Shown here: positions 1-64,000 of the stretch, in pieces | Layout of the letters: every line of letters starts with the position of its first letter | Position numbering within the stretch: the first letter of the stretch is position 1 | NCBI GenBank assembly: GCA_963778955.1 | Contig: CAVZWI010000001.1 | Location: forward strand, 562,383-626,382 | Length of the DNA: 64,000 nucleotides | Direction: 5' to 3' | Origin: an uncultured Chloroflexia bacterium | GTDB taxonomy: Bacteria; Chloroflexota; Limnocylindria; Limnocylindrales; CSP1-4 | Position numbers and translations under genes: made by a program | Notes under the pieces: generated by a model | Seen by the model: the letters and a program-made list of their open reading frames with translations, nothing else | What the model was told of the DNA's origin: nothing | Database searches by the model: none

Positions 1-788
1 ACGAAGAGGGCGATCAGGCCAGCACCGATGCTTTTGCGGAACTCACCCACGGGAAAGAACTTGCCCAGGTAGCCCCGCACGCCCAGCCGGCGGAACCCTT
101 CCACCTCGAAGACGATGAACGCGACGAGCGCGAGTCCGATGGTGACGTTGAGGTCGCTGGTCGGAGCGCGTGTGACCGACGTCTGGCTGATGCCGGGCAA
201 GAGGCCGCTCCAGTTGAAGGCGAGGATGAGCACGAAAAAGGCCGCGAAGAGCGGGATGTAGCGAGCCGCTCTGGCGCCGCCCATGCTGCTGCCGAAGCCG
301 TGCAGCGACTCATAGGTCCATTCGAGGAAGTTCTGCAGTCGCCCCGGCACGTCGCGCTTGCCTCGAGCGGCGAGTGTACCCAGCACCAGCACCAGGGCGG
401 TGATGCCGATCATCGTGACCAGCGAGTCGGTCAGGCTGACCTCGAAGGTGAGCAGACCATGGTTGGCCTCCGCGACGGGCTTGCCCAGGACCCAGACCTC
501 ATGTGGCCGTGGCAGGTGGAGATTGGCTTTGATGAAGCAGGCTGGATACCCGTCCGCCTGCAGTGCGACCTTGTCGCAAACCTGGCCGGAGCGGACCTCC
601 TGTTCGACATCGAGGAAGATCAGCGCCGCCACGTTGAGGACCAGGAGGCCGACGATCGCGAGCACCAGGACGCGCAGCGTGATGCGGCTACCCTTGTCCG
701 ACGTGAACTGTACCTCGCGGTCCAGAGAGTTCTGCTCGCTTGACACACTGACTCCGTTGTGACGGGTGGGTTGGCGCCCGTCAGTCAT
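1..788 (-). CDS. atpB: F0F1 ATP synthase subunit a, N-terminal ~260 codons (3' end runs off the window start)
   Basis: Absent from the ORF track because there is no stop inside the window. Manual minus-strand translation from ATG 788 (alternative GTG 746) gives ...GRLQNFLEWTYESLHGF...FFVLILAFNWSGLLPGISQ...RAPTSDLNVTIGLALVAFIVFEVEGF...GKFFPVGE, typical of subunit-a helices. It lies directly downstream of an AtpZ/AtpI-like gene. Confidence 0.8.
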   Translation of the reverse strand, partial: MTDGRQPTRHNGVSVSSEQNSLDREVQFTSDKGSRITLRVLVLAIVGLLVLNVAALIFLDVEQEVRSGQVCDKVALQADGYPACFIKANLHLPRPHEVWVLGKPVAEANHGLLTFEVSLTDSLVTMIGITALVLVLGTLAARGKRDVPGRLQNFLEWTYESLHGFGSSMGGARAARYIPLFAAFFVLILAFNWSGLLPGISQTSVTRAPTSDLNVTIGLALVAFIVFEVEGFRRLGVRGYLGKFFPVGEFRKSIGAGLIALF

Positions 789-1005
789 CCAATCTCTTGA
801 GGAACCGGCTGATGAGCCGCCAGTCCAGCGCTGCTCCCAGCAACGCGCCCCCCAGGAAGCCCACCGTCAGGAACAAGGGCGTCGTATCCGTTCGCCCATC
901 AAGCCAGCGACCCGCTAGCGCGGCGCCGAGCGTGGTCACGAAGAGGATGAGCCCGATCTCCGTGAAGATGGCGAAGTATCCGAATGACTTCCCGTGACCG
1001 TTCAT
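781..1005 (-). CDS. AtpZ/AtpI-like small membrane protein preceding the ATP synthase operon
   Basis: ORF 781..1056; likely start is ATG 1005 (MNGHGKSFGYFAIF...). There are two hydrophobic helices and a GRWLDGRTDTTPLFLTVGFLGGALLG motif like the AtpZ family. Its stop overlaps the atpB ATG. Confidence 0.5.
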   Translation of the reverse strand: MNGHGKSFGYFAIFTEIGLILFVTTLGAALAGRWLDGRTDTTPLFLTVGFLGGALLGAALDWRLISRFLKRLDD

Positions 1006-1065
1006 TGGGCGCCCGACGCGGGCGGGGCAGAGTATAGCAGCACACTCTGGCTGCACCTTTCCACC

Positions 1066-2209
1066 TCAACCAGCGTCACGCGAGCCCTCGTCGTCGGGAT
1101 AGGAGCTGGCCTCCAGGGCTTGGTCTGGGCCGACCCGGAATGTCACCAACAGGAGCAGGACGCCTGAGGCGAAGACGATGGCCATGAACGCATAGAGCGG
1201 ACCTGATCCGCCCGCCAGCATCAGGCTGAGCACGGCGAGCACGATGGTGATGGCATAGATGAGCAGCACCGCGCCGCGATGGCTGAGGCCAAGGTCGAGC
1301 AGACGATGGTGGAAGTGGCCACGGTCGGGCGTGAACGGTGAGTGACCGCTGAGCAGGCGTCGGGTGATGATCCAGAAGGTGTCGATGATGGGCACGCCCA
1401 AGATGAGCAGGGCCACCGGGATTCTTGGCTGATCCCAGGATGGCCAGCACCGCCAACAGATAGCCCACCACCATCACGCCGGTGGTCCCGATGAAGGTCC
1501 TGGCCGGGTGGAAGTTCCAGGGAAGATAGCCCAGCAACGCTCCGGCCAGCAGCGCGCAGAGCAGCGCCACCATGGGCTGATAGGCGGACTCGTATCCCAG
1601 CGACACGAATCCCAGCGTCACCGCGGCCACGAGCGCGACGCCGGTGGAGAGGCCGTCCAGCCCGTCCATGAAGTTGATGCTGTTGATCATGCCTACGACC
1701 CAGAGCGCGGTGACGAGAGCGGCGCCCACGCCTGAGAAGACGAGAGTGCCCTCACCAGCGAAGCCAAGGAAGTCGAGCGGGTTGTTCACGACGACGATCG
1801 ACAGGCCCAGGCCGATGGCGACCACCGCCAGCAACAATTGGAAGAGGAACTGCCAGCGAGCGCGGATCTGCCAGCGGTCGTCGATGAACCCGAAGACCGC
1901 GGCCAGCAGGGCGCCTCCGAAGACCGCGGCCAGCTCGTAGCGGTCGAGCATGCGCCAGGAGAAGGGCCTCAGGAACTCGAAGCGGTCCTGTAGCAGCAGG
2001 GCCAGCAAGCCGACTCCCATGAAGGCACCCACCACCGCCAGGCCGCCGGCTCGCGGGATGGGGCGGAGGTGGATGCGGCGACCCGAATCAGGCTCGTCGA
2101 TGGCGCCTGCAGCGGTCGCGAGGCGCATGGCCAGTGGCGTCAACAGGAAGGCGATGGCTGCCGCGGCTCCTCCAGTCGCGAGGATGAAGGGCAGCTCGTC
2201 GTAGATCAC
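1066..2209 (-). pseudogene. WecA/TagO/MraY-family (GT4 polyprenyl-phosphate HexNAc-1-phosphate transferase) gene split by a 1-nt frameshift near 1415-1432
   Basis: ORF 1076..2209 is family-like up to ...LAVLAILGSAK and then becomes Arg/Pro-rich junk. ORF 1066..1416 in another frame continues with LLILGVPIIDTFWIITRRLLSGHSPFTPDRGHFHHRLLDLGLSHRGAVLLIY, the conserved C-terminal motifs. The 1144-nt span is 3n+1. The GTG start overlaps the glyA stop (GTGA). Confidence 0.75.
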
Positions 2210-3486
2210 GCGCGAGGCGATCCCGGCACTGGGAAGCGCGCGCAGATCTGACGCACTTCGCGGCGGACCGATTCGAGTGCCGCCTGGTCCTCACGGCCTC
2301 GCAGGGTCCGCACCATGAGCTCGCCCACCCGACGCATCTCAGCGTGACCGAAACCCCGAGTCGTGGTCGCCGGCGTGCCCACGCGGATGCCGGATGCGGT
2401 GTTGGGCGGCAGTGGATCGAACGGGATGGCGTTCTTGTTGACGGTGATGCCTACCTCGTCGAGGAGTCGTTCGGCCTGCGCGCCGGTCACGCCGAGGGGT
2501 GTCACATCGACGAGGATGAGGTGGTTGTCAGTGCCGCCAGACACGAGTTCGGCGCCGTTGGCGCGCAGTGTCTCGGCCAGCACCGCGGCGTTCTCCACGG
2601 TGCGCCGCTGGTCCTCGCGGAAGGCCTCGCTTCGAGCTTCCAGCAGCGCCACCGCCTTGGCGGCGATGACGTGCATCAACGGACCACCCTGCGTGCCCGG
2701 GAAGACGGCGCGGTCGACCCGTCGGCCCAACTCGGCCGTGCTGAAGATCATGCCGCCGCGAGGCCCGCGCAGCGTCTTGTGGGTGGTGGTGGTGACGATG
2801 TCGGCGTGGCCGAACGGGCTGGGGTGCTGGCCAGCTGCGATGAGGCCGGCGATGTGGGCCATGTCCACGAACAAGAGTGCGCCCACACCGTGCGCGATGG
2901 CCGCCATGCGCTCGAAGTCGATGATGCGCGAGTAGGCGCTCGCCCCGGCGACCAGCAGCTTGGGCCGGACCTCAGCGGCCTGACGCTCCAGGGCTGCGTA
3001 GTCGATGCGACCGTCGACCTCCGACACACCGTAGGCGTGGACGTCGAAGAAACGGCCGCTGAAGTTGATGGGGTGCCCATGGGTAAGGTGACCGCCGTGG
3101 GCCAGGCTCATGCCCAGGATGGTGTCGCCATGGTCCAGCACCGACAGATAGGCCGCGATATTGGCTTGCGCGCCCGAGTGTGGCTGGACGTTGACGAACT
3201 CGGACCCGGGGAACAGCGCCAACGCGCGTTCCTCGGCCAGCCGCTCGACCACGTCCACATACTCGCAGCCACCGTAGTAGCGCCGGCCGGGCTGACCCTC
3301 GGCGTACTTGTTGGTCAACCAGCTGCCGGCGGCCTCCAGAACGGCCGCCGAAACGTAATTCTCGCTGGCGATGAGCTCGATCTTCCAGGTCTGCCGGTCG
3401 CGCTCAGCGACCATCGCATCCCAGATCTCGGGGTCGACACGAGCGATCGGCTCGTCGGCCGAGTGGCGGCCAGAGGCAAGGGTCAT
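2206..3486 (-). CDS. glyA: serine hydroxymethyltransferase
   Basis: 426 aa; contains ...ELIASENYVSAAVLEAAGSWLTNKYAEGQPGRRYYGGCEYVD... and the THKTLRGPRGG PLP-lysine motif. Confidence 0.95.
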   Translation of the reverse strand: MTLASGRHSADEPIARVDPEIWDAMVAERDRQTWKIELIASENYVSAAVLEAAGSWLTNKYAEGQPGRRYYGGCEYVDVVERLAEERALALFPGSEFVNVQPHSGAQANIAAYLSVLDHGDTILGMSLAHGGHLTHGHPINFSGRFFDVHAYGVSEVDGRIDYAALERQAAEVRPKLLVAGASAYSRIIDFERMAAIAHGVGALLFVDMAHIAGLIAAGQHPSPFGHADIVTTTTHKTLRGPRGGMIFSTAELGRRVDRAVFPGTQGGPLMHVIAAKAVALLEARSEAFREDQRRTVENAAVLAETLRANGAELVSGGTDNHLILVDVTPLGVTGAQAERLLDEVGITVNKNAIPFDPLPPNTASGIRVGTPATTTRGFGHAEMRRVGELMVRTLRGREDQAALESVRREVRQICARFPVPGSPRA

Positions 3487-3539
3487 GGGGTGCTCCGTGG
3501 GTCGTTCTCTACGCGTAGGTGGAGTGTACGCGTCAGCGC

Positions 3540-4178
3540 TCAGCCGTCGTCGATGGTGACGCTGATGGTCGCACGGTCCAGGGCACCGGCCCGCAGGATG
3601 CGCCAGGCGCCGTCAGCGTCGACAGCCACGACGGTCGAAGCGACACCGCCGCGCACGGGCCCATCGTCGAGCACGAGCGCCAGTGCATATCCGATCGATG
3701 CCACGAGTTCCGCGGCCGTGGTGGCGGGCGGCTCGCCGCTCAGGTTGGCCGACGTCATCGCCAGCGGCCCCAACGCCCGCGCCAGCGCGCGCGGCACCGG
3801 ATGGTCGGGGATGCGCAGGCCGAGCGTGCCACGACCACCGGTCAGCGTATCGGGCAGCGATGCCGAACGCCGGATCGGCAACACCAGCGTCAGGGCGCCG
3901 GGCCAATGGTCACGGGCCAGACGCAGCGCCGCCGCCGGCAGTTCGACGAGCATCTCGACCTGGTCGAAGCCGTCGATGAGCAGGGCGATACCCTTCTCCT
4001 CGGGGCGCCGCTTGGCGCGGATGATCGCGGCCAGGGAGTCAGCTCGAGGCAGTCCGCCGATGCCGTAGACGGTCTCGGTGGGGATGCCCACGATGGCGCC
4101 CGCACGCATGGCATCGATGGCGTCGGAGATCGCGTCCGGGTCGGATGCCGGCAGGACGACCGGGCCGAAGCTAGGCAT
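3540..4178 (-). CDS. tsaC: L-threonylcarbamoyladenylate synthase (Sua5/YwlC/YrdC family)
   Basis: This is the C-terminal 212 codons of the chimeric 823-aa ORF, starting at ATG 4178 (MPSFGPVV...). Motifs: GIPTETVYGIGG, GALTLVLP, LGLRIPDHP, MTSANLSGEP. The start overlaps the prmC stop. Confidence 0.85.
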   Translation of the reverse strand: MPSFGPVVLPASDPDAISDAIDAMRAGAIVGIPTETVYGIGGLPRADSLAAIIRAKRRPEEKGIALLIDGFDQVEMLVELPAAALRLARDHWPGALTLVLPIRRSASLPDTLTGGRGTLGLRIPDHPVPRALARALGPLAMTSANLSGEPPATTAAELVASIGYALALVLDDGPVRGGVASTVVAVDADGAWRILRAGALDRATISVTIDDG

Positions 4179-5090
4179 CGACACGCTCGATGCTGGCGAC
4201 ACGTTGGCTGCCGGACAGATCGGCGTGGATGGTGCAGGCCCAGCCGGGCAGCAACTCCGCCACGGCGGCCATCGCGAGGTCGCCCTGGTCGCCGCCGATC
4301 TCCAACAGCGCGGCGCCATCCGGGGCGAGGGCGTCGGGCAGGCCCAGCAGCAGGCGCCGGATGACATCCAACCCGTCGGGGCCACCGTCGAGGGCCACGA
4401 CCGGCTCGAAGCTGGCCGCCACCGGCAACGTCGCGACGGCGTCACTGGGGATGTAGGGCAGGTTGGCCAGCAGCAGGTCGACGGGACGCGGCGGAGCAAG
4501 GGCGACGTCGAGGAGATCTCCTTCGGCAAAGGTGAAGAGGTGTGCCAAGCCCTGGGAGACCACATTGATCGTGGCCACGTCACGGGCCTCGCCGGAGATG
4601 TCGCTGGCGAAGAAGTGCACCACATCGCCGTAGTGCCGCCGGCGCAACTCGACGCCGATGGCCAGCGCGATGGCCCCGGAGCCGGTCCCCAGGTCCCAGA
4701 CCAGGTAGGGCTCGGCCGCCTGCTCTCGCGGTGCCCAGGACAAGCGTGCCGTGATGCGCGCCAGCGCCAGCTCGACGAGCGCTTCGGTCTCCGGTCGCGG
4801 ATCAGGACGCGCTGGTCGACCACGATGGCCGTGCCGTAGAACTCCTTGAGGCCGCGGATATAGGCCACCGGCTCTCCCGCCACCCGACGTGCCAGGTGGG
4901 CTTCATAGCGCTCGAGCTGCCCCGCGCTGAGCACGGCCTCAGGATGTGCCGCTAAGGCACTGCGGTCCACGCCGAGGACATGCCCCAGCAGGACCTCGGC
5001 GTCCAAGCGAGCCGTCTCCGAACCGGATGCCCCAAGGCGCGAGGTCGCAGCGCGGAGGGCATCATCGACACGTTGCGCGCGCGTCTCCAC
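4171..5090 (-). pseudogene. prmC: release-factor glutamine N5-methyltransferase PrmC/HemK with an apparent 1-nt deletion near 4795-4803
   Basis: The N-terminal part (VETRAQRVDDALR...GEPVAYIRGLKEFYGTAIVVDQRVLI) is in the frame of the 823-aa ORF. The C-terminal part (ORF 4171..4743: DLGTGSGAIALA...NLPYIP) is in another frame. Restoring one C in CTGATC(C)CGCGACCGGAG gives the expected LIPRPETEALVE junction. The 920-nt span is 3n-1. Confidence 0.8.
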
Positions 5091-5106
5091 GGCCGACCCG
5101 CGAGAC

Positions 5107-6200
<1,094 letters not shown>

Positions 6201-6204
<4 letters not shown>

Positions 6205-7355
6205 GCGCCCTCCGAGGCGCCTCCGCGGCGCGGATCGGGCTCCACGGCCTCATCTGGCTCGATCGCACCCGGCGCGACCGGGACTGGACCGACCGGGGCC
6301 GTCGAGTCCTCAGCCTCCATGCGCGCCTCCATCTCCCGGGCCAACTCGCCCACATCGGGTAGTGGCTCGCGGACCGGGTCCCAGCTGCCGGCCGGGGCGG
6401 TGTCACCGTTGGCGGCAAGGCCTTCCTGCATGGCGCAGATGGCGACTTCGATCATGGAGTCATCGGGCTGCTTGGTGGTGATCTTTTGGACCCAGATGCC
6501 GGGCAGGAACAGGATGCGCCAGATGCCCTTCTCGCGGCGCGCGGCACCGAACTTGAGGACTTCGTAGGAGACAGCCGCGATGACCGGCACCAGCAGGATG
6601 CGGCCGAGGATGGCGACCCAGAGGTCCATGCCCGCCAGCAGGCTGAAGAGCAGGATGCTGACGATGATGAAGATGACCAGGAACTCGGTGCCACAGCGCG
6701 GGTGTGCGGTGGGCCACTTGCGCACGTTCTCTACGGTCAGCGCCTGGTCGGCCTCGAGGGTGTGGATGGTCATGTGCTCGGCTCCGTGATAGCGGAACAC
6801 GCGCCCGATCTCTTCGGAGCGGGCCACCAACGCCAGGTAGCCGACGAAGATGCCGATGCGGACCAGACCCTCGAGGACGTGGACGAGGACCGATTGCCAG
6901 CCGCCGTCGACCTCGCCGAAGAGGAGGGACACGCCGCCCTGTGCCACCAGGAGCGGCAGCAGCACGAAGAGGCCGACCGCTAGGCCGATGGTGAACAGCA
7001 TGGTCAGGGCGATGGCCTTGCCGCCGAACGCGACGCCTTCGCCGGCCGCAGCCAGCGAACCCGACTTCATCAGCCACTTGGTGCCGATGACGAGGGTCTC
7101 GTAGAGCACCACGACACCGCGGAAGAGCGGCGCGCGGGCGAAGCGATTGCGATGCAGGACGCTGTCGAGCTTCTCCTGGCCCGCGAAGATCTGGCCGTCG
7201 GGACCGCGCACGGCCACGCCGATGGCGTCCTTGCCGCGCATGTAGATGCCCTCCATGAGGGCCTGCCCGCCATACGCGAAGCGGGGCGGATCGAGTGTGA
7301 CCGGGTCGCCACTCAGCGGGGCGGCTGTCCCCTGCCCTGCCGGCGACTGCGTCAC
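6201..7355 (-). CDS. DUF1385 (YqhQ-like) polytopic membrane protein
   Basis: 384 aa; [13 protein letters not shown]...YHGAEHM...HPRCGT motifs typical of DUF1385, in the usual rpmE-prfA neighbourhood. Confidence 0.8.
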
Positions 7356-7369
7356 GAGCTAGCTTCGAC

Positions 7370-7582
7370 TCAGAGCTTGGCGGAGCGCTCGAGGCGCTTC
7401 TGGAACCGCTCGACCTGGCCAGCCGTGTCGACGATGGTCTGCTTGCCCGTGTAGAACGGATGACAGCTGGAGCAGATGTCCAGGCGCAACTCCTCCATCG
7501 TCGAACCGATGGTGAACTCGGTGCCGCATGAGGCACAGTGGACCTTGGCCTGGTAGTACTTGGGATGCGTGTCTGGCTTCAT
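7370..7582 (-). CDS. rpmE: 50S ribosomal protein L31
   Basis: 70 aa; MKPDTHPKYYQAKVHCASCGTEF...CSSCHPFYTGKQ. Confidence 0.95.
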   Translation of the reverse strand: MKPDTHPKYYQAKVHCASCGTEFTIGSTMEELRLDICSSCHPFYTGKQTIVDTAGQVERFQKRLERSAKL

Positions 7583-7603
7583 ATCGATGAGTGATCCTTC
7601 GGC

Positions 7604-7870
7604 CTAGCTGGCCAGTGACTCGGCATCCACGCGAATGCGCTTCTTGTCCTTACGCGCGTGCTCGAAGTGCACGCGACCCTCCACGGTGGCAAAGACCGTG
7701 TAATCCCTGCCCAACCCGGTCCCAGGCCCGGCGAGGAAGGTCATGCCGCGCTGTCGCACGATGATAGAACCGGCGCTGACGAGCTGGCCATCGCCAGCCT
7801 TGACACCGAGACGCTGGCCGACGCTATCGCGGCCGTTCTTGGAACTGGAGCCTGCTTTCTTGTGGGCCAC
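7604..7870 (-). CDS. rpmA: 50S ribosomal protein L27
   Basis: 88 aa; [24 protein letters not shown]...IIVRQRG. Confidence 0.95.
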
Positions 7871-7873
7871 GGG

Positions 7874-8578
7874 TCACACGTCCTTCTTGGTGTCGTCAGC
7901 GTCATCGATGCTGTCAGCGTCGGCCGCTGCCTCCGCATCCGGGGCAGCGTCAGCCTCCGGGGCGCCATCAGCCTCACCGGGGGCATCCGCATCGGCGGCG
8001 ACATCGCCCTCTGGCTCGGTCGCAGCCTCATCGGTGGCGCTGGTCTGGGTGGTCGACTTCCGGCTCTGGCCCTTGGGCTTGGCCGAGGCCTCCACGTCCT
8101 TGGCTGGCTCGGCAGCGGCCGCCAGCTTCGCGGCCAACTCCTTGTCAGCAGCCGCCTTGTCAGCAGCCGCCTTGTCAGCAGCCGCCTTCTGTGCTTGCTC
8201 GGCCTTCCTGGCTGCAGCCTGCTCGGCCTTCTCGGCGCTCTCAGCGTCCTTGGCGGCGCTCTTGCCACCAAAGGCGATATCCGTGATGCGCAACGTGGTC
8301 AACTCAGCGCGGAAACCCTGCTTGACGCGCGTGCGAGCCTTGGGCTTGTACTTGAAGACGACGATCTTGTCGCCCCGGTTCTGGCGCATGACCTGAGCAG
8401 AGACGCTGGCACCGTCGACCAGCGGCCGTCCGATCGCCGATTCGTCACCGTCCGCGACCAGCAGGACGCGATCGAGGGTGATGGAGTCGCCCGGTTGGAC
8501 GTCCAGTCGGTCGACCTGGATCTCCGAGCCGAGCTCGACGCGGTGCTGCTTGCCGCCTGATTCGATGACTGCGTACAT
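7874..8578 (-). CDS. rplU: 50S ribosomal protein L21 with a ~129-aa Ala/Asp/Lys/Glu-rich C-terminal extension
   Basis: ORF 7874..8665. The canonical start MYAVIESGGKQHRVE is at ATG 8578. The core is about 105 aa, followed by a low-complexity tail (AADKAAADKAAADK...). Confidence 0.9.
   Translation of the reverse strand: MYAVIESGGKQHRVELGSEIQVDRLDVQPGDSITLDRVLLVADGDESAIGRPLVDGASVSAQVMRQNRGDKIVVFKYKPKARTRVKQGFRAELTTLRITDIAFGGKSAAKDAESAEKAEQAAARKAEQAQKAAADKAAADKAAADKELAAKLAAAAEPAKDVEASAKPKGQSRKSTTQTSATDEAATEPEGDVAADADAPGEADGAPEADAAPDAEAAADADSIDDADDTKKDV
8141..8185. repeat. perfect 3 x 15-bp tandem repeat (cttgtcagcagccgc) inside the rplU tail
   Basis: Read directly from the sequence. It encodes the (AADKA)x3 segment on the minus strand. 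Confidence 0.9.
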
Positions 8579-8714
8579 GGGGTTCCCGTTGCGTGGTCGA
8601 TACGTGATGGCTTGGCTGGGTCGGCGCGGAGCTAGAGTCGCAGGCGAACACGGCGCGACAGACACTCGAACGCGAAGGGAGATGGTAGCCCGAATCGTCG
8701 CCGGGCGTCAAACC

Positions 8715-8762
8715 GATGTCCTGACCCATGTCGATGTCCTGACCCATGTCGATGTCCTGACT
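8715..8762. repeat. 18-bp tandem repeat, 2 full units plus 1 partial (gatgtcctgacccatgtc), in the rplU / J-protein divergent intergenic region
   Basis: Read directly: gatgtcctgacccatgtc gatgtcctgacccatgtc gatgtcctgact. Confidence 0.85.
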
Positions 8763-8991
8763 GATCCACTCCGTGGGTCTCGCGTCGGTCCAGGTGACCG
8801 CTCCCGACCTCGTTGGCGACGACGCGTGGTCGGGAGCGCTACCGATCTGCCCGAAGCGCGGGATCTGTTCGCTGTTCCTGGGATTCCGGATGCTTCGCGA
8901 GGTTGGCGAGGTCATTCGGGCCCTGCGGGGTCGGCACCGGGGACCACTCGCTCCCGCTGATGGGACGGCGGTCGGGTATCGTTCAAGGCAT

Positions 8992-9486
8992 ATGGCGCGC
9001 ACGTTCTACGAGACGATGATGCTCAGCCCCAAGGCCGATCGTGAACTCATCGGCGTGGTTTACCGGCACCTGGCGAAACGCTTCCATCCTGACATGGACC
9101 CGTCGCCGGCCGCGGCCGCGCGCATGGCCCAGCTGAACGAGGCCTACGCCGTCCTGAGCGACCCCACCCAGCGGGCACGCTACGACCAGCTGATCGGTCT
9201 GGCGTCGGCCGATACGCCGACCCCCGTGCCGGGAGACGGTCGGGCCATGCGAAGCGGCGCCGCCTACAAGACTGCCGAGACCGCTGCGGGCGCCCATGGT
9301 GAGGCGGGACCACCGCCGGCCAATCCGCCACCTTCGGGTCGCCCACTGACGTTCGGGCGCTACCGTGGTTGGACACTCAACCAGGTGGGCCGCTACGACC
9401 ACGACTACCTGGAGTGGCTGGCGCGTACCACCATGGGGCGTAACTACAAGCGCGAACTGGACGAGCTGCTGCGACGGGTGCCCTGA
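8992..9486 (+). CDS. J-domain (DnaJ-like) protein with a DUF3820-like C-terminal segment
   Basis: ORF 8773..9486; plausible start is ATG 8992 (MARTFYETMML...). It has the HPD motif (KRFHPDMD) and LNEAYAVLSDPTQRARYD. The C-terminus reads PLTFGRYRGWTLNQV...DYLEWLA. Confidence 0.8.
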   Translation: MARTFYETMMLSPKADRELIGVVYRHLAKRFHPDMDPSPAAAARMAQLNEAYAVLSDPTQRARYDQLIGLASADTPTPVPGDGRAMRSGAAYKTAETAAGAHGEAGPPPANPPPSGRPLTFGRYRGWTLNQVGRYDHDYLEWLARTTMGRNYKRELDELLRRVP

Positions 9487-9516
9487 GCGGCGACGTCCGC
9501 GATCCGACCAGATGCG

Positions 9517-10773
9517 CTAAGCGGCCTTGGCCCCCGCCTTTCCACCATGGTGTCGTTCGTCGCGAGGTGCCTTGGGGATCGCCCACTGCAGCATCACCGG
9601 CGCCACCAACGTGGTCAGGATGACCGCGGCCAACAAGACCGCATACTTCTCCTGGCCGATCAGGCCCAGCGTGAGTCCCAACGCCGCGACGACGATGCCG
9701 ACCTCGCCGCGTGGACTCATGCCCATGCCGACCACGATCGAGTTCCACTTGCCCAGCGTCCACGCGCCGACGATGCCGCCCACGAGCTTGGTCAACACAC
9801 CCATGACCGCGAGCACCAGCACGATGAACAGCAGGTCTGGACTGAGCAGCGCGCTCACGTCGATGTTGGCGCCGGTGACCGCGAAGAAGAACGGCACGAA
9901 GATGCCCAGCAGCGGCCGGAAGCCGTGTTCGACCTCCTCGCGCACAGAGGTCTCGGCGATCATCAGGCCGACGACGAAGGCGCCGATGATGGCCGCCAGA
10001 CCGACGAACTGCGCGAGCAATGCGCCGGCGAACATGAGGATGAAGACGGGCACGGTCGGCGAGTCGGCGAACCTGAACCAAGTGAAGGCCTTGCGCGGGA
10101 GGCGGCGGCCCAACGGCGCCAAGGCCAGGCCGATGCCGACGAACGCGACCCCGGCGACCATCGTCACGATCGTCTCCGGACCGAGGTCGCCCTCGGCGAT
10201 GCCGGATAGCAGGCCGATAGCGAGCAGCGCCAGGATGTCGTCGACGATAGCGGCACCGAGGATGACGCGTGAGAAGGCCCTGTCGAGCATCCCCATGTCG
10301 GCCAGGACACGGCTGGTGATGCCGATGGAGGTGGCCGCCATCGCGAGGCCCGTCAGCACCGCGGCAAGCATGTCCTCGCCGATAGCCAGGCCGATGGCAG
10401 CGCCTGCGATGAGGGGCAGGATGAAGCCGATCGTGCCAACCGCGAGGGCCATCGGGCCGACCTTCAGCAGTTCGTCGATACGGACCTCAAGGCCCACCGT
10501 GAACAACAGGATGATGACGCCCAGCTCGGCGAAGACCTCCGCCGTGACGGTGACGTCGGCCAAGCCCAGCGCGAACGGCCCCACGATGAAACCGCCAAGC
10601 ATCTCGCCGATGACGCCAGGCTGGTTGATGCGTCGGAAGGCCTCCTCGCCGGCCTTGGCCGCGACCAGCAGGACGAAGAGGCTGAACATGGCGCTGGCAA
10701 AGGCCGCACCCTCGCCGCCGCTGGACGAGAACGTCAGGACATCATGAAACGGGGGGTCCGAGAGGGAAGGCAT
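9517..10773 (-). CDS. cation:proton antiporter (CPA2 / Kef-NapA type)
   Basis: 418 aa, about 12 hydrophobic helices. The Na+/H+ exchanger-like sequence begins ...INQPGVIGEMLGGFIVGP... Confidence 0.85.
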   Translation of the reverse strand: MPSLSDPPFHDVLTFSSSGGEGAAFASAMFSLFVLLVAAKAGEEAFRRINQPGVIGEMLGGFIVGPFALGLADVTVTAEVFAELGVIILLFTVGLEVRIDELLKVGPMALAVGTIGFILPLIAGAAIGLAIGEDMLAAVLTGLAMAATSIGITSRVLADMGMLDRAFSRVILGAAIVDDILALLAIGLLSGIAEGDLGPETIVTMVAGVAFVGIGLALAPLGRRLPRKAFTWFRFADSPTVPVFILMFAGALLAQFVGLAAIIGAFVVGLMIAETSVREEVEHGFRPLLGIFVPFFFAVTGANIDVSALLSPDLLFIVLVLAVMGVLTKLVGGIVGAWTLGKWNSIVVGMGMSPRGEVGIVVAALGLTLGLIGQEKYAVLLAAVILTTLVAPVMLQWAIPKAPRDERHHGGKAGAKAA

Positions 10774-10859
10774 CGGCTACAAGCCTACCGGGCTTGCCGG
10801 GAGCTGATGCACCGCACTCTGGCTCGGCCTCACGAGCCATGCGGCCGGGGCTGTGCGGC

Positions 10860-12002
10860 TCAGGTCGATCGTGAGCGACGCATCGCCAGCGATTCGAGGA
10901 TTCCGAGGCCGAGCGCGGCACTGATGAGGGATGCTCCGCCGTGGGTCACGAACGGCAGCGGGAGGCCGGTGATGGGCATCACGCCAAGGACCATCCCGAT
11001 GTTGACCACCATCTGGAAGAGCAGCATGCTCGCGACACCACCCGCGAAGGCCAGGGTGAATGTGTCGCCGGAGCGCCAGCCCACGTGGAGCACCCGCCAC
11101 ACCAGCAGTGCGAACAGCACCAGCACGACCGCTCCGCCGAGGAAGCCCAGTTCTTCGCCGACCCGGGCGAAGACGAAGTCGGTCGATCCCACGGGCAGGC
11201 TCTGGCCGGCCTGGCCGTTGGTCAGACCACGGCCGAAGAGGCCACCTGAGCTCACCGTGAGCTGGGATTGCTGCAGCTGGTAGCCCGAGCCCAGCGGGTC
11301 GGCCGCGGGATCGATGAACGAGCTCAGCCGCTGCTTCTGGTAGTCGCGCAGGATGACCTGCCATGCCAGCGGCACCAGGGCCATCACTCCCAGGACGGTG
11401 ACGCTGAGCCAGCGCAGGCTGGCGCCGGACATGAACAACGCGCCCAGCATGATGGCGCCGAACACGAGCGAGGTCCCAAGGTCGGGCTGGACCAGGACCA
11501 GCGCCAACATGGGCAAGACCACCAGGCCCGCACCGATGAGCGTACGGGCACTCGAGATGCTCGACTCACGTGTGGCCAGATAGTGGGCCAGCACCACCGC
11601 CAGCAGGATCTTGCTGACCTCCGAGAACTGGAACTGCAGGCCGAAGATGGAGACCCAGCGCGAGACGCCACCGGTGCCGCTGCCAACCACCAGCGTGAAC
11701 AACAGCAGGGCGATGCTGAAGCCATAGATCGGCCACGCGAACGTGCGAAGCCAGTGGTGGTCGGCAGCGGCGGTGGCTACGAAGATGATCACCGCTAGCG
11801 CGAGCCAGATCAGGCCGCGTGTGAAGATGGAACCCGGGCGCAGGGGGTCGTCGGCCGAGTTGGTGAACGCCATCAGCAGGCCCACCACGGTGAGCGAGAG
11901 CGCGAAGATCGCCAGTTGCAGGTCGAACCCGTACCAACGACCCTCGCCCTCGCGGGCGGTCAAGGTACCGACACGTGCTGGTTCGAGTCGAAGCGTGCTC
12001 AT
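10860..12002 (-). CDS. rodA: FtsW/RodA/SpoVE-family peptidoglycan glycosyltransferase (RodA by context)
   Basis: 380 aa polytopic protein with a C-terminal ...GVMPITGLPLPFVTHGGASL motif. The ATGA overlaps the mrdA stop. Confidence 0.85.
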   Translation of the reverse strand: MSTLRLEPARVGTLTAREGEGRWYGFDLQLAIFALSLTVVGLLMAFTNSADDPLRPGSIFTRGLIWLALAVIIFVATAAADHHWLRTFAWPIYGFSIALLLFTLVVGSGTGGVSRWVSIFGLQFQFSEVSKILLAVVLAHYLATRESSISSARTLIGAGLVVLPMLALVLVQPDLGTSLVFGAIMLGALFMSGASLRWLSVTVLGVMALVPLAWQVILRDYQKQRLSSFIDPAADPLGSGYQLQQSQLTVSSGGLFGRGLTNGQAGQSLPVGSTDFVFARVGEELGFLGGAVVLVLFALLVWRVLHVGWRSGDTFTLAFAGGVASMLLFQMVVNIGMVLGVMPITGLPLPFVTHGGASLISAALGLGILESLAMRRSRST

Positions 12003-13936
12003 CAGCTGTTCAAGTCGTAGAAGTTGTCACGCTGGAGGACCCAGTACTGGCGAAGGTCGTTGGCGATCCCGAAGTGGAGCTGCAGGAAGTACTTCACGAC
12101 CTCGGTCGCGACGTTGCCCTTGGTGCGCGTGTCGTCAAGATAGGCGAGCACCACCAGGTCGGAGTCCTCACGCTTGACAGCGGCGATGCCGTTGGGGTCA
12201 GACTCGGTCTTGCGCGCCTCCTTGGGCACGAACGCCACGAACCAGTTGCTGAAGGGCAGCCGGCCCTGCTTGTCGCGGACGCCGAACTCGGCCGTGCCTG
12301 ACTTGCCGGCCACCACGATGGGCAGGTCCACCAGGTTGTAAGTGTGCCGGATGGTGACGACGCGGCGGGCTGCCACACGCATCGTGCGCAGCACCGACTT
12401 GTCCACGTCCATCTGGCGAACCACCTCCGGCGGCACGCGTTCGATGATCTTGCCCTCCGGGTCAAGGATCTTGCGCACGAGTTGCGGCTTGTAGATGGTG
12501 CCGCCGTTGGCCAATGCCGCATAGGCGTTCAGCATCTGCAGGGGCGTGCTGCTGTCGTAGCCCTGGCCGATGCCCGCCTGGTAGAGCTCGCCGGTGAAGT
12601 ACTGCTCGTTGAGGGTGCGCTCCTTCCACTCGTTGGTGGGTACGATCCCGGCGGCCTCACCTGGCAGATCGATGCCGGTGGGCTTGCCGAAGCCGAACTG
12701 GTGCGCCCAGTACGCCAGTCGATCGATCCCCAGCATGCCCGAAAGCTTGTAGAAGAAGGTATCGCTGGAGTGCCCGAAGCCGTCATAGATGTTGAGTGGC
12801 CCCCAGCCCTGCCTGTTCCAGTCCCAGTACTTCCACTTGCCGATCTCGATGAAGGGCTCGGTCTTCACACGTGAGGCGGTGCTGATCTTGCCGTCTGCCA
12901 ACGCGCCCGTGCCGGTGACGAGCTTGTAGGTCGAGCCGGGCGGATATTGCTCGTTGATAGCGACGTTGAGCATGGGCTTGGCCGGATCCTTGAGCAGCCG
13001 CCGGTATCGCGCGCTGGAGATGCCCTGGGCGAACTCGTTGTTGTCATAGCTGGGCAGGGACACCATGGCCAGGATCTCACCGTTCTGTGGGTTCATGGCG
13101 ATGAATGCGCCGCGCTTGATGCCCACTCGGTCCATGGCCCACTTGATGGCCTTCTCGGCATCCTTCTGGACACCCGTGTCGATGGTCAGCTCGAGTGAGT
13201 TGCCCGGCACCGGCTCACGCAGGACCTTCGGGGCGTGGATCTCGTTGCCCTGGTTGTCCAGGTCGACCGCTTCGAGCCCATAGGTTCCACGGAGCACGTC
13301 TTCGTAGGTGGCCTCCAGGCCGGCCTTGCCCAAGAGGTCTTCGGGGTAGTAGCCGGCGTCCTTGAGACGCTGGTACTCCGGCCCCGAGATGCGCCCGGTC
13401 CAGCCGAGCACGTGCGACATGAGCTTGCCCTGCGAATACAGGCGTCGCGCTTCGAGGTCGACCTGGACCCCGGGGAACTGGCCCGGATCCTCGGCGATGA
13501 CGCGGGCGGTCTCGGTGGAGATGTCCGTGATGCGCACGAGTTCGTACTGGGAACCGGTATGCGAATCGAGACGCTCGATGATGGTGCGGGCCGGGATATC
13601 GGTGAGTCGCGAGATACGCTCGGCTACGTCTGGGCGTAACTCGAATGGCATATCGGCTGGCAGGATACGCAGCACGAAGGTGGGCACGTTCTCCACCAGC
13701 AGACGCCCCTTACGGTCATACATCAGGCCGCGCGAGACGGGGATCGGACGTTCGGTCGTCGATTGCTGCTCGGCGTAGACCCCGTAGCTGGAGCCTTGCG
13801 CCACCTGCAGTTGGAAGAGGCGCAGGCCAAGGCCGGCCACGGCCAGGATGATGACCACGCCAAAGGCGATGAACCGGGGCGCCAGGTCGCGTCTAGATGG
13901 GCTCGCGTCACCGACTCTGATGGTCTCGCTCGTCAT
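12002..13936 (-). CDS. mrdA: penicillin-binding protein 2 (class B transpeptidase)
   Basis: ORF 12002..13987. The likely start ATG 13936 (MTSETIRV) lies just after the mreD stop. STYK (PPGSTYKLVTG) and KSGTA motifs are present. Confidence 0.9.
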   Translation of the reverse strand: MTSETIRVGDASPSRRDLAPRFIAFGVVIILAVAGLGLRLFQLQVAQGSSYGVYAEQQSTTERPIPVSRGLMYDRKGRLLVENVPTFVLRILPADMPFELRPDVAERISRLTDIPARTIIERLDSHTGSQYELVRITDISTETARVIAEDPGQFPGVQVDLEARRLYSQGKLMSHVLGWTGRISGPEYQRLKDAGYYPEDLLGKAGLEATYEDVLRGTYGLEAVDLDNQGNEIHAPKVLREPVPGNSLELTIDTGVQKDAEKAIKWAMDRVGIKRGAFIAMNPQNGEILAMVSLPSYDNNEFAQGISSARYRRLLKDPAKPMLNVAINEQYPPGSTYKLVTGTGALADGKISTASRVKTEPFIEIGKWKYWDWNRQGWGPLNIYDGFGHSSDTFFYKLSGMLGIDRLAYWAHQFGFGKPTGIDLPGEAAGIVPTNEWKERTLNEQYFTGELYQAGIGQGYDSSTPLQMLNAYAALANGGTIYKPQLVRKILDPEGKIIERVPPEVVRQMDVDKSVLRTMRVAARRVVTIRHTYNLVDLPIVVAGKSGTAEFGVRDKQGRLPFSNWFVAFVPKEARKTESDPNGIAAVKREDSDLVVLAYLDDTRTKGNVATEVVKYFLQLHFGIANDLRQYWVLQRDNFYDLNS

Positions 13937-13940
13937 GCCC

Positions 13941-14453
13941 TCACCATGCCAATCGCTCCGGTTCACCGAAGCGCAGGTCCAGGGCACGGATGACCACGAC
14001 CGCGATGACGGCGATGGCGGCGTTGATCAGTCCGCCCAGGACCAAGTCAGCCAGAGACAAGCCGCTGAAGGCCGCTCCGCTGGTGGCATCGACCAACGCC
14101 AGCAGGGCGACCAGCACGACCTGGTATGCGAACGTCAACAGGAAGGTCGCCAGGCCGACGACTACCAGCCGAGGCGGCCACAGCGCGCGTGCCACGGCAA
14201 GGGCTGCCCCAGTGACCAGCACCAGCGTCAGGGCCGTGGATCCCAGGGCCCGGCCGGGTACGAGCAGATCGAGGGTGACGCCCCCGACGAAGACCCAGGT
14301 CATCCCGCTCGCGAAGCCGAGCGACATCGCCAGCGCGACACCCACGGCAAACACGAGGTCGGGCTTGACGCCGCCCACCTGGAGGTGGGTCAGCACGCTC
14401 GACTCCAAGATGGCAGCGAGGACGGCTCCCACGGCAGGAGCCAGAACGCTCAT
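13941..14453 (-). CDS. mreD: rod shape-determining protein MreD-like membrane protein
   Basis: ORF 13941..14627; the plausible start is ATG 14453 (MSVLAPAVGAVLAAILESSVL...). About 170 aa, 5 hydrophobic helices, immediately upstream of mrdA-rodA. Confidence 0.65.
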   Translation of the reverse strand: MSVLAPAVGAVLAAILESSVLTHLQVGGVKPDLVFAVGVALAMSLGFASGMTWVFVGGVTLDLLVPGRALGSTALTLVLVTGAALAVARALWPPRLVVVGLATFLLTFAYQVVLVALLALVDATSGAAFSGLSLADLVLGGLINAAIAVIAVVVIRALDLRFGEPERLAW

Positions 14454-14558
14454 CGCAGTACGTCGATAACGGTATGGTTTCCACGGCTTTGGTGTCGCCC
14501 GCGAGTCGCCCCTCGCGCAGTAGCGCCACGAACTTCGAGTATAGCCGAGCTCCAAAGC

Positions 14559-14594
14559 GGTCCCCGTGACATGCCCGGTCCCCGTGACATGCCC
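14559..14594. repeat. perfect 2 x 18-bp tandem repeat (ggtccccgtgacatgccc) upstream of mreD
   Basis: Read directly from the sequence; it is intergenic. Confidence 0.85.
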
Positions 14595-14720
14595 CTCCCC
14601 TGCCCAAGGTCCATCCGCTGGACGCACCGCGTGCCATGCTCATTCGTGCGCCTCGCTGTCGTGTGTATCTCCGGACTGCCAGATAGCTCCTGCCGAGCCC
14701 GGGACGGCGGAGGGGTTGCG

Positions 14721-14736
14721 TGTTCCACGTGAAACA
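14721..14736. promoter_or_regulatory. parS: parS centromere-like site, perfect TGTTCCACGTGAAACA
   Basis: Exact match to the 16-bp palindromic Spo0J/ParB binding consensus (tGTTnCACGTGAAACa), about 450 bp upstream of parA. Confidence 0.85.
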
Positions 14737-14842
14737 CTCGCGGTCCTGCGACGTTACGCCCACCACCGCCCTCCCCTACCCGCAGCGGAACGACCACATC
14801 ATGAAACAGTCGCAATCAAGGTAGAGGCTTGGACCACGTGCA

Positions 14843-14858
14843 CGTTCCACGTGAAACA
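14843..14858. promoter_or_regulatory. parS: second parS site, CGTTCCACGTGAAACA (1 mismatch)
   Basis: 15/16 identical to the first site and 122 bp downstream of it. Confidence 0.8.
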
Positions 14859-14932
14859 CCGATGGCAGCAACGGTGAGCCCTGCCTGGAACGACCATGCC
14901 ACCGGGACGGCACGTGTGGCCGACTCGGCGCG

Positions 14933-15103
14933 TGAGGACAACTTGTGGCGTGTGGACAACTTGGGGATATGTGAGCACACAACACGGACCAAGGCATGCC
15001 AGACATGATCGAGGTTGACTGGAACGACCAGGCGCCGAACGTAGCCGTCGAGGTCTCGGCGCTGAAAGCCGGCGTGGTCGACCACAACCCACTCGGTGGA
15101 CAA
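14933..15103. promoter_or_regulatory. cluster of three DnaA-box-like 9-mers (TGAGGACAA, TGTGGACAA, GGTGGACAA)
   Basis: The sites are at 14933-14941, 14951-14959 and 15095-15103. TGTGGACAA is the reverse complement of TTGTCCACA, the high-GC DnaA-box variant. All three share the extended motif GGACAAC[T/G]TG. Confidence 0.45.
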
Positions 15104-15179
15104 CGTGGTGCACCGAAGCACCGGCGGCTGCCTGGAGGTAGAATCAAACGCAGTGTGTAGCGATCGGCGCGGAGCCTAA

Positions 15180-16018
15180 GTGGGCGAGATCATCGCCTGT
15201 GCCAACCAGAAGGGCGGAGTCGGGAAGACCACGACAGTGGTCAGCTTGGCTTCGTACTTGGCGTTGGACGGGAAGCGCGTCCTGCTCGTCGACATGGACC
15301 CGCAGGGCAATGCGACCAGTGGTCTCGGCATCGACAAGGAGGCGATACAAGTCTCCGTCTACGATCTCCTGCTTGGAGAAACCAGCCTGCGCGAAGCTGT
15401 GGCACCCACAGGGATCGATCGCCTTGAAGTAATCCCATCGCACCGCGGCCTCGCAGGTGCCGAAGTGGAGTTGGTATCCGTCGCCAGTCGCGAACGTCGC
15501 TTGAAGCACGCGCTGAACGGATCAGGGGATGACTACGACTTCGTGTTCCTGGACTGTCCGCCCTCACTTGGCCTGCTTACCGTGAATGCACTGACCGCGG
15601 CTGATGGCGTGCTGATACCTCTGCAGTGTGAGTACTACGCACTCGAGGGACTGGGGCAACTGATGGCGACGATCGAGCTCATCCGTGACCACCTGAACCC
15701 ACGCCTGGCGGTGAAGGGCGTGCTGCTCACGATGCACGATGGTCGCACCAGCCTGTCGGCTGATGTCACGGCCGAAGTTCGTAGACACCTTGGCCGACAA
15801 GTCTTCGATACGGTGGTGCCCAGGAGCGTGAGGCTCGCAGAGGCGCCGAGCTATGGCCAACCGATCGCGGCGTATAGTCCTGGCTCGCGAGGTGCCCTCG
15901 CGTATCAGGCCGTTGCTGAGGAACTGCTGAATCGAGGCGGGCAGGAGGTGGGGGAGCCACTAAGTGGAGCACGGGATCGGTACCAAGGCCCACGCGCGAG
16001 CCAGCAAGAGGAGGGAGG

Positions 16019-16022
<4 letters not shown>
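15180..16022 (+). CDS. parA: chromosome partitioning ATPase ParA/Soj
   Basis: 280 aa, GTG start. Deviant Walker A motif NQKGGVGKTTT, then LLVDMDPQGNAT. Confidence 0.9.
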
Positions 16023-19837
<3,815 letters not shown>

Positions 19838-19841
<4 letters not shown>

Positions 19842-22405
19842 CCGACCCGGTCGGAAACGTGCGCTCGGTCCCCATCGAGGAGGAGCTGAAGTCGGCCTAT
19901 CTCGATTACGCCATGAGCGTGATCGTCAGCCGCGCCCTGCCCGATGTGCGTGACGGCCTGAAGCCGGTCCATCGCCGCATCCTGTACACGATGAGCGAGA
20001 TGGGGCTTTCCTCGAGCGCCTCATACCGCAAGTGCGCCGCCATCGTCGGTGATGTCATGGGCAAGTACCACCCCCATGGCGACCAGGCCATCTACGACGC
20101 GCTGGTGCGCCTGGCGCAGGAGTTCTCGCTGCGCTTCCCGCTCATCGATGGACAGGGGAACTTCGGCTCGGTGGACGGCGACCCGGCCGCCGCCATGCGC
20201 TACACCGAAGCCCGCATGACGCCGATCGCAGCGGAGGTCCTGTCGGACATCGACAAGGACACCGTCGATTTCGTCGAGAACTACGACGGCACGCGCATGC
20301 AGCCGTCGGTGCTGCCGGCCAAGCTGCCCAACCTGCTCATCAACGGATCGGCCGGTATCGCCGTCGGCATGGCCACCAACATCCCACCGCACAACCTGGG
20401 CGAAGTCGTCCGTGCCACGCAGGCGCTCATCGACGACCCGGACATGAACACGGATCAACTGTGCGAGCACCTGATGGGCCCGGACCTGCCCACCGGCGGC
20501 ATCATCTTCCGCTACGACCGTCGGCGCAACCCGGTCACCGGCGAGTGGGAAGAGATCGACGCCATCCGTGACATGTATCGCCACGGTCGTGGCCGTGTCG
20601 TGATGCAGGCGCAAGTGGCCTTCGAGGAGACCCGCGCGGGCCGCACCGCAATCGTGGCCACGGCCATCCCGTACCAGGTCAACAAGTCCACGCTGCTGGA
20701 GAAGATCGCCGACCTGGTCAAGACCGGCAAGATCGACGGCATCGCCGACCTGCGCGACGAGTCGGACCGCGACGGGATGCGCATCGTCGTCGAGTGCAAG
20801 AAGGACGCGGCACCACGCAAGGTGCTCAACAACCTCTTCAAGCACACCGCCCTGAAGATGGCCTTCAACGCCAACGTGGTGGCGCTGGTGGACGGACAGC
20901 CCCAGACGCTGTCGCTCAAGCAACTCCTGCACCACCACATCGAATGGCGGCGTGAGGTCGTTCGACGGCGCACCGAGTTCGACCTGCAGAAAGCCAGGGA
21001 TCGCGCGCACATATTGGAGGGCCTGAAGACCGCGCTCGACAATCTCGACGCCGTCATCGCCACCATCCGTGAATCGGCCGACGTGGAGACGGCTCGCGGG
21101 AACCTGATGTCTCGGTTCAGCCTCTCCGAGATCCAGGCCAATGCCATCCTGGAGATGCAGCTTCGCCGCCTGGCGGCGCTGGAGCGCCAAAAGATCGAGG
21201 ACGAGTACATCGCCATCATCCAGCGCATCGCCGAGTTGGAGGACATCCTCGCCAATCCCAAGCGGGTGCTGCAGATCATCCGCGACGAACTGGGCGAACT
21301 GGACGTCAAGTACGGACAGGACCGGCGCACCAGGATCGAGGGCAGCGCTGACAAGGAGCTCAGCGACGATGACCTCATCGCCGACGAGGACGTCGTCGTC
21401 ACGGTCAGCCGGCGTGGCTACATCAAGCGGCAGCCGCTGGTGACCTATCGGCGCCAGGCACGAGGGGGCAAGGGCATCATCGGTGCCCGCACCGTGGAGG
21501 AGGACGCCGTCGGCCATCTGATCGTGGCCAACACGCACGACTGGGCCCTGTTCTTCACCGACCGTGGACGGGTCTTCAGCTCCAAGGTCCACGCCGTCCC
21601 GGATGCCAGCCGCCAGGCCAAGGGCATGCCCATCATCAACCTGGAGGGTGTGCAGGTGGAATTGGGCGAGCGCGTGCTGGCCGTGATCACCCTGCCCGAC
21701 TTCGAGCCCGGCCACAACCTGGTCATGGCCACCGTCAACGGCATCGTCAAGAAGACCGCCATCGAGAAGTTCGAGCGCGTGCGCTCGACGGGCATCCGTG
21801 CCATCACCGTCGCCGACGACGACAAGCTGGCCTGGGTCGAGGTCTCGTCGGGCAGCGATGACATCCTGTTGGCGACCGCCATGGGACGCATCGCGCGCTT
21901 CAACGAGTCCGAAGTCCGTGCCATGGGCCGTGACGCCGCCGGCGTCATCGGTATCCGCCTTGCCCGTAAGGGTGACCGCGTCGTGGGCATGGGTGTCATC
22001 AGCGAGGGCAATGACATCCTGGTGCTGACCGAGACGGGCTACGGCAAGCGGGTGGCCAGCAGTGAGTTCCGCTCCAAACACCGCGGTGGCCAGGGCGTAC
22101 GCCTGATCTCGCTGGAGGGAACCAAGAGCGGGGTGGTGGCCTCGGTCGAGCTCGTCGACGAGAGCGACGAGGAGTTGCTGCTCATCTCGTCAAGCGGCCA
22201 GGTCGTGCGCACCGACGTGCAGTCGATCAACCGCTACGGCAGCGCCGCACGCGGCGTCATCGTGATGCGCCTCAACCAGGGTGACACGGTGGCCGGCATC
22301 GCGGTCTTCCGCGAGGGCTTGGCGGAACAGCGTGGTGTCGGCGAGAATGATGCTGGCGAGTCCGGCGATGACGGACCGGGCGATGACGGAGCGGCGCAGG
22401 CATGA
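19838..22405 (+). CDS. gyrA: DNA gyrase subunit A
   Basis: 855 aa; [35 protein letters not shown], the active-site region [10 protein letters not shown] and C-terminal beta-pinwheel repeats. Confidence 0.95.
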
Positions 22406-22427
22406 CGGAGCAGGCGGGAGCCGGGGT

Positions 22428-23456
22428 GTGACGGCCTTCGGCGACACGGAGGCGAAGCGGCCCAATGAGGCGCTGGGCCTCTATTGCGGCAATGCCAACC
22501 CCAGGCTGGCGCGCAAGATCGGGCGCTACCTGGATGTGGACCTGGGACGCTCGGAGGTGTTCGAGTTCGCCAACGAGAACATCTTCGTGCGCATCATCGA
22601 CAACGTCCGCGAGAAGGACGTCTTCCTGGTCCAACCCACCTGCAAGCCGGTGCAGAAGTCGATCATGGAGCTGCTCATCATGATCGACGCCTTCAAGCGA
22701 GCCAGCGCCGGGCGCATCACCGCGGTGGTTCCGTACTACTCGTATGGCCGCTCGGACAAGAAGGATCAACCCCGGGTGCCCATCACGGCGCGCCTCATCG
22801 CTGACATGATCAGCGTGGCCGGGGCCGACCGGCTGCTGACCATGGACCTGCACCAGGGTCAGATCCAGGGCTTCTTCAACATCCCCGTGGATGAGCTCAC
22901 GGCCACGCACCTGCTGTCGAACTACTGGCGGCAGAAGGAGCTGCAGAACATCGTGGTGGTCACCGACCTTGGTTTCGCCAAGCGCGCTCGCACCTTCGCC
23001 GAGCTGGTGGGGGCACCGATGGCCATCATCGAGAAGCGACGCGAGGGCAACGACGACCGCGCACAGGTGGTGAACGTCATCGGTGAGGTGCGCGACAAGC
23101 GCGCCATCATCGTCGATGACGAGATCGACACCGGCGGCACCATCATCGAGACGAGCAAGGCGCTGGAGCGCGAGGGTGCCCTGGAGATCTATGGCTGCGC
23201 CACCCACGGCGTCCTGTCCGACCCCGCCATCGAACGCATCCGCGAATCGGCCCTGCGCGAGGTCGTCATCACCGACACCATCCCGCAGCCGGCCGCGCAG
23301 CGGATCGACAAGCTCAAGGTGCTCTCCGTGGCCCCGCTCATCGGTGAGGCCATCACCCGCATCCACCGGGGCGAGTCGGTGGGCGCGCTATTCTCGTCGG
23401 AGATCCAGCGCACCCAGGCGATGCTGCTCTGGGGAGAGGATGAGGACGACGAATGA
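22428..23456 (+). CDS. prs: ribose-phosphate pyrophosphokinase
   Basis: ORF 22281..23456. The start is probably GTG 22428 (alternative ATG 22383, which overlaps gyrA). Motifs: VVPYYSYGRSDKK, IIVDDEIDTGGT. Confidence 0.9.
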   Translation: MTAFGDTEAKRPNEALGLYCGNANPRLARKIGRYLDVDLGRSEVFEFANENIFVRIIDNVREKDVFLVQPTCKPVQKSIMELLIMIDAFKRASAGRITAVVPYYSYGRSDKKDQPRVPITARLIADMISVAGADRLLTMDLHQGQIQGFFNIPVDELTATHLLSNYWRQKELQNIVVVTDLGFAKRARTFAELVGAPMAIIEKRREGNDDRAQVVNVIGEVRDKRAIIVDDEIDTGGTIIETSKALEREGALEIYGCATHGVLSDPAIERIRESALREVVITDTIPQPAAQRIDKLKVLSVAPLIGEAITRIHRGESVGALFSSEIQRTQAMLLWGEDEDDE

Positions 23457-23719
23457 CTGAGCAGGCCGGGAGCGAGATCGAGGGCCAGACGGTGGTCGAG
23501 CCGTCGTCGGAGGTCGGGATCCCGGCCGTCACCGAGGTGGACGGCGACTATCGCGACAGCCTGCGTTCACGCCGCTGGAACGCCGCGCCGCTGCAGAACC
23601 CGGAGGTCGAGAAGACCGATCCCCGCATCGCGGTACTGTCGATCGTGGCCCTCGCCACCATCACGCTCGTGGTGCTGGTAGTGGGCTACGGGATCGGCCT
23701 GTGGAGCCTGCCGGCGTAG
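23453..23719 (+). CDS. hypothetical small single-pass membrane protein
   Basis: 88 aa. The ATGA overlaps the prs stop, and there is one C-terminal hydrophobic helix (IAVLSIVALATITLVVLVVGYGIGLW). No recognisable family. Confidence 0.4.
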   Translation: MTEQAGSEIEGQTVVEPSSEVGIPAVTEVDGDYRDSLRSRRWNAAPLQNPEVEKTDPRIAVLSIVALATITLVVLVVGYGIGLWSLPA

Positions 23720-23752
23720 CCGCGGCCGAGTCGTTACTTCGCCGGCGCGCTC

Positions 23753-26788
<3,036 letters not shown>

Positions 26789-27002
26789 GAGTTCCCGAAG
26801 TATAGGGCGCCGGACCGATCGGCCCCTCCGGCGCATCGATGAAGTCGATGTTCACGAATCTTCATCAACCCCTTGTGCTTTGGCAGGGTCCCTTTGTACA
26901 CTGGGTCGAAACGCCGGCGGCCACCCGCCGGCGTCGACCATATGCGGCCGTGGCAAGGAACGTGCCCTGGCTAACGGACCGACGAGGGAGAGAGAGATAT
27001 CA

Positions 27003-27251
27003 GTGAAGCCGTTTTCGGTTGAGCCCGGAGCCGAGATCGGAGATCAGTCGTTCACCGACCTGATCGCCTGCGAGCGTGACTGCAGGAACTGCAGCTATGC
27101 CGCTTGGCTGGACTGCGACGGCAACTGCGGTGAGTGCGCACACAACGGCTATTGCCCGTGCGTGAACCCCGTGGTTGCCCGCAGCAAGACCGCACTCAAG
27201 ATCATCGAGTTGCGCCCCCTGCTCCTGCAGGACCTGCGCTCTCGACGCTAG
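27003..27251 (+). CDS. hypothetical 82-aa cysteine-rich protein (8 Cys; two CX3CX2C motifs plus CPC)
   Basis: GTG 27003 is preceded by GGGAGAGAGAG. My translation is VKPFSVEPGAEIGDQSFTDLIACERDCRNCSYAAWLDCDGNCGECAHNGYCPCVNPVVARSKTALKIIELRPLLLQDLRSRR*. It is the only plausible start within ORF 26706..27251. No family recognised. Confidence 0.4.
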   Translation: MKPFSVEPGAEIGDQSFTDLIACERDCRNCSYAAWLDCDGNCGECAHNGYCPCVNPVVARSKTALKIIELRPLLLQDLRSRR

Positions 27252-27278
27252 ACACCGCCGCGAAGACCCTGACCAACG

Positions 27279-28393
27279 ATGGACCACACGCTGATCCGTC
27301 GATCTCGTGTCCCGCGTCCACGCGACGTCGGGGCGTCTTTGACCTCGTCGGCAAGGCTGAGGAGCTGAGCGGACTCGACCAGCTCGCCTCAGCGCCCGAC
27401 TTCTGGAACGACTCTCGCGAGGCCAAGCGCGTGCTGCGCGCAGCCGACGGCCTGCGCGAGGAGGTGGTCGCCTGGAACGAGCTGATGGCCCGGGCCGACG
27501 ACCTGGCCGAGCTCTCCGAGATGGCGGCCGGCACCGCTGACCCGGAGATGGATGCCGGTGTGGAGGCCGAGTACACCGCCCTGGTGGCCGACTATGAGCG
27601 CATGCGCACGAGCCTGCTCTTCAGTGGCGAGTACGACGATTCGGACGCCTTCATCAGCATCAGCGCCGGTGCCGGCGGCACCGAGGCCACCGACTGGGCC
27701 GAGATGCTGCTGCGCATGTACCTGCGCTGGTGCGAGCGCCGCGGCTTCAAGACCGAGATCGTCGATCGGCTCGAGGGCGAGGAGACAGGCATCAAGAGCG
27801 CCACCGTGTCCGTCCACGGCAGGCGCGCCTATGGCTGGCTGCGCGCAGAGGTCGGCGTGCATCGCCTGGTCCGCATCAGCCCCTATGACTCACAGAGCCG
27901 GCGCCATACCACCTTCGTGCAGGTGGAGGTGCTGCCGGAGGTCGCGGAGGCAGCGGAGATCGAGGAGATCCCCGATGACGACCTCAAGGTCGATACCTAC
28001 CGCGCCCAGGGTGCCGGCGGTCAGCATGTGAACAAGACCAATTCGGCCGTGCGCCTCACGCACCTGCCGACAGGCATCGTGGCCCAGAGCCAGAACGAGC
28101 GCTCGCAGCACCAGAACCGCGAGGCGGCCATGAAGATCCTGCTGGCGCGCCTCCTGGAACGACGCATCGAGGAGCGCGAAGCGGAGATCCGTGAACTGAA
28201 GGGCGAGCACAAGGACGCCGGTTGGGGCAACCAGATCCGTTCGTACGTGCTGCATCCGTATCAGATGGTCAAGGACCACCGCACCGACCACGAGACCGGC
28301 AACACCAGCGCCGTCCTCGATGGTGACCTCGATGCCTTCATGGTGGCGGAGCTGGAGCGCGTGGCCACCGAACGGGAGGGTGGCACTGCCTGA
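27279..28393 (+). CDS. prfB: peptide chain release factor 2, expressed through a programmed +1 frameshift
   Basis: The body is ORF 27134..28393 from DLVGKAEEL...PDFWND... through SPF and GGQ (QGAGGQHVNKTNSAVRLTHLPTG). The short 0-frame leader ends ...SGRL-TGA at the CTT TGA C site. The N-terminal start is uncertain: ATG 27279 needs one extra indel near 27297, and GTG 27307 is the alternative. Confidence 0.9.
27330..27343 (+). promoter_or_regulatory. RF2 autoregulatory +1 frameshift site (GGGG CGT CTT TGA C)
   Basis: CTT (27337-27339) followed by TGA (27340-27342) then C, with an SD-like GGGG 3 nt upstream. The arrangement matches E. coli AGGGGG TAT CTT TGA C. The downstream frame GAC CTC GTC continues the RF2 sequence. 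Confidence 0.85.
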
Positions 28394-29264
28394 GTTGCGG
28401 GTCGCGACCGTCGCGGACATCCCGGCCATGCTGCAGGTCTTCTTCAACGCCATGGAGGACCTCGATGGGCGCCGTGGTCGGCCGCTCCAGCCGCGCAACG
28501 CCGCGCCCCTCGAGATGCATTTCGGGCATCTCCTCTCGACCGACCCGGGCAGCGCCCAAGTGGCCGATGACCACGGCCGCGTCGTCGCCTTCGGCATCGT
28601 CATGCGGCGGGGCAGCAGCGCCTTCCTCTCGTTCCTCTTCGTGGAACCGGGGTGGCAGGGCCGCAAGGTCGGCCGCGCGCTGCTGGATACCTGCCTGCGA
28701 GCGTGCCCCCGGATCGATCGCGTGGCCACCTGTGTCGAGGCCGACCAGCCTGTTTCCACCGGCCTCTACGCCTCGATGGGCATGGCGCCGCGTACACCCC
28801 TGTACCTGCTGCGTGGCGTGCTGCCCGACGCTGCCCTGCCCGATCTGCCGGCTGGGATCGGGCGCCGGCCGGTCGTCCCTACGTCGCTGGCGGCCTTCGA
28901 CCACGCGCTGATGGGCTATGAACGGCCTCAGGATCACGCCTTCTGGGCTCGCGAGCGCCAGGGTGTGATGTTCCACGACGATGCCGGCGGCGTGCTGGGC
29001 TACGGCTATGCCCAACCCAGCGGCCGCATCGGACCCGTGGCCGCGCTCGAGCCAAGCTACCTGCCCGCCTTCCTTGGTTACCTGGTGCGCCTCACGCCGG
29101 TGCTGGAAGGGCGCCAGCTGGTGGTGCCCGGCCACGCCATCAGCGTCCTCCGACCATTACTGGCGGTCGGCCTGCGCATCGACAGCGCGCCCGCCATCTA
29201 CTGCTCATCGGGGCCGGGTCCATACCTGGAGCGCTACCTTCCGATGAGCTACGCGCTGCTGTAG
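28380..29264 (+). CDS. GNAT-family N-acetyltransferase with an extra C-terminal domain
   Basis: ORF 28320..29264; start GTG 28380 or TTG 28395, just after the prfB stop. The acetyl-CoA motif is FVEPGWQGRKVGRALLD. Confidence 0.7.
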   Translation: MALPELRVATVADIPAMLQVFFNAMEDLDGRRGRPLQPRNAAPLEMHFGHLLSTDPGSAQVADDHGRVVAFGIVMRRGSSAFLSFLFVEPGWQGRKVGRALLDTCLRACPRIDRVATCVEADQPVSTGLYASMGMAPRTPLYLLRGVLPDAALPDLPAGIGRRPVVPTSLAAFDHALMGYERPQDHAFWARERQGVMFHDDAGGVLGYGYAQPSGRIGPVAALEPSYLPAFLGYLVRLTPVLEGRQLVVPGHAISVLRPLLAVGLRIDSAPAIYCSSGPGPYLERYLPMSYALL

Positions 29265-29303
29265 CCTCGCCATCAACCACCACCACCACGCACCGGAGAG
29301 ACG

Positions 29304-30179
29304 ATGGCCACCACGCTGAAGCTGCCCGACCCCGGGACCGAGATCGGTGCCGCCGTGGCGACTGCCCTGGCTGCCTGCGACGAGGCCGATGGCATCTCAA
29401 CCGCCTCATTCCGCCGCACCGTCAGGGTCGAGACCAAGGCTGACGCCTCCTTCGTGACCGAAGCTGACACGGCCGTAGAGCGGGCGATCCGCGAGCGCAT
29501 CACGCGACGTTTTCCCGACCACGGACTGGTGGGCGAGGAGTACGGGGAGGCACGCTCGGACAGCGGACGCCGCTGGATCATCGATCCCATCGACGGCACG
29601 CACAACTACATGCGTGGTGTGCCCATCTTCGCAACGCTGCTGGCGCTGGAGATCGAGGGCGAGATGGCGGTCGGTGTGGTCAGCGCCCCGGCGCTGCACC
29701 GGCGCTGGTTCAGCTGGCAGGGTGGGGGAGCCTGGGCAGTGGACACCAGGCCGGGCGGCTGGGACCCCGACTCGGCCGAGTCGCTGTCGGTGTCGGCGGT
29801 GGATTCGCTCGATGCCGCCTCGGTCGTCTATTCGTCCTATCCCAGCATCGTGGCATCGGGCCTCGCGCCGGGGTTCGGACCGCTGCTGGACCGGGTCTGG
29901 CGCGACCGGGGCCTGGGCGACTTCTACGGCTACATGCTGGTCGCCGAGGGCGCGGCGGAGGTGATGGTCGAATCCGAGCTCAAGCTGTGGGACCTGGCCG
30001 GGCCGCTGGCGGTGATGCAGCACGCCGGCGCGCGCGTCACCGACCTGGCCGGCGGGACCGACATGCCAGCGCGTGGCGTACTTGCCACCAACGGGCGCTT
30101 GCACGACGTCATCCTGGCCGAGCTCGGGGGCGCTGACGGGGTCGCGCTCCGACTTCGTGCTACGCTCCGCAGCCGATGA
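29304..30179 (+). CDS. inositol monophosphatase-family phosphatase (IMPase/HisN-like)
   Basis: 291 aa; motifs FVTEADTAVE, WIIDPIDGTHNY, WDLAGPLAV. Confidence 0.85.
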   Translation: MATTLKLPDPGTEIGAAVATALAACDEADGISTASFRRTVRVETKADASFVTEADTAVERAIRERITRRFPDHGLVGEEYGEARSDSGRRWIIDPIDGTHNYMRGVPIFATLLALEIEGEMAVGVVSAPALHRRWFSWQGGGAWAVDTRPGGWDPDSAESLSVSAVDSLDAASVVYSSYPSIVASGLAPGFGPLLDRVWRDRGLGDFYGYMLVAEGAAEVMVESELKLWDLAGPLAVMQHAGARVTDLAGGTDMPARGVLATNGRLHDVILAELGGADGVALRLRATLRSR

Positions 30180-31006
30180 GCGACGCCGTTTCCCGGGCCG
30201 TCGCCGGGCCACCTTGGGGGTCACCCCGGCCCGACCAGCTGCCAGCCCCAGCGGCTCCTGGACCCGTAGCGCCCGGAGCACCTGTCACCAGCCAGCAGCT
30301 GCCTCCACCAGCGAGGCACGATTCAGTGCGCCTCGAGGGCGTCACCAAGACCTATCCCAACGGCAAACAGGCCCTCATCGAGGTAGATCTGGTCATCCCC
30401 GAGGGTGACTTCATCTTCCTCGTCGGCCCCTCCGGCGCGGGCAAGTCCACGCTCATCAAGCTGCTGGTTCGGGATGAGAAAGCCAGTCAGGGTCGCGTCG
30501 CGGTCGCCGGCCACGATCTCAACCACATGAAGAAGCGCGACGTTCCCAGGCTGCGGCGCCGCATCGGCATCGTCTTCCAGGACTTCCGCCTACTGCCCCG
30601 AAAGACGGTCTACGAGAACGTCGCCTTCGCGCTGGAAGTCACCGGCACACCGCGCAAGCTGATGGAGCCCGCCGTCGAGCGCGCGCTGGCGCTGGTCGGC
30701 TTGACCGAGCAGGCCCGCCAGCGCCCCAACGAGTTGTCGGGCGGTGAGCAGCAACGCACCGCCATCGCCCGCGCCATGGTCCATGACCCACGTCTCATCA
30801 TCGCCGACGAGCCCACCGGGAACCTTGACCCACTCATCTCCTGGGAGATCATCCAGCTGCTGCTGCGCATCAACGAGATGGGCACGACCGTGATGATGGC
30901 CACCCACGACGCCGAGGTGGTGACGGCGCTACGCCGTCGCGTGGTAGCGCTCGAGGACGGACGCGTCGTGCGCGACGAGGTCGGCGGCTACCACCGTGAG
31001 TACTAG
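30176..31006 (+). CDS. ftsE: cell division ATP-binding protein FtsE (with a ~50-aa Pro-rich N-terminal extension if ATG 30176 is used)
   Basis: Walker A GPSGAGKST, signature LSGGEQQR, Walker B LIIADEPTGNLD. It precedes ftsX. ATG 30176 forms an ATGA overlap with the upstream stop; the alternative start is GTG ~30327. Confidence 0.9.
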   Translation: MSDAVSRAVAGPPWGSPRPDQLPAPAAPGPVAPGAPVTSQQLPPPARHDSVRLEGVTKTYPNGKQALIEVDLVIPEGDFIFLVGPSGAGKSTLIKLLVRDEKASQGRVAVAGHDLNHMKKRDVPRLRRRIGIVFQDFRLLPRKTVYENVAFALEVTGTPRKLMEPAVERALALVGLTEQARQRPNELSGGEQQRTAIARAMVHDPRLIIADEPTGNLDPLISWEIIQLLLRINEMGTTVMMATHDAEVVTALRRRVVALEDGRVVRDEVGGYHREY

Positions 31007-31018
31007 GGCGGCGCGCTG

Positions 31019-31903
31019 ATGCATTTCCTGCGATTCTCCGTGCGTCAGTCCCTGCAGGGCTTGTGGCGCAACCGGGTGATGAACATCGCCGCCACGGTCA
31101 CCATGGTGCTGATGCTGCTGATGTTGGCGGCGTTGGTGATCCTCATCGCCGGCGTCGAGTCCGGCCTCGAATACGTCGAGTCCAAGGTGGAGGTGACCGC
31201 CGAGTTGCACGACGGTGTGCTGGAGGAGCGCATCGCCGACTTGCAGACACGAGTGGCGGCACTTCCCGAGGTCGCCTCCGTCACCTACACAAGCAAGGAA
31301 GAAGCCCTGGCCGCGTTCATCGCCGCACGCGAAGCCGAGGGTCAGGATACGAGCGTCTACACCGGCCTCAACAACCCATTGCCGGCATATCTCACCGTGG
31401 AACTGCGGAACCCTCGCGAGTCGGAGGCGGTCACGGAGATGCTGCGATCGGAGACCGGCCTGGTGCGCTTCGTGCCCGATCAGCAGACGGGCATCGACAA
31501 ACTCGTCAGCCTGACCTCGCAGTTGCGTAACCTCGGCGTGGTCGTGCTCGGCTTCGCCGGTCTCACCGTGCTGCTCATCGTCATCAACAGCATCCGCATG
31601 GCCTTGATGGCACGGGCGCAGGAGATCGATATCATGCGCCTCGTCGGCGCGTCCGATCGCTACGTGCGCTGGCCCTTCATCCTCGAGGGCGTCTTCATCG
31701 GCCTCGCGGGTGCGGTCATCACGTTGCTGTTACTACTCGTCGCGTCGCCGCCGATCAGCGACCTCGCCAGCGACATCGCCGGCTCGGTGCCGCTCGGTTT
31801 CGACAAATCATTGACGATGCAGATCATGGGTATCGTGCTTGGCGCCGGTCTCGGCCTCGGCGGCTTGGGTGCCTGGATCAGCGTGCGCACGTACCTGCGC
31901 TAG
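31019..31903 (+). CDS. ftsX: cell division permease-like protein FtsX
   Basis: 294 aa. One N-terminal TM helix, a periplasmic domain and three C-terminal TM helices, directly after ftsE. Confidence 0.85.
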   Translation: MHFLRFSVRQSLQGLWRNRVMNIAATVTMVLMLLMLAALVILIAGVESGLEYVESKVEVTAELHDGVLEERIADLQTRVAALPEVASVTYTSKEEALAAFIAAREAEGQDTSVYTGLNNPLPAYLTVELRNPRESEAVTEMLRSETGLVRFVPDQQTGIDKLVSLTSQLRNLGVVVLGFAGLTVLLIVINSIRMALMARAQEIDIMRLVGASDRYVRWPFILEGVFIGLAGAVITLLLLLVASPPISDLASDIAGSVPLGFDKSLTMQIMGIVLGAGLGLGGLGAWISVRTYLR

Positions 31904-31922
31904 CACGACCTCTGATCAACGC

Positions 31923-33293
31923 ATGAACTCCCCCCGCGAACCGAGCCGCCCCGAGCAGGCCGAACAGGCGGACCAGGCGGAGCAGCCGCCGCCATCCCAG
32001 GCGCCCCGAGCCGCAGGTGGGCCGACCGTCGGCCTGATGGCCGTGGTGTTGCTGGCGGTCTCGGCGGCGGTGGTCTTCTGGGCTGGTCTTAGCCTCGGCA
32101 GCCAGGCCACCGGGCGCACCGCCGATGAGCGCGCTGCCGTCGAGGCCTTCAGTCAGACCTATCGCAGTATCACCGAACGGTTCATCGGAACGCCCGCGCC
32201 CAAGGCGTTGGTCGAGGGCGCCATCGAGGGCATGTTTGGAGTCCTCGGCGATCCCCACTCCGGCTACATGCCTCCTGGGCAGTTCGGTGCGGCGCTCGAC
32301 GATGCTCGCGGCGAGTTCGGGGGTGTCGGTGCGGTCATGGCCACCGAGGATGCTTCCGGCAAGCCATGTGAGCCCATCGGTGCGGGCTGCGAGTTGCGCG
32401 TGCTCGATGTTCTCGCTGGCGCGCCTGCGCAGGCGGCCGGCCTTGAGGTCGATGACCTCGTCACCGCTGTCGACGGTGAGGCGCTGGCGGGAAGCACCAT
32501 CGACGCTGCGGTGAGCCGGATCCGCGGCCCCCGCGGCAGTGAGGTGGTGCTCACGATCGAACGCGGCGGTCGAACGATCGACCTGGCTATCGAGCGTGAC
32601 ACGGTGGTCAGCGAGGATGTCCGCTCGGCCGTCCTGGCCGATGGGCGGGTCGGCTACCTGGCCATCGACAGCTTCGGCGTCAACGCCGCCGACCGCTTCA
32701 AGGCTGCCCTCCAGGAGCAACTCGACGCTGGAGTCGTAGGCTTCATCGTGGACGTGCGTGATGATCCAGGCGGCTTCGTCGACGCAGCGGTCGCTATCAG
32801 CAGCCAGTTCCTCGACGCTGGTGTGGTCTTCTGGGAAGAGGATGCGGCAGGCCGACAGACGGCCGTGAAGGTCATCGAGGGCGGCCTCGCCACCGACCCA
32901 GGGTTGCCGGTGGTGGTGCTGATGAATGGTGGCTCGGCATCGGCCAGCGAGATCCTGGCGGGGGCGCTCCAGGACTCCGGCCGTGCTCGCCTGCTGGGGG
33001 AGACGTCGTTCGGCAAGGGCACGGTCCAGGAGTGGACGGAATTGCCCGACGGCAACGGCGGCTTCCGTCTCTCGGTCGCGACCTGGCTGACGCCGCACAA
33101 GAACCCCATCGATGGCACCGGGTTGTCGCCCGATGTCGTCGTCCCCGCGACCGGCCAGCGCTTCCGGCCGAACATGGCTGGAGACGATCCGTCGCTGGAT
33201 GGCCAACTGCAGGCGGCCATCGCACTGCTGCTGGAGCAGCCGGTGCCTGGGGCGTCATCGTCCCCGTCTTCACCGGCGTCGCAGCTGCCGTAG
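31923..33293 (+). CDS. S41-family C-terminal processing peptidase (PDZ + peptidase domain)
   Basis: ORF 31839..33293; start ATG 31923 (MNSPREPS...). TM anchor, PDZ segment (GAPAQAAGLEVDDLVTAVDG), and catalytic region VVLMNGGSASASEILAGALQD...GETSFGKGTVQ. Confidence 0.85.
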   Translation: MNSPREPSRPEQAEQADQAEQPPPSQAPRAAGGPTVGLMAVVLLAVSAAVVFWAGLSLGSQATGRTADERAAVEAFSQTYRSITERFIGTPAPKALVEGAIEGMFGVLGDPHSGYMPPGQFGAALDDARGEFGGVGAVMATEDASGKPCEPIGAGCELRVLDVLAGAPAQAAGLEVDDLVTAVDGEALAGSTIDAAVSRIRGPRGSEVVLTIERGGRTIDLAIERDTVVSEDVRSAVLADGRVGYLAIDSFGVNAADRFKAALQEQLDAGVVGFIVDVRDDPGGFVDAAVAISSQFLDAGVVFWEEDAAGRQTAVKVIEGGLATDPGLPVVVLMNGGSASASEILAGALQDSGRARLLGETSFGKGTVQEWTELPDGNGGFRLSVATWLTPHKNPIDGTGLSPDVVVPATGQRFRPNMAGDDPSLDGQLQAAIALLLEQPVPGASSSPSSPASQLP

Positions 33294-33357
33294 GCCCCGG
33301 CGGTCGACCAGGCCGCGAGCACGTCCGGGTGCCGCAACACGATCGTCACATACCCCC

Positions 33358-33386
33358 TTGCCGAGAGACGCCGGTTGCGGTACCGT
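33358..33386 (+). promoter_or_regulatory. candidate sigma-70-type promoter (TTGCCG - 17 nt - TACCGT)
   Basis: Hexamers read directly from the sequence with 17-nt spacing. It lies upstream of a strong SD and a 15-codon ORF, and is followed by a hairpin. Confidence 0.3.
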
Positions 33387-33415
33387 TTCCCGTGAACGAA
33401 AGGAGGTGGTGTGCA

Positions 33416-33463
33416 ATGGATAGTCGTTTAAGTAGCTGCACCGCCTCGGAGGTTCGGCGCTAG
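33416..33463 (+). CDS. candidate 15-codon small ORF (MDSRLSSCTASEVRR) or the core of a small RNA
   Basis: AAAGGAGGTG lies 9 nt upstream of ATG 33416. The stretch is locally AT-rich, the stop is TAG 33461-33463, and a GC hairpin lies 30 nt downstream. There is no homology evidence. Confidence 0.2.
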   Translation: MDSRLSSCTASEVRR

Positions 33464-33493
33464 TCGAGCCGACCGGGTGGTGTATCGCCACGA

Positions 33494-33521
33494 GAACGCC
33501 GGCCCCTCTGGGCCGGCGTTC
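33494..33521 (+). terminator. perfect 12-bp GC-rich hairpin (GAACGCCGGCCC-CTCT-GGGCCGGCGTTC) without a clear U-tract
   Basis: Read directly from the sequence. It lies between ctpA/the small ORF and smpB. Confidence 0.4.
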
Positions 33522-33593
33522 GTTCGTCCCTGACGCCCCGGTGACGGGTCGCCTTCACTACCGCCATCGTGCCATCGCCCAAGGAGCCCATCG

Positions 33594-34055
33594 ATGGGCA
33601 AGACCGTCGCCCAGAACCGTAAAGCCCGCCACCTTTACACCATCGAGGACACCCTTGAGGCTGGCATCGAGCTGACCGGCACCGAGATCAAATCGGTTCG
33701 GGACAGCAATCTCAACCTCAAGGACGCCTACGCCAGGATCGAGCATGGTGAGGCGTGGCTGGTCGGTGTGCACATCGCGCCGTGGGCAGGCGGCAACCGC
33801 AACAACCATGAGCCGCTGCGCACGCGAAAGCTGCTGCTGCACCGTCGACAGATCGATGAGCTGCTGGGTCGCACCAAGGCCAAGGGACTCACGCTGGTGC
33901 CGCTCAGCGTCTACTTCAACGATCGCGGCAGGGCCAAGGTCGAGATCGGTCTGGCCCGCGGCAAGAAGAGCTACGACCACCGACGTGACATCGCCGACCG
34001 TGACGCCAGGCGGGACATGGACCGCGAGGTCGCCGACGCCATGCGCGGCCGTTGA
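33594..34055 (+). CDS. smpB: SsrA-binding protein
   Basis: 153 aa; [27 protein letters not shown]...KLLLHRRQI...VPLSVYF. Confidence 0.95.
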
Positions 34056-34111
34056 CGACTGGCCCGACCCGGGACAGAACAGGCGTTCGACCGCTATAAT
34101 CAGGAATCCAT

Positions 34112-34488
34112 GGGGATGCGTGGTCTCGACAGGGCCCCAAACCCGAAGAACGCGAGTCGAGGTTGCCATCGGGCCTCGTTAATCAGGTGGCACCAAGAAG
34201 TAACTGGCAACAACCGCCAGCCTGCTCTCGCCCTCGCGGCCTAAGGCCGTAAGGTGAGCGTGGAAACGGCCTCGTCCTCGCGGGCCGCGGAAGCGTCACT
34301 TAGCGAGGATGCGCTCCGGGTCAGCGTCGCGTAGCTCGGAGTCAAGCCCGCAAGGGGACGTGACCTGGATCCTGCGGCACGGTGCCGATGCTGGTCCGCA
34401 GGATCGACGACAAATCATCGGATACGCTCGTAGTGGTCTTCGGCAGAAGGTTCTGGACGGGGAGTTCGACTCTCCCCCATCTCCACCA
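34112..34488 (+). ncRNA. ssrA: transfer-messenger RNA (tmRNA)
   Basis: The 5' end is GGGGATGCGTGGTCTCGACAGGG. The 3' T-arm and acceptor read GGACGGGGAGTTCGACTCTCCCCCATCTCCACCA. The internal tag ORF 34206-34244 is GGC AAC AAC CGC CAG CCT GCT CTC GCC CTC GCG GCC TAA, giving GNNRQPALALAA. A TATAAT box is at 34095-34100. It is immediately downstream of smpB. Confidence 0.9.
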
Positions 34489-34503
34489 ACTCGCAGATAC
34501 GGC

Positions 34504-34539
34504 ACGACCCCGTCGACTCGACGGGGTCGTTTTCGGTTT
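34504..34539 (+). terminator. intrinsic terminator after ssrA
   Basis: CGACCCCGTC-gactc-GACGGGGTCG stem-loop followed by TTTTCGGTTT. Confidence 0.75.
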
Positions 34540-34574
34540 GTGAAAGCTATATGCCCGCGTCGCGGGCCGTCAAG

Positions 34575-35546
34575 CTAGGCCTTGATGACGACGACGCGGC
34601 GCGTAGGCTCCTCGCCGATCGACTGCGTGGCGATGCCATCGACATCGCGCAACGCCAGGTGCACCCAGCGGCGCTCCAGCGCTGACATCGGCTCCAGCTG
34701 CAGCATCTGTCCGGTCTCGCTGACGCGTTCGGCAGCACGGGTAGCGACCTCGATCAGCTGGCGTTCACGACGACCGCGGTAGTCCTCGACATCCACGAGC
34801 ACGCGGGTCCAGGTGCCCATCTTGCGCGAGAGCATGAGGTTGACGAGATGCTGCAGCGCGGAGAGCCGCTCGCCCTTGCGGCCGATGAGCGCACCCAGCG
34901 CCTCCTTCTCCTCTTCGTCGGCGCCGTAGACGGTGATCTTGGCGGTGGCGCCGGTGGTGACCTCGACGTTGGCGTCGTAGCCCATCATCTCCACCAGTCG
35001 CTCCAGGATCTGTTTGCCGGCTTCGAGGGCCTGGGGTGATGTCTCGTCGTCCCCGGACGCCTCTGCCTTGGCCGTGGAACCGGCGGCCACGGCCGCCTCC
35101 AGCTCCGTCGCGGCAGCGGCGCTCACCGTCGAAGCCTCCGGCGAACGGCTGCCGCCGCGAGTGCGGCGTCCGCCATCGACAGCGCTACGCTCATCGCTCC
35201 GACGGCGAGGCCGGGGCTCCCGTGGCTTCTCGGACGGCGTGGCCTCCGCGGCTGGCTGTGGCTGACGTGGGCGATCGTCACGTGGTGGTGCCGCTGCCGG
35301 CGGCGGGGGCGGTGGCGGTGGCGGAGCCGTCTGTGCAGCCTGCTTCCTGGGAGTCGAGCCCCCAAGTGCGGACCGTGGCGCCGCGATGATGCGGGCGACT
35401 TCCGCACCCATGCCCAGCACGCCTCGGCTACCCTGCGTCAGGATCTCGAAATCAAGATCCTGCAAGCCGCTCACGCCGAACTCCTCGCGCGCGTTCTTCA
35501 GCGCCTCCTCGACCGTCTTGCCCGTGAACTCCTGGTATTCGCTCAT
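34575..35546 (-). CDS. jag: Jag/KhpB-like RNA-binding protein (Jag_N, KH, R3H)
   Basis: The tail of ORF 34575..35804 from ATG 35546 (MSEYQEFTGKTVEEALKNAREEFG...). It has a Pro-rich linker, KH-like GALIGRKGERLSALQHL and an R3H-like C-terminus. The ATGA overlaps the yidC stop. Confidence 0.85.
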   Translation of the reverse strand: MSEYQEFTGKTVEEALKNAREEFGVSGLQDLDFEILTQGSRGVLGMGAEVARIIAAPRSALGGSTPRKQAAQTAPPPPPPPPPAAAPPRDDRPRQPQPAAEATPSEKPREPRPRRRSDERSAVDGGRRTRGGSRSPEASTVSAAAATELEAAVAAGSTAKAEASGDDETSPQALEAGKQILERLVEMMGYDANVEVTTGATAKITVYGADEEEKEALGALIGRKGERLSALQHLVNLMLSRKMGTWTRVLVDVEDYRGRRERQLIEVATRAAERVSETGQMLQLEPMSALERRWVHLALRDVDGIATQSIGEEPTRRVVVIKA

Positions 35547-36991
35547 CGACGTCTCCCTCGCCGGCGGCTGCGTCGCCTGGCCGGTCTGATGGTGCCTGCG
35601 GCGCTCTCCTTGGTGGAGCGCTTGGTGGTCTGGGTGGTGCCGTCCGCATTCACGGCGGCAGGCTTGGGTGCCGGCATGCTGACCGGGAAGCGTGGCTGGT
35701 GATCCCGCGCGAAACCCGGGGTCCAGCCGAACAACGGGAAGAGTCCGCCATAGCCGTTGATCAGGAACTGCTGGACGATGCTGAAGATGGTCGTCGTGAT
35801 CCAATAGATGAAGAGGCCTGCCGGCAAGATGGCGCCGTAGATCAGCGAGAAGGCCGGCAGCAGAAGGAACATCTTCTGCTGCGTCGCCTGCGAGGGGTCG
35901 TTGCTCCGCGTCATCATCATGCGCGTCTGCACCAGCTGCAGCAGGGCCGACACGGCAGCCAGCAATGAGAGACCGAAGCCAGCGATGAGGATGACGAAGA
36001 TCTCAGGCTGGTTGGATGGCAGGCCGCCGGGGTAGCCGGGCATCTGAAAGCCGCCGTCGATGGTGGGGATCCAGGCCAGCCAGGGGATGTTGGGGTTGAT
36101 ACAGGGCGAGTACGGGTCGCCCGGGTGCTGGCACGCCACGTTCACCAGCTGGATGCCGAAGGGGTGCAACATAGAACTGATGTCTGGCGCCTTCAGGCCC
36201 TGACTGAAGACTTGGTACATCGGCAGCAGGAGCACCATCTGCAGCACGGCCGGCAGGCAGCCTGAGGCGGGGTTGACGCCGCGATCCTTGTAGAGCTGCA
36301 TCTGCTGCTCGGAGATCTTGGCGCGGTCGCCCTTGTACTTGGTCTGGATGGCCTTCAGCTCCGGCTGCAGCATCTGCATCCGCCGCTGGGACACGATCTG
36401 CATGCGGAAGATGGGGATCATCAGCGTCCGGATGATGATCGTGAGCAGGATGATGGCGATGCCGATGTCGCCGGTGATGCTGTACAGGAAGGCCAGACCG
36501 ATGAAGATGACCTGGAATACCGGGGTGAACGCCCACGCCAGCAGGCTCAGCGGGTTGGCGCCGTCCGGCTGCGCCGGACACAGGTTGGGATTGGGCGCAC
36601 CGGTAGCATCTGGGTGGGGCGTCGAGTTCGGGTCGGGCGTGGGCCGGGGTGCGCATGGGTCCTCGGTCGTCGAGGCACCGGGCATGAGCGATGGTGCCGG
36701 CGTGGCCTCGGGGGCCGCCGAGCCGGCGGCTGCGGGCGTGGCCACAGGTGCCGAGGAGCCACCGGGGCTGGGCGAGCCATCAGGCCCAAGGGAGCTATCG
36801 ACCCCGGGCGTGGCCAGGGGCGACGGGCTGGCCTCCGCCCCCAGCGTGGACTGGGCAGAGGGACTCTTGTCCTGCGAGAAAGCCGGCCCGGCAACCATGC
36901 TCAAGGCGATCATCGCGATGGCGATCGCCGCCAGCAGGTCCAGGGGCGCCAGTCGGAAAGGGGCCGCCAGAGCGAATCGGATACGCATCAC
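35543..36991 (-). CDS. yidC: membrane protein insertase YidC/Oxa1 family
   Basis: 482 aa. Signal/anchor, then a Pro/Ser/Ala-rich ~140-aa region, then the conserved core (IAIILLTIIIRTLMIPI...QPELKAIQTKYKGD...NPASGCLP...GLFIYWITTTIFSIVQQ) and a basic tail. Confidence 0.9.
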   Translation of the reverse strand: MMRIRFALAAPFRLAPLDLLAAIAIAMIALSMVAGPAFSQDKSPSAQSTLGAEASPSPLATPGVDSSLGPDGSPSPGGSSAPVATPAAAGSAAPEATPAPSLMPGASTTEDPCAPRPTPDPNSTPHPDATGAPNPNLCPAQPDGANPLSLLAWAFTPVFQVIFIGLAFLYSITGDIGIAIILLTIIIRTLMIPIFRMQIVSQRRMQMLQPELKAIQTKYKGDRAKISEQQMQLYKDRGVNPASGCLPAVLQMVLLLPMYQVFSQGLKAPDISSMLHPFGIQLVNVACQHPGDPYSPCINPNIPWLAWIPTIDGGFQMPGYPGGLPSNQPEIFVILIAGFGLSLLAAVSALLQLVQTRMMMTRSNDPSQATQQKMFLLLPAFSLIYGAILPAGLFIYWITTTIFSIVQQFLINGYGGLFPLFGWTPGFARDHQPRFPVSMPAPKPAAVNADGTTQTTKRSTKESAAGTIRPARRRSRRRGRRR

Positions 36992-37215
36992 TTCACCGGG
37001 TCATAGCCGCCGGGACGCCATGGACCGCAGCTGGCGATGCGCTTGGCACCCATCCAGCTGCCCTTCGCGAGCCCGTACTTCTGGATGGCCTGCTCCGTGT
37101 ACTCCGAGCAGGATGGTTCATACCGGCACGAGCCGGCGAAGAACGGAGAAAGCGTCTTGCGATAGGCGTGGATCAGGCCGACCCCGAAGCGTCGCGGGAG
37201 GCCACGAGTCGACAT
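36988..37215 (-). CDS. yidD: membrane protein insertion efficiency factor YidD
   Basis: 75 aa; YRKTLSPFFAGSCRYEPSCSEYTEQAIQKYG. Confidence 0.9.
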   Translation of the reverse strand: MSTRGLPRRFGVGLIHAYRKTLSPFFAGSCRYEPSCSEYTEQAIQKYGLAKGSWMGAKRIASCGPWRPGGYDPVK

Positions 37216-37553
37216 CAGGACGACCTCTTCATCGAGGCGCGGATGCTCCCCAGCAGGCGCTCAAGGGCGCTGCGCACCTCGGCGAAGGACGCGTCCACGG
37301 CCGCTGGCCGAGCAACGATGAGGATGTCCCAGCCGTAGCCGCTGTCGTTGGGTGCCGCGCGCAGGACCTCGCGGACCAGCCGACGCACGCGGTTACGACG
37401 GACGGCGCCTCCAAGACGTCGGCCGGTCGAGATGCCATAACGGTCGTGATCGCGGTCATTGGGTACGAAGCGGACGACCATGAGTCGGTCCGATCGCGAC
37501 CTTCCTTTGCTGCTGACGCGAGCGAAGTCGCCCCGTGATCGGAGAGTCGGCAC
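37215..37553 (-). CDS. rnpA: ribonuclease P protein component
   Basis: ORF 37215..37637. Start GTG 37553 (VPTLRSRGDFARV...) avoids overlapping rpmH. The RNR motif is GGAVRRNRVRRLVRE. Confidence 0.85.
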   Translation of the reverse strand: MPTLRSRGDFARVSSKGRSRSDRLMVVRFVPNDRDHDRYGISTGRRLGGAVRRNRVRRLVREVLRAAPNDSGYGWDILIVARPAAVDASFAEVRSALERLLGSIRASMKRSS

Positions 37554-37578
37554 GGTCCCGGGTCGGGTCCGCCGGACG

Positions 37579-37716
37579 TCAGACGGTGAGCTTCTTGCGG
37601 CCACGTGCGCGCCGGGCGGCGAGGACGTTGCGGCCACCCTGGCTCTTCATGCGCTTGCGGAAGCCGTGCTCCCTGGCGCGATGGCGCTTCTTGGGCTGAT
37701 AGGTCTGCTTGGTCAC
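37579..37716 (-). CDS. rpmH: 50S ribosomal protein L34
   Basis: GTG 37716: [45 protein letters not shown] (45 aa). Confidence 0.95.
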
Positions 37717-37897
37717 GGGGAACTGGGCTCCTTCGAGCAGGCGGTCGGGTTCGACTTGCAGAGACCGGCCTGCCGGTGCGGATGTGGACGGTGCGGACGA
37801 CGGGCACGGTAGACCACTTGTGGTCGTCCCGGGCACACGCCCACCTCGGATGCAGCGGATTATACGCGACAGTCGCCGCAGACCGGAGGAAGCCTGG

Positions 37898-38278
37898 ATG
37901 TCCAGCCATCAGCCCCCCAGCGAGGTGCCCTTCCTGGAGCCAGGCAGTGCCAGCATCGAGGACTTCGAGCGCCTTGACCTGCGCATCGGCCGCATCCTGG
38001 AGGCGACTCCGCTCGACGGCGCACGCCAGCCCGCGTACAGGCTTCGGATCGACTTCGGTGCTGCGGGCGAGCGGCGATCATCTGCCCAGCTCACGCAGAC
38101 GTACCCCGATCCAGCCGTCCTGGTCGGTCGGTTGGTCGTGGCGGTGGTGAACTTCGCACCGCGCCGCGTGGCCGGCTACCGAAGCGAGGTGCTGGTCCTG
38201 GGGGCCCTTGCGCCGGCTGGTCTGGTCCCGCTGCTGGGCGTCGATGAGGGTGCCGAGCCTGGCCAGCGGGTGGCCTAG
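37898..38278 (+). CDS. CsaA-like tRNA-binding (EMAP/OB-fold) domain protein
   Basis: ORF 37709..38278. ATG 37898 is preceded by GGAGGAAG. The sequence reads [14 protein letters not shown]...YRLRIDFG...SSAQLT...[26 protein letters not shown]. Confidence 0.75.
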
Positions 38279-38672
38279 TCCGGTGCCGAGCGGCCGGGTT
38301 CGGTGAGGATGCCGGTCGACGATTCGTGGTGCGTCCTGCCACCACGCGTGGGACCCCACGCGCGCCCCGAACGGACGGCAGCCAGGTCGTCGGAGCGCTC
38401 TCCGCGGTCTCGGGCAAGGCCGGAGGTGATACTCCCTGGGGGTATACCCGATGGACGTTGCGCGGTCGGGAAACGCGGTGCTAACGTATGCCGCCCCGGC
38501 GCCCGTCGAAGGGCTCGGAGATGTAGTCTGGAGCCACCGCCACGACGTCCCGAGAGGGTTCGGACCGGTTCCTCCAAGGGTTGTCGTTCGCGCCTCAGCG
38601 TCGAGTGTCTCGGAGAGGGCACAGGGACCGCCGAGCGTAAGTCGTGTCGTAGTACGGGTCACGTTGCCATCG

Positions 38673-40061
<1,389 letters not shown>

Positions 40062-40159
40062 GTCCGGTCAGTCCGACGGTCCCTCTTCGTCGCTACGGCG
40101 TGTCTGCTTCCTCACGGCTTCCCGGTGGGCTTCCTCGCATTGCCGGCCAGCATCGTCGG

Positions 40160-40440
40160 AGTGTGGGGCGAGCGTGGAGAACCCCGACCGGCACGCCCGA
40201 CACGGGTCACCCGCTGGTGGACAGGACCGTGGTCGACTGGGGGCCGGCTGTGGGTCTGGTCATGCGACATCCACACCGGGCGGGCATCGATGCACGCATC
40301 GTTCACCGGCTATCCTCCGCCCCGGCGACCCGGTGATAAGCGCGGCTGCAGCGTGACGAGGCGCGTCCGTCATCACAATCCACAGTATGAAGATGATGAT
40401 GAGATGAGAAGATTAGAAAGAACCATGTACATCTCATAAG
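40160..40440. other. oriC: candidate oriC core: degenerate DnaA-box-like 9-mers followed by a 60-bp ~35% GC unwinding element
   Basis: In the dnaA-dnaN intergenic region. GGTGGACAG is at 40216-24, ACATCCACA at 40267-75 and CAATCCACA at 40376-84. Positions 40381-40440 (cacagtatgaagatgatgatgagatgagaagattagaaagaaccatgtacatctcataag) have 21 G+C out of 60 by my count. Confidence 0.45.
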
Positions 40441-40455
40441 GGAGCTCGATCGCTC

Positions 40456-41577
40456 GTGAAGCTGTCCTTGATGCAAGAGAACCTGGCCCGGGGTCTGTCC
40501 CAGGTGGCCCGAGCCGTCAGCAGTCGGGCGACGCTGCCAGTCCTTGCCAACGTGCTGCTGAAGACACAGGATGGCGGGCTTCGCCTCACTGCCACCAATC
40601 TGGAGATCGGCATCTCGGTATGGGTACCGGGGAAGATCGACAGCGATGGCACGATGACCGTGCCGGCTCGCCTCCTCACTGATGTCGTGGCAGGACTGCC
40701 GGCTGGTGAGCGGGTGGACCTGGAGATGGAGAAGGAGAACACGCTCCTGATCCGTGCCGGCAACTACAAGTCACGCCTGCGTGGCATCGATGCCGAGGAG
40801 TTCCCGGTCATCCCTGCCGCCGGCGACCGTCCCACCACCCAGGTGAGCCAGAGGGCCATGCGGCGTGCTCTGGCTGAGGTCACCTTCGCCGCGGCTGCCG
40901 ACGAGACGCGTCCCATCCTCACCGGCGTGTTGACGAAGCTCTCGGGTGAGGTCCTGACACTGGCCGCGGCTGACAACTACCGCATCGCGGTCAAGACGCT
41001 CGATCTGATGCAGTCGGTGGAAGAGACCAGCGTGGTGGTCCCGGCACGTTCGTACGTCGAGCTCATGCGGGTGCTCGGTGACAGCGACGAACCGGTCGAT
41101 ATCATCCTCGCCCAGGCCAAGAGCCAGGTCATCTTCAAGGTCGACACGACCGAGATCGTCAGCCGGCTGATCGACGGCCAGTTCCCCAACTACCAGTCGG
41201 TCCTGCCGACCTCCCACAGCACGCGTGCGCTGGTCGATCGCGATGAGCTGTTGAAGGCTGTTCGGCTGACCGCACTCATCGCTTCCTCATCAGCCAATGT
41301 CGTGCGGCTCGGCTTCGGCGAGGAGGATGCACCCGAGTCGATCGCCGTCAACGCCAAGGCGGACATCGGTGATGCTGAGGGGCGTGTCGATGCGCAGCTG
41401 GAAGGGGACCCGGTCACCATCGCGTTCAACGCGCGCTACATGGTCGAAGCGCTGCAGAACATGGACGGCGAGCAGCTCGCGGTGGAGCTGAGTGGCCCAC
41501 TCGCTCCCGGTGTGCTGAAGCCCGTGGACGACCCGGCATACGTGCATGTGATCATGCCGGTGCGCACGCCGTCCTGA
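40456..41577 (+). CDS. dnaN: DNA polymerase III beta sliding clamp
   Basis: 373 aa, GTG start. MKLSLMQENLARGLSQVARAVSSRATLPVLANVLL... with three-domain clamp length. Confidence 0.95.
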   Translation: MKLSLMQENLARGLSQVARAVSSRATLPVLANVLLKTQDGGLRLTATNLEIGISVWVPGKIDSDGTMTVPARLLTDVVAGLPAGERVDLEMEKENTLLIRAGNYKSRLRGIDAEEFPVIPAAGDRPTTQVSQRAMRRALAEVTFAAAADETRPILTGVLTKLSGEVLTLAAADNYRIAVKTLDLMQSVEETSVVVPARSYVELMRVLGDSDEPVDIILAQAKSQVIFKVDTTEIVSRLIDGQFPNYQSVLPTSHSTRALVDRDELLKAVRLTALIASSSANVVRLGFGEEDAPESIAVNAKADIGDAEGRVDAQLEGDPVTIAFNARYMVEALQNMDGEQLAVELSGPLAPGVLKPVDDPAYVHVIMPVRTPS

Positions 41578-41599
41578 CCGGCCCGGCGGTGACCGTCTG

Positions 41600-42736
41600 A
41601 TGTCGGTCAGGACGCTGACCCTCGACGGCTTTCGCAGCTACCGACATCTTGAGCTCGAGTTCGGTGATGGCCCCCATGTGGTCGTGGGGCGGAATGCGGC
41701 CGGCAAGACCAACCTGGTCGAGTCGCTGGTGATGCTCTCGTCGGGTCGCTCACACCGCAGCGCCGCCGACCCCGAGATGGTCCGGTGGGGTGCGGACTTC
41801 GCCCGTGCCACCGTGACGGTCGAGGTCGGCACACGCAGCGACGAGCTCGAGGTCGTGATCCATGCCAAGGGTGCGGCTGCGGGTACCCGCAAACGGATCC
41901 GCGTGAACGGCGTCAACCGTCGACCCACGGCGCTGCGGGCCATGCTGCGGACGGTGCTCTTCGCACCCGAGGACATGCTGCTCATCATCGGCCCGCCGTC
42001 GCTGCGGAGAAACCTGCTCAATTCGCTGGTCGCCCAGCGTGAGCCGACGGCGTTGGCGGTGATGTCCACCTACCAGCGCACCCTCACCCAGCGCAACTCG
42101 CTGTTGCGGCGCATCCGCGAGGAACAGGCCGACCGCACCGAGCTGTCCTACTGGGATTCGGTCATCGTCGAGAACGGGGGCCAGATCCTCGATTGGCGCC
42201 ACGAGGCACTGGCGGCACTTGCTGCGCCCCTGACCGGGGCCCATCGTGAGATCGCGCCTGAAGAGCCGGGACTTGCCTTGCGCTACGTCTCGAACGTCGA
42301 GACCGCGGCTGGTGAAGGCGCCCAGGATGCCCTGCGCCGCCGACTGCGCGAGACGGCCGACAAGGAAGTGTGGAACGGGGCCACGCTGGTGGGGCCGCAC
42401 CGTGACGACATCGTCTTCATCGCTGACGGCCGCGAGTTGACCGAGTTCGCTTCGCGGGGCCAGCAGCGCACCGCCATCCTCGCCCTGAAGCTGGCCGAGC
42501 TGGACCTGCTGGCTGCGCTCGACGGTCACCCCCCGCTGCTATTGCTCGATGACGTCTTCAGCGAGTTGGACCCGGAGCGCCGATCCCACCTCGTGCGCCG
42601 CATCGGCAGCCTGCCGCAGGCCATCGTCACCACCACCACGCCGGCCGACCTTGACCCGGCCCTGGTGGCCGCTTCGACGCTTTGGCAGGTCGAGCACGGC
42701 AGCGTCAGCCTGGTCGGAGGGCCAGGAAGCCGATGA
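41600..42736 (+). CDS. recF: DNA replication and repair protein RecF
   Basis: 378 aa. Walker A GRNAAGKTNLVES, signature SRGQQRT, Walker B LLLLDDVFSELD. Confidence 0.95.
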   Translation: MSVRTLTLDGFRSYRHLELEFGDGPHVVVGRNAAGKTNLVESLVMLSSGRSHRSAADPEMVRWGADFARATVTVEVGTRSDELEVVIHAKGAAAGTRKRIRVNGVNRRPTALRAMLRTVLFAPEDMLLIIGPPSLRRNLLNSLVAQREPTALAVMSTYQRTLTQRNSLLRRIREEQADRTELSYWDSVIVENGGQILDWRHEALAALAAPLTGAHREIAPEEPGLALRYVSNVETAAGEGAQDALRRRLRETADKEVWNGATLVGPHRDDIVFIADGRELTEFASRGQQRTAILALKLAELDLLAALDGHPPLLLLDDVFSELDPERRSHLVRRIGSLPQAIVTTTTPADLDPALVAASTLWQVEHGSVSLVGGPGSR

Positions 42737-43077
42737 CCTCGCGCCGACGACCCCTCCACAGATTGGCCGATCTCCTGCCCGGCATCGCCTCCCAGCTTGG
42801 CCTCGACGAGGAGTTGCGGGCGGCTCGAGCGCTGTCCTCCTGGACCCGTATCGTCGAAGAGTTGGTGCCGCCCGCGGCCGGTGCGTCGCAGTTGCTGGAG
42901 GTGCGGCCACCGACCCTGCTGGTCTCGGCCGATGACGCCGCGACCGGCCAGGAATTGCGCCTCCGTTCGGCGGACCTGCTGGAAGCGTTCGCGTCGGCCC
43001 CAGGTGGGCAACGGATGCTGGAGTTGCGGGTGATCGTACGAAGGCCGCCCGGCGGGGATTCGGGACGGCCACGCTAG
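42733..43077 (+). CDS. DUF721-domain protein (DciA-like, in the position of the recF-downstream gene)
   Basis: ORF 42682..43077. ATG 42733 forms an ATGA overlap with the recF stop. It is a small basic protein (...LRAARALSSWTRIV...LLVSADDAATGQELRLR...) in the conserved recF-DUF721 position. Confidence 0.65.
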   Translation: MTSRRRPLHRLADLLPGIASQLGLDEELRAARALSSWTRIVEELVPPAAGASQLLEVRPPTLLVSADDAATGQELRLRSADLLEAFASAPGGQRMLELRVIVRRPPGGDSGRPR

Positions 43078-43083
43078 ACTAGG

Positions 43084-45210
43084 GTGCTCATGGCTACCCG
43101 ACTCGAGATCACGCATGGATCGATCGGCGAGCGGGACCGGCTTCCGTCTTCAGCCGACACACTGAGCGTGACCCGTCCGACGACCGGATCGAAGACCCGC
43201 TCCAAGGGCGTGCTCTTCATCCTCGTCGGCTCGACCATCCCGGGACCGTATGCCCGGGAGGCCACCAGACTCGTGGCCGACACCATCCGGCACGAGTACT
43301 ACTACGACGAGTCGGCCGGCGTGCCGGTCTGCCTGGAGAAGGCTGTCAAGAGCGCCGACCGACGCCTGCGCGGCGGTCGCGAAGGAGCCGGTCTCTCTCC
43401 CGGATCGCTCGGCGTCGCCGCGGCCGTCATCCGCAACGACGAGCTCTATCTCGCCACGCTCGGTTCGGCCGAGGCATACCTGGTACGGGCGGCTCGTCTG
43501 CTCATACCGGACCGCAGCGCGCCCTCGGGACTGCCCAGCGACGAGATCGGCTCGGTCGCTGTCTGGCGCGGGGAGCTCAGCCCCGGCGACGGCCTCTTGC
43601 TGGTGTCGCGCAACATGACCGAGACGGTCGGCACCGAGGAGCTCAAGAGCGCCATCCTGACCCTGCATCCACAGGCCGCCGTCGACCACCTGCACCACCT
43701 CTTCGTGGCTGCCGGGGGCTCCGGCTCCGATGGCCTCATCGCGGTCGAGACCCGGGAGCTGTCATCCCGGGTCCAGGGCGGCATCGCACCCGTCGCTGGA
43801 GACGCCTACGGTGACCAGCCCGTCGCTGCGTCCGCCTCGATGGCTGGCACCGCGGCCGTCTCCCGGATCGGGATCGGTGACGTCATCGAGTCCGTTCGCG
43901 ACCGTTTCTGGGACGCCATGCCCAGGCGCGATGCACGGGCCCACGAGGTCACCGCCACGACCTCCCGTGCCGAGAACCAGCGTCGCGCCGCGATGGGACT
44001 GCTGGCGCTGCTCGCGGTGGTCTTCGTGGTGGGCCTGGTGCTGGTGCTGGTGCCGCGCGGCAGCGACGTCAACGAGGTACCCATCTACGCCGGCGCCGAC
44101 AACGCGCTGGGGTCAGCGCTCGACTACGTCAACCGCGCGGACAACTTGCTGGCGACGGAGCCGGACACCGCGCTCGAGTACTACCGCGATGCCTGGACCG
44201 AGGTCAACCAGGCACGCAGCACCGGCCTGGCCGCCCCTGCGCTCGACGAGCTCGAGACGCGCGTCCGCGCTGGCCTTGACACCTTGTACGCGGCCCACAA
44301 CCCGACCATCGAACGGATCGCCAGTCTGCCGGCTGGCTCCGACCCCGACTACCTCGTCGCGGGGCCGCTGGGTGGTGCCATCTACATCGACCGCTCCACC
44401 GGGACGGTCTTTCGCGCCAATACCAAGAACGGCAAGGTCGCTGACATCGTGCACCAGGGCGACAAGCAGGGAAGGACCAACCGAGCCATCGGTGAGCCGG
44501 TCCAGCTGGCGGCCGCCGGCCCGGACGTGGTCATCGTCGATGACAAGGCCCGGCCCTGGCGCTGGCGGCCATCGAACTCGGCGGGCGCGGGCACGCTGGT
44601 CCAGTTGTCGTTGCAGGGCCGCCCCGGCTTCGAAGCCGACCACGGGGACGTGGAGGCCTATGAGCCCGCCGTTGGCCAGTACCGCATGTACGTGGCCGAA
44701 CCTTCACTGAACCAGATCATGCGTTACCAGCAGACCTTCGACGGGAGCTCGTTCCAGGAGCCCACGCCGTACCTCGCCTCGCAGGCGTCGGAGGTGGCCG
44801 ATTTCGAGCAGCTCTACATCGACTTCGACGTCTACGCCCTCTTCCAGAACAAGTTGCGGCGGTACCGGTACGAGCGCTACGACGGCACGTTCGCCATCGC
44901 CACGCTACCCGACGATGCCGACCTGCGCCCAGGCCACGACTATCACCTCGTCGATGGATCGGGCCGCGCCAACACCAACGGTCGCGTGTACCTCTACGAC
45001 GCGCTCCACGGTCGGATCGTGGGCTTCGACAAGGTCGACGGCAGCTACATCGGCCAGTGGCTGCCGGCCGGCGATGGCGGTGAGATGGATGACGTGCGCG
45101 GCATGTATGTCATCGAGGGTGGCACGACGAAGAAGGGCAAGCGCAAGGACGACACGCTCGTGTGGGTCACCCACGAGGCCATCTACCGGACCAAGCTCGC
45201 GGTCGGCTGA
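43084..45210 (+). CDS. membrane protein: cytoplasmic degenerate PP2C-like domain, one TM helix, ~380-aa extracytoplasmic domain
   Basis: 708 aa. PP2C-like blocks are present, but the metal-binding Asp positions are replaced (LATLGSAEAYLV where GDSRAYL is expected; GDGLLLVSRNM where GD..LLCSDGL is expected). The TM helix is AAMGLLALLAVVFVVGLVLVLV. The C-terminal domain has no recognised family. Confidence 0.5.
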   Translation: MLMATRLEITHGSIGERDRLPSSADTLSVTRPTTGSKTRSKGVLFILVGSTIPGPYAREATRLVADTIRHEYYYDESAGVPVCLEKAVKSADRRLRGGREGAGLSPGSLGVAAAVIRNDELYLATLGSAEAYLVRAARLLIPDRSAPSGLPSDEIGSVAVWRGELSPGDGLLLVSRNMTETVGTEELKSAILTLHPQAAVDHLHHLFVAAGGSGSDGLIAVETRELSSRVQGGIAPVAGDAYGDQPVAASASMAGTAAVSRIGIGDVIESVRDRFWDAMPRRDARAHEVTATTSRAENQRRAAMGLLALLAVVFVVGLVLVLVPRGSDVNEVPIYAGADNALGSALDYVNRADNLLATEPDTALEYYRDAWTEVNQARSTGLAAPALDELETRVRAGLDTLYAAHNPTIERIASLPAGSDPDYLVAGPLGGAIYIDRSTGTVFRANTKNGKVADIVHQGDKQGRTNRAIGEPVQLAAAGPDVVIVDDKARPWRWRPSNSAGAGTLVQLSLQGRPGFEADHGDVEAYEPAVGQYRMYVAEPSLNQIMRYQQTFDGSSFQEPTPYLASQASEVADFEQLYIDFDVYALFQNKLRRYRYERYDGTFAIATLPDDADLRPGHDYHLVDGSGRANTNGRVYLYDALHGRIVGFDKVDGSYIGQWLPAGDGGEMDDVRGMYVIEGGTTKKGKRKDDTLVWVTHEAIYRTKLAVG

Positions 45211-45250
45211 TCCCGTCCGCGACTCTTCGGCACACCGCTAGAATCGGCCC

Positions 45251-45853
45251 ATGTCGGCTGCCGCGCGGGAGATGGTCGTGGAGAGCGTGCGGGTGCACAT
45301 GCTCTCGTCGCAACACGTGGTCATCCTGCGCGAAGCCCACGATGAACGCTACCTGCCCATCTGGATCGGCAGCTGGGAGGCGCAGTCGATCGCCATGAAG
45401 CTGCAGGGCGTGGAGGCGGAGCGCCCGCTCACCCACGACCTGCTGACGACCATCCTCTCGGACCTGGGCGTCAGCGTCCGCCGCGTCCTGATCTCCGACC
45501 TGGCCGACGAGACCTACCGGGCCCGTATCGTGCTGGTACAGGGTGGCAGCGACTTCGAGATCGACGCGCGTCCCAGTGACGCCATCGCGCTGGCGGTGCG
45601 GGTCGCCGCACCCATCTTCGCGACCGAGGCGGTGCTCGATCGCGCCGGCGTCATCCCAGAGGCGGACGAGGACGAGCGACTCAGCGTCTTTCGGGAGTTC
45701 GTCAACTCGTTGGAGCCGGGATCAGGTGAGGGGAGCGGGCCCGGCGGGACGCACCCAGGAGGACCATCGGGCGGTCCCGGCTCCCGTGGTGAGCCAGACC
45801 CGGACGAGCGCCCGCTCGACGACCGACTGGGCGACGAGGACGAGGACTGCTAG
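45251..45853 (+). CDS. bifunctional nuclease (BFN/DUF151) domain protein with an acidic Gly/Pro-rich tail
   Basis: 200 aa; HVVILREAHDERYLPIWIGSWEAQSIAMKL...RPLTHDLL...YRARIVL...IDARPSDAIALAVRV. Confidence 0.8.
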   Translation: MSAAAREMVVESVRVHMLSSQHVVILREAHDERYLPIWIGSWEAQSIAMKLQGVEAERPLTHDLLTTILSDLGVSVRRVLISDLADETYRARIVLVQGGSDFEIDARPSDAIALAVRVAAPIFATEAVLDRAGVIPEADEDERLSVFREFVNSLEPGSGEGSGPGGTHPGGPSGGPGSRGEPDPDERPLDDRLGDEDEDC

Positions 45854-46659
45854 CGCGGCCCGGAGCCGTCATCGGCCAGGATGGGGTCGCCGCGTCGCAG
45901 GGCGGAGGCGCGATCCGCCCACAGGCGCAGACGCAGTGCCCAGAAGTCCCTGATGGCGCGCAAGACCACCCGCGGATCAGCGCCCGACGCCGTGCCGGCC
46001 GTGCGCGGGTAGTGCGGCACGCCCTCCTCGGCGATGACCGCACCGCCGGCGCCGACCTTGATGAGCAGTTCGGCCGACAGGAAGGCGCCGCCTGATTCGA
46101 CGCGCACGCCCTGGAGCGCGCCTCGTCGGAAGAGCTTGCAGGCACAGTCGGGATCACGCACCGCGAGCCCGAAGAAGACACGCAGCGCGAAGCGGTAGGC
46201 GCGCGCGTAGGCCAGGCGGATGGCCGGATCGGCACGCTCGATGCGGTAGCCGACGACCACGTCTGGGCGTGCTGCATCATCGAGGCGGGCCGTCAGGCGC
46301 GCCAGGTCGGCGATGCGGAACTGCCGGTCGCCGTCGGTGAAGCAGATCAGTGGAAAGCGTGAGGCGGCGAGCCCGGAACGGACGGCCGCGCCATAGCCCT
46401 GGTTGACGCGGTGGTGTACCACACGCACGACGTCGGGGTAGGTCGTCGTCAAACGGTCGGCGATCTCCCCGGTGCCATCGGTACTGCCGTCATCGACGGC
46501 GATGATCTCGAAGCGCGCCGCCAGGCGTGGCAGTTCGGCTCGCGCCTCCTCCACGAGGGACTCGATATTGGCAGCCTCGTCGTGGGCGGGAAAGAAATAG
46601 CTCAGCGCCTCGACCCGCGTGGGCTCGAGGGGGTGGGGGAGGTCGGGGGTGTCAGGCAC
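45850..46659 (-). CDS. family-2 glycosyltransferase, polyprenyl-phosphate sugar synthase-like (Ppm1/DPM1/GtrB type)
   Basis: 269 aa, soluble. Contains IIAVDDGSTDGT, FTDGDRQF (DXD-like) and CACKLFRR. It sits next to GT-C membrane enzymes. Confidence 0.8.
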   Translation of the reverse strand: MPDTPDLPHPLEPTRVEALSYFFPAHDEAANIESLVEEARAELPRLAARFEIIAVDDGSTDGTGEIADRLTTTYPDVVRVVHHRVNQGYGAAVRSGLAASRFPLICFTDGDRQFRIADLARLTARLDDAARPDVVVGYRIERADPAIRLAYARAYRFALRVFFGLAVRDPDCACKLFRRGALQGVRVESGGAFLSAELLIKVGAGGAVIAEEGVPHYPRTAGTASGADPRVVLRAIRDFWALRLRLWADRASALRRGDPILADDGSGPR

Positions 46660-46683
46660 GCACCCATCCTAGGGCCACTGGCT

Positions 46684-48202
46684 TCACTGGGTCTTGCGCG
46701 CCACCACCCGGTAGAGCTCGGCCGCCACCCCCGGCACGCGCTCCAGCTGGTAGCGCTCACGGAGGGCGCCCAGGTCCTGGTCCAGGCGGATGACGTAGAC
46801 GGGCCGAAGGTCGAGGTAGCGCTCGATGGCCGCCTCCACGCTGCCCAGGCCATCGTCGAGGATGTCGCGGTCGTCGATGATGGTGACATCCTCGCGCCGG
46901 CCGTCCACCCAGCGGCCATACCACAGGGGCGTGGAGAACGACCACCACGAGAACACGACCGCGTCGGGTGCCAGGGCATCGAACGTGCTGTCGACGATCT
47001 GCCGGCCCCAGGTGTCGGCCGAGGCATCGAGGTCGTGGTAGCGGCTCGCCGCAGGAAGCACCACCAACACGAGCAGCACGGCAGACAGTGTCCCAGCCAC
47101 CACCTTCGCCCCGCCGGTCCCGGCCCGCCGGTCCAGCAGCTCGGCCAGGGCATCCGCGGCGGCCTCGGCGGCCAGCGCCACCCACAGCGCCGCCATCAGC
47201 AGTGGTACCAGGTAGTAACGCTCGATGGCGGCGTTGGGATAGCCGATGGCGAAGAGCCAGGTGCTGCCGAACCACAGCAACGACAGCACGGTCCGACGAG
47301 GGTGTCGCACGAGCCCTGCTACCGCGCCCGAAGCAGCCAGGATGGAGAGCAGCCCCAGGTTCCGACCCAGTTCGCTGCTGATGCCGGCGACGACGTCGGC
47401 GAGCGGCGGCAGTGGGCCCATGGAGCCCTGGAACTGTTCGCCCAGGACGACATACCAGAAGGCGTCCCAGGTCGCCGGGTGGGCGTAGTCCAGCGGCGGG
47501 TCCATGGCCGAGCGCAGCGGCAGGTACAGGTAGACCAGGCTGGCCGTGATCGACGATCACGGCGATGCATAGCAGCACCAGCCGCCATTCTCGCCACAGG
47601 ATGCGAGGCGCGACCAGCAGGAGGTAGACAGCGATGCCGGGCGCCAGCAGCAACGTCAGCGCGTGATTGCCCAGCGAGAGGCCGAACACGAAGGCGGCAG
47701 CCACCAACCAGCCTGCCGCACGGCGGAGATCGTGCTCGCGGCCACCGGCCCAGGCGCCAAGCAGCACCAGGAGCAGGGCCGCCATGAAGACATGCAATGC
47801 GTGTGGGTCGGCGCGCTGTCCCCAGTGCCAGGCCACGGGTGTCAACGCGAAGGTCAGGCCCGCCAGCAGGCCGATGGCCCAGCGCCGGGTGATCTGCACC
47901 ACGCTCGCTGCCAGGAGTGCGGCGGCACCGGCCATCAGCAGGGCCGAGAGCAGGTCGGCCCGGTAGGCTTCGTTGCCGAAGGGCGCCAGCAGCACTGAGC
48001 CCAGCCAGGCCAGCAGCGTGTAGGTCGGGTAGCCGGTGGGGTGGGCGATCCCCAGGGTGCTGCCGATGGCCTGGAACTCGGCGGTGTCCCACAGGCCCAC
48101 GTCCGGCAGCAGCGTGCGGGCATACAGCACCAGCGCCACGCCGAACACGGGCAGCGCCGCGAGGGCATAGCCGGTCGCCCCGCCGTCTCGCGGCCTCACC
48201 AC
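46684..48202 (-). pseudogene. DUF2723 / TMEM260-like GT-C membrane glycosyltransferase gene with a 1-nt frameshift near 47545-47562
   Basis: The N-terminal part is in ORF 46757..48202 (…LPDVGLWDTAEFQAIGSTLGIAHPTGYPTY…LLCIAVIV) and then turns to junk. It continues in ORF 46684..47505 (…ITASLVYLYLPLRSAMDPPLDYAHPATWDAFWYVV…). The 1519-nt span is 3n+1. Confidence 0.7.
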
Positions 48203-49606
48203 CCCAGCGTCACGCCCCAGAAGACACCCCAGGCGTTGATGGCGATCGAGGCCGCCACCAGACCCACCGACCTGACACCCATGCCCAGGCGGGCGATACC
48301 GAGCGCCACGAGCACGACCGCGAAGGGCGCGAAGTCATTGCTGAAGCGGTAGCCGAACTGGACCCAGCCTTGGCTGAAGTGCATGAGGTCGATCAGGGCG
48401 ATCGAAAGCACCGCCAGTGCCGCTCCGGCCACGACGCGTCGCCGCCAGTCCCGCAGCAGGATGGGGACCATCAACAGGTAGGCGGGGCTGGTGAGCAGGA
48501 TGCTCATGCCGATGGGATCCGGCTGCAGTAGCGGGCACTCGCGGTCGAAGAGCCGATCCGGGCCCGACGCCCTCGGCAGCGCAGGCGGGGTCATCAAGCA
48601 GCGGCATCCTGGGCAGCTGGGCCAGCATGACGCCGGCGTTCTGGGGGATGTAGCGCGGATCCTCGATCGACCAGTCAGGGTGCACCAGCTCGGGACGCGG
48701 CCGGTACTCGACCTCGTAGAGATAGTCATAGGCAGGATGGAACACCGCCCCCGCGGTGACGAGGTTGTAGCCGAGCAGCAAGAGCACCGGGATGAGCGCC
48801 CCGGCTCCAGCGCTCAGGGCACGTCGTGGCCACGACCCGCCAGCGCCGACGAACACGAAGAACGGCGCTCCGAAGATGGTCGTGAGGCGGGCGATGCCGG
48901 CGGTGCCGAAGGCGAGCCCAGCCACGAACCCACGGCGAACGGCGCGCTGTCCATCGGCGCGGAGCGCGAGGCCGATGGCGACGAAGAGGAAGGTCGACGC
49001 CACCACGTGGGCCAGGAACCAGGTCGTGCCCAGCATGGCTGCGTACCAGGCCACGGTGCCGAAGCCGTAGAACAGCGCGCCCAGCAGTGCCGCGTCGCGG
49101 CGTGGCGCGACCGCCAGCAGGACCCACCAGCACAAGGCCACATTGAGCGCCCCCAGGGCTGCTGCCACGGCGGCTGCGTTGGTGTCCAGGCCCCAGACCG
49201 CCACGAACGGCAGCAGGATGATGGCCGGCAGCGGCGGGAATGGCACCTGGGCCCGGCCGGGAGTCGTCGGCAGCACGTCCTGGAAGTAGTCGTTGCGATA
49301 CGGGCCCTCGCTGACAGGGTAGGCGATCTCCGTCCGGCCATGCAGGAAGGCGTCGGCCTGCCAGACGAAGTGATCGTAGAAGTCCGTCCGGCCGGGGTTG
49401 GAGCTGAAGTACACGAGCGCCGCCAGCGCGAAGAGCCCGACCGCCACCCAGCCCGGGTGCGTCCGCTGCAGGAACCTCTCCAGTCGGCCGTGCGGCTCCA
49501 CGGGAACGGATGGCCCGGCGGTATCGGGGCCCGTTGATATACTCGCGCTCACCTCAACGCTTTCCCAGGAGGCAGGTCGTCTTCGGTGACAACGCCCCTC
49601 GCGCAA
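48196..49606 (-). pseudogene. polytopic GT-C-like membrane glycosyltransferase gene with a 1-nt frameshift at the GGGG run near 48587-48590
   Basis: ORF 48335..49606 is membrane-protein-like up to ...MLAQLPRMPLLDD. ORF 48196..48729 continues with ...PALPRASGPDRLFDRECPLLQPDPIGMSILLTSPAYLL... The 1411-nt span is 3n+1. The start is more likely GVG-context GTG 49552, because 49606 would overlap the divergent gene. Confidence 0.55.
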
Positions 49607-52600
49607 GGGGTCGGCCGTCGCCCCGGGGAGCCGGTTCGTCCCCTCGGGGTGCTCGCCCTCAGCCCCGCTCTCATCGTTCTCTTGCTCGCAGGATTGGCAC
49701 TGCGGCTAACTATCGCATACGTGCTCTTCCCGGCCTCGGGCTTCGAGTCGGACCTGGCCTCGTATGCGTCGTGGGCGGCCACGCTCGCTGAGCATGGCCC
49801 GAGCGGCTTCTATGCGAATGCCGGCTTTGCCGACTATCCCCCGGCCTACCTCTACCTGCTATGGATGGTAGGTATGCTCGCTGGTGCCGGTGCGGACCCG
49901 GGCGACCTCATCAAGCTCCCGCCCATCCTGCTCGATATCGGGGTCGGCTACCTGGTCTACCGGCTGGTGCGTGGTTGGACCTGGCCGGGGGCCCGGAGCG
50001 AACGACTCGCCATCGCCGCCGCGGCGCTGTACCTCTTCAACCCGGTCTCCTTCTACGACTCAGCGCTGTGGGGCCAAAGCGACGCCGCCGGCGCCCTGGT
50101 GCTGCTGCTGGGGGTGGCCGCGCTCATCCGGGGCAACAGCGAAGGCGCTGCCGCCCTGGCCGCCGCCGCCGCGCTGGTGAAGCCGCAGTTCGGGGTCGTG
50201 CTCATCCCGCTGGTGCTCTTCGTGTTGCTCAAGCGGCACCTGTCGCGAGTGGGCTCCGGACCCAGCAACCGGCCCTGGGCGCCGGCGCCGCTGGCGCGTT
50301 GGCTGGCACGCGAGCAGGGCTGGCCACGGCTGCTGACTGCCTTCCTGGCGGCGTGGGTCGCGTTCTTCGTGCTGGCGCTGCCCTTCGGCATGGGGCCACT
50401 GGAGTACCTCGATCGCATGCTCGGCACCGCCGGCGGCTATGGCTACCTCACCGTCAACGCGTACAACCTCTGGGCACTGGTGGGCGTCGACGGCGCACCA
50501 TCATTGGCTGAGGCGTTCCACTGGATCGAGGACACGCTGCCGCTGGCGGGGCCCATCCCCGGGGTGGTCATCGGAGCCGTCTTGCTCGCGGTCGGATTCG
50601 GGTGGGGAAGCGTGCGTGCCGCGGTGCGTGACGACCGCTGGACCATCATCGTGGCCGCTGCGCTGCTGGCAGCCGCCTTCTTCGTCCTGCCCACGCGCGT
50701 CCACGAACGCTACATCTACCCGGTCATCGCCCTGCTGCCGCTGCTGGCGGTGGTGGCACGTCGCTGGGCGCTGGCACTTCTGCTGCTGAGCGCAGGCGCC
50801 TTCATCAACCTCCACGGCATCCTGACGTTGCCGCTCTACGGCACGCCCAACGTGGAGACACTGGCGGCCGGGGAGTGGTTCCGCACGCAGCCGCTCATCG
50901 TGGCGTCAGCCGTGCTGCAGACGTTGGTGACCGTCTGGATGGCGTGGCAGTTGCGTCCCTCGCTGCAGACGAGCCCGGACGGCTTCGACCGCGTCGCGGC
51001 GGCCCACCCGGGCTCCCTCGGGCAGATGCCGCCCGAGACGCTCTCGTTCAGAACCGACCCGCCGCCGCTACCGGCCCTGGCATCCGGGGCACCGAGTCGC
51101 ACCGACCGCCTGGTCGCCCGGCTGTCCTGGGGTTCGCTTCGGCGAGACCGCAGCGCCTCCCTCGCGGGCGAGACCGGTGGGCGCCTCGACCGCAAGGACC
51201 TGCTCATCCTGACGGTGTTGGTCGTCGTCACGCTCGTGGTGCGAGGTGCGCGCCTCGAGCAGCCGGTGCGCATGTACTTCGACGAGGTCTATCACGCGCG
51301 GACCGCGGCCGAGTTTCTGCAGGATTGGGAGTACGGCGAGCCACATGACATCTACGAGTTCACCCATCCCCATCTGGCCAAGTACGCCATGGCCTGGGGG
51401 ATCCGCCTGTTCGGCGGCAACGAGATCACCGGCAGCGCCGACCTCGGCGTGCCCGTGCTGGACGCGGCACTGGAGCGTCGCTGGAACCCCCCCGGCAGGG
51501 ACGCTGTGCGCAACGGCGATCGACTCTACATCGCCAGCGGCGACGCCCTGCGTGTCTTCGACCCCGCCACCGAGCGACTCCTGGCCGAGCTGCCGCTGGC
51601 CGCCACGGCGCTGGCCGTCGATCCGTCCGGCCATAGCCTCCTGGCCGCCGATGGCGAGGGGCGCCTGTACCGCCTGGACACCACCTCGCTCGATGCGCTC
51701 CGCCATGGCGAACCGGGCGCTGCGCTGCCCGAGGTGGTGGCGCTCTCGGCTGGGCCCGGCGCCTCCGTGCAGCAACTGCTCGTCACCGACACCACACTGG
51801 TGGCGGTCACAGCCGACGCCATCACCACCTTCGACCGCGAGACCGGCGCCCGGTTGTCACGGCGCTCGATCGTGGCACCGTCGGATGTGGTGGTGTTGCC
51901 CTCGGCCGAGCGCCTGGTGGTCGACACGCGGCAGCTCGGCGACGGCAAGGCGGCCGTCTCGCTCATCAGCGAGGCCCTTGCCGCCGATGCCGCCGCGACT
52001 GACAGCGGCGCACTGCGGACCTCCGACCCCGAGGAGCGCGCGCGCATCCGCGATCTGCTGACGACGGACGGCGTCGTGGTGGTGTCCGCGTTCCTCACGG
52101 ACGACGCTTCGGCGGCGCTGGCTGAGGCGATCGATGCCGGTCGGCTTCCGGGCGCGGTCATCGAACGTGGCCCGCTGCTAGCGGTCGCCGACGCTGCCGG
52201 CATCAGCCTGCTGGATGGCTGGACACTCGACCTCATCGACGAGATCCCGACCGACCAGCCCGTGTCTGCCCTGGCCAGCTCCGACCCTGAGGCTGGCGAA
52301 ACCACGCTGTACGGGGCCAGCGGTTCGTCTCTCGTCTCGCTGCCGATCAACGCCGACGGGCCCGGCTCCACGGGGTCGGTGTGGATGCCGGGTCCAGTGC
52401 ACGATGTCGTCTGGAACCAGTCGGCCGAGCTCGTCCACGTCCTCGGGGATGCACCAGGCGGCGGCCCCACCGTCTACGTCGTGGAGCCCAAGGGTGAGTC
52501 GGTCTTCATCGACGTACCCCTGGCCGCGCAGCCGGACTTCCTGCTCGCCGACACGCTGGCGCAGCGCCCTGACCTGGACCGGACCGAGGTGGTCGCCATC

Positions 52601-54742
52601 ACAGCTGAAGGCGACCTCACCACCATCGGTATCGGCGGCAACGCCTTCGGCTGGCGCCTGCCGGGCATGCTCATGGGCGTCCTGGCGGCGGCCCTGCTGT
52701 ACCTGTTGGCGCGCGCCTTGTTCGCCAGGCGAAGTGTCGCCGTCGTCACCGCGGTCCTGGTGGTTGCCGAGGGCATGCTCTTCGCCAACTCGCGGATCGC
52801 CATGAACGATGTCTACGTGACCACCTTCGTCGTGTTGGCGGTGCTGCTGTTCGCGCCCTTGTATCTGGCGCCGCGACGGCCCTTGACGGCAGCCGCGATC
52901 CTCCTCGCCGCCGGCGTCGCGCTGGGTCTCGCCCTGGCCTCCAAGTGGGTGGCGCTCTATGCCATCGGGGGTCTGGGCCTGCTGGTGTTGTTCCGCTCCG
53001 GACTGGGGCGGATCCTGGCTCTCACCGTCATGATCACCCTCACCGCCGTGCTGGGTTCGCTGGCCATTCGTGGCGGACCTGGAGACGACCCGGCACGCAA
53101 CTGGACCTTCCTGCTGCTGATGCTGCTGCTGACCAGCCTGCTTGCCGCGGCCATCGTGCGTCGTCCCATCCCGGTCACCAGGACCGAGGCCTGGCTGGCG
53201 GCTGGCATGCCAGCCGCGGCGGGTCTGGCGCTGGGCCTGGTGGGGAAGCCCCTCGCCGGGGCACTAGCCATCATCGTCGCTCTCGCCATCGGCGGTGTCG
53301 TGGTGATGGCCGGCAGCCTCGGCCGCGGTCCCTTTGCCGCCGACGCTCGCCAGCCGGCTCCGGGCACCAGTGTCTGGCTGCGGCCGGGGCCGGGGTTCGG
53401 GAAGGTCGTTCCCTGGTTGCTGACGCTGGTGGCCCTCACGGTCGTGCCGTTGGCCATCTATGTGGTCTCCTACGCGCCGTGGGTGGAGTTGGGCAATGCC
53501 TGGGGTCTGCCGCTGCTGGACCACCTGCCGGGCCTGCCCGCGTCGACGCCGGGTGGCCAGACGCTGGCCGCCCTGACCGAGTCGATGTACCAGTATCACG
53601 ACAACCTGCGTGCCGAGCACGCGGCCTCTTCGCCCTGGTGGGCCTGGCCCCTGGACCTGAAGCCGGTGTGGTTCTACCAGGGGCGCTACGACGACGGCAC
53701 GACCGGGCTCATCTACGATGCCGGCAACCTGGTCATCTTCTGGATGGGCCTCGCCGGCATGGTCTTCTCGGCATGGATGGCCTGGTGGCGTCGCAGCCTG
53801 CCGTTGACCATCGTGGTGATGATGTGGGTGGCGATGTGGCTGCCGTGGGCTCGCATCGATCGAGCCACATTCCAGTACCACGTCTACGCCAGCCTGCCCT
53901 TCCTGCTGCTGGCGTTGGCCTATCTGCTGGCGGAGCTGTGGCACGGACCATCAGCGCGCTCGTGGCTCCTGGCGCGCGCGGCCGCGGCGCTGGCGATCAT
54001 CGGCGCCCCGCTGCTGTGGCTGTTGCGCACGCCGCTCTGCATCCTCGCTGGGACGGCCGTGGCGAACCCCTCCGGTGTGGCCTGCTCATCGGAGGCCACG
54101 CGCACCGCGCAGATCAGCCAGGGTGGCGCCGTGGCCATGCTGCTGCTCGCGCTGGGCGTCGGCTTGGTGGCATACCTGGTCTGGCGCGCCGGCCGCAGCG
54201 GGGCTCGAGGAGCGGCCCCTGGGCGCCGCCGCTCGGTGGTGGCCCTCGTGGCCGTGGCATTGCTGACGCTCAGTGGTGTCATCGCGGCGCTGGTCATCCT
54301 CGATACCACCACGACCACCAGCCTGGTGTTGTCCTCCGATGTGCTGGCGCTGTCCGCGCTGGCAGTGCTGGCCGTGCCGGCGTGGCTGACCCTGCGCGCC
54401 CGTGACCCGCGTCGCTTCGTGCAGGGTGTCCTGGCCGCTGCGTCCCTATGGTTGTTGCTGTGGTACCCGAACATCTCGGGCCTGCCGCTGCCGTCCGACC
54501 TGGCCGGCATGTATCAGGGCCTGCTGCCGACCTGGAACTGGGACTTCCAGTTCTCCGTCAACACCGAGCCCGCCGCCGGGGGCGGGCTCCTCGACGCCGC
54601 CACCCTGGTGGTCGGCGGACTGACGCTGATCGTCGTGGCCGCGGTCGCGCTGGTGGCGCGCTCATGGGATCGTACGGATCCGGCCGCCGCGAGCGAGCAG
54701 CGACAGATGCCACCGGGGCCGGGGTCGGCGCCGATGCGCTAG
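49586..54742 (+). CDS. 1718-aa fusion of two GT-C glycosyltransferase modules: N-terminal PIG-V/Gpi18/DUF2029-like module plus C-terminal PMT (GT39, protein O-mannosyltransferase-like) module with a ~410-aa insertion in loop 1
   Basis: Residues ~40-460 read SGFESDLASYASWAATLAEHGPSGFYANAGFADYPPAYLYLLW...NPVSFYDSALWGQSDA.... Residues ~535 onward carry the PMT signature loop MYFDEVYHARTA...HPHLAKYAMAWGIRLFG, then an insertion (aa ~611-1018, nt ~51416-52639), then AFGWRLPGMLMGVLAAALLYLLAR...NSRIAMNDVY...ASKWVALY...SSPWWAWPL...WFY. There are more than 20 predicted TM helices. The alternative start is GTG 49649. Confidence 0.8.
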   Translation: MTTPLAQGVGRRPGEPVRPLGVLALSPALIVLLLAGLALRLTIAYVLFPASGFESDLASYASWAATLAEHGPSGFYANAGFADYPPAYLYLLWMVGMLAGAGADPGDLIKLPPILLDIGVGYLVYRLVRGWTWPGARSERLAIAAAALYLFNPVSFYDSALWGQSDAAGALVLLLGVAALIRGNSEGAAALAAAAALVKPQFGVVLIPLVLFVLLKRHLSRVGSGPSNRPWAPAPLARWLAREQGWPRLLTAFLAAWVAFFVLALPFGMGPLEYLDRMLGTAGGYGYLTVNAYNLWALVGVDGAPSLAEAFHWIEDTLPLAGPIPGVVIGAVLLAVGFGWGSVRAAVRDDRWTIIVAAALLAAAFFVLPTRVHERYIYPVIALLPLLAVVARRWALALLLLSAGAFINLHGILTLPLYGTPNVETLAAGEWFRTQPLIVASAVLQTLVTVWMAWQLRPSLQTSPDGFDRVAAAHPGSLGQMPPETLSFRTDPPPLPALASGAPSRTDRLVARLSWGSLRRDRSASLAGETGGRLDRKDLLILTVLVVVTLVVRGARLEQPVRMYFDEVYHARTAAEFLQDWEYGEPHDIYEFTHPHLAKYAMAWGIRLFGGNEITGSADLGVPVLDAALERRWNPPGRDAVRNGDRLYIASGDALRVFDPATERLLAELPLAATALAVDPSGHSLLAADGEGRLYRLDTTSLDALRHGEPGAALPEVVALSAGPGASVQQLLVTDTTLVAVTADAITTFDRETGARLSRRSIVAPSDVVVLPSAERLVVDTRQLGDGKAAVSLISEALAADAAATDSGALRTSDPEERARIRDLLTTDGVVVVSAFLTDDASAALAEAIDAGRLPGAVIERGPLLAVADAAGISLLDGWTLDLIDEIPTDQPVSALASSDPEAGETTLYGASGSSLVSLPINADGPGSTGSVWMPGPVHDVVWNQSAELVHVLGDAPGGGPTVYVVEPKGESVFIDVPLAAQPDFLLADTLAQRPDLDRTEVVAITAEGDLTTIGIGGNAFGWRLPGMLMGVLAAALLYLLARALFARRSVAVVTAVLVVAEGMLFANSRIAMNDVYVTTFVVLAVLLFAPLYLAPRRPLTAAAILLAAGVALGLALASKWVALYAIGGLGLLVLFRSGLGRILALTVMITLTAVLGSLAIRGGPGDDPARNWTFLLLMLLLTSLLAAAIVRRPIPVTRTEAWLAAGMPAAAGLALGLVGKPLAGALAIIVALAIGGVVVMAGSLGRGPFAADARQPAPGTSVWLRPGPGFGKVVPWLLTLVALTVVPLAIYVVSYAPWVELGNAWGLPLLDHLPGLPASTPGGQTLAALTESMYQYHDNLRAEHAASSPWWAWPLDLKPVWFYQGRYDDGTTGLIYDAGNLVIFWMGLAGMVFSAWMAWWRRSLPLTIVVMMWVAMWLPWARIDRATFQYHVYASLPFLLLALAYLLAELWHGPSARSWLLARAAAALAIIGAPLLWLLRTPLCILAGTAVANPSGVACSSEATRTAQISQGGAVAMLLLALGVGLVAYLVWRAGRSGARGAAPGRRRSVVALVAVALLTLSGVIAALVILDTTTTTSLVLSSDVLALSALAVLAVPAWLTLRARDPRRFVQGVLAAASLWLLLWYPNISGLPLPSDLAGMYQGLLPTWNWDFQFSVNTEPAAGGGLLDAATLVVGGLTLIVVAAVALVARSWDRTDPAAASEQRQMPPGPGSAPMR

Positions 54743-54768
54743 ACGCCAGCGCCTGTGCGCGCCATACG

Positions 54769-55992
54769 TCAGTCGGCCTGCTTCGCGACATCCTCCTCGT
54801 CCTGGCCCGAGTCCGGTTCGGGCGCCCGGGCCGGAGGCTCGGGGATCTCGGCGTCGAAGCCCGAGGGCAACGAATCGGACGCGGCAAGGCGGCGGATGAC
54901 GAAGCCGTAGTACTCCTCCACCTTGGCGGTGATGTTCTCCCAGCTGAACTGGACGGCACGCTGCCGTCCTGACTCGCCCATGCGCTCGCGCAGCGGCATA
55001 TCCCGCAGCAGGGTGCCCAGGGCGGCCGCCAGGGCTTCGGTGTCCCGCGGTGGCACCAGCACCGCCTGCTCGTTGCGTCGGACGACCCCCTTGTAGCCGT
55101 GGATGTCACTGCAGACGATGGGTGCCCCGGCGGCCATGGCCTCAAGCAGCACGATACCGAACGACTCCTGCCCGGTCGCCGGCGAGGCATAGATGTCAGC
55201 GCTGGCGAAGGCGCGTGCCTTGTCGTGGTCAGAGAGCCGGCCCAGCATCTCCACGCCACCCAGGCGTCGTGACTGGATGTAGCGCCTCGCCTCGCCTGAT
55301 TGCGGCCCATTGCCCACGATCAACAGCCGGCAACCGAGCCCCTCGAGGCGCAGCTGGTAGTAGGCCCGCAACAGGTACATCAAGCCCTTGCGACTCTCGA
55401 AGCGGCCGACGAACAGGATGTTGGGGATGCCATCGCTCCAGCGCGCGAACGGGGGCACGTCATCGAACTGCGCCAGGTCAACGCCATTGGGGATGACCTT
55501 GTACTCACCGGGGAAGTAACGCGAGATGAAATGTCGCGCGGCGGCGCTGACCGCGATGCGGCCATGCAGGCGGCCGGCCGGCGTGACCATGAAGCGCTTG
55601 CCGAACTCGTAGGAGGGGCTGAAGCCGGAGTAGGCGTGGAAGGTGGCCACGTTGACCGCCTTCGAGTGGCGCAGGATGACCAACGAGAGGAAGGGCACGA
55701 AGGGCTCGTGATAGTGGATCACGTCGAATCGCTCGCGCTGCAGCATCTCCTTGACCAGGTGCCCGTAGCGGTGCGAGACCGTCAGCGTGCCGACCGAGCC
55801 ATTGGTGGGCACGCTCCAGCCGTAGCCGAGCCGGATGATGTCGCCCTCGCTGGAGCGCTGCGGACCGTGGGTGGAACTGATGATGCGGACGTCGTGGCCG
55901 CGTTTGACGAGGTTCTCGTAGAGGTAGCCGACGTGTGCGTTGACGCCACCAGGGAGGGGAAAGATGTACGGCGTGACCAGGCCGATCTTCAT
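54769..55992 (-). CDS. GT4 glycosyltransferase, PimA-like (phosphatidylinositol alpha-mannosyltransferase-like)
   Basis: 407 aa. The N-terminus is MKIGLVTPYIFPLPGGVNAHV. The C-terminal EX7E-type region is ESFGIVLLEAMAAGAPIV. It is the last gene of the inositol-lipid operon, and its ATGA overlaps the PHP gene stop. Confidence 0.8.
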   Translation of the reverse strand: MKIGLVTPYIFPLPGGVNAHVGYLYENLVKRGHDVRIISSTHGPQRSSEGDIIRLGYGWSVPTNGSVGTLTVSHRYGHLVKEMLQRERFDVIHYHEPFVPFLSLVILRHSKAVNVATFHAYSGFSPSYEFGKRFMVTPAGRLHGRIAVSAAARHFISRYFPGEYKVIPNGVDLAQFDDVPPFARWSDGIPNILFVGRFESRKGLMYLLRAYYQLRLEGLGCRLLIVGNGPQSGEARRYIQSRRLGGVEMLGRLSDHDKARAFASADIYASPATGQESFGIVLLEAMAAGAPIVCSDIHGYKGVVRRNEQAVLVPPRDTEALAAALGTLLRDMPLRERMGESGRQRAVQFSWENITAKVEEYYGFVIRRLAASDSLPSGFDAEIPEPPARAPEPDSGQDEEDVAKQAD

Positions 55993-56828
55993 CCCGACCC
56001 ATCCTCGGGCGGCAGGCCCGCAGCCGCGCGGTCGAAGTGGACCGGCCGCTCGCGGCCACCGGGGTAGCCCAAGTCGCGGCCGGTGCCGTCACGCCGCACC
56101 TTGCCACCCACTTCGGCTACGACCGCGGCCAGGTTCTTGCGCTGTTGTTGCGCGAACATCTGGAACTGTCCCGTCCAGGGGTAGGCCGCACCCTCCCAGC
56201 GCGTGTCACGCTCGGCCAGCGCCCGGCGCAGGCTGGCCTCCACGCTGCCGCGCCGTTCGATGATGGTGACGGTCGAGCCCACGTTCGAGGCCTTGTGGGC
56301 GTCAGAGCCACCGGTGGCCGCGATGCCCAGTTCCTCGGCCAGGGCGGGAGCCTTGCGGCTCCAGTGCATCCGCGCCGTGGTGGGGTTGAAGCCCTCCATG
56401 CCGTCGGGATGGAAGATGGCATCGGGCTCAGCCATGAGCCTGCGGATGCTGCGCTCGCTCGCGCAGAGTGGATAGGGCGGCAGGGGGTGGGCCAGGATGG
56501 CCAGCCCGCCTTGCTCGTGGATCATGGCGATGGAGTCCTTGAGCGAGTGCCAGGGGCGGATACGCTTGCGCATGTAGAGGCCCAGCAGATGGCCACCGCG
56601 CGTGGAGATCTCCTCAGCCACGATCACCTCGATGGGCCAACCGTGACCCTCGGCGATGGCCGCCCCGGCCACTGCAGCATCCATGCGCTCGTGGTCGGCG
56701 ATGCCGACAGCATCGAGGCCCCGCACGATGGCGGCCTTGATCATCGTCTCCACGTCGTCGATGCCATCCGAGGCGAGCGTGTGCACATGCGGGTCGATGC
56801 GCATCATGGTTCTGGTCTCGTCGCTCAC
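55989..56828 (-). CDS. PHP-domain metal-dependent phosphoesterase
   Basis: ORF 55989..56996. GTG 56828 forms a GTGA overlap with the upstream stop (alternative ATG 56807). Motifs: MRIDPHVHTLASDG, GIADHE, ILAHP, GGSDAH. Confidence 0.8.
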   Translation of the reverse strand: MSDETRTMMRIDPHVHTLASDGIDDVETMIKAAIVRGLDAVGIADHERMDAAVAGAAIAEGHGWPIEVIVAEEISTRGGHLLGLYMRKRIRPWHSLKDSIAMIHEQGGLAILAHPLPPYPLCASERSIRRLMAEPDAIFHPDGMEGFNPTTARMHWSRKAPALAEELGIAATGGSDAHKASNVGSTVTIIERRGSVEASLRRALAERDTRWEGAAYPWTGQFQMFAQQQRKNLAAVVAEVGGKVRRDGTGRDLGYPGGRERPVHFDRAAAGLPPEDGSG

Positions 56829-57814
56829 ACCGTGTCCTCGTCCTGCCAGATCGGAAAGAACAGTGTGGTCCATTGCTCGGGCGCGCGCGCGATGATGCGC
56901 TCGAATGCGCGGGCCTCCTGTTCCACGATGGCCCGCGTGGCCTCGCGTCGCGTGGCGCCCTCGGGCGGGCGCAGCTGTACGGTGTGCCCCAGCCACGCTC
57001 CGGGGCCGGTGCGCTCGATGGCCTGCAGGTACAGCGGCGCTCCCGTCTGCACGCAGAGCATGGCCGGCCCGATGGGCAGTCGGGTAGGGGCGCCGAAGAG
57101 TCGTACCTCCGTGCCGCGGCCGACGACGTTGCGGTCAGCCACGATCCCGACGGCCTCGCCACGCTCGAGGGCCGCGATGAGCGCCCCGGCCGCGTTCTCC
57201 ATCGGCACGATGGTGATCCCGAGCTCGTTGCGCACGCGGTCGAAGTAGGCGCGCGCCAGCGGCGCAGCGACGAACTCCATGGGGCCGGTGACCGGCAGCG
57301 ACCCGACACGCGACGCGTACAGCGCCGACAGGTCGACCGAGCCGAAATGCATCGCCATGTGGATAAGCCCGACCTGACCCGGCGCCCGAGGCGCGACCGT
57401 CTCTGCCGCCAGTGCCGGGTCCACCGGCAGCAGCCGCTGCCGAAGCTCCTCGCCGCTGTAGCGCGGTCCCATCGCGGCCTCGATGTACGTCACCACCCAG
57501 TGGCTGAACGCGGCCCGCACCAGGTGCTCCAGCGCCGCGCGGTCCCGGGCTGCTCTGGCCACACGTGGACTGGCCATGTCCTGCTCCACGAGCCAGCCAC
57601 AGACACGCTCCAGGTTGCGCCGAACCTGGCGTCGCCGCTCGGGGAGCACCAGGTAGAGCCCGGCGCCAAGCACGAAGGCGACCCGGAACTGGGGCTTGTC
57701 GGGCAACCTGCGCATCAACCACAGGCCGCCCAGGAGGAATCGAAAGGCGATCCGCTGAGGGAGGCTCAAGGGTGGACTCGGCGGCGGCGCGGGTGTCTCG
57801 AAGTGGTCAGGCAT
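56825..57814 (-). CDS. LpxL/HtrB-family lipid acyltransferase (PatA-like), copy 1
   Basis: ORF 56825..57838; start ATG 57814. N-terminal membrane-associating helix, HxxxxD-type region (MAMHFGSVD), and PTRLPIGPAMLCVQTGAPL. Confidence 0.8.
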   Translation of the reverse strand: MPDHFETPAPPPSPPLSLPQRIAFRFLLGGLWLMRRLPDKPQFRVAFVLGAGLYLVLPERRRQVRRNLERVCGWLVEQDMASPRVARAARDRAALEHLVRAAFSHWVVTYIEAAMGPRYSGEELRQRLLPVDPALAAETVAPRAPGQVGLIHMAMHFGSVDLSALYASRVGSLPVTGPMEFVAAPLARAYFDRVRNELGITIVPMENAAGALIAALERGEAVGIVADRNVVGRGTEVRLFGAPTRLPIGPAMLCVQTGAPLYLQAIERTGPGAWLGHTVQLRPPEGATRREATRAIVEQEARAFERIIARAPEQWTTLFFPIWQDEDTV

Positions 57815-58814
57815 GGGCGTTCTCCGTGGCGGCGGCACGGCGGGTCAGTGCCTCGGCCTCAGCGGCTGTCGCGGGCCACATGGGCTTGAAGGTGTACCAC
57901 TGCTCAGGCGCTTCGCCGATCATCGTCTCGAGGGCAGTGGCGATGGCTTGGGTGGCACGGCCGACCGCCGCATCTGATGTATCGGCCACGAAGATCGGCT
58001 CGTACATCATGGGGTCATAGCGGCCATCGGGTCGGCGCCTGGCGAGAACCGGCACGATGACGGCACCGGTGCGTGCCGCTAGAGTGGCCGGGCCCGCCGG
58101 TAGTGTGGTCCAGTCGCCGAACAGCTTGACCGGGACGTCGTCGGCTCGGTAGCCCCAGTCGACGACCATGCCCAGGATGGCCGGTCTGCGCATGACGCGG
58201 AAGATCTCGCGCAAGCGGCGCCAGGGGATGATGGTCACACCCCAGCGCGCACGGGAGGCGTTGAGCAACTCGAAGAGCTCATCGAAGGCCGAGTCGTCGG
58301 CCAGGCCGTAGGTGGGGATGCCTTGCTGGGCATAGGCGCCGGCGAAGACATCGATGCTGCCGATGTGGCCACTGACCGCGATGATGCCCCGCCCCTCGTC
58401 CCGGCACTGCCGCCACACCGCCATGAAGCGTTCGTGCTGCGCGCCTGCCAGTTCCACCAGCTTGACCGGCTCATCGGCCGGCAGGCCCGGCAGGCGCATC
58501 AGCTCGATGGTGAACCGGGAATAGGTCGCGTAGATGCCGCGTGCCATGGCCGCCACGGCGGCGTGCCGCGGCGGCAGGCCCAGGACGTGGGCGGCGTTGG
58601 CGGTGACGATGCGACGCTTGGAGGGCCACAGGTAGTAGCCGGCAAGGAAGCACGCTCGAGCGACCGGCTCGCTGACACGCAGCGGCACGCGGACCAGCAG
58701 CGCCGAGCCGGCACGGAACCACAGGACGACGAACCGCTCCCAGGCCCGGGAGACGGCTCTCCCGAGCCGCCCTCGCTGACCTCGACGATGTGGTGCGTAG
58801 TCGACGCCGGACAC
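57807..58814 (-). CDS. LpxL/HtrB-family lipid acyltransferase (PatA-like), copy 2
   Basis: 335 aa. Contains SGHIGSIDV and TTLPAGPATLAARTGAVIVP, with the same architecture as copy 1. Confidence 0.8.
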   Translation of the reverse strand: MSGVDYAPHRRGQRGRLGRAVSRAWERFVVLWFRAGSALLVRVPLRVSEPVARACFLAGYYLWPSKRRIVTANAAHVLGLPPRHAAVAAMARGIYATYSRFTIELMRLPGLPADEPVKLVELAGAQHERFMAVWRQCRDEGRGIIAVSGHIGSIDVFAGAYAQQGIPTYGLADDSAFDELFELLNASRARWGVTIIPWRRLREIFRVMRRPAILGMVVDWGYRADDVPVKLFGDWTTLPAGPATLAARTGAVIVPVLARRRPDGRYDPMMYEPIFVADTSDAAVGRATQAIATALETMIGEAPEQWYTFKPMWPATAAEAEALTRRAAATENAHA

Positions 58815-58825
58815 GTCCCTCCTGT

Positions 58826-60034
58826 TCAGGCGATGGTGATCGCCTCCTGCTCGGGTGAAGCGGCTCCCAGGGCAGCCGCTCGGACCTCGTCCGGATCGGC
58901 GCCGGTAAGGGTCGCATCATCCTCGCCCCGGATGAAGGCTTCCACGCGCTGTCGAGCCACGTCATCGTGGATCTGCAGTGGCGGACTCTTCATGAAGTAG
59001 GACGAGGCTGCCACGAGCGTACCCGACAAGCCGCGATCGAGACCGAGCTTGGCGCAGCGGATGGCGTCGGTGATGACGCCGGCGCTGTTGGGGCTGTCCC
59101 AGACCTCCAGCTTCAGCTCGACCAGCAGCGGCACATCACCATAGGTGGTGCCTTCGATGCGGATATGGCAGAACTTGCGGTCCTCCAGCCAGGGCACGTG
59201 GTCCGAAGGCCCCACGTGGACGTTACCCTCGCCCAGGTCGTAGTCGAGCATGGAGGTGACGGCGTTGGTCTTGCTGATCTTCTTGGACTCCAGCCGGTCG
59301 CGCTCCAGCATGTTCTGGAAGTCGGTGTTGCCGCCAAAATTCAGCTGATACGTGCGATCGACCCGGACGCCACGATCGTCGAACAGGCGGGTCAGCACGC
59401 GATGGCTGATGGTGGCGCCGACCTGGCTCTTGATGTCGTCGCCGATGACCGGCAGGCCGGCAGCCGCGAACCTGGCTTGCCACGCCGGCTCCCGGCCGAT
59501 GAAGACGGGGATGGCATTGACGAAGGCACAGCCGGCCTCGATGGCACGCTCCGCGTACCAGCGGGTGGCGGCCTCGCTGCCGACCGGCAGGTAGGAGACC
59601 AGCACGTCGACCGCGGCCGCTTTGAGCGCCGCGGACACGTCGACCGCCGCTTCGGGGGACTCTGGCACGACCGCGGCCACGTACTTGCCGATGCCATCCA
59701 TGGTGGGACCGCGCTGCACCGTCACGCCGATGCGCGGCACGTCCATGAAGCGGATGGTGTTGTTGGGCTGGGCGTAGATGGCCTCGCCGAGATCCTTTCC
59801 GACCTTGTTGGCATTGACGTCGAAGGCGGCCACGAACTCGATGTCGCGCACGTGGTAGCCGCCCAGGTTGACGTGCATGAGGCCCGGTACGAAGGTGTCC
59901 TCGGGGGCGTCCTGGTAGTAGTAGCGGCCCTGGATGAGGCTGCTGGCGCAGTTGCCCACGCCGACGATGGCGACTCGGATCGACTTGGCGCCCGAGGGGA
60001 TGGGCGCCCGACCGTTGCCGTTGTGCTTGCTCAT
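58826..60034 (-). CDS. ino1: myo-inositol-3-phosphate (inositol-1-phosphate) synthase
   Basis: 402 aa; [56 protein letters not shown]. Confidence 0.9.
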
Positions 60035-60065
60035 CTTGTGATGTCCCTGCCTTTCGTTGCGTTCG

Positions 60066-60731
60066 CTAGTCCTGGTGGGGGTTGGCGGGTTGCGAGACGA
60101 CGAATCGGATCCGTTGGATCACGGTGATGGTGGCCAGTACAGCGATGAGGCCAAGGCCAGCTGCGAGGATGAGGCTGCCGAGGTCGGCCAGATCGGGGGT
60201 GACGCCGAAGATGCCGGCCCCGACCAGGGCGATGCCGAGGATGACCGTGCGGACTTCGCGCGGGGCGAAGCCGATGGCGGCCATGCCGGTGCCACTGGAG
60301 AAGCCCAGCGATTCACTCTTGGCGCGCGTGTAGCTGACCATGAAGGCCGACACCAGCGCTGCTCCTGCCAACCAGGCTCCGAGGTCGAAGCCGGCCTGCG
60401 TGGCGCCGATGATGATGCCCACGTAGACGACACCTTCACCCCAGCGGTCGAAGGTGCTGTCCATGAAGGCGCCGAGCTTGCTCACCTGTCCGGTGGCGCG
60501 TGCGACCGCACCGTCGAACATGTCGAAGCCGGCCCCGACCGTGGCCACGATGCCGGCCAGCAACCACCATTCGACTGCGGCCAGCAGGCCGCCGAGCGAG
60601 GCGATGCCAAAGCCGATGAGCGTGAGCATGTTGGGGGTCAGGCCGGCTCGGGACATGGCCAGGGCGATCGGCTCGACCTTGGCGCGGATGCCGGAGCGCT
60701 GCTCCGGGGAGATGAATGATCCCTTGCTCAC
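60066..60731 (-). CDS. CDP-alcohol phosphatidyltransferase (phosphatidylinositol-phosphate synthase-like, PgsA1-type by context)
   Basis: 221 aa, about 6 TM helices. The signature is D-G-x2-A-R-x8-G-x3-D-x3-D ([31 protein letters not shown]). It is adjacent to ino1. Confidence 0.85.
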
Positions 60732-60733
60732 GA

Positions 60734-61066
60734 TCAGCCCTCCGATCCCAGGAGCGCCCGCTCCTGCTCGTGGAAGCGCGCCAGGGCCTCACGTCCCAGG
60801 CTGCAGATGGTTTCGCGACCAGACCGTCGCGTCTTGACGAGGCCTGCGACGCGCAGACGGCGCAGATGCCACGAGACGAGCGGTTGGCTGAGGTCGACGT
60901 GGCGCATCAGGTCGCTGACCGTGCCGTCCCCTTCGGCCAGCCGCGCCACGATGCGCAGTCGCGTGGGGTCGGCGAGGGCCTTGTGGATGATGGCCATGGC
61001 CTTCAGGTCCTGCGGTGGATCGGTGATGCTCGAGATGGTCGAGCGGATGCGTGCCGGGCTTGGCAA
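60734..61066 (-). CDS. ArsR/SmtB-family transcriptional regulator
   Basis: 110 aa; LADPTRLRIVARLAEGDGTVSDLMRHVDLSQPLVSWHLRRLRVAGLV. The stop is 2 nt from the next gene's start. Confidence 0.85.
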   Translation of the reverse strand: MPSPARIRSTISSITDPPQDLKAMAIIHKALADPTRLRIVARLAEGDGTVSDLMRHVDLSQPLVSWHLRRLRVAGLVKTRRSGRETICSLGREALARFHEQERALLGSEG

Positions 61067-61377
61067 GCAGCCCCCTTCCCTGCGTGATTACAACAATGGT
61101 CCTTTATATAAGCAGACGTTGATGCTAATCGAGCGTGTGCGCGCTGTCAAGGCGACGGACCGAGACGAGACGCATGCAGCGCGCACGGTCTGGCGGCTGG
61201 TTGACCTTTCACTCGTGGACCCCACGCCGGGACCTACCGGCGCCCCGTGCCGAGCTGTCATGGTGACCCCCAGGTGGGTCAGGTCGGGAGGGCCTGGCTG
61301 GTCGCTGCCCCCTCGGCGCCAGTCCGATGGCTCGAGGGTGACAAAGCTCGCTGATCGTCCGGCCCGTTCATGCTATG

Positions 61378-61400
61378 CTTTGTCGTACAAAGTAATTTGT
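61378..61400. promoter_or_regulatory. overlapping palindromes CTTTGT-cgt-ACAAAG-taa-TTTGT (candidate operator)
   Basis: Read directly from the sequence. It lies immediately upstream of the GGAGG SD of the 61413 gene, and another ACAAAG is at 61341-61346. Confidence 0.3.
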
Positions 61401-61412
61401 GGAGGCGAGGAC

Positions 61413-62012
61413 ATGGACGAGCAAGCGCACCTCGCAACCATGGAACAGGAGGCCTATCGAGCCTCGTGGTCTGACGGCCTCGTGGACGTCTACCTCGGCC
61501 TGTCGCTGCTCTGGGTCGGTGCCATGTGGACCTGGCCCAACGAACTCTCCGGCATCGCGGGCATCGTGCCGGCCATCATGGTGGCCCCGTTCCTGGCTGC
61601 CAGGCGCCGATTCATGGAGGCGAGGCTGGGGTACGTCAGGTGGCAGATGCCAAGACGCCGGTGGGAGCGGCGGAACCTGTGGTTGCTGCTGGGCGTCGGG
61701 ACCGGGATGTTCGTGCTCATGATCGCTGCCTTCGGCTTCCTCTGGTCGGACGTCTCGGTCGGCTCGCCCTCGCTGGCACCCGGGATCCTGGCCTGGCTGC
61801 TGGCCTTGCTGACCGTCGGTGTCGCGGTCCTGATCGCTGCCGCGCGCATGTTGCTCTACGCTGCCGTGCTCGCCGTTGGCGGCCTGGTCGCGGTCGCGCT
61901 CGGGGCCGAGCCGGGTTGGCCGATGCTCGGGTGCGGCCTTGTTGCGACCGTGGTGGGCGGCGTGATGCTCCGGCGCTTCATGCAGCACTACCCGGTCATC
62001 GGCCGGACGTGA
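61413..62012 (+). CDS. hypothetical 5-6 TM membrane protein
   Basis: The tail of ORF 60807..62012 from ATG 61413, preceded by GGAGG. It contains hydrophobic helices and is translationally coupled (GTGA) to the downstream wHTH gene. Confidence 0.55.
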   Translation: MDEQAHLATMEQEAYRASWSDGLVDVYLGLSLLWVGAMWTWPNELSGIAGIVPAIMVAPFLAARRRFMEARLGYVRWQMPRRRWERRNLWLLLGVGTGMFVLMIAAFGFLWSDVSVGSPSLAPGILAWLLALLTVGVAVLIAAARMLLYAAVLAVGGLVAVALGAEPGWPMLGCGLVATVVGGVMLRRFMQHYPVIGRT

Positions 62013-62365
62013 GCGACAGCCCGGAGACGGCCGGGGCGCCATCTCCCGTCGAGATCGACCGGCTCATCCACGAGCCGGCGCGACTGGTACTGGTGGCGAC
62101 CCTGGCGGTCGTGGATGAAGCTGACTTCGTCTACCTCTCGGCGCGGACGCACCTGACCGCGGGCAACATCAGCTCGCACATGTCACGGTTGGAGGCGGGG
62201 GGCTACGTGCGCATCGAGAAGTCCTTCGACGGCCGACGACCACGGACGACGTACGCGTTGACCGATGAGGGCCGGGCTGCGTTCGCGCGCTACCGCGAGC
62301 AGGTCGGTGGCTTGCTCGGGAACGATCGCCACGAGTCCGAGGGGTGCATGGCGCGAGGGCATTGA
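62009..62365 (+). CDS. winged-helix (MarR/ArsR-like) transcriptional regulator
   Basis: The tail of ORF 61526..62365 from GTG 62009: IHEPARLVLVATLAVVDEADFVYLSARTHLTAGNISSHMSRLEAGGYVRIEKSFDGRRPRTTYALTDEGRAAFARY. Confidence 0.7.
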   Translation: MSDSPETAGAPSPVEIDRLIHEPARLVLVATLAVVDEADFVYLSARTHLTAGNISSHMSRLEAGGYVRIEKSFDGRRPRTTYALTDEGRAAFARYREQVGGLLGNDRHESEGCMARGH

Positions 62366-62564
62366 CTGGCTGAGGCTGTGTCGAACGACAGGGGCGGCAA
62401 CGTGCCGCGAGTCCGCCCACCTGCCACTTTGCGCATTGGCGCAGCGTCGACCATCATTCGACCATGGCCCTGCGGCAACGCCCCCTGCACACACGCCGGC
62501 GACCACCGACCGCGATGCGGAGCGTCGTGGGGAACCGGCGCCCGACGGATGGAGAACCTCCACG

Positions 62565-64000
62565 GTGAGCGGAACCTCTCGCGCAGTGATGTTGGCCGCG
62601 CTGTGCGTCGGCGTGCTGCTGGTGGGCATCGAGCTCTTCATCACGGCCGTGGCGCTGCCGCAGATCTTCTTCGACCTGTCCGGCTGGAGCGAGCTGCGCC
62701 GAGCATCCTGGATCGTCACCGCCTACCTGGTGGCCTACATCGCAGCCATGCCGCTGGCCGGTCGCGCCGCCGATCGCTACGGCCTACCGCGGCTGATGAT
62801 CCTGTCGTTGCTGCTGTTCGCGGTCGGGTCACTCGTCTGTGGCAGCGCCCCGACGCTGGAGATGCTGGTCCTGGGCCGCATCATCCAGGGTGCCGGTGCT
62901 GGCGCCATCCTGCCCGTGGCCACGGCCGGTGCCAGCCACCTCTACAGCGGTCATGCACGCAGCCGCGCGCTCGGCTTCATCGGCGCCGCCACCTTCCTGG
63001 GCATGGCCATTGGTCCCTTGCTGGGCGCGGTCATCCTGGAGGTCCTGAACCTGCGCGATGCCCTCGCCTCGGCAGATATCTGGGGTGGTGCCGTGGTGGA
63101 TGTGCTGGTGCCGGCGTGGCGCTGGGTCTTCTACGTGACGGTGCCGCTGGCGCTGCTGGCGGCCATCTACATCTGGGCGGCTTCACCCGGCTGGGACGTA
63201 GCGCCGGGGTCGTCACGCATGGACGCGGTCGGTGCCATCCTCTTCAGCACGGCGCTGACGTCCGGCCTGTTGGCCGTCACGCTCATCGGCGATGAGCCGC
63301 AGGCCGGCATCCCGGTCATCCCGGTCGCAGCCGCCATCGCCCTCGTCACCGGCGCGGCGGCCATCGTGCGCATGCTGCGTGTGCCCGAACCGTTCCTCGA
63401 CCTGCGATTGTTCACCGACCGTGTCTTCTCCGGTGCCGTCCTGGTCAGCCTGCTGACCGGCTACGCCCTCGCCACCGCCATCGTGGGCATGGCCGCCTTC
63501 ATCGATCGCGTCCGCTTCGCCGGGCCCGACGAGCAGGGCATCGTGCTGGGTCCGATGGCGCTCTTCATGGCCATCGGCGCCTTCGCATCAGGATTCATGA
63601 TGCGGCGCTTCAACGCCACGGCGGTCACGCTCGCTGGCCTGGTCGCGGCCAGTATCGGCCTGCTGTGGCTCTCCACCACGCGCATCGACACGGCGCTCTA
63701 CGTCCCGGTGGCATCACTCTCGCTGTTCGGTCTCGGCTTCGGGCTGACGGTCACGCCGCGCTCCATGGCCGCCGTGGAAGCTGCCGGTCGCGCTGCCTTC
63801 GGTGCCGCGAGTGCCGCGGTCACCGTCGGGCGCATGGCCGGCATGGCCATCGGCATGGCCATCCTGACCGCCTTCGGGACCACTCGCATCGACCAGGTCA
63901 CGGTGGCCCTCCACGACCAGGTGTTCCGCGACTCGATCCTGCCGGCAGACCTCGTCGGCCAGCCCCTCGGCGACCCGCTGGTCCTCGATGCCATCGAGCA
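62565..64000 (+). CDS. MFS transporter, DHA2 (EmrB/QacA-like, 14-TM) family, 3' end beyond the window
   Basis: Absent from the ORF track because there is no stop in the window. Manual translation from GTG 62565 gives VSGTSRAVMLAALCVGVLLVGIELFITAVALPQI...AYIAAMPLAGRAADRYG...LVLGRIIQGAGAGAILP...WRWVFYVTVP..., which are typical DHA2 motifs. Confidence 0.8.
   Translation, partial: MSGTSRAVMLAALCVGVLLVGIELFITAVALPQIFFDLSGWSELRRASWIVTAYLVAYIAAMPLAGRAADRYGLPRLMILSLLLFAVGSLVCGSAPTLEMLVLGRIIQGAGAGAILPVATAGASHLYSGHARSRALGFIGAATFLGMAIGPLLGAVILEVLNLRDALASADIWGGAVVDVLVPAWRWVFYVTVPLALLAAIYIWAASPGWDVAPGSSRMDAVGAILFSTALTSGLLAVTLIGDEPQAGIPVIPVAAAIALVTGAAAIVRMLRVPEPFLDLRLFTDRVFSGAVLVSLLTGYALATAIVGMAAFIDRVRFAGPDEQGIVLGPMALFMAIGAFASGFMMRRFNATAVTLAGLVAASIGLLWLSTTRIDTALYVPVASLSLFGLGFGLTVTPRSMAAVEAAGRAAFGAASAAVTVGRMAGMAIGMAILTAFGTTRIDQVTVALHDQVFRDSILPADLVGQPLGDPLVLDAIE

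Follow-up and report, generated by a model that had tools for sequence, protein, structure and literature searches.

The giant gene and its family

The window (the whole stretch of 64,000 nucleotides analysed here) contains, at positions 49586..54742 of the + strand, a gene with a GTG start and a TAG stop that codes for a fusion protein of 1718 amino acids. As the first-pass annotation had stated, the ORF is uninterrupted, with no internal stop in its translation; in this frame its GC content at codon positions 1/2/3 (0.72/0.52/0.87) is that typical of coding sequence in a high-GC genome, and the GTG is preceded by an AGGAGG at a distance of 13 nt. A single uninterrupted frame is found in 35 of 43 near-complete loci (independent assemblies), while the frame breaks in the remaining eight are scattered, none of them at the module junction. 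Full-length relatives (1.7-1.9 kaa) number more than 200, and such a fusion is carried by at least 579 species-level genomes, nearly all from the Limnocylindria/Limnocylindrales group of the Chloroflexota; it is therefore a real gene, and an assembly artefact is excluded. Nearly all of the first 120 homologs listed are full length, with 44-88% identity.

Pfam, structure prediction and Foldseek agree with the earlier proposal that two GT-C modules are joined in one chain. Both are intact and about equally conserved (0.71 for the N-terminal module, 0.75 for the PMT core), and within the family the N-terminal module never occurs by itself but always precedes the PMT module in the same chain; forms that seemed to stand alone were traced to broken gene calls. 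The two are separated by an Arg-rich linker (aa ~456-535; 50951..51190, + strand), recognised by composition and conservation, which is the least conserved part of the protein (0.44), is probably cytoplasmic and reaches ~870 aa in the divergent variant P0200.

The N-terminal GT-C module

The first module (aa ~20-455; 49643..50950, + strand) resembles ALG6, PIG-U, GPI-MT-I and PimE by Pfam, AF2 and Foldseek. Pfam PIG-U, a family of the GT-C clan, matches aa 82-291 (E 4e-6, above the gathering score), and of the N-modules of 17 homologs, 13 match PIG-U, 10 match Alg6_Alg8 and 5 match GT87. The earlier description as PIG-V/Gpi18/DUF2029-like was thus close, GT87 being the former DUF2029, but PIG-U and Alg6_Alg8 are the commoner matches. 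AF2 models were made of separate pieces, the N-module and the insertion described below, and that of the N-module is all-helical (pLDDT 80, pTM 0.84). Its top Foldseek match is ALG6 (6snh, E 4e-6, TMq 0.68), other matches being PIG-U (ranks 2-4 and 6), Gpi14 (9wno), PimE (9dm5) and ALG3, with identities of 11-18%; no sequence-level match was found among solved structures, profile search included. The predicted fold is therefore closest to GT-Cs acting on lipid-linked glycans (ALG6, Gpi14, PimE, ALG3) and to the GPI-binding PIG-U.

The module has 77 invariant columns, among them an Asp nine residues past TM1; D56 (with Y60), D83-Y-P-P, K199 and H373-E-R-Y are all invariant. D56/Y60/K199/H373 seem to resemble, in a comparison by eye only, D58/Y62/K195/H322 of PimE (PMC12041525). 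With PimE (GT87, 9DM5), ALG6 (6SNH), GPI-MT-I Gpi14 (9WNO), ALG3 and PIG-U the module shares a size of ~450 aa, an all-helical structure without a large soluble domain, a conserved Asp where EL1 begins, and a Lys and a His, also conserved, as possible ligands of the donor phosphate. Unlike them, it is fused upstream of a PMT module and has a weak and ambiguous Pfam assignment (PIG-U > Alg6_Alg8 > GT87), so that it falls cleanly into no catalytic family. Its Foldseek similarity to the mycobacterial Emb/AftD arabinosyltransferases is low (TMq 0.42-0.46). These are also large bacterial GT-C proteins (>1000 aa) with a membrane core and soluble periplasmic domains, but they have one GT-C core per chain instead of two, and as soluble domains they have carbohydrate-binding modules at C-terminal or inter-loop positions, whereas the giant protein has a propeller in EL1.

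The PMT module and its beta-propeller

The C-terminal module (aa ~536-1718) is, as judged by its domain matches, a divergent GT39-type PMT: the gathering cut-offs of both Pfam PMT and PMT_4TMC are exceeded, and yeast Pmt1 (6P25) is the top solved-structure match by sequence. It opens with TM1 and the first part of external loop 1 (aa ~536-612; 51191..51421, + strand), delimited by Pfam PMT positions 2-61 and the Pmt1 alignment, with 28 invariant columns out of 77; this segment contains the catalytic DE motif (D566 E567, nt 51281-51286) and HPHLAK (aa 594-599). After the insertion, the core continues with the TM2-TM5 region (aa ~1019-1160; 52640..53065, + strand; Pfam PMT 6e-18), where the invariant D1075 pairs with ScPmt1 D189 in an ungapped alignment to yeast Pmt1 (2e-9) and therefore corresponds to MtPMT D176. 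A variable multi-TM segment (aa ~1161-1270; 53066..53395, + strand), defined by hydropathy and with a conservation of 0.56, follows; the variant P0172 lacks it, as a gap in its alignment shows. Next comes the region of external loop 4 and PMT_4TMC (aa ~1271-1490; 53396..54055, + strand; Pfam PMT_4TMC 1e-9, above cut-off), with 50 invariant columns out of 220, which contains SSPWWAWPLDLKPVW and RATFQYH, whose R1426 and F1429 match Pmt1 R649/F652 by motif. The protein ends in an extension of ~230 aa (aa ~1491-1718; 54056..54739, + strand), with four to five more TMs according to hydropathy and conservation and a conserved end motif (RARDPRRF...WYPN..GLPLP...LLPTWNWDFQF); the C-terminal end aligns weakly to the Pmt1 C-terminus. 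Both this extension and the adjacent PI/PIM-type gene cluster go beyond the first-pass annotation.

In the M. tuberculosis enzyme MtPMT, D74/D176/R441/Y444 were found to be essential (PMC12331936), and their equivalents (D566, D1075, R1426 and F1429) are invariant in the giant family. Like the GT39 PMTs (MtPMT/Rv1002c, yeast Pmt1/Pmt2), the module thus keeps the DE catalytic base in external loop 1 with HPxLAK after it, the Asp of EL2 and the R-x2-F/Y motif of EL5 (here R-x2-F), and an N-in topology and a polyprenyl-P-mannose donor would also be shared. On the other hand, its score with the NCBIfam equivalog for actinobacterial Pmt is only 42.5 bits (cut-off 800), and because of this distance its acceptor, and even its sugar specificity, could differ from those of actinobacterial Pmt. 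Compared with GT39 PMTs, the giant protein has no MIR domain and carries a second, N-terminal GT-C, an extra variable multi-TM segment, the C-terminal extension and a propeller of ~410 aa in EL1.

This last element (aa ~613-1018; 51422..52639, + strand) begins straight after HPHLAK, past the catalytic DE/HPxLAK segment. The Pfam PMT profile matches aa 544-610 with its positions 2-61 and aa 1018-1136 with its positions 80-198, so that ~410 residues stand where the profile has ~18; in the yeast Pmt1 (6P25) alignment, FDEV falls at aa 565-568, HPPLAK at aa 594-599 and TM2 from aa ~1029, and Pmt1 has ~30 residues between HPPLAK and TM2. Hydropathy detects one TM at 539-557, none from 558 to ~1020 and many afterwards, and the insertion is acidic and soluble. 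The site in the catalytic loop, the length and the solubility had all been read correctly from the sequence, and the beta-rich or repeat-like appearance noted then takes shape as a predicted beta-propeller of roughly seven blades, of the WD40/YVTN type, that carries a helical sub-insert (aa ~787-850): the AF2 model (pLDDT 90.2, pTM 0.89) has 28-29 strands, its top Foldseek matches are 7-bladed WD40/G-beta propellers (E ~1e-11), the profile matches the YVTN S-layer propeller 1L0Q (E 2e-5), and PF13360 is recorded in part of the homologs. It is an addition with respect to yeast Pmt1 and Pfam PMT, but among the closest homologs it is a normal part of the loop, since two GT-C modules plus a propeller are the norm of the large Limnocylindria family. 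Soluble extracytoplasmic domains that putatively contact the acceptor are also known in GT-C O-mannosyltransferases, as the MIR beta-trefoil of PMT/POMT (in a later luminal loop) and the TPR domains of TMTC1-4 and TMEM260, which are C-terminal; here both the fold and the site, straight after the catalytic motif, are different.

The gene neighbourhood

Divergently oriented to the giant gene, with the starts 33 bp apart, lies a gene for a multi-TM putative glycosyltransferase (48199..49552, - strand; LA_3751/3752-like, NCBIfam 3.5e-7), frameshifted in the window near 48473-48552 (tblastn with the 451-aa ortholog from L001 gives two frames). It is followed by a TMEM260-like GT-C (46757..48202, - strand; Pfam 2e-25, human TMEM260 9rql 2e-17) and by a GT2 polyprenyl-phosphate-sugar synthase-like gene (45850..46659, - strand; Pfam Glycos_transf_2), whose best PDB matches are ArnC, the closest, and Dol-P-Man synthase. 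The GT2, present in 69 of 82 loci, is the probable supplier of the donor.

On the other side, six convergent genes (54769..60731, - strand) form what their domain and PDB matches indicate is a complete PI/AcPIM1-type cluster: a PimA-like GT4 (54769-55992; PimA 2gej/4n9w, E 6e-57, full length), a PHP phosphoesterase (55989-56996), two PatA-like acyltransferases (56825-57838 and 57807-58814), Ino1 (58826-60034) and a PgsA1-like PIP synthase (60066-60731; PgsA1 6h53, 2e-16). The early PIM operon of mycobacteria is pgsA1-patA-pimA (Rv2612c-Rv2610c), plus ino1. The block shares with these genes its PgsA1-like, Ino1, PatA-like and PimA-like members, co-directional here, and differs in its Chloroflexota host, the two PatA paralogs, the internal PHP-family phosphoesterase and the inclusion of ino1 in the block; its products are putative.

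PimA was found in 73 of the 82 loci, the exceptions being loci with a short downstream flank, plus L017 and L063. The GT2, the TMEM260-like GT-C and the PIM-type cluster remain syntenic even in loci where the identity of the giant protein falls to ~36-40%; the two divergent variants, each on a short contig, do not show this synteny. As recF, DciA and BFN, which are unrelated, are equally syntenic, conservation of the PIM genes may only mirror a generally conserved region near dnaA/dnaN.

Proposed function and alternatives

The giant protein is proposed to be a bifunctional, extracytoplasmic glycosyltransferase dependent on a polyprenyl-phosphate sugar, putatively one that initiates mannosylation on proteins and elongates O-mannose, PI-mannosides or both, a reading to which we give a probability of about 0.5. 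Its N-terminus would lie inside, the active loop of the N-module outside and the Arg-rich linker inside, with PMT TM1 crossing outward, so that the propeller and the two active sites would all lie on the extracytoplasmic side of the membrane. The donor would be made by the neighbouring ArnC/Dol-P-Man-synthase-like GT2 and then flipped; mannose is most likely its sugar, although the enzyme with the best-matching fold, ALG6, transfers glucose and the closest match of the GT2 is ArnC. The PMT module would put the first mannose on Ser/Thr of exported proteins, with the propeller over the acceptor groove holding or selecting the acceptor, a role that falls to the TPR domains or, in another loop, the MIR domain of eukaryotic O-mannosyltransferases, and the PimE/ALG6-like N-module would add the next sugar. 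PimE of M. tuberculosis, a free-standing enzyme that uses polyprenyl-P-mannose as donor and PI-mannosides as acceptors, is reported to have two roles, building higher PIMs and elongating protein O-mannose (PMC12331936), so the acceptor of the N-module could be the new O-mannose, PI-mannosides (products of the adjacent PimA/PatA/PgsA1/Ino1 genes), or both. The fusion would hold the two activities at 1:1 stoichiometry, at one site and with a common donor pool, and the substrate channelling or built-in acceptor recognition suggested earlier is plausible.

The main rival to protein mannosylation, a possible but rather doubtful one, is a purely lipoglycan role, with the whole protein acting on PI-anchored glycolipids of a PIM/lipomannan-like pathway and proteins not being acceptors. 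PimA, PatA and PgsA1 would make AcPIM1-type primers inside the cell, which would then be flipped, and four GT-C modules (the giant's two, the TMEM260-like and the LA_3751-like) would extend the mannan, a parallel to the mycobacterial PimE/MptA/MptB/MptC set, and the propeller would serve to bind the glycan as it grows. The complete PI/AcPIM1-type set adjoining the gene in almost all Limnocylindria loci whose downstream flank is long enough is consistent with it, as are the inositol-monophosphatase-family gene downstream of the divergent variant P0172 and the fold of the N-module, like that of enzymes with lipid-linked acceptors. This adjacency is, however, weak evidence given the synteny of unrelated genes; L017, L063 and both divergent variants have no PIM genes in the flank present, and the only GT4 of the cluster is PimA-like, with no PimB'-like gene nearby. 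To our knowledge, all characterised GT39 enzymes and TMEM260 glycosylate proteins. Moreover, the PMT catalytic positions are invariant, and so is the EL4 segment, which has been implicated in peptide binding (PMC12331936).

It is unlikely that only the PMT module is catalytic, with the N-module as a lipid-binding or scaffolding domain that docks polyprenyl-P-sugar or a glycolipid or mimics a PMT dimer partner. PIG-U, a non-catalytic GT-C-fold subunit of the GPI transamidase, is the best and sole above-threshold Pfam match of the N-module and recurs high among its Foldseek matches, and eukaryotic PMTs work as dimers (PMC7759382). Against this, the N-module is conserved as much as the PMT core, its Asp after TM1, DYPP, K199 and HERY occupy sites typical of catalytic or phosphate-binding residues of GT-Cs, and its top fold match, ALG6, is an active enzyme. 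Finally, the idea that the long ORF is open merely by chance in DNA of 70% GC, or that faulty sequencing or assembly fused two or three genes, is refuted for practical purposes: long spurious ORFs are common in such DNA (e.g., an antisense ORF of 2265 aa in L072) and an adjoining gene of the window is frameshifted, but hundreds of collinear full-length homologs from independent projects, the unbroken frames and intact junction, the GC3 signature, the origin of the stand-alone forms in broken gene calls and the confident AF2 folds of both modelled pieces all speak for the gene.

The architecture, in which a single chain combines two glycosyltransferases dependent on lipid-linked sugars with a seven-bladed propeller, is so far undescribed, although the kinds of enzyme that compose it are known. 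This putative enzyme, from a class of Chloroflexota that is uncultured, probably both initiates sugar chains and lengthens them, on proteins or lipids of the envelope; if the lipoglycan role were true, its PMT-type module would be the first of the GT39-like enzymes to act on something other than protein.

Gene Integrity and Family Distribution

The giant gene (49586-54742, + strand) has a GTG start and codes without interruption for a protein of 1718 aa, composed of an N-terminal module (aa ~20-455), a linker and a PMT module (aa ~536-1718), whose external loop 1 (EL1) carries an insertion (aa ~613-1018) directly after the sequence HPHLAK. A long open frame is by itself little evidence in DNA of ~70% GC, and a related locus has an antisense frame that is open over 2265 codons. 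The codon-position GC of the giant ORF (0.72/0.52/0.87) shows a coding pattern in frame, an AGGAGG is located 13 nt 5' of the start, and the alignment of the homologs begins at residue 1. The hydropathy profile shows a region with multiple TM segments (aa 20-455), then polar sequence rich in Arg, a single TM segment (539-557), a TM-free region from 558 to ~1020 and then ~15 more hydrophobic segments.

A first protein search gave 793 matches. Almost all of the 120 matches listed are 1.55-1.9 kaa long, with 85-100% query coverage and 44-88% identity, and the named entries among them belong to Chloroflexota or Candidatus Limnocylindrales MAGs; an exact-sequence database look-up of the 1718-aa protein itself found no entry. 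In these named entries the annotation does not go beyond 'phospholipid carrier-dependent glycosyltransferase' or 'Gpi18-like mannosyltransferase / PMT'. When each species was scanned through one genome, at least 579 relatives were identified, and the best 80 of these loci are nearly all from Chloroflexota/Limnocylindria. The frame is single and uninterrupted in 35 of the 43 loci with a near-complete match; the other 8, mostly long-read assemblies, have breaks that are scattered and in no case coincide with the module junction. In two divergent variants, with 36-41% identity, the parts follow one another in the same order: P0172 (2012 aa; locus L084, 2631-8669), which lacks the variable TM segment of the PMT module and has an inositol-monophosphatase-family gene after it, and P0200 (2390 aa; locus L085, 1333-8505), which contains ~870 residues of unassigned sequence between the N-terminal module and the first TM segment of the PMT module. 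This conserved order, together with the single frames and the many full-length relatives, indicates that the fusion is old and under selection. The first-pass annotation had described the gene as a fusion in one uninterrupted ORF, and this is borne out by the homologs, the single-frame loci and the codon-position GC; an artefactual origin of the giant ORF is effectively excluded.

Four homologous proteins of ~1000-1300 aa (P0125, P0138, P0148 and P0313) were considered as natural stand-alone forms containing just the PMT module and the insertion, a reading that was rejected in favour of gene calls shortened by truncation or a frameshift. P0148 is most closely related to fusions of 1780-1830 aa, and the P0313 locus has N-module DNA upstream in broken frames, with other genes broken too. 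Matches seemingly starting at residue ~510 in two further loci (L072 and L073) were also discarded, since in each of them an ORF runs without a break for at least 1737 aa.

The PMT Module and the Propeller in External Loop 1

The giant protein matches the Pfam profiles PMT (PF02366; 65.6 bits vs. a cut-off of 22.7, E 6e-18) and PMT_4TMC (PF16192; 38.5 bits vs. a cut-off of 32.4, E 1e-9). The PMT match is split in two pieces, with profile positions 2-61 on aa 544-610 and positions 80-198 on aa 1018-1136. Among solved structures, the best match by sequence is yeast Pmt1 (ScPmt1, 6P25): its VVFDEVHF...HPPLAK aligns with MYFDEVYH (aa 563-570)...HPHLAK (aa 594-599), and its TM2 region aligns gap-free from aa 1029 on. 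Between the HPxLAK and TM2 elements there are ~415 residues in the giant protein vs. ~30 in ScPmt1.

In the M. tuberculosis enzyme (MtPMT), residues D74, D176, R441 and Y444 are essential by mutagenesis and have been equated with D77, D189, R649 and F652 of ScPmt1 (PMC12331936). The catalytic Asp of the DE motif in EL1 (MtPMT D74, ScPmt1 D77) is D566, with FDEV aligned to the FDEV of Pmt1, and neither D566 nor E567 varies among 41 homologs. The second essential Asp, in EL2, is D1075, which falls on ScPmt1 D189 in an ungapped alignment and is invariant in the 41 homologs as well. For the R-x2-Y/F motif of EL5 (MtPMT R441/Y444, ScPmt1 R649/F652), the candidate is RATFQYH (R1426 and F1429), which aligns locally with Pmt1 RQMFLHH with a score of 34, not above that of shuffled sequences (29.5 +/- 5.6); it is contained in the significant PMT_4TMC match, and R1426 and F1429 are also invariant in the 41 homologs. 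Judging from these residues, the PMT module looks catalytically intact. Sequence comparison makes it divergently related to the characterised actinobacterial Pmt rather than orthologous to it; the NCBIfam equivalog for bacterial Pmt (NF058602), the sole NCBIfam match of the whole protein, reaches 42.5 bits vs. a cut-off of 800. The module further has a multi-TM segment that is variable (aa ~1161-1270) and is extended at its C-terminus by ~230 aa.

An AlphaFold2 (AF2) model of the insertion, built on a 20-sequence alignment of aa 606-1018, has a pLDDT of 90.2 and a pTM of 0.89, and contains 28-29 strands; model residues 182-245 form a helical sub-insert. A Foldseek search of the PDB with this model gave 1399 matches at E<=1e-3, of which the top ones are seven-bladed WD40/G-beta propellers (E ~1e-11, TM 0.5-0.7, ~11% identity). 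The full-family profile matches the YVTN-type propeller of an archaeal S-layer protein (1L0Q, E 2e-5), and some homologs carry a PQQ_2 propeller annotation. As modelled, the insertion is a closed beta-propeller of about seven four-stranded blades, of the WD40/YVTN-like kind. Conservation is higher in the first and last blades (aa 613-700 and 926-1018), the parts of the propeller adjoining the membrane core (0.61 and 0.63), than in the middle ones (0.47). The first-pass annotation had placed the insertion at nt ~51416-52639, boundaries that the split PMT profile and the ScPmt1 alignment show to be correct, and had called the segment beta-rich or repeat-like, in agreement with the propeller that the structure check, run with AF2 and Foldseek, has now given.

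The N-Terminal Module

Residues 82-291 match the Pfam profile PIG-U (PF06728; E 4e-6, 26.5 bits vs. a cut-off of 24.5), in a match covering no more than positions 56-254 of the 378-position profile. When the N-terminal modules of 17 homologs were analyzed, PIG-U was found in 13, Alg6_Alg8 (PF03155) in 10 at E<=0.05 and GT87 (PF09594, formerly DUF2029) in 5, with a best E of 2.5e-5. In the protein of the window, Alg6_Alg8 gives E 0.2, well under its cut-off, and GT87 has no match in the N-terminal module at E<=0.05. No match to solved structures was obtained by sequence, either with the single sequence or with the 17-sequence profile, even at E<=10, and therefore the module was placed by fold comparison and Pfam only.

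The AF2 model of aa 1-468 is all-helical (pLDDT 80, pTM 0.84). Its first Foldseek match is yeast ALG6 (6snh; E 4e-6, TMq 0.68), followed by PIG-U, GPI mannosyltransferase I (Gpi14), PimE (9dm5; E 5e-4, TMq 0.47) and ALG3, with lower scores for OST, ArnT, Emb and Pmt4. All the active enzymes among the top matches have a lipid-linked glycan as acceptor. According to the model, the N-terminal module is a membrane-only GT-C fold. The use of the GT-C_A/GT-C_B split to separate the two modules was dropped, because PimE, ALG6, ArnT and PglB have all been placed in GT-C_A (PMC12041525).

The invariant residues of the module include D56 (with Y/F60), located nine residues after TM1, D83-Y-P-P, D158, K199 and H373-E-R-Y. 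By eye, D56/Y60, K199 and H373 recall D58/Y62, K195 and H322 of PimE (PMC12041525). PimE-type enzymes have a GT-C fold in which the first juxtamembrane helix carries the catalytic Asp at its tip and Lys and His bind the donor phosphate.

Genomic Neighbourhood

The genomic context was also drawn from orthologs with 88% and 73% identity. Upstream of the giant gene and divergent from it is a gene for a multi-TM putative glycosyltransferase, LA_3751/3752-like (48199-49552, - strand). This gene is frameshifted at ~48473-48552, where tblastn requires two frames, with respect to its 451-aa ortholog in locus L001, and its product in the ORF list (423 aa) has a nonsense-like tail; either a sequencing indel or a pseudogene would explain it. 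The start codons of the two genes are ~33 bp apart (49552-49586), and therefore both promoters must be inside the coding sequence of the adjacent gene, unless the transcripts are leaderless. Two other divergent upstream genes code for a TMEM260-like GT-C protein (match to human TMEM260, 2e-17) and for a GT2 enzyme whose closest relatives are ArnC and Dol-P-mannose synthase, suggesting a polyprenyl-phosphate-sugar synthase, the probable donor synthase.

Downstream, in convergent orientation, is a phosphatidylinositol-mannoside (PIM)-type block (54769-60731, - strand). It begins after a 26-bp gap with a PimA-like GT4, which matches M. smegmatis PimA over its full length (2gej/4n9w; E 6e-57 vs. 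1e-14 to PimB'). The block also contains two acyltransferases, with PatA (NF005919) as best model and both under its cut-off, a PHP phosphoesterase (55989-56996, - strand) between the PatA-like and PimA-like genes, an Ino1 (E 5e-168; TIGR03450 558.8 bits, just under the cut-off of 638) and a CDP-alcohol transferase closest to the mycobacterial PIP synthase PgsA1 (6h53, 2e-16). On these assignments, a complete early PIM-type gene block is encoded together in a Chloroflexota genome. We know of no enzyme assigned to the PIP phosphatase step in mycobacteria, and the PHP phosphoesterase, syntenic in 70 of 82 loci, is a speculative candidate for it.

In almost all Limnocylindria loci that have enough flank, the block and the upstream genes are syntenic, and the synteny of the block holds where the identity of the giant protein is only 36-40%. 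PIM genes are absent within 10 kb in two loci (L017 and L063), and the neighbours of the giant gene were not found on the short contigs of P0172 and P0200. dnaN, recF, DciA and the nuclease gene BFN are equally syntenic, which indicates that the region is conserved as a whole. Synteny as proof of functional coupling was consequently downgraded, as unrelated genes share it and the divergent variants lack these neighbours on short contigs.

Other features were observed in the region. A conserved 708-aa protein with one central TM segment (43084-45210, + strand), encoded between DciA and the bifunctional-nuclease gene and syntenic in 65 of 82 loci, has no Pfam or NCBIfam match; its C-terminal half is probably extracytoplasmic. 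The window also contains a tRNA-Sec gene with anticodon TCA (15005-15099, - strand) and a tmRNA gene (34112-34488, + strand) with the tag peptide GNNRQPALALAA. In one homologous locus on a long-read MAG contig (L083, 6464-8001 and 11981-15034), several genes belonging to the block are broken or wrongly joined: there is no call for the N-terminal module, PimA is cut short, and PHP and PatA form one fused gene. This breakage shows that apparent architecture variants in long-read MAG assemblies need checking.

Proposed Mechanism and Alternatives

The locus encodes two intact GT-C cores, a propeller in EL1 and a probable donor synthase. In line with the experimentally determined topology of MtPMT, the N-terminus of the giant protein is predicted to be inside, as is the Arg-rich linker, while the two active loops and the propeller would face outward. 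The reading that we favour as a whole, with a probability of about 0.5, is that the PMT module would initiate the O-mannosylation of exported proteins, the propeller would handle the acceptor, holding or selecting it over the groove, and the PimE/ALG6-like N-terminal module would elongate the product. PimE of M. tuberculosis, known as an enzyme of PIM synthesis, is reported to extend protein O-mannose as well (PMC12331936), which is a precedent for pairing PMT and PimE-type activities and makes plausible a dual acceptor range, that is, O-mannose and the PI-mannosides of the neighbouring cluster.

The main rival reading, which is less likely, has the whole giant protein serving a PI-anchored lipoglycan pathway, its PMT-type module having been turned to an acceptor other than protein. 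A wider proposal, which we consider unlikely, is that Limnocylindria build a PI-anchored mannolipid or lipomannan-like lipoglycan and that the giant enzyme is the extracytoplasmic machine for its assembly, its PMT-derived module, with the propeller, now acting on an acceptor that is a glycolipid or a glycan, or serving both proteins and PI-mannosides. If true, it would be the first enzyme of the GT39 type to act on something other than protein, and there would be evidence that PIM-type envelope chemistry is not an actinobacterial speciality. PIG-U is a non-catalytic part of the five-subunit eukaryotic GPI transamidase, and none of the other subunits was found at the locus. A non-catalytic, PIG-U-like role of the N-terminal module is improbable. 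The module is as conserved as the PMT core (0.71 vs. 0.75), which argues against a mere scaffold, and its conserved acidic and basic residues argue for catalysis.

Comparison with Known Systems and Significance

One catalytic core per chain is the norm in GT-C glycosyltransferases and, to our knowledge, the accessory domains of PMT-family enzymes have so far been MIR or TPR modules only. The parts of the giant protein are of known kinds (a GT39-type PMT, a PimE/ALG6-like GT-C and a WD40/YVTN-like propeller), while their arrangement, two GT-C cores per chain plus a propeller in EL1, is new to the searchable literature. In comparison with the MIR and TPR domains of eukaryotic O-mannosyltransferases, its accessory domain has another fold and occupies another site. 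Family members carry generic names only in public databases. Literature searches on Chloroflexota PIMs, Chloroflexi PMT, Limnocylindria glycosyltransferases and GT-C fusions with propellers gave nothing relevant, and no report of mannosylated proteins or PI-mannosides from Chloroflexota was found.

Limnocylindria are abundant in soil and freshwater, and uncultured. The complete PI/AcPIM1-type cluster and the five polyprenyl-sugar-pathway modules beside it predict that they contain mannosylated proteins, PI-mannosides or both, and these predictions are directly testable by lipidomics, glycoproteomics and heterologous complementation. The interest of the system would be greater if PIM-like chemistry were confirmed in Chloroflexota. 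The giant protein is a natural test case for acceptor selection and for the coupling of initiation and elongation on the outer face of the bacterial membrane.
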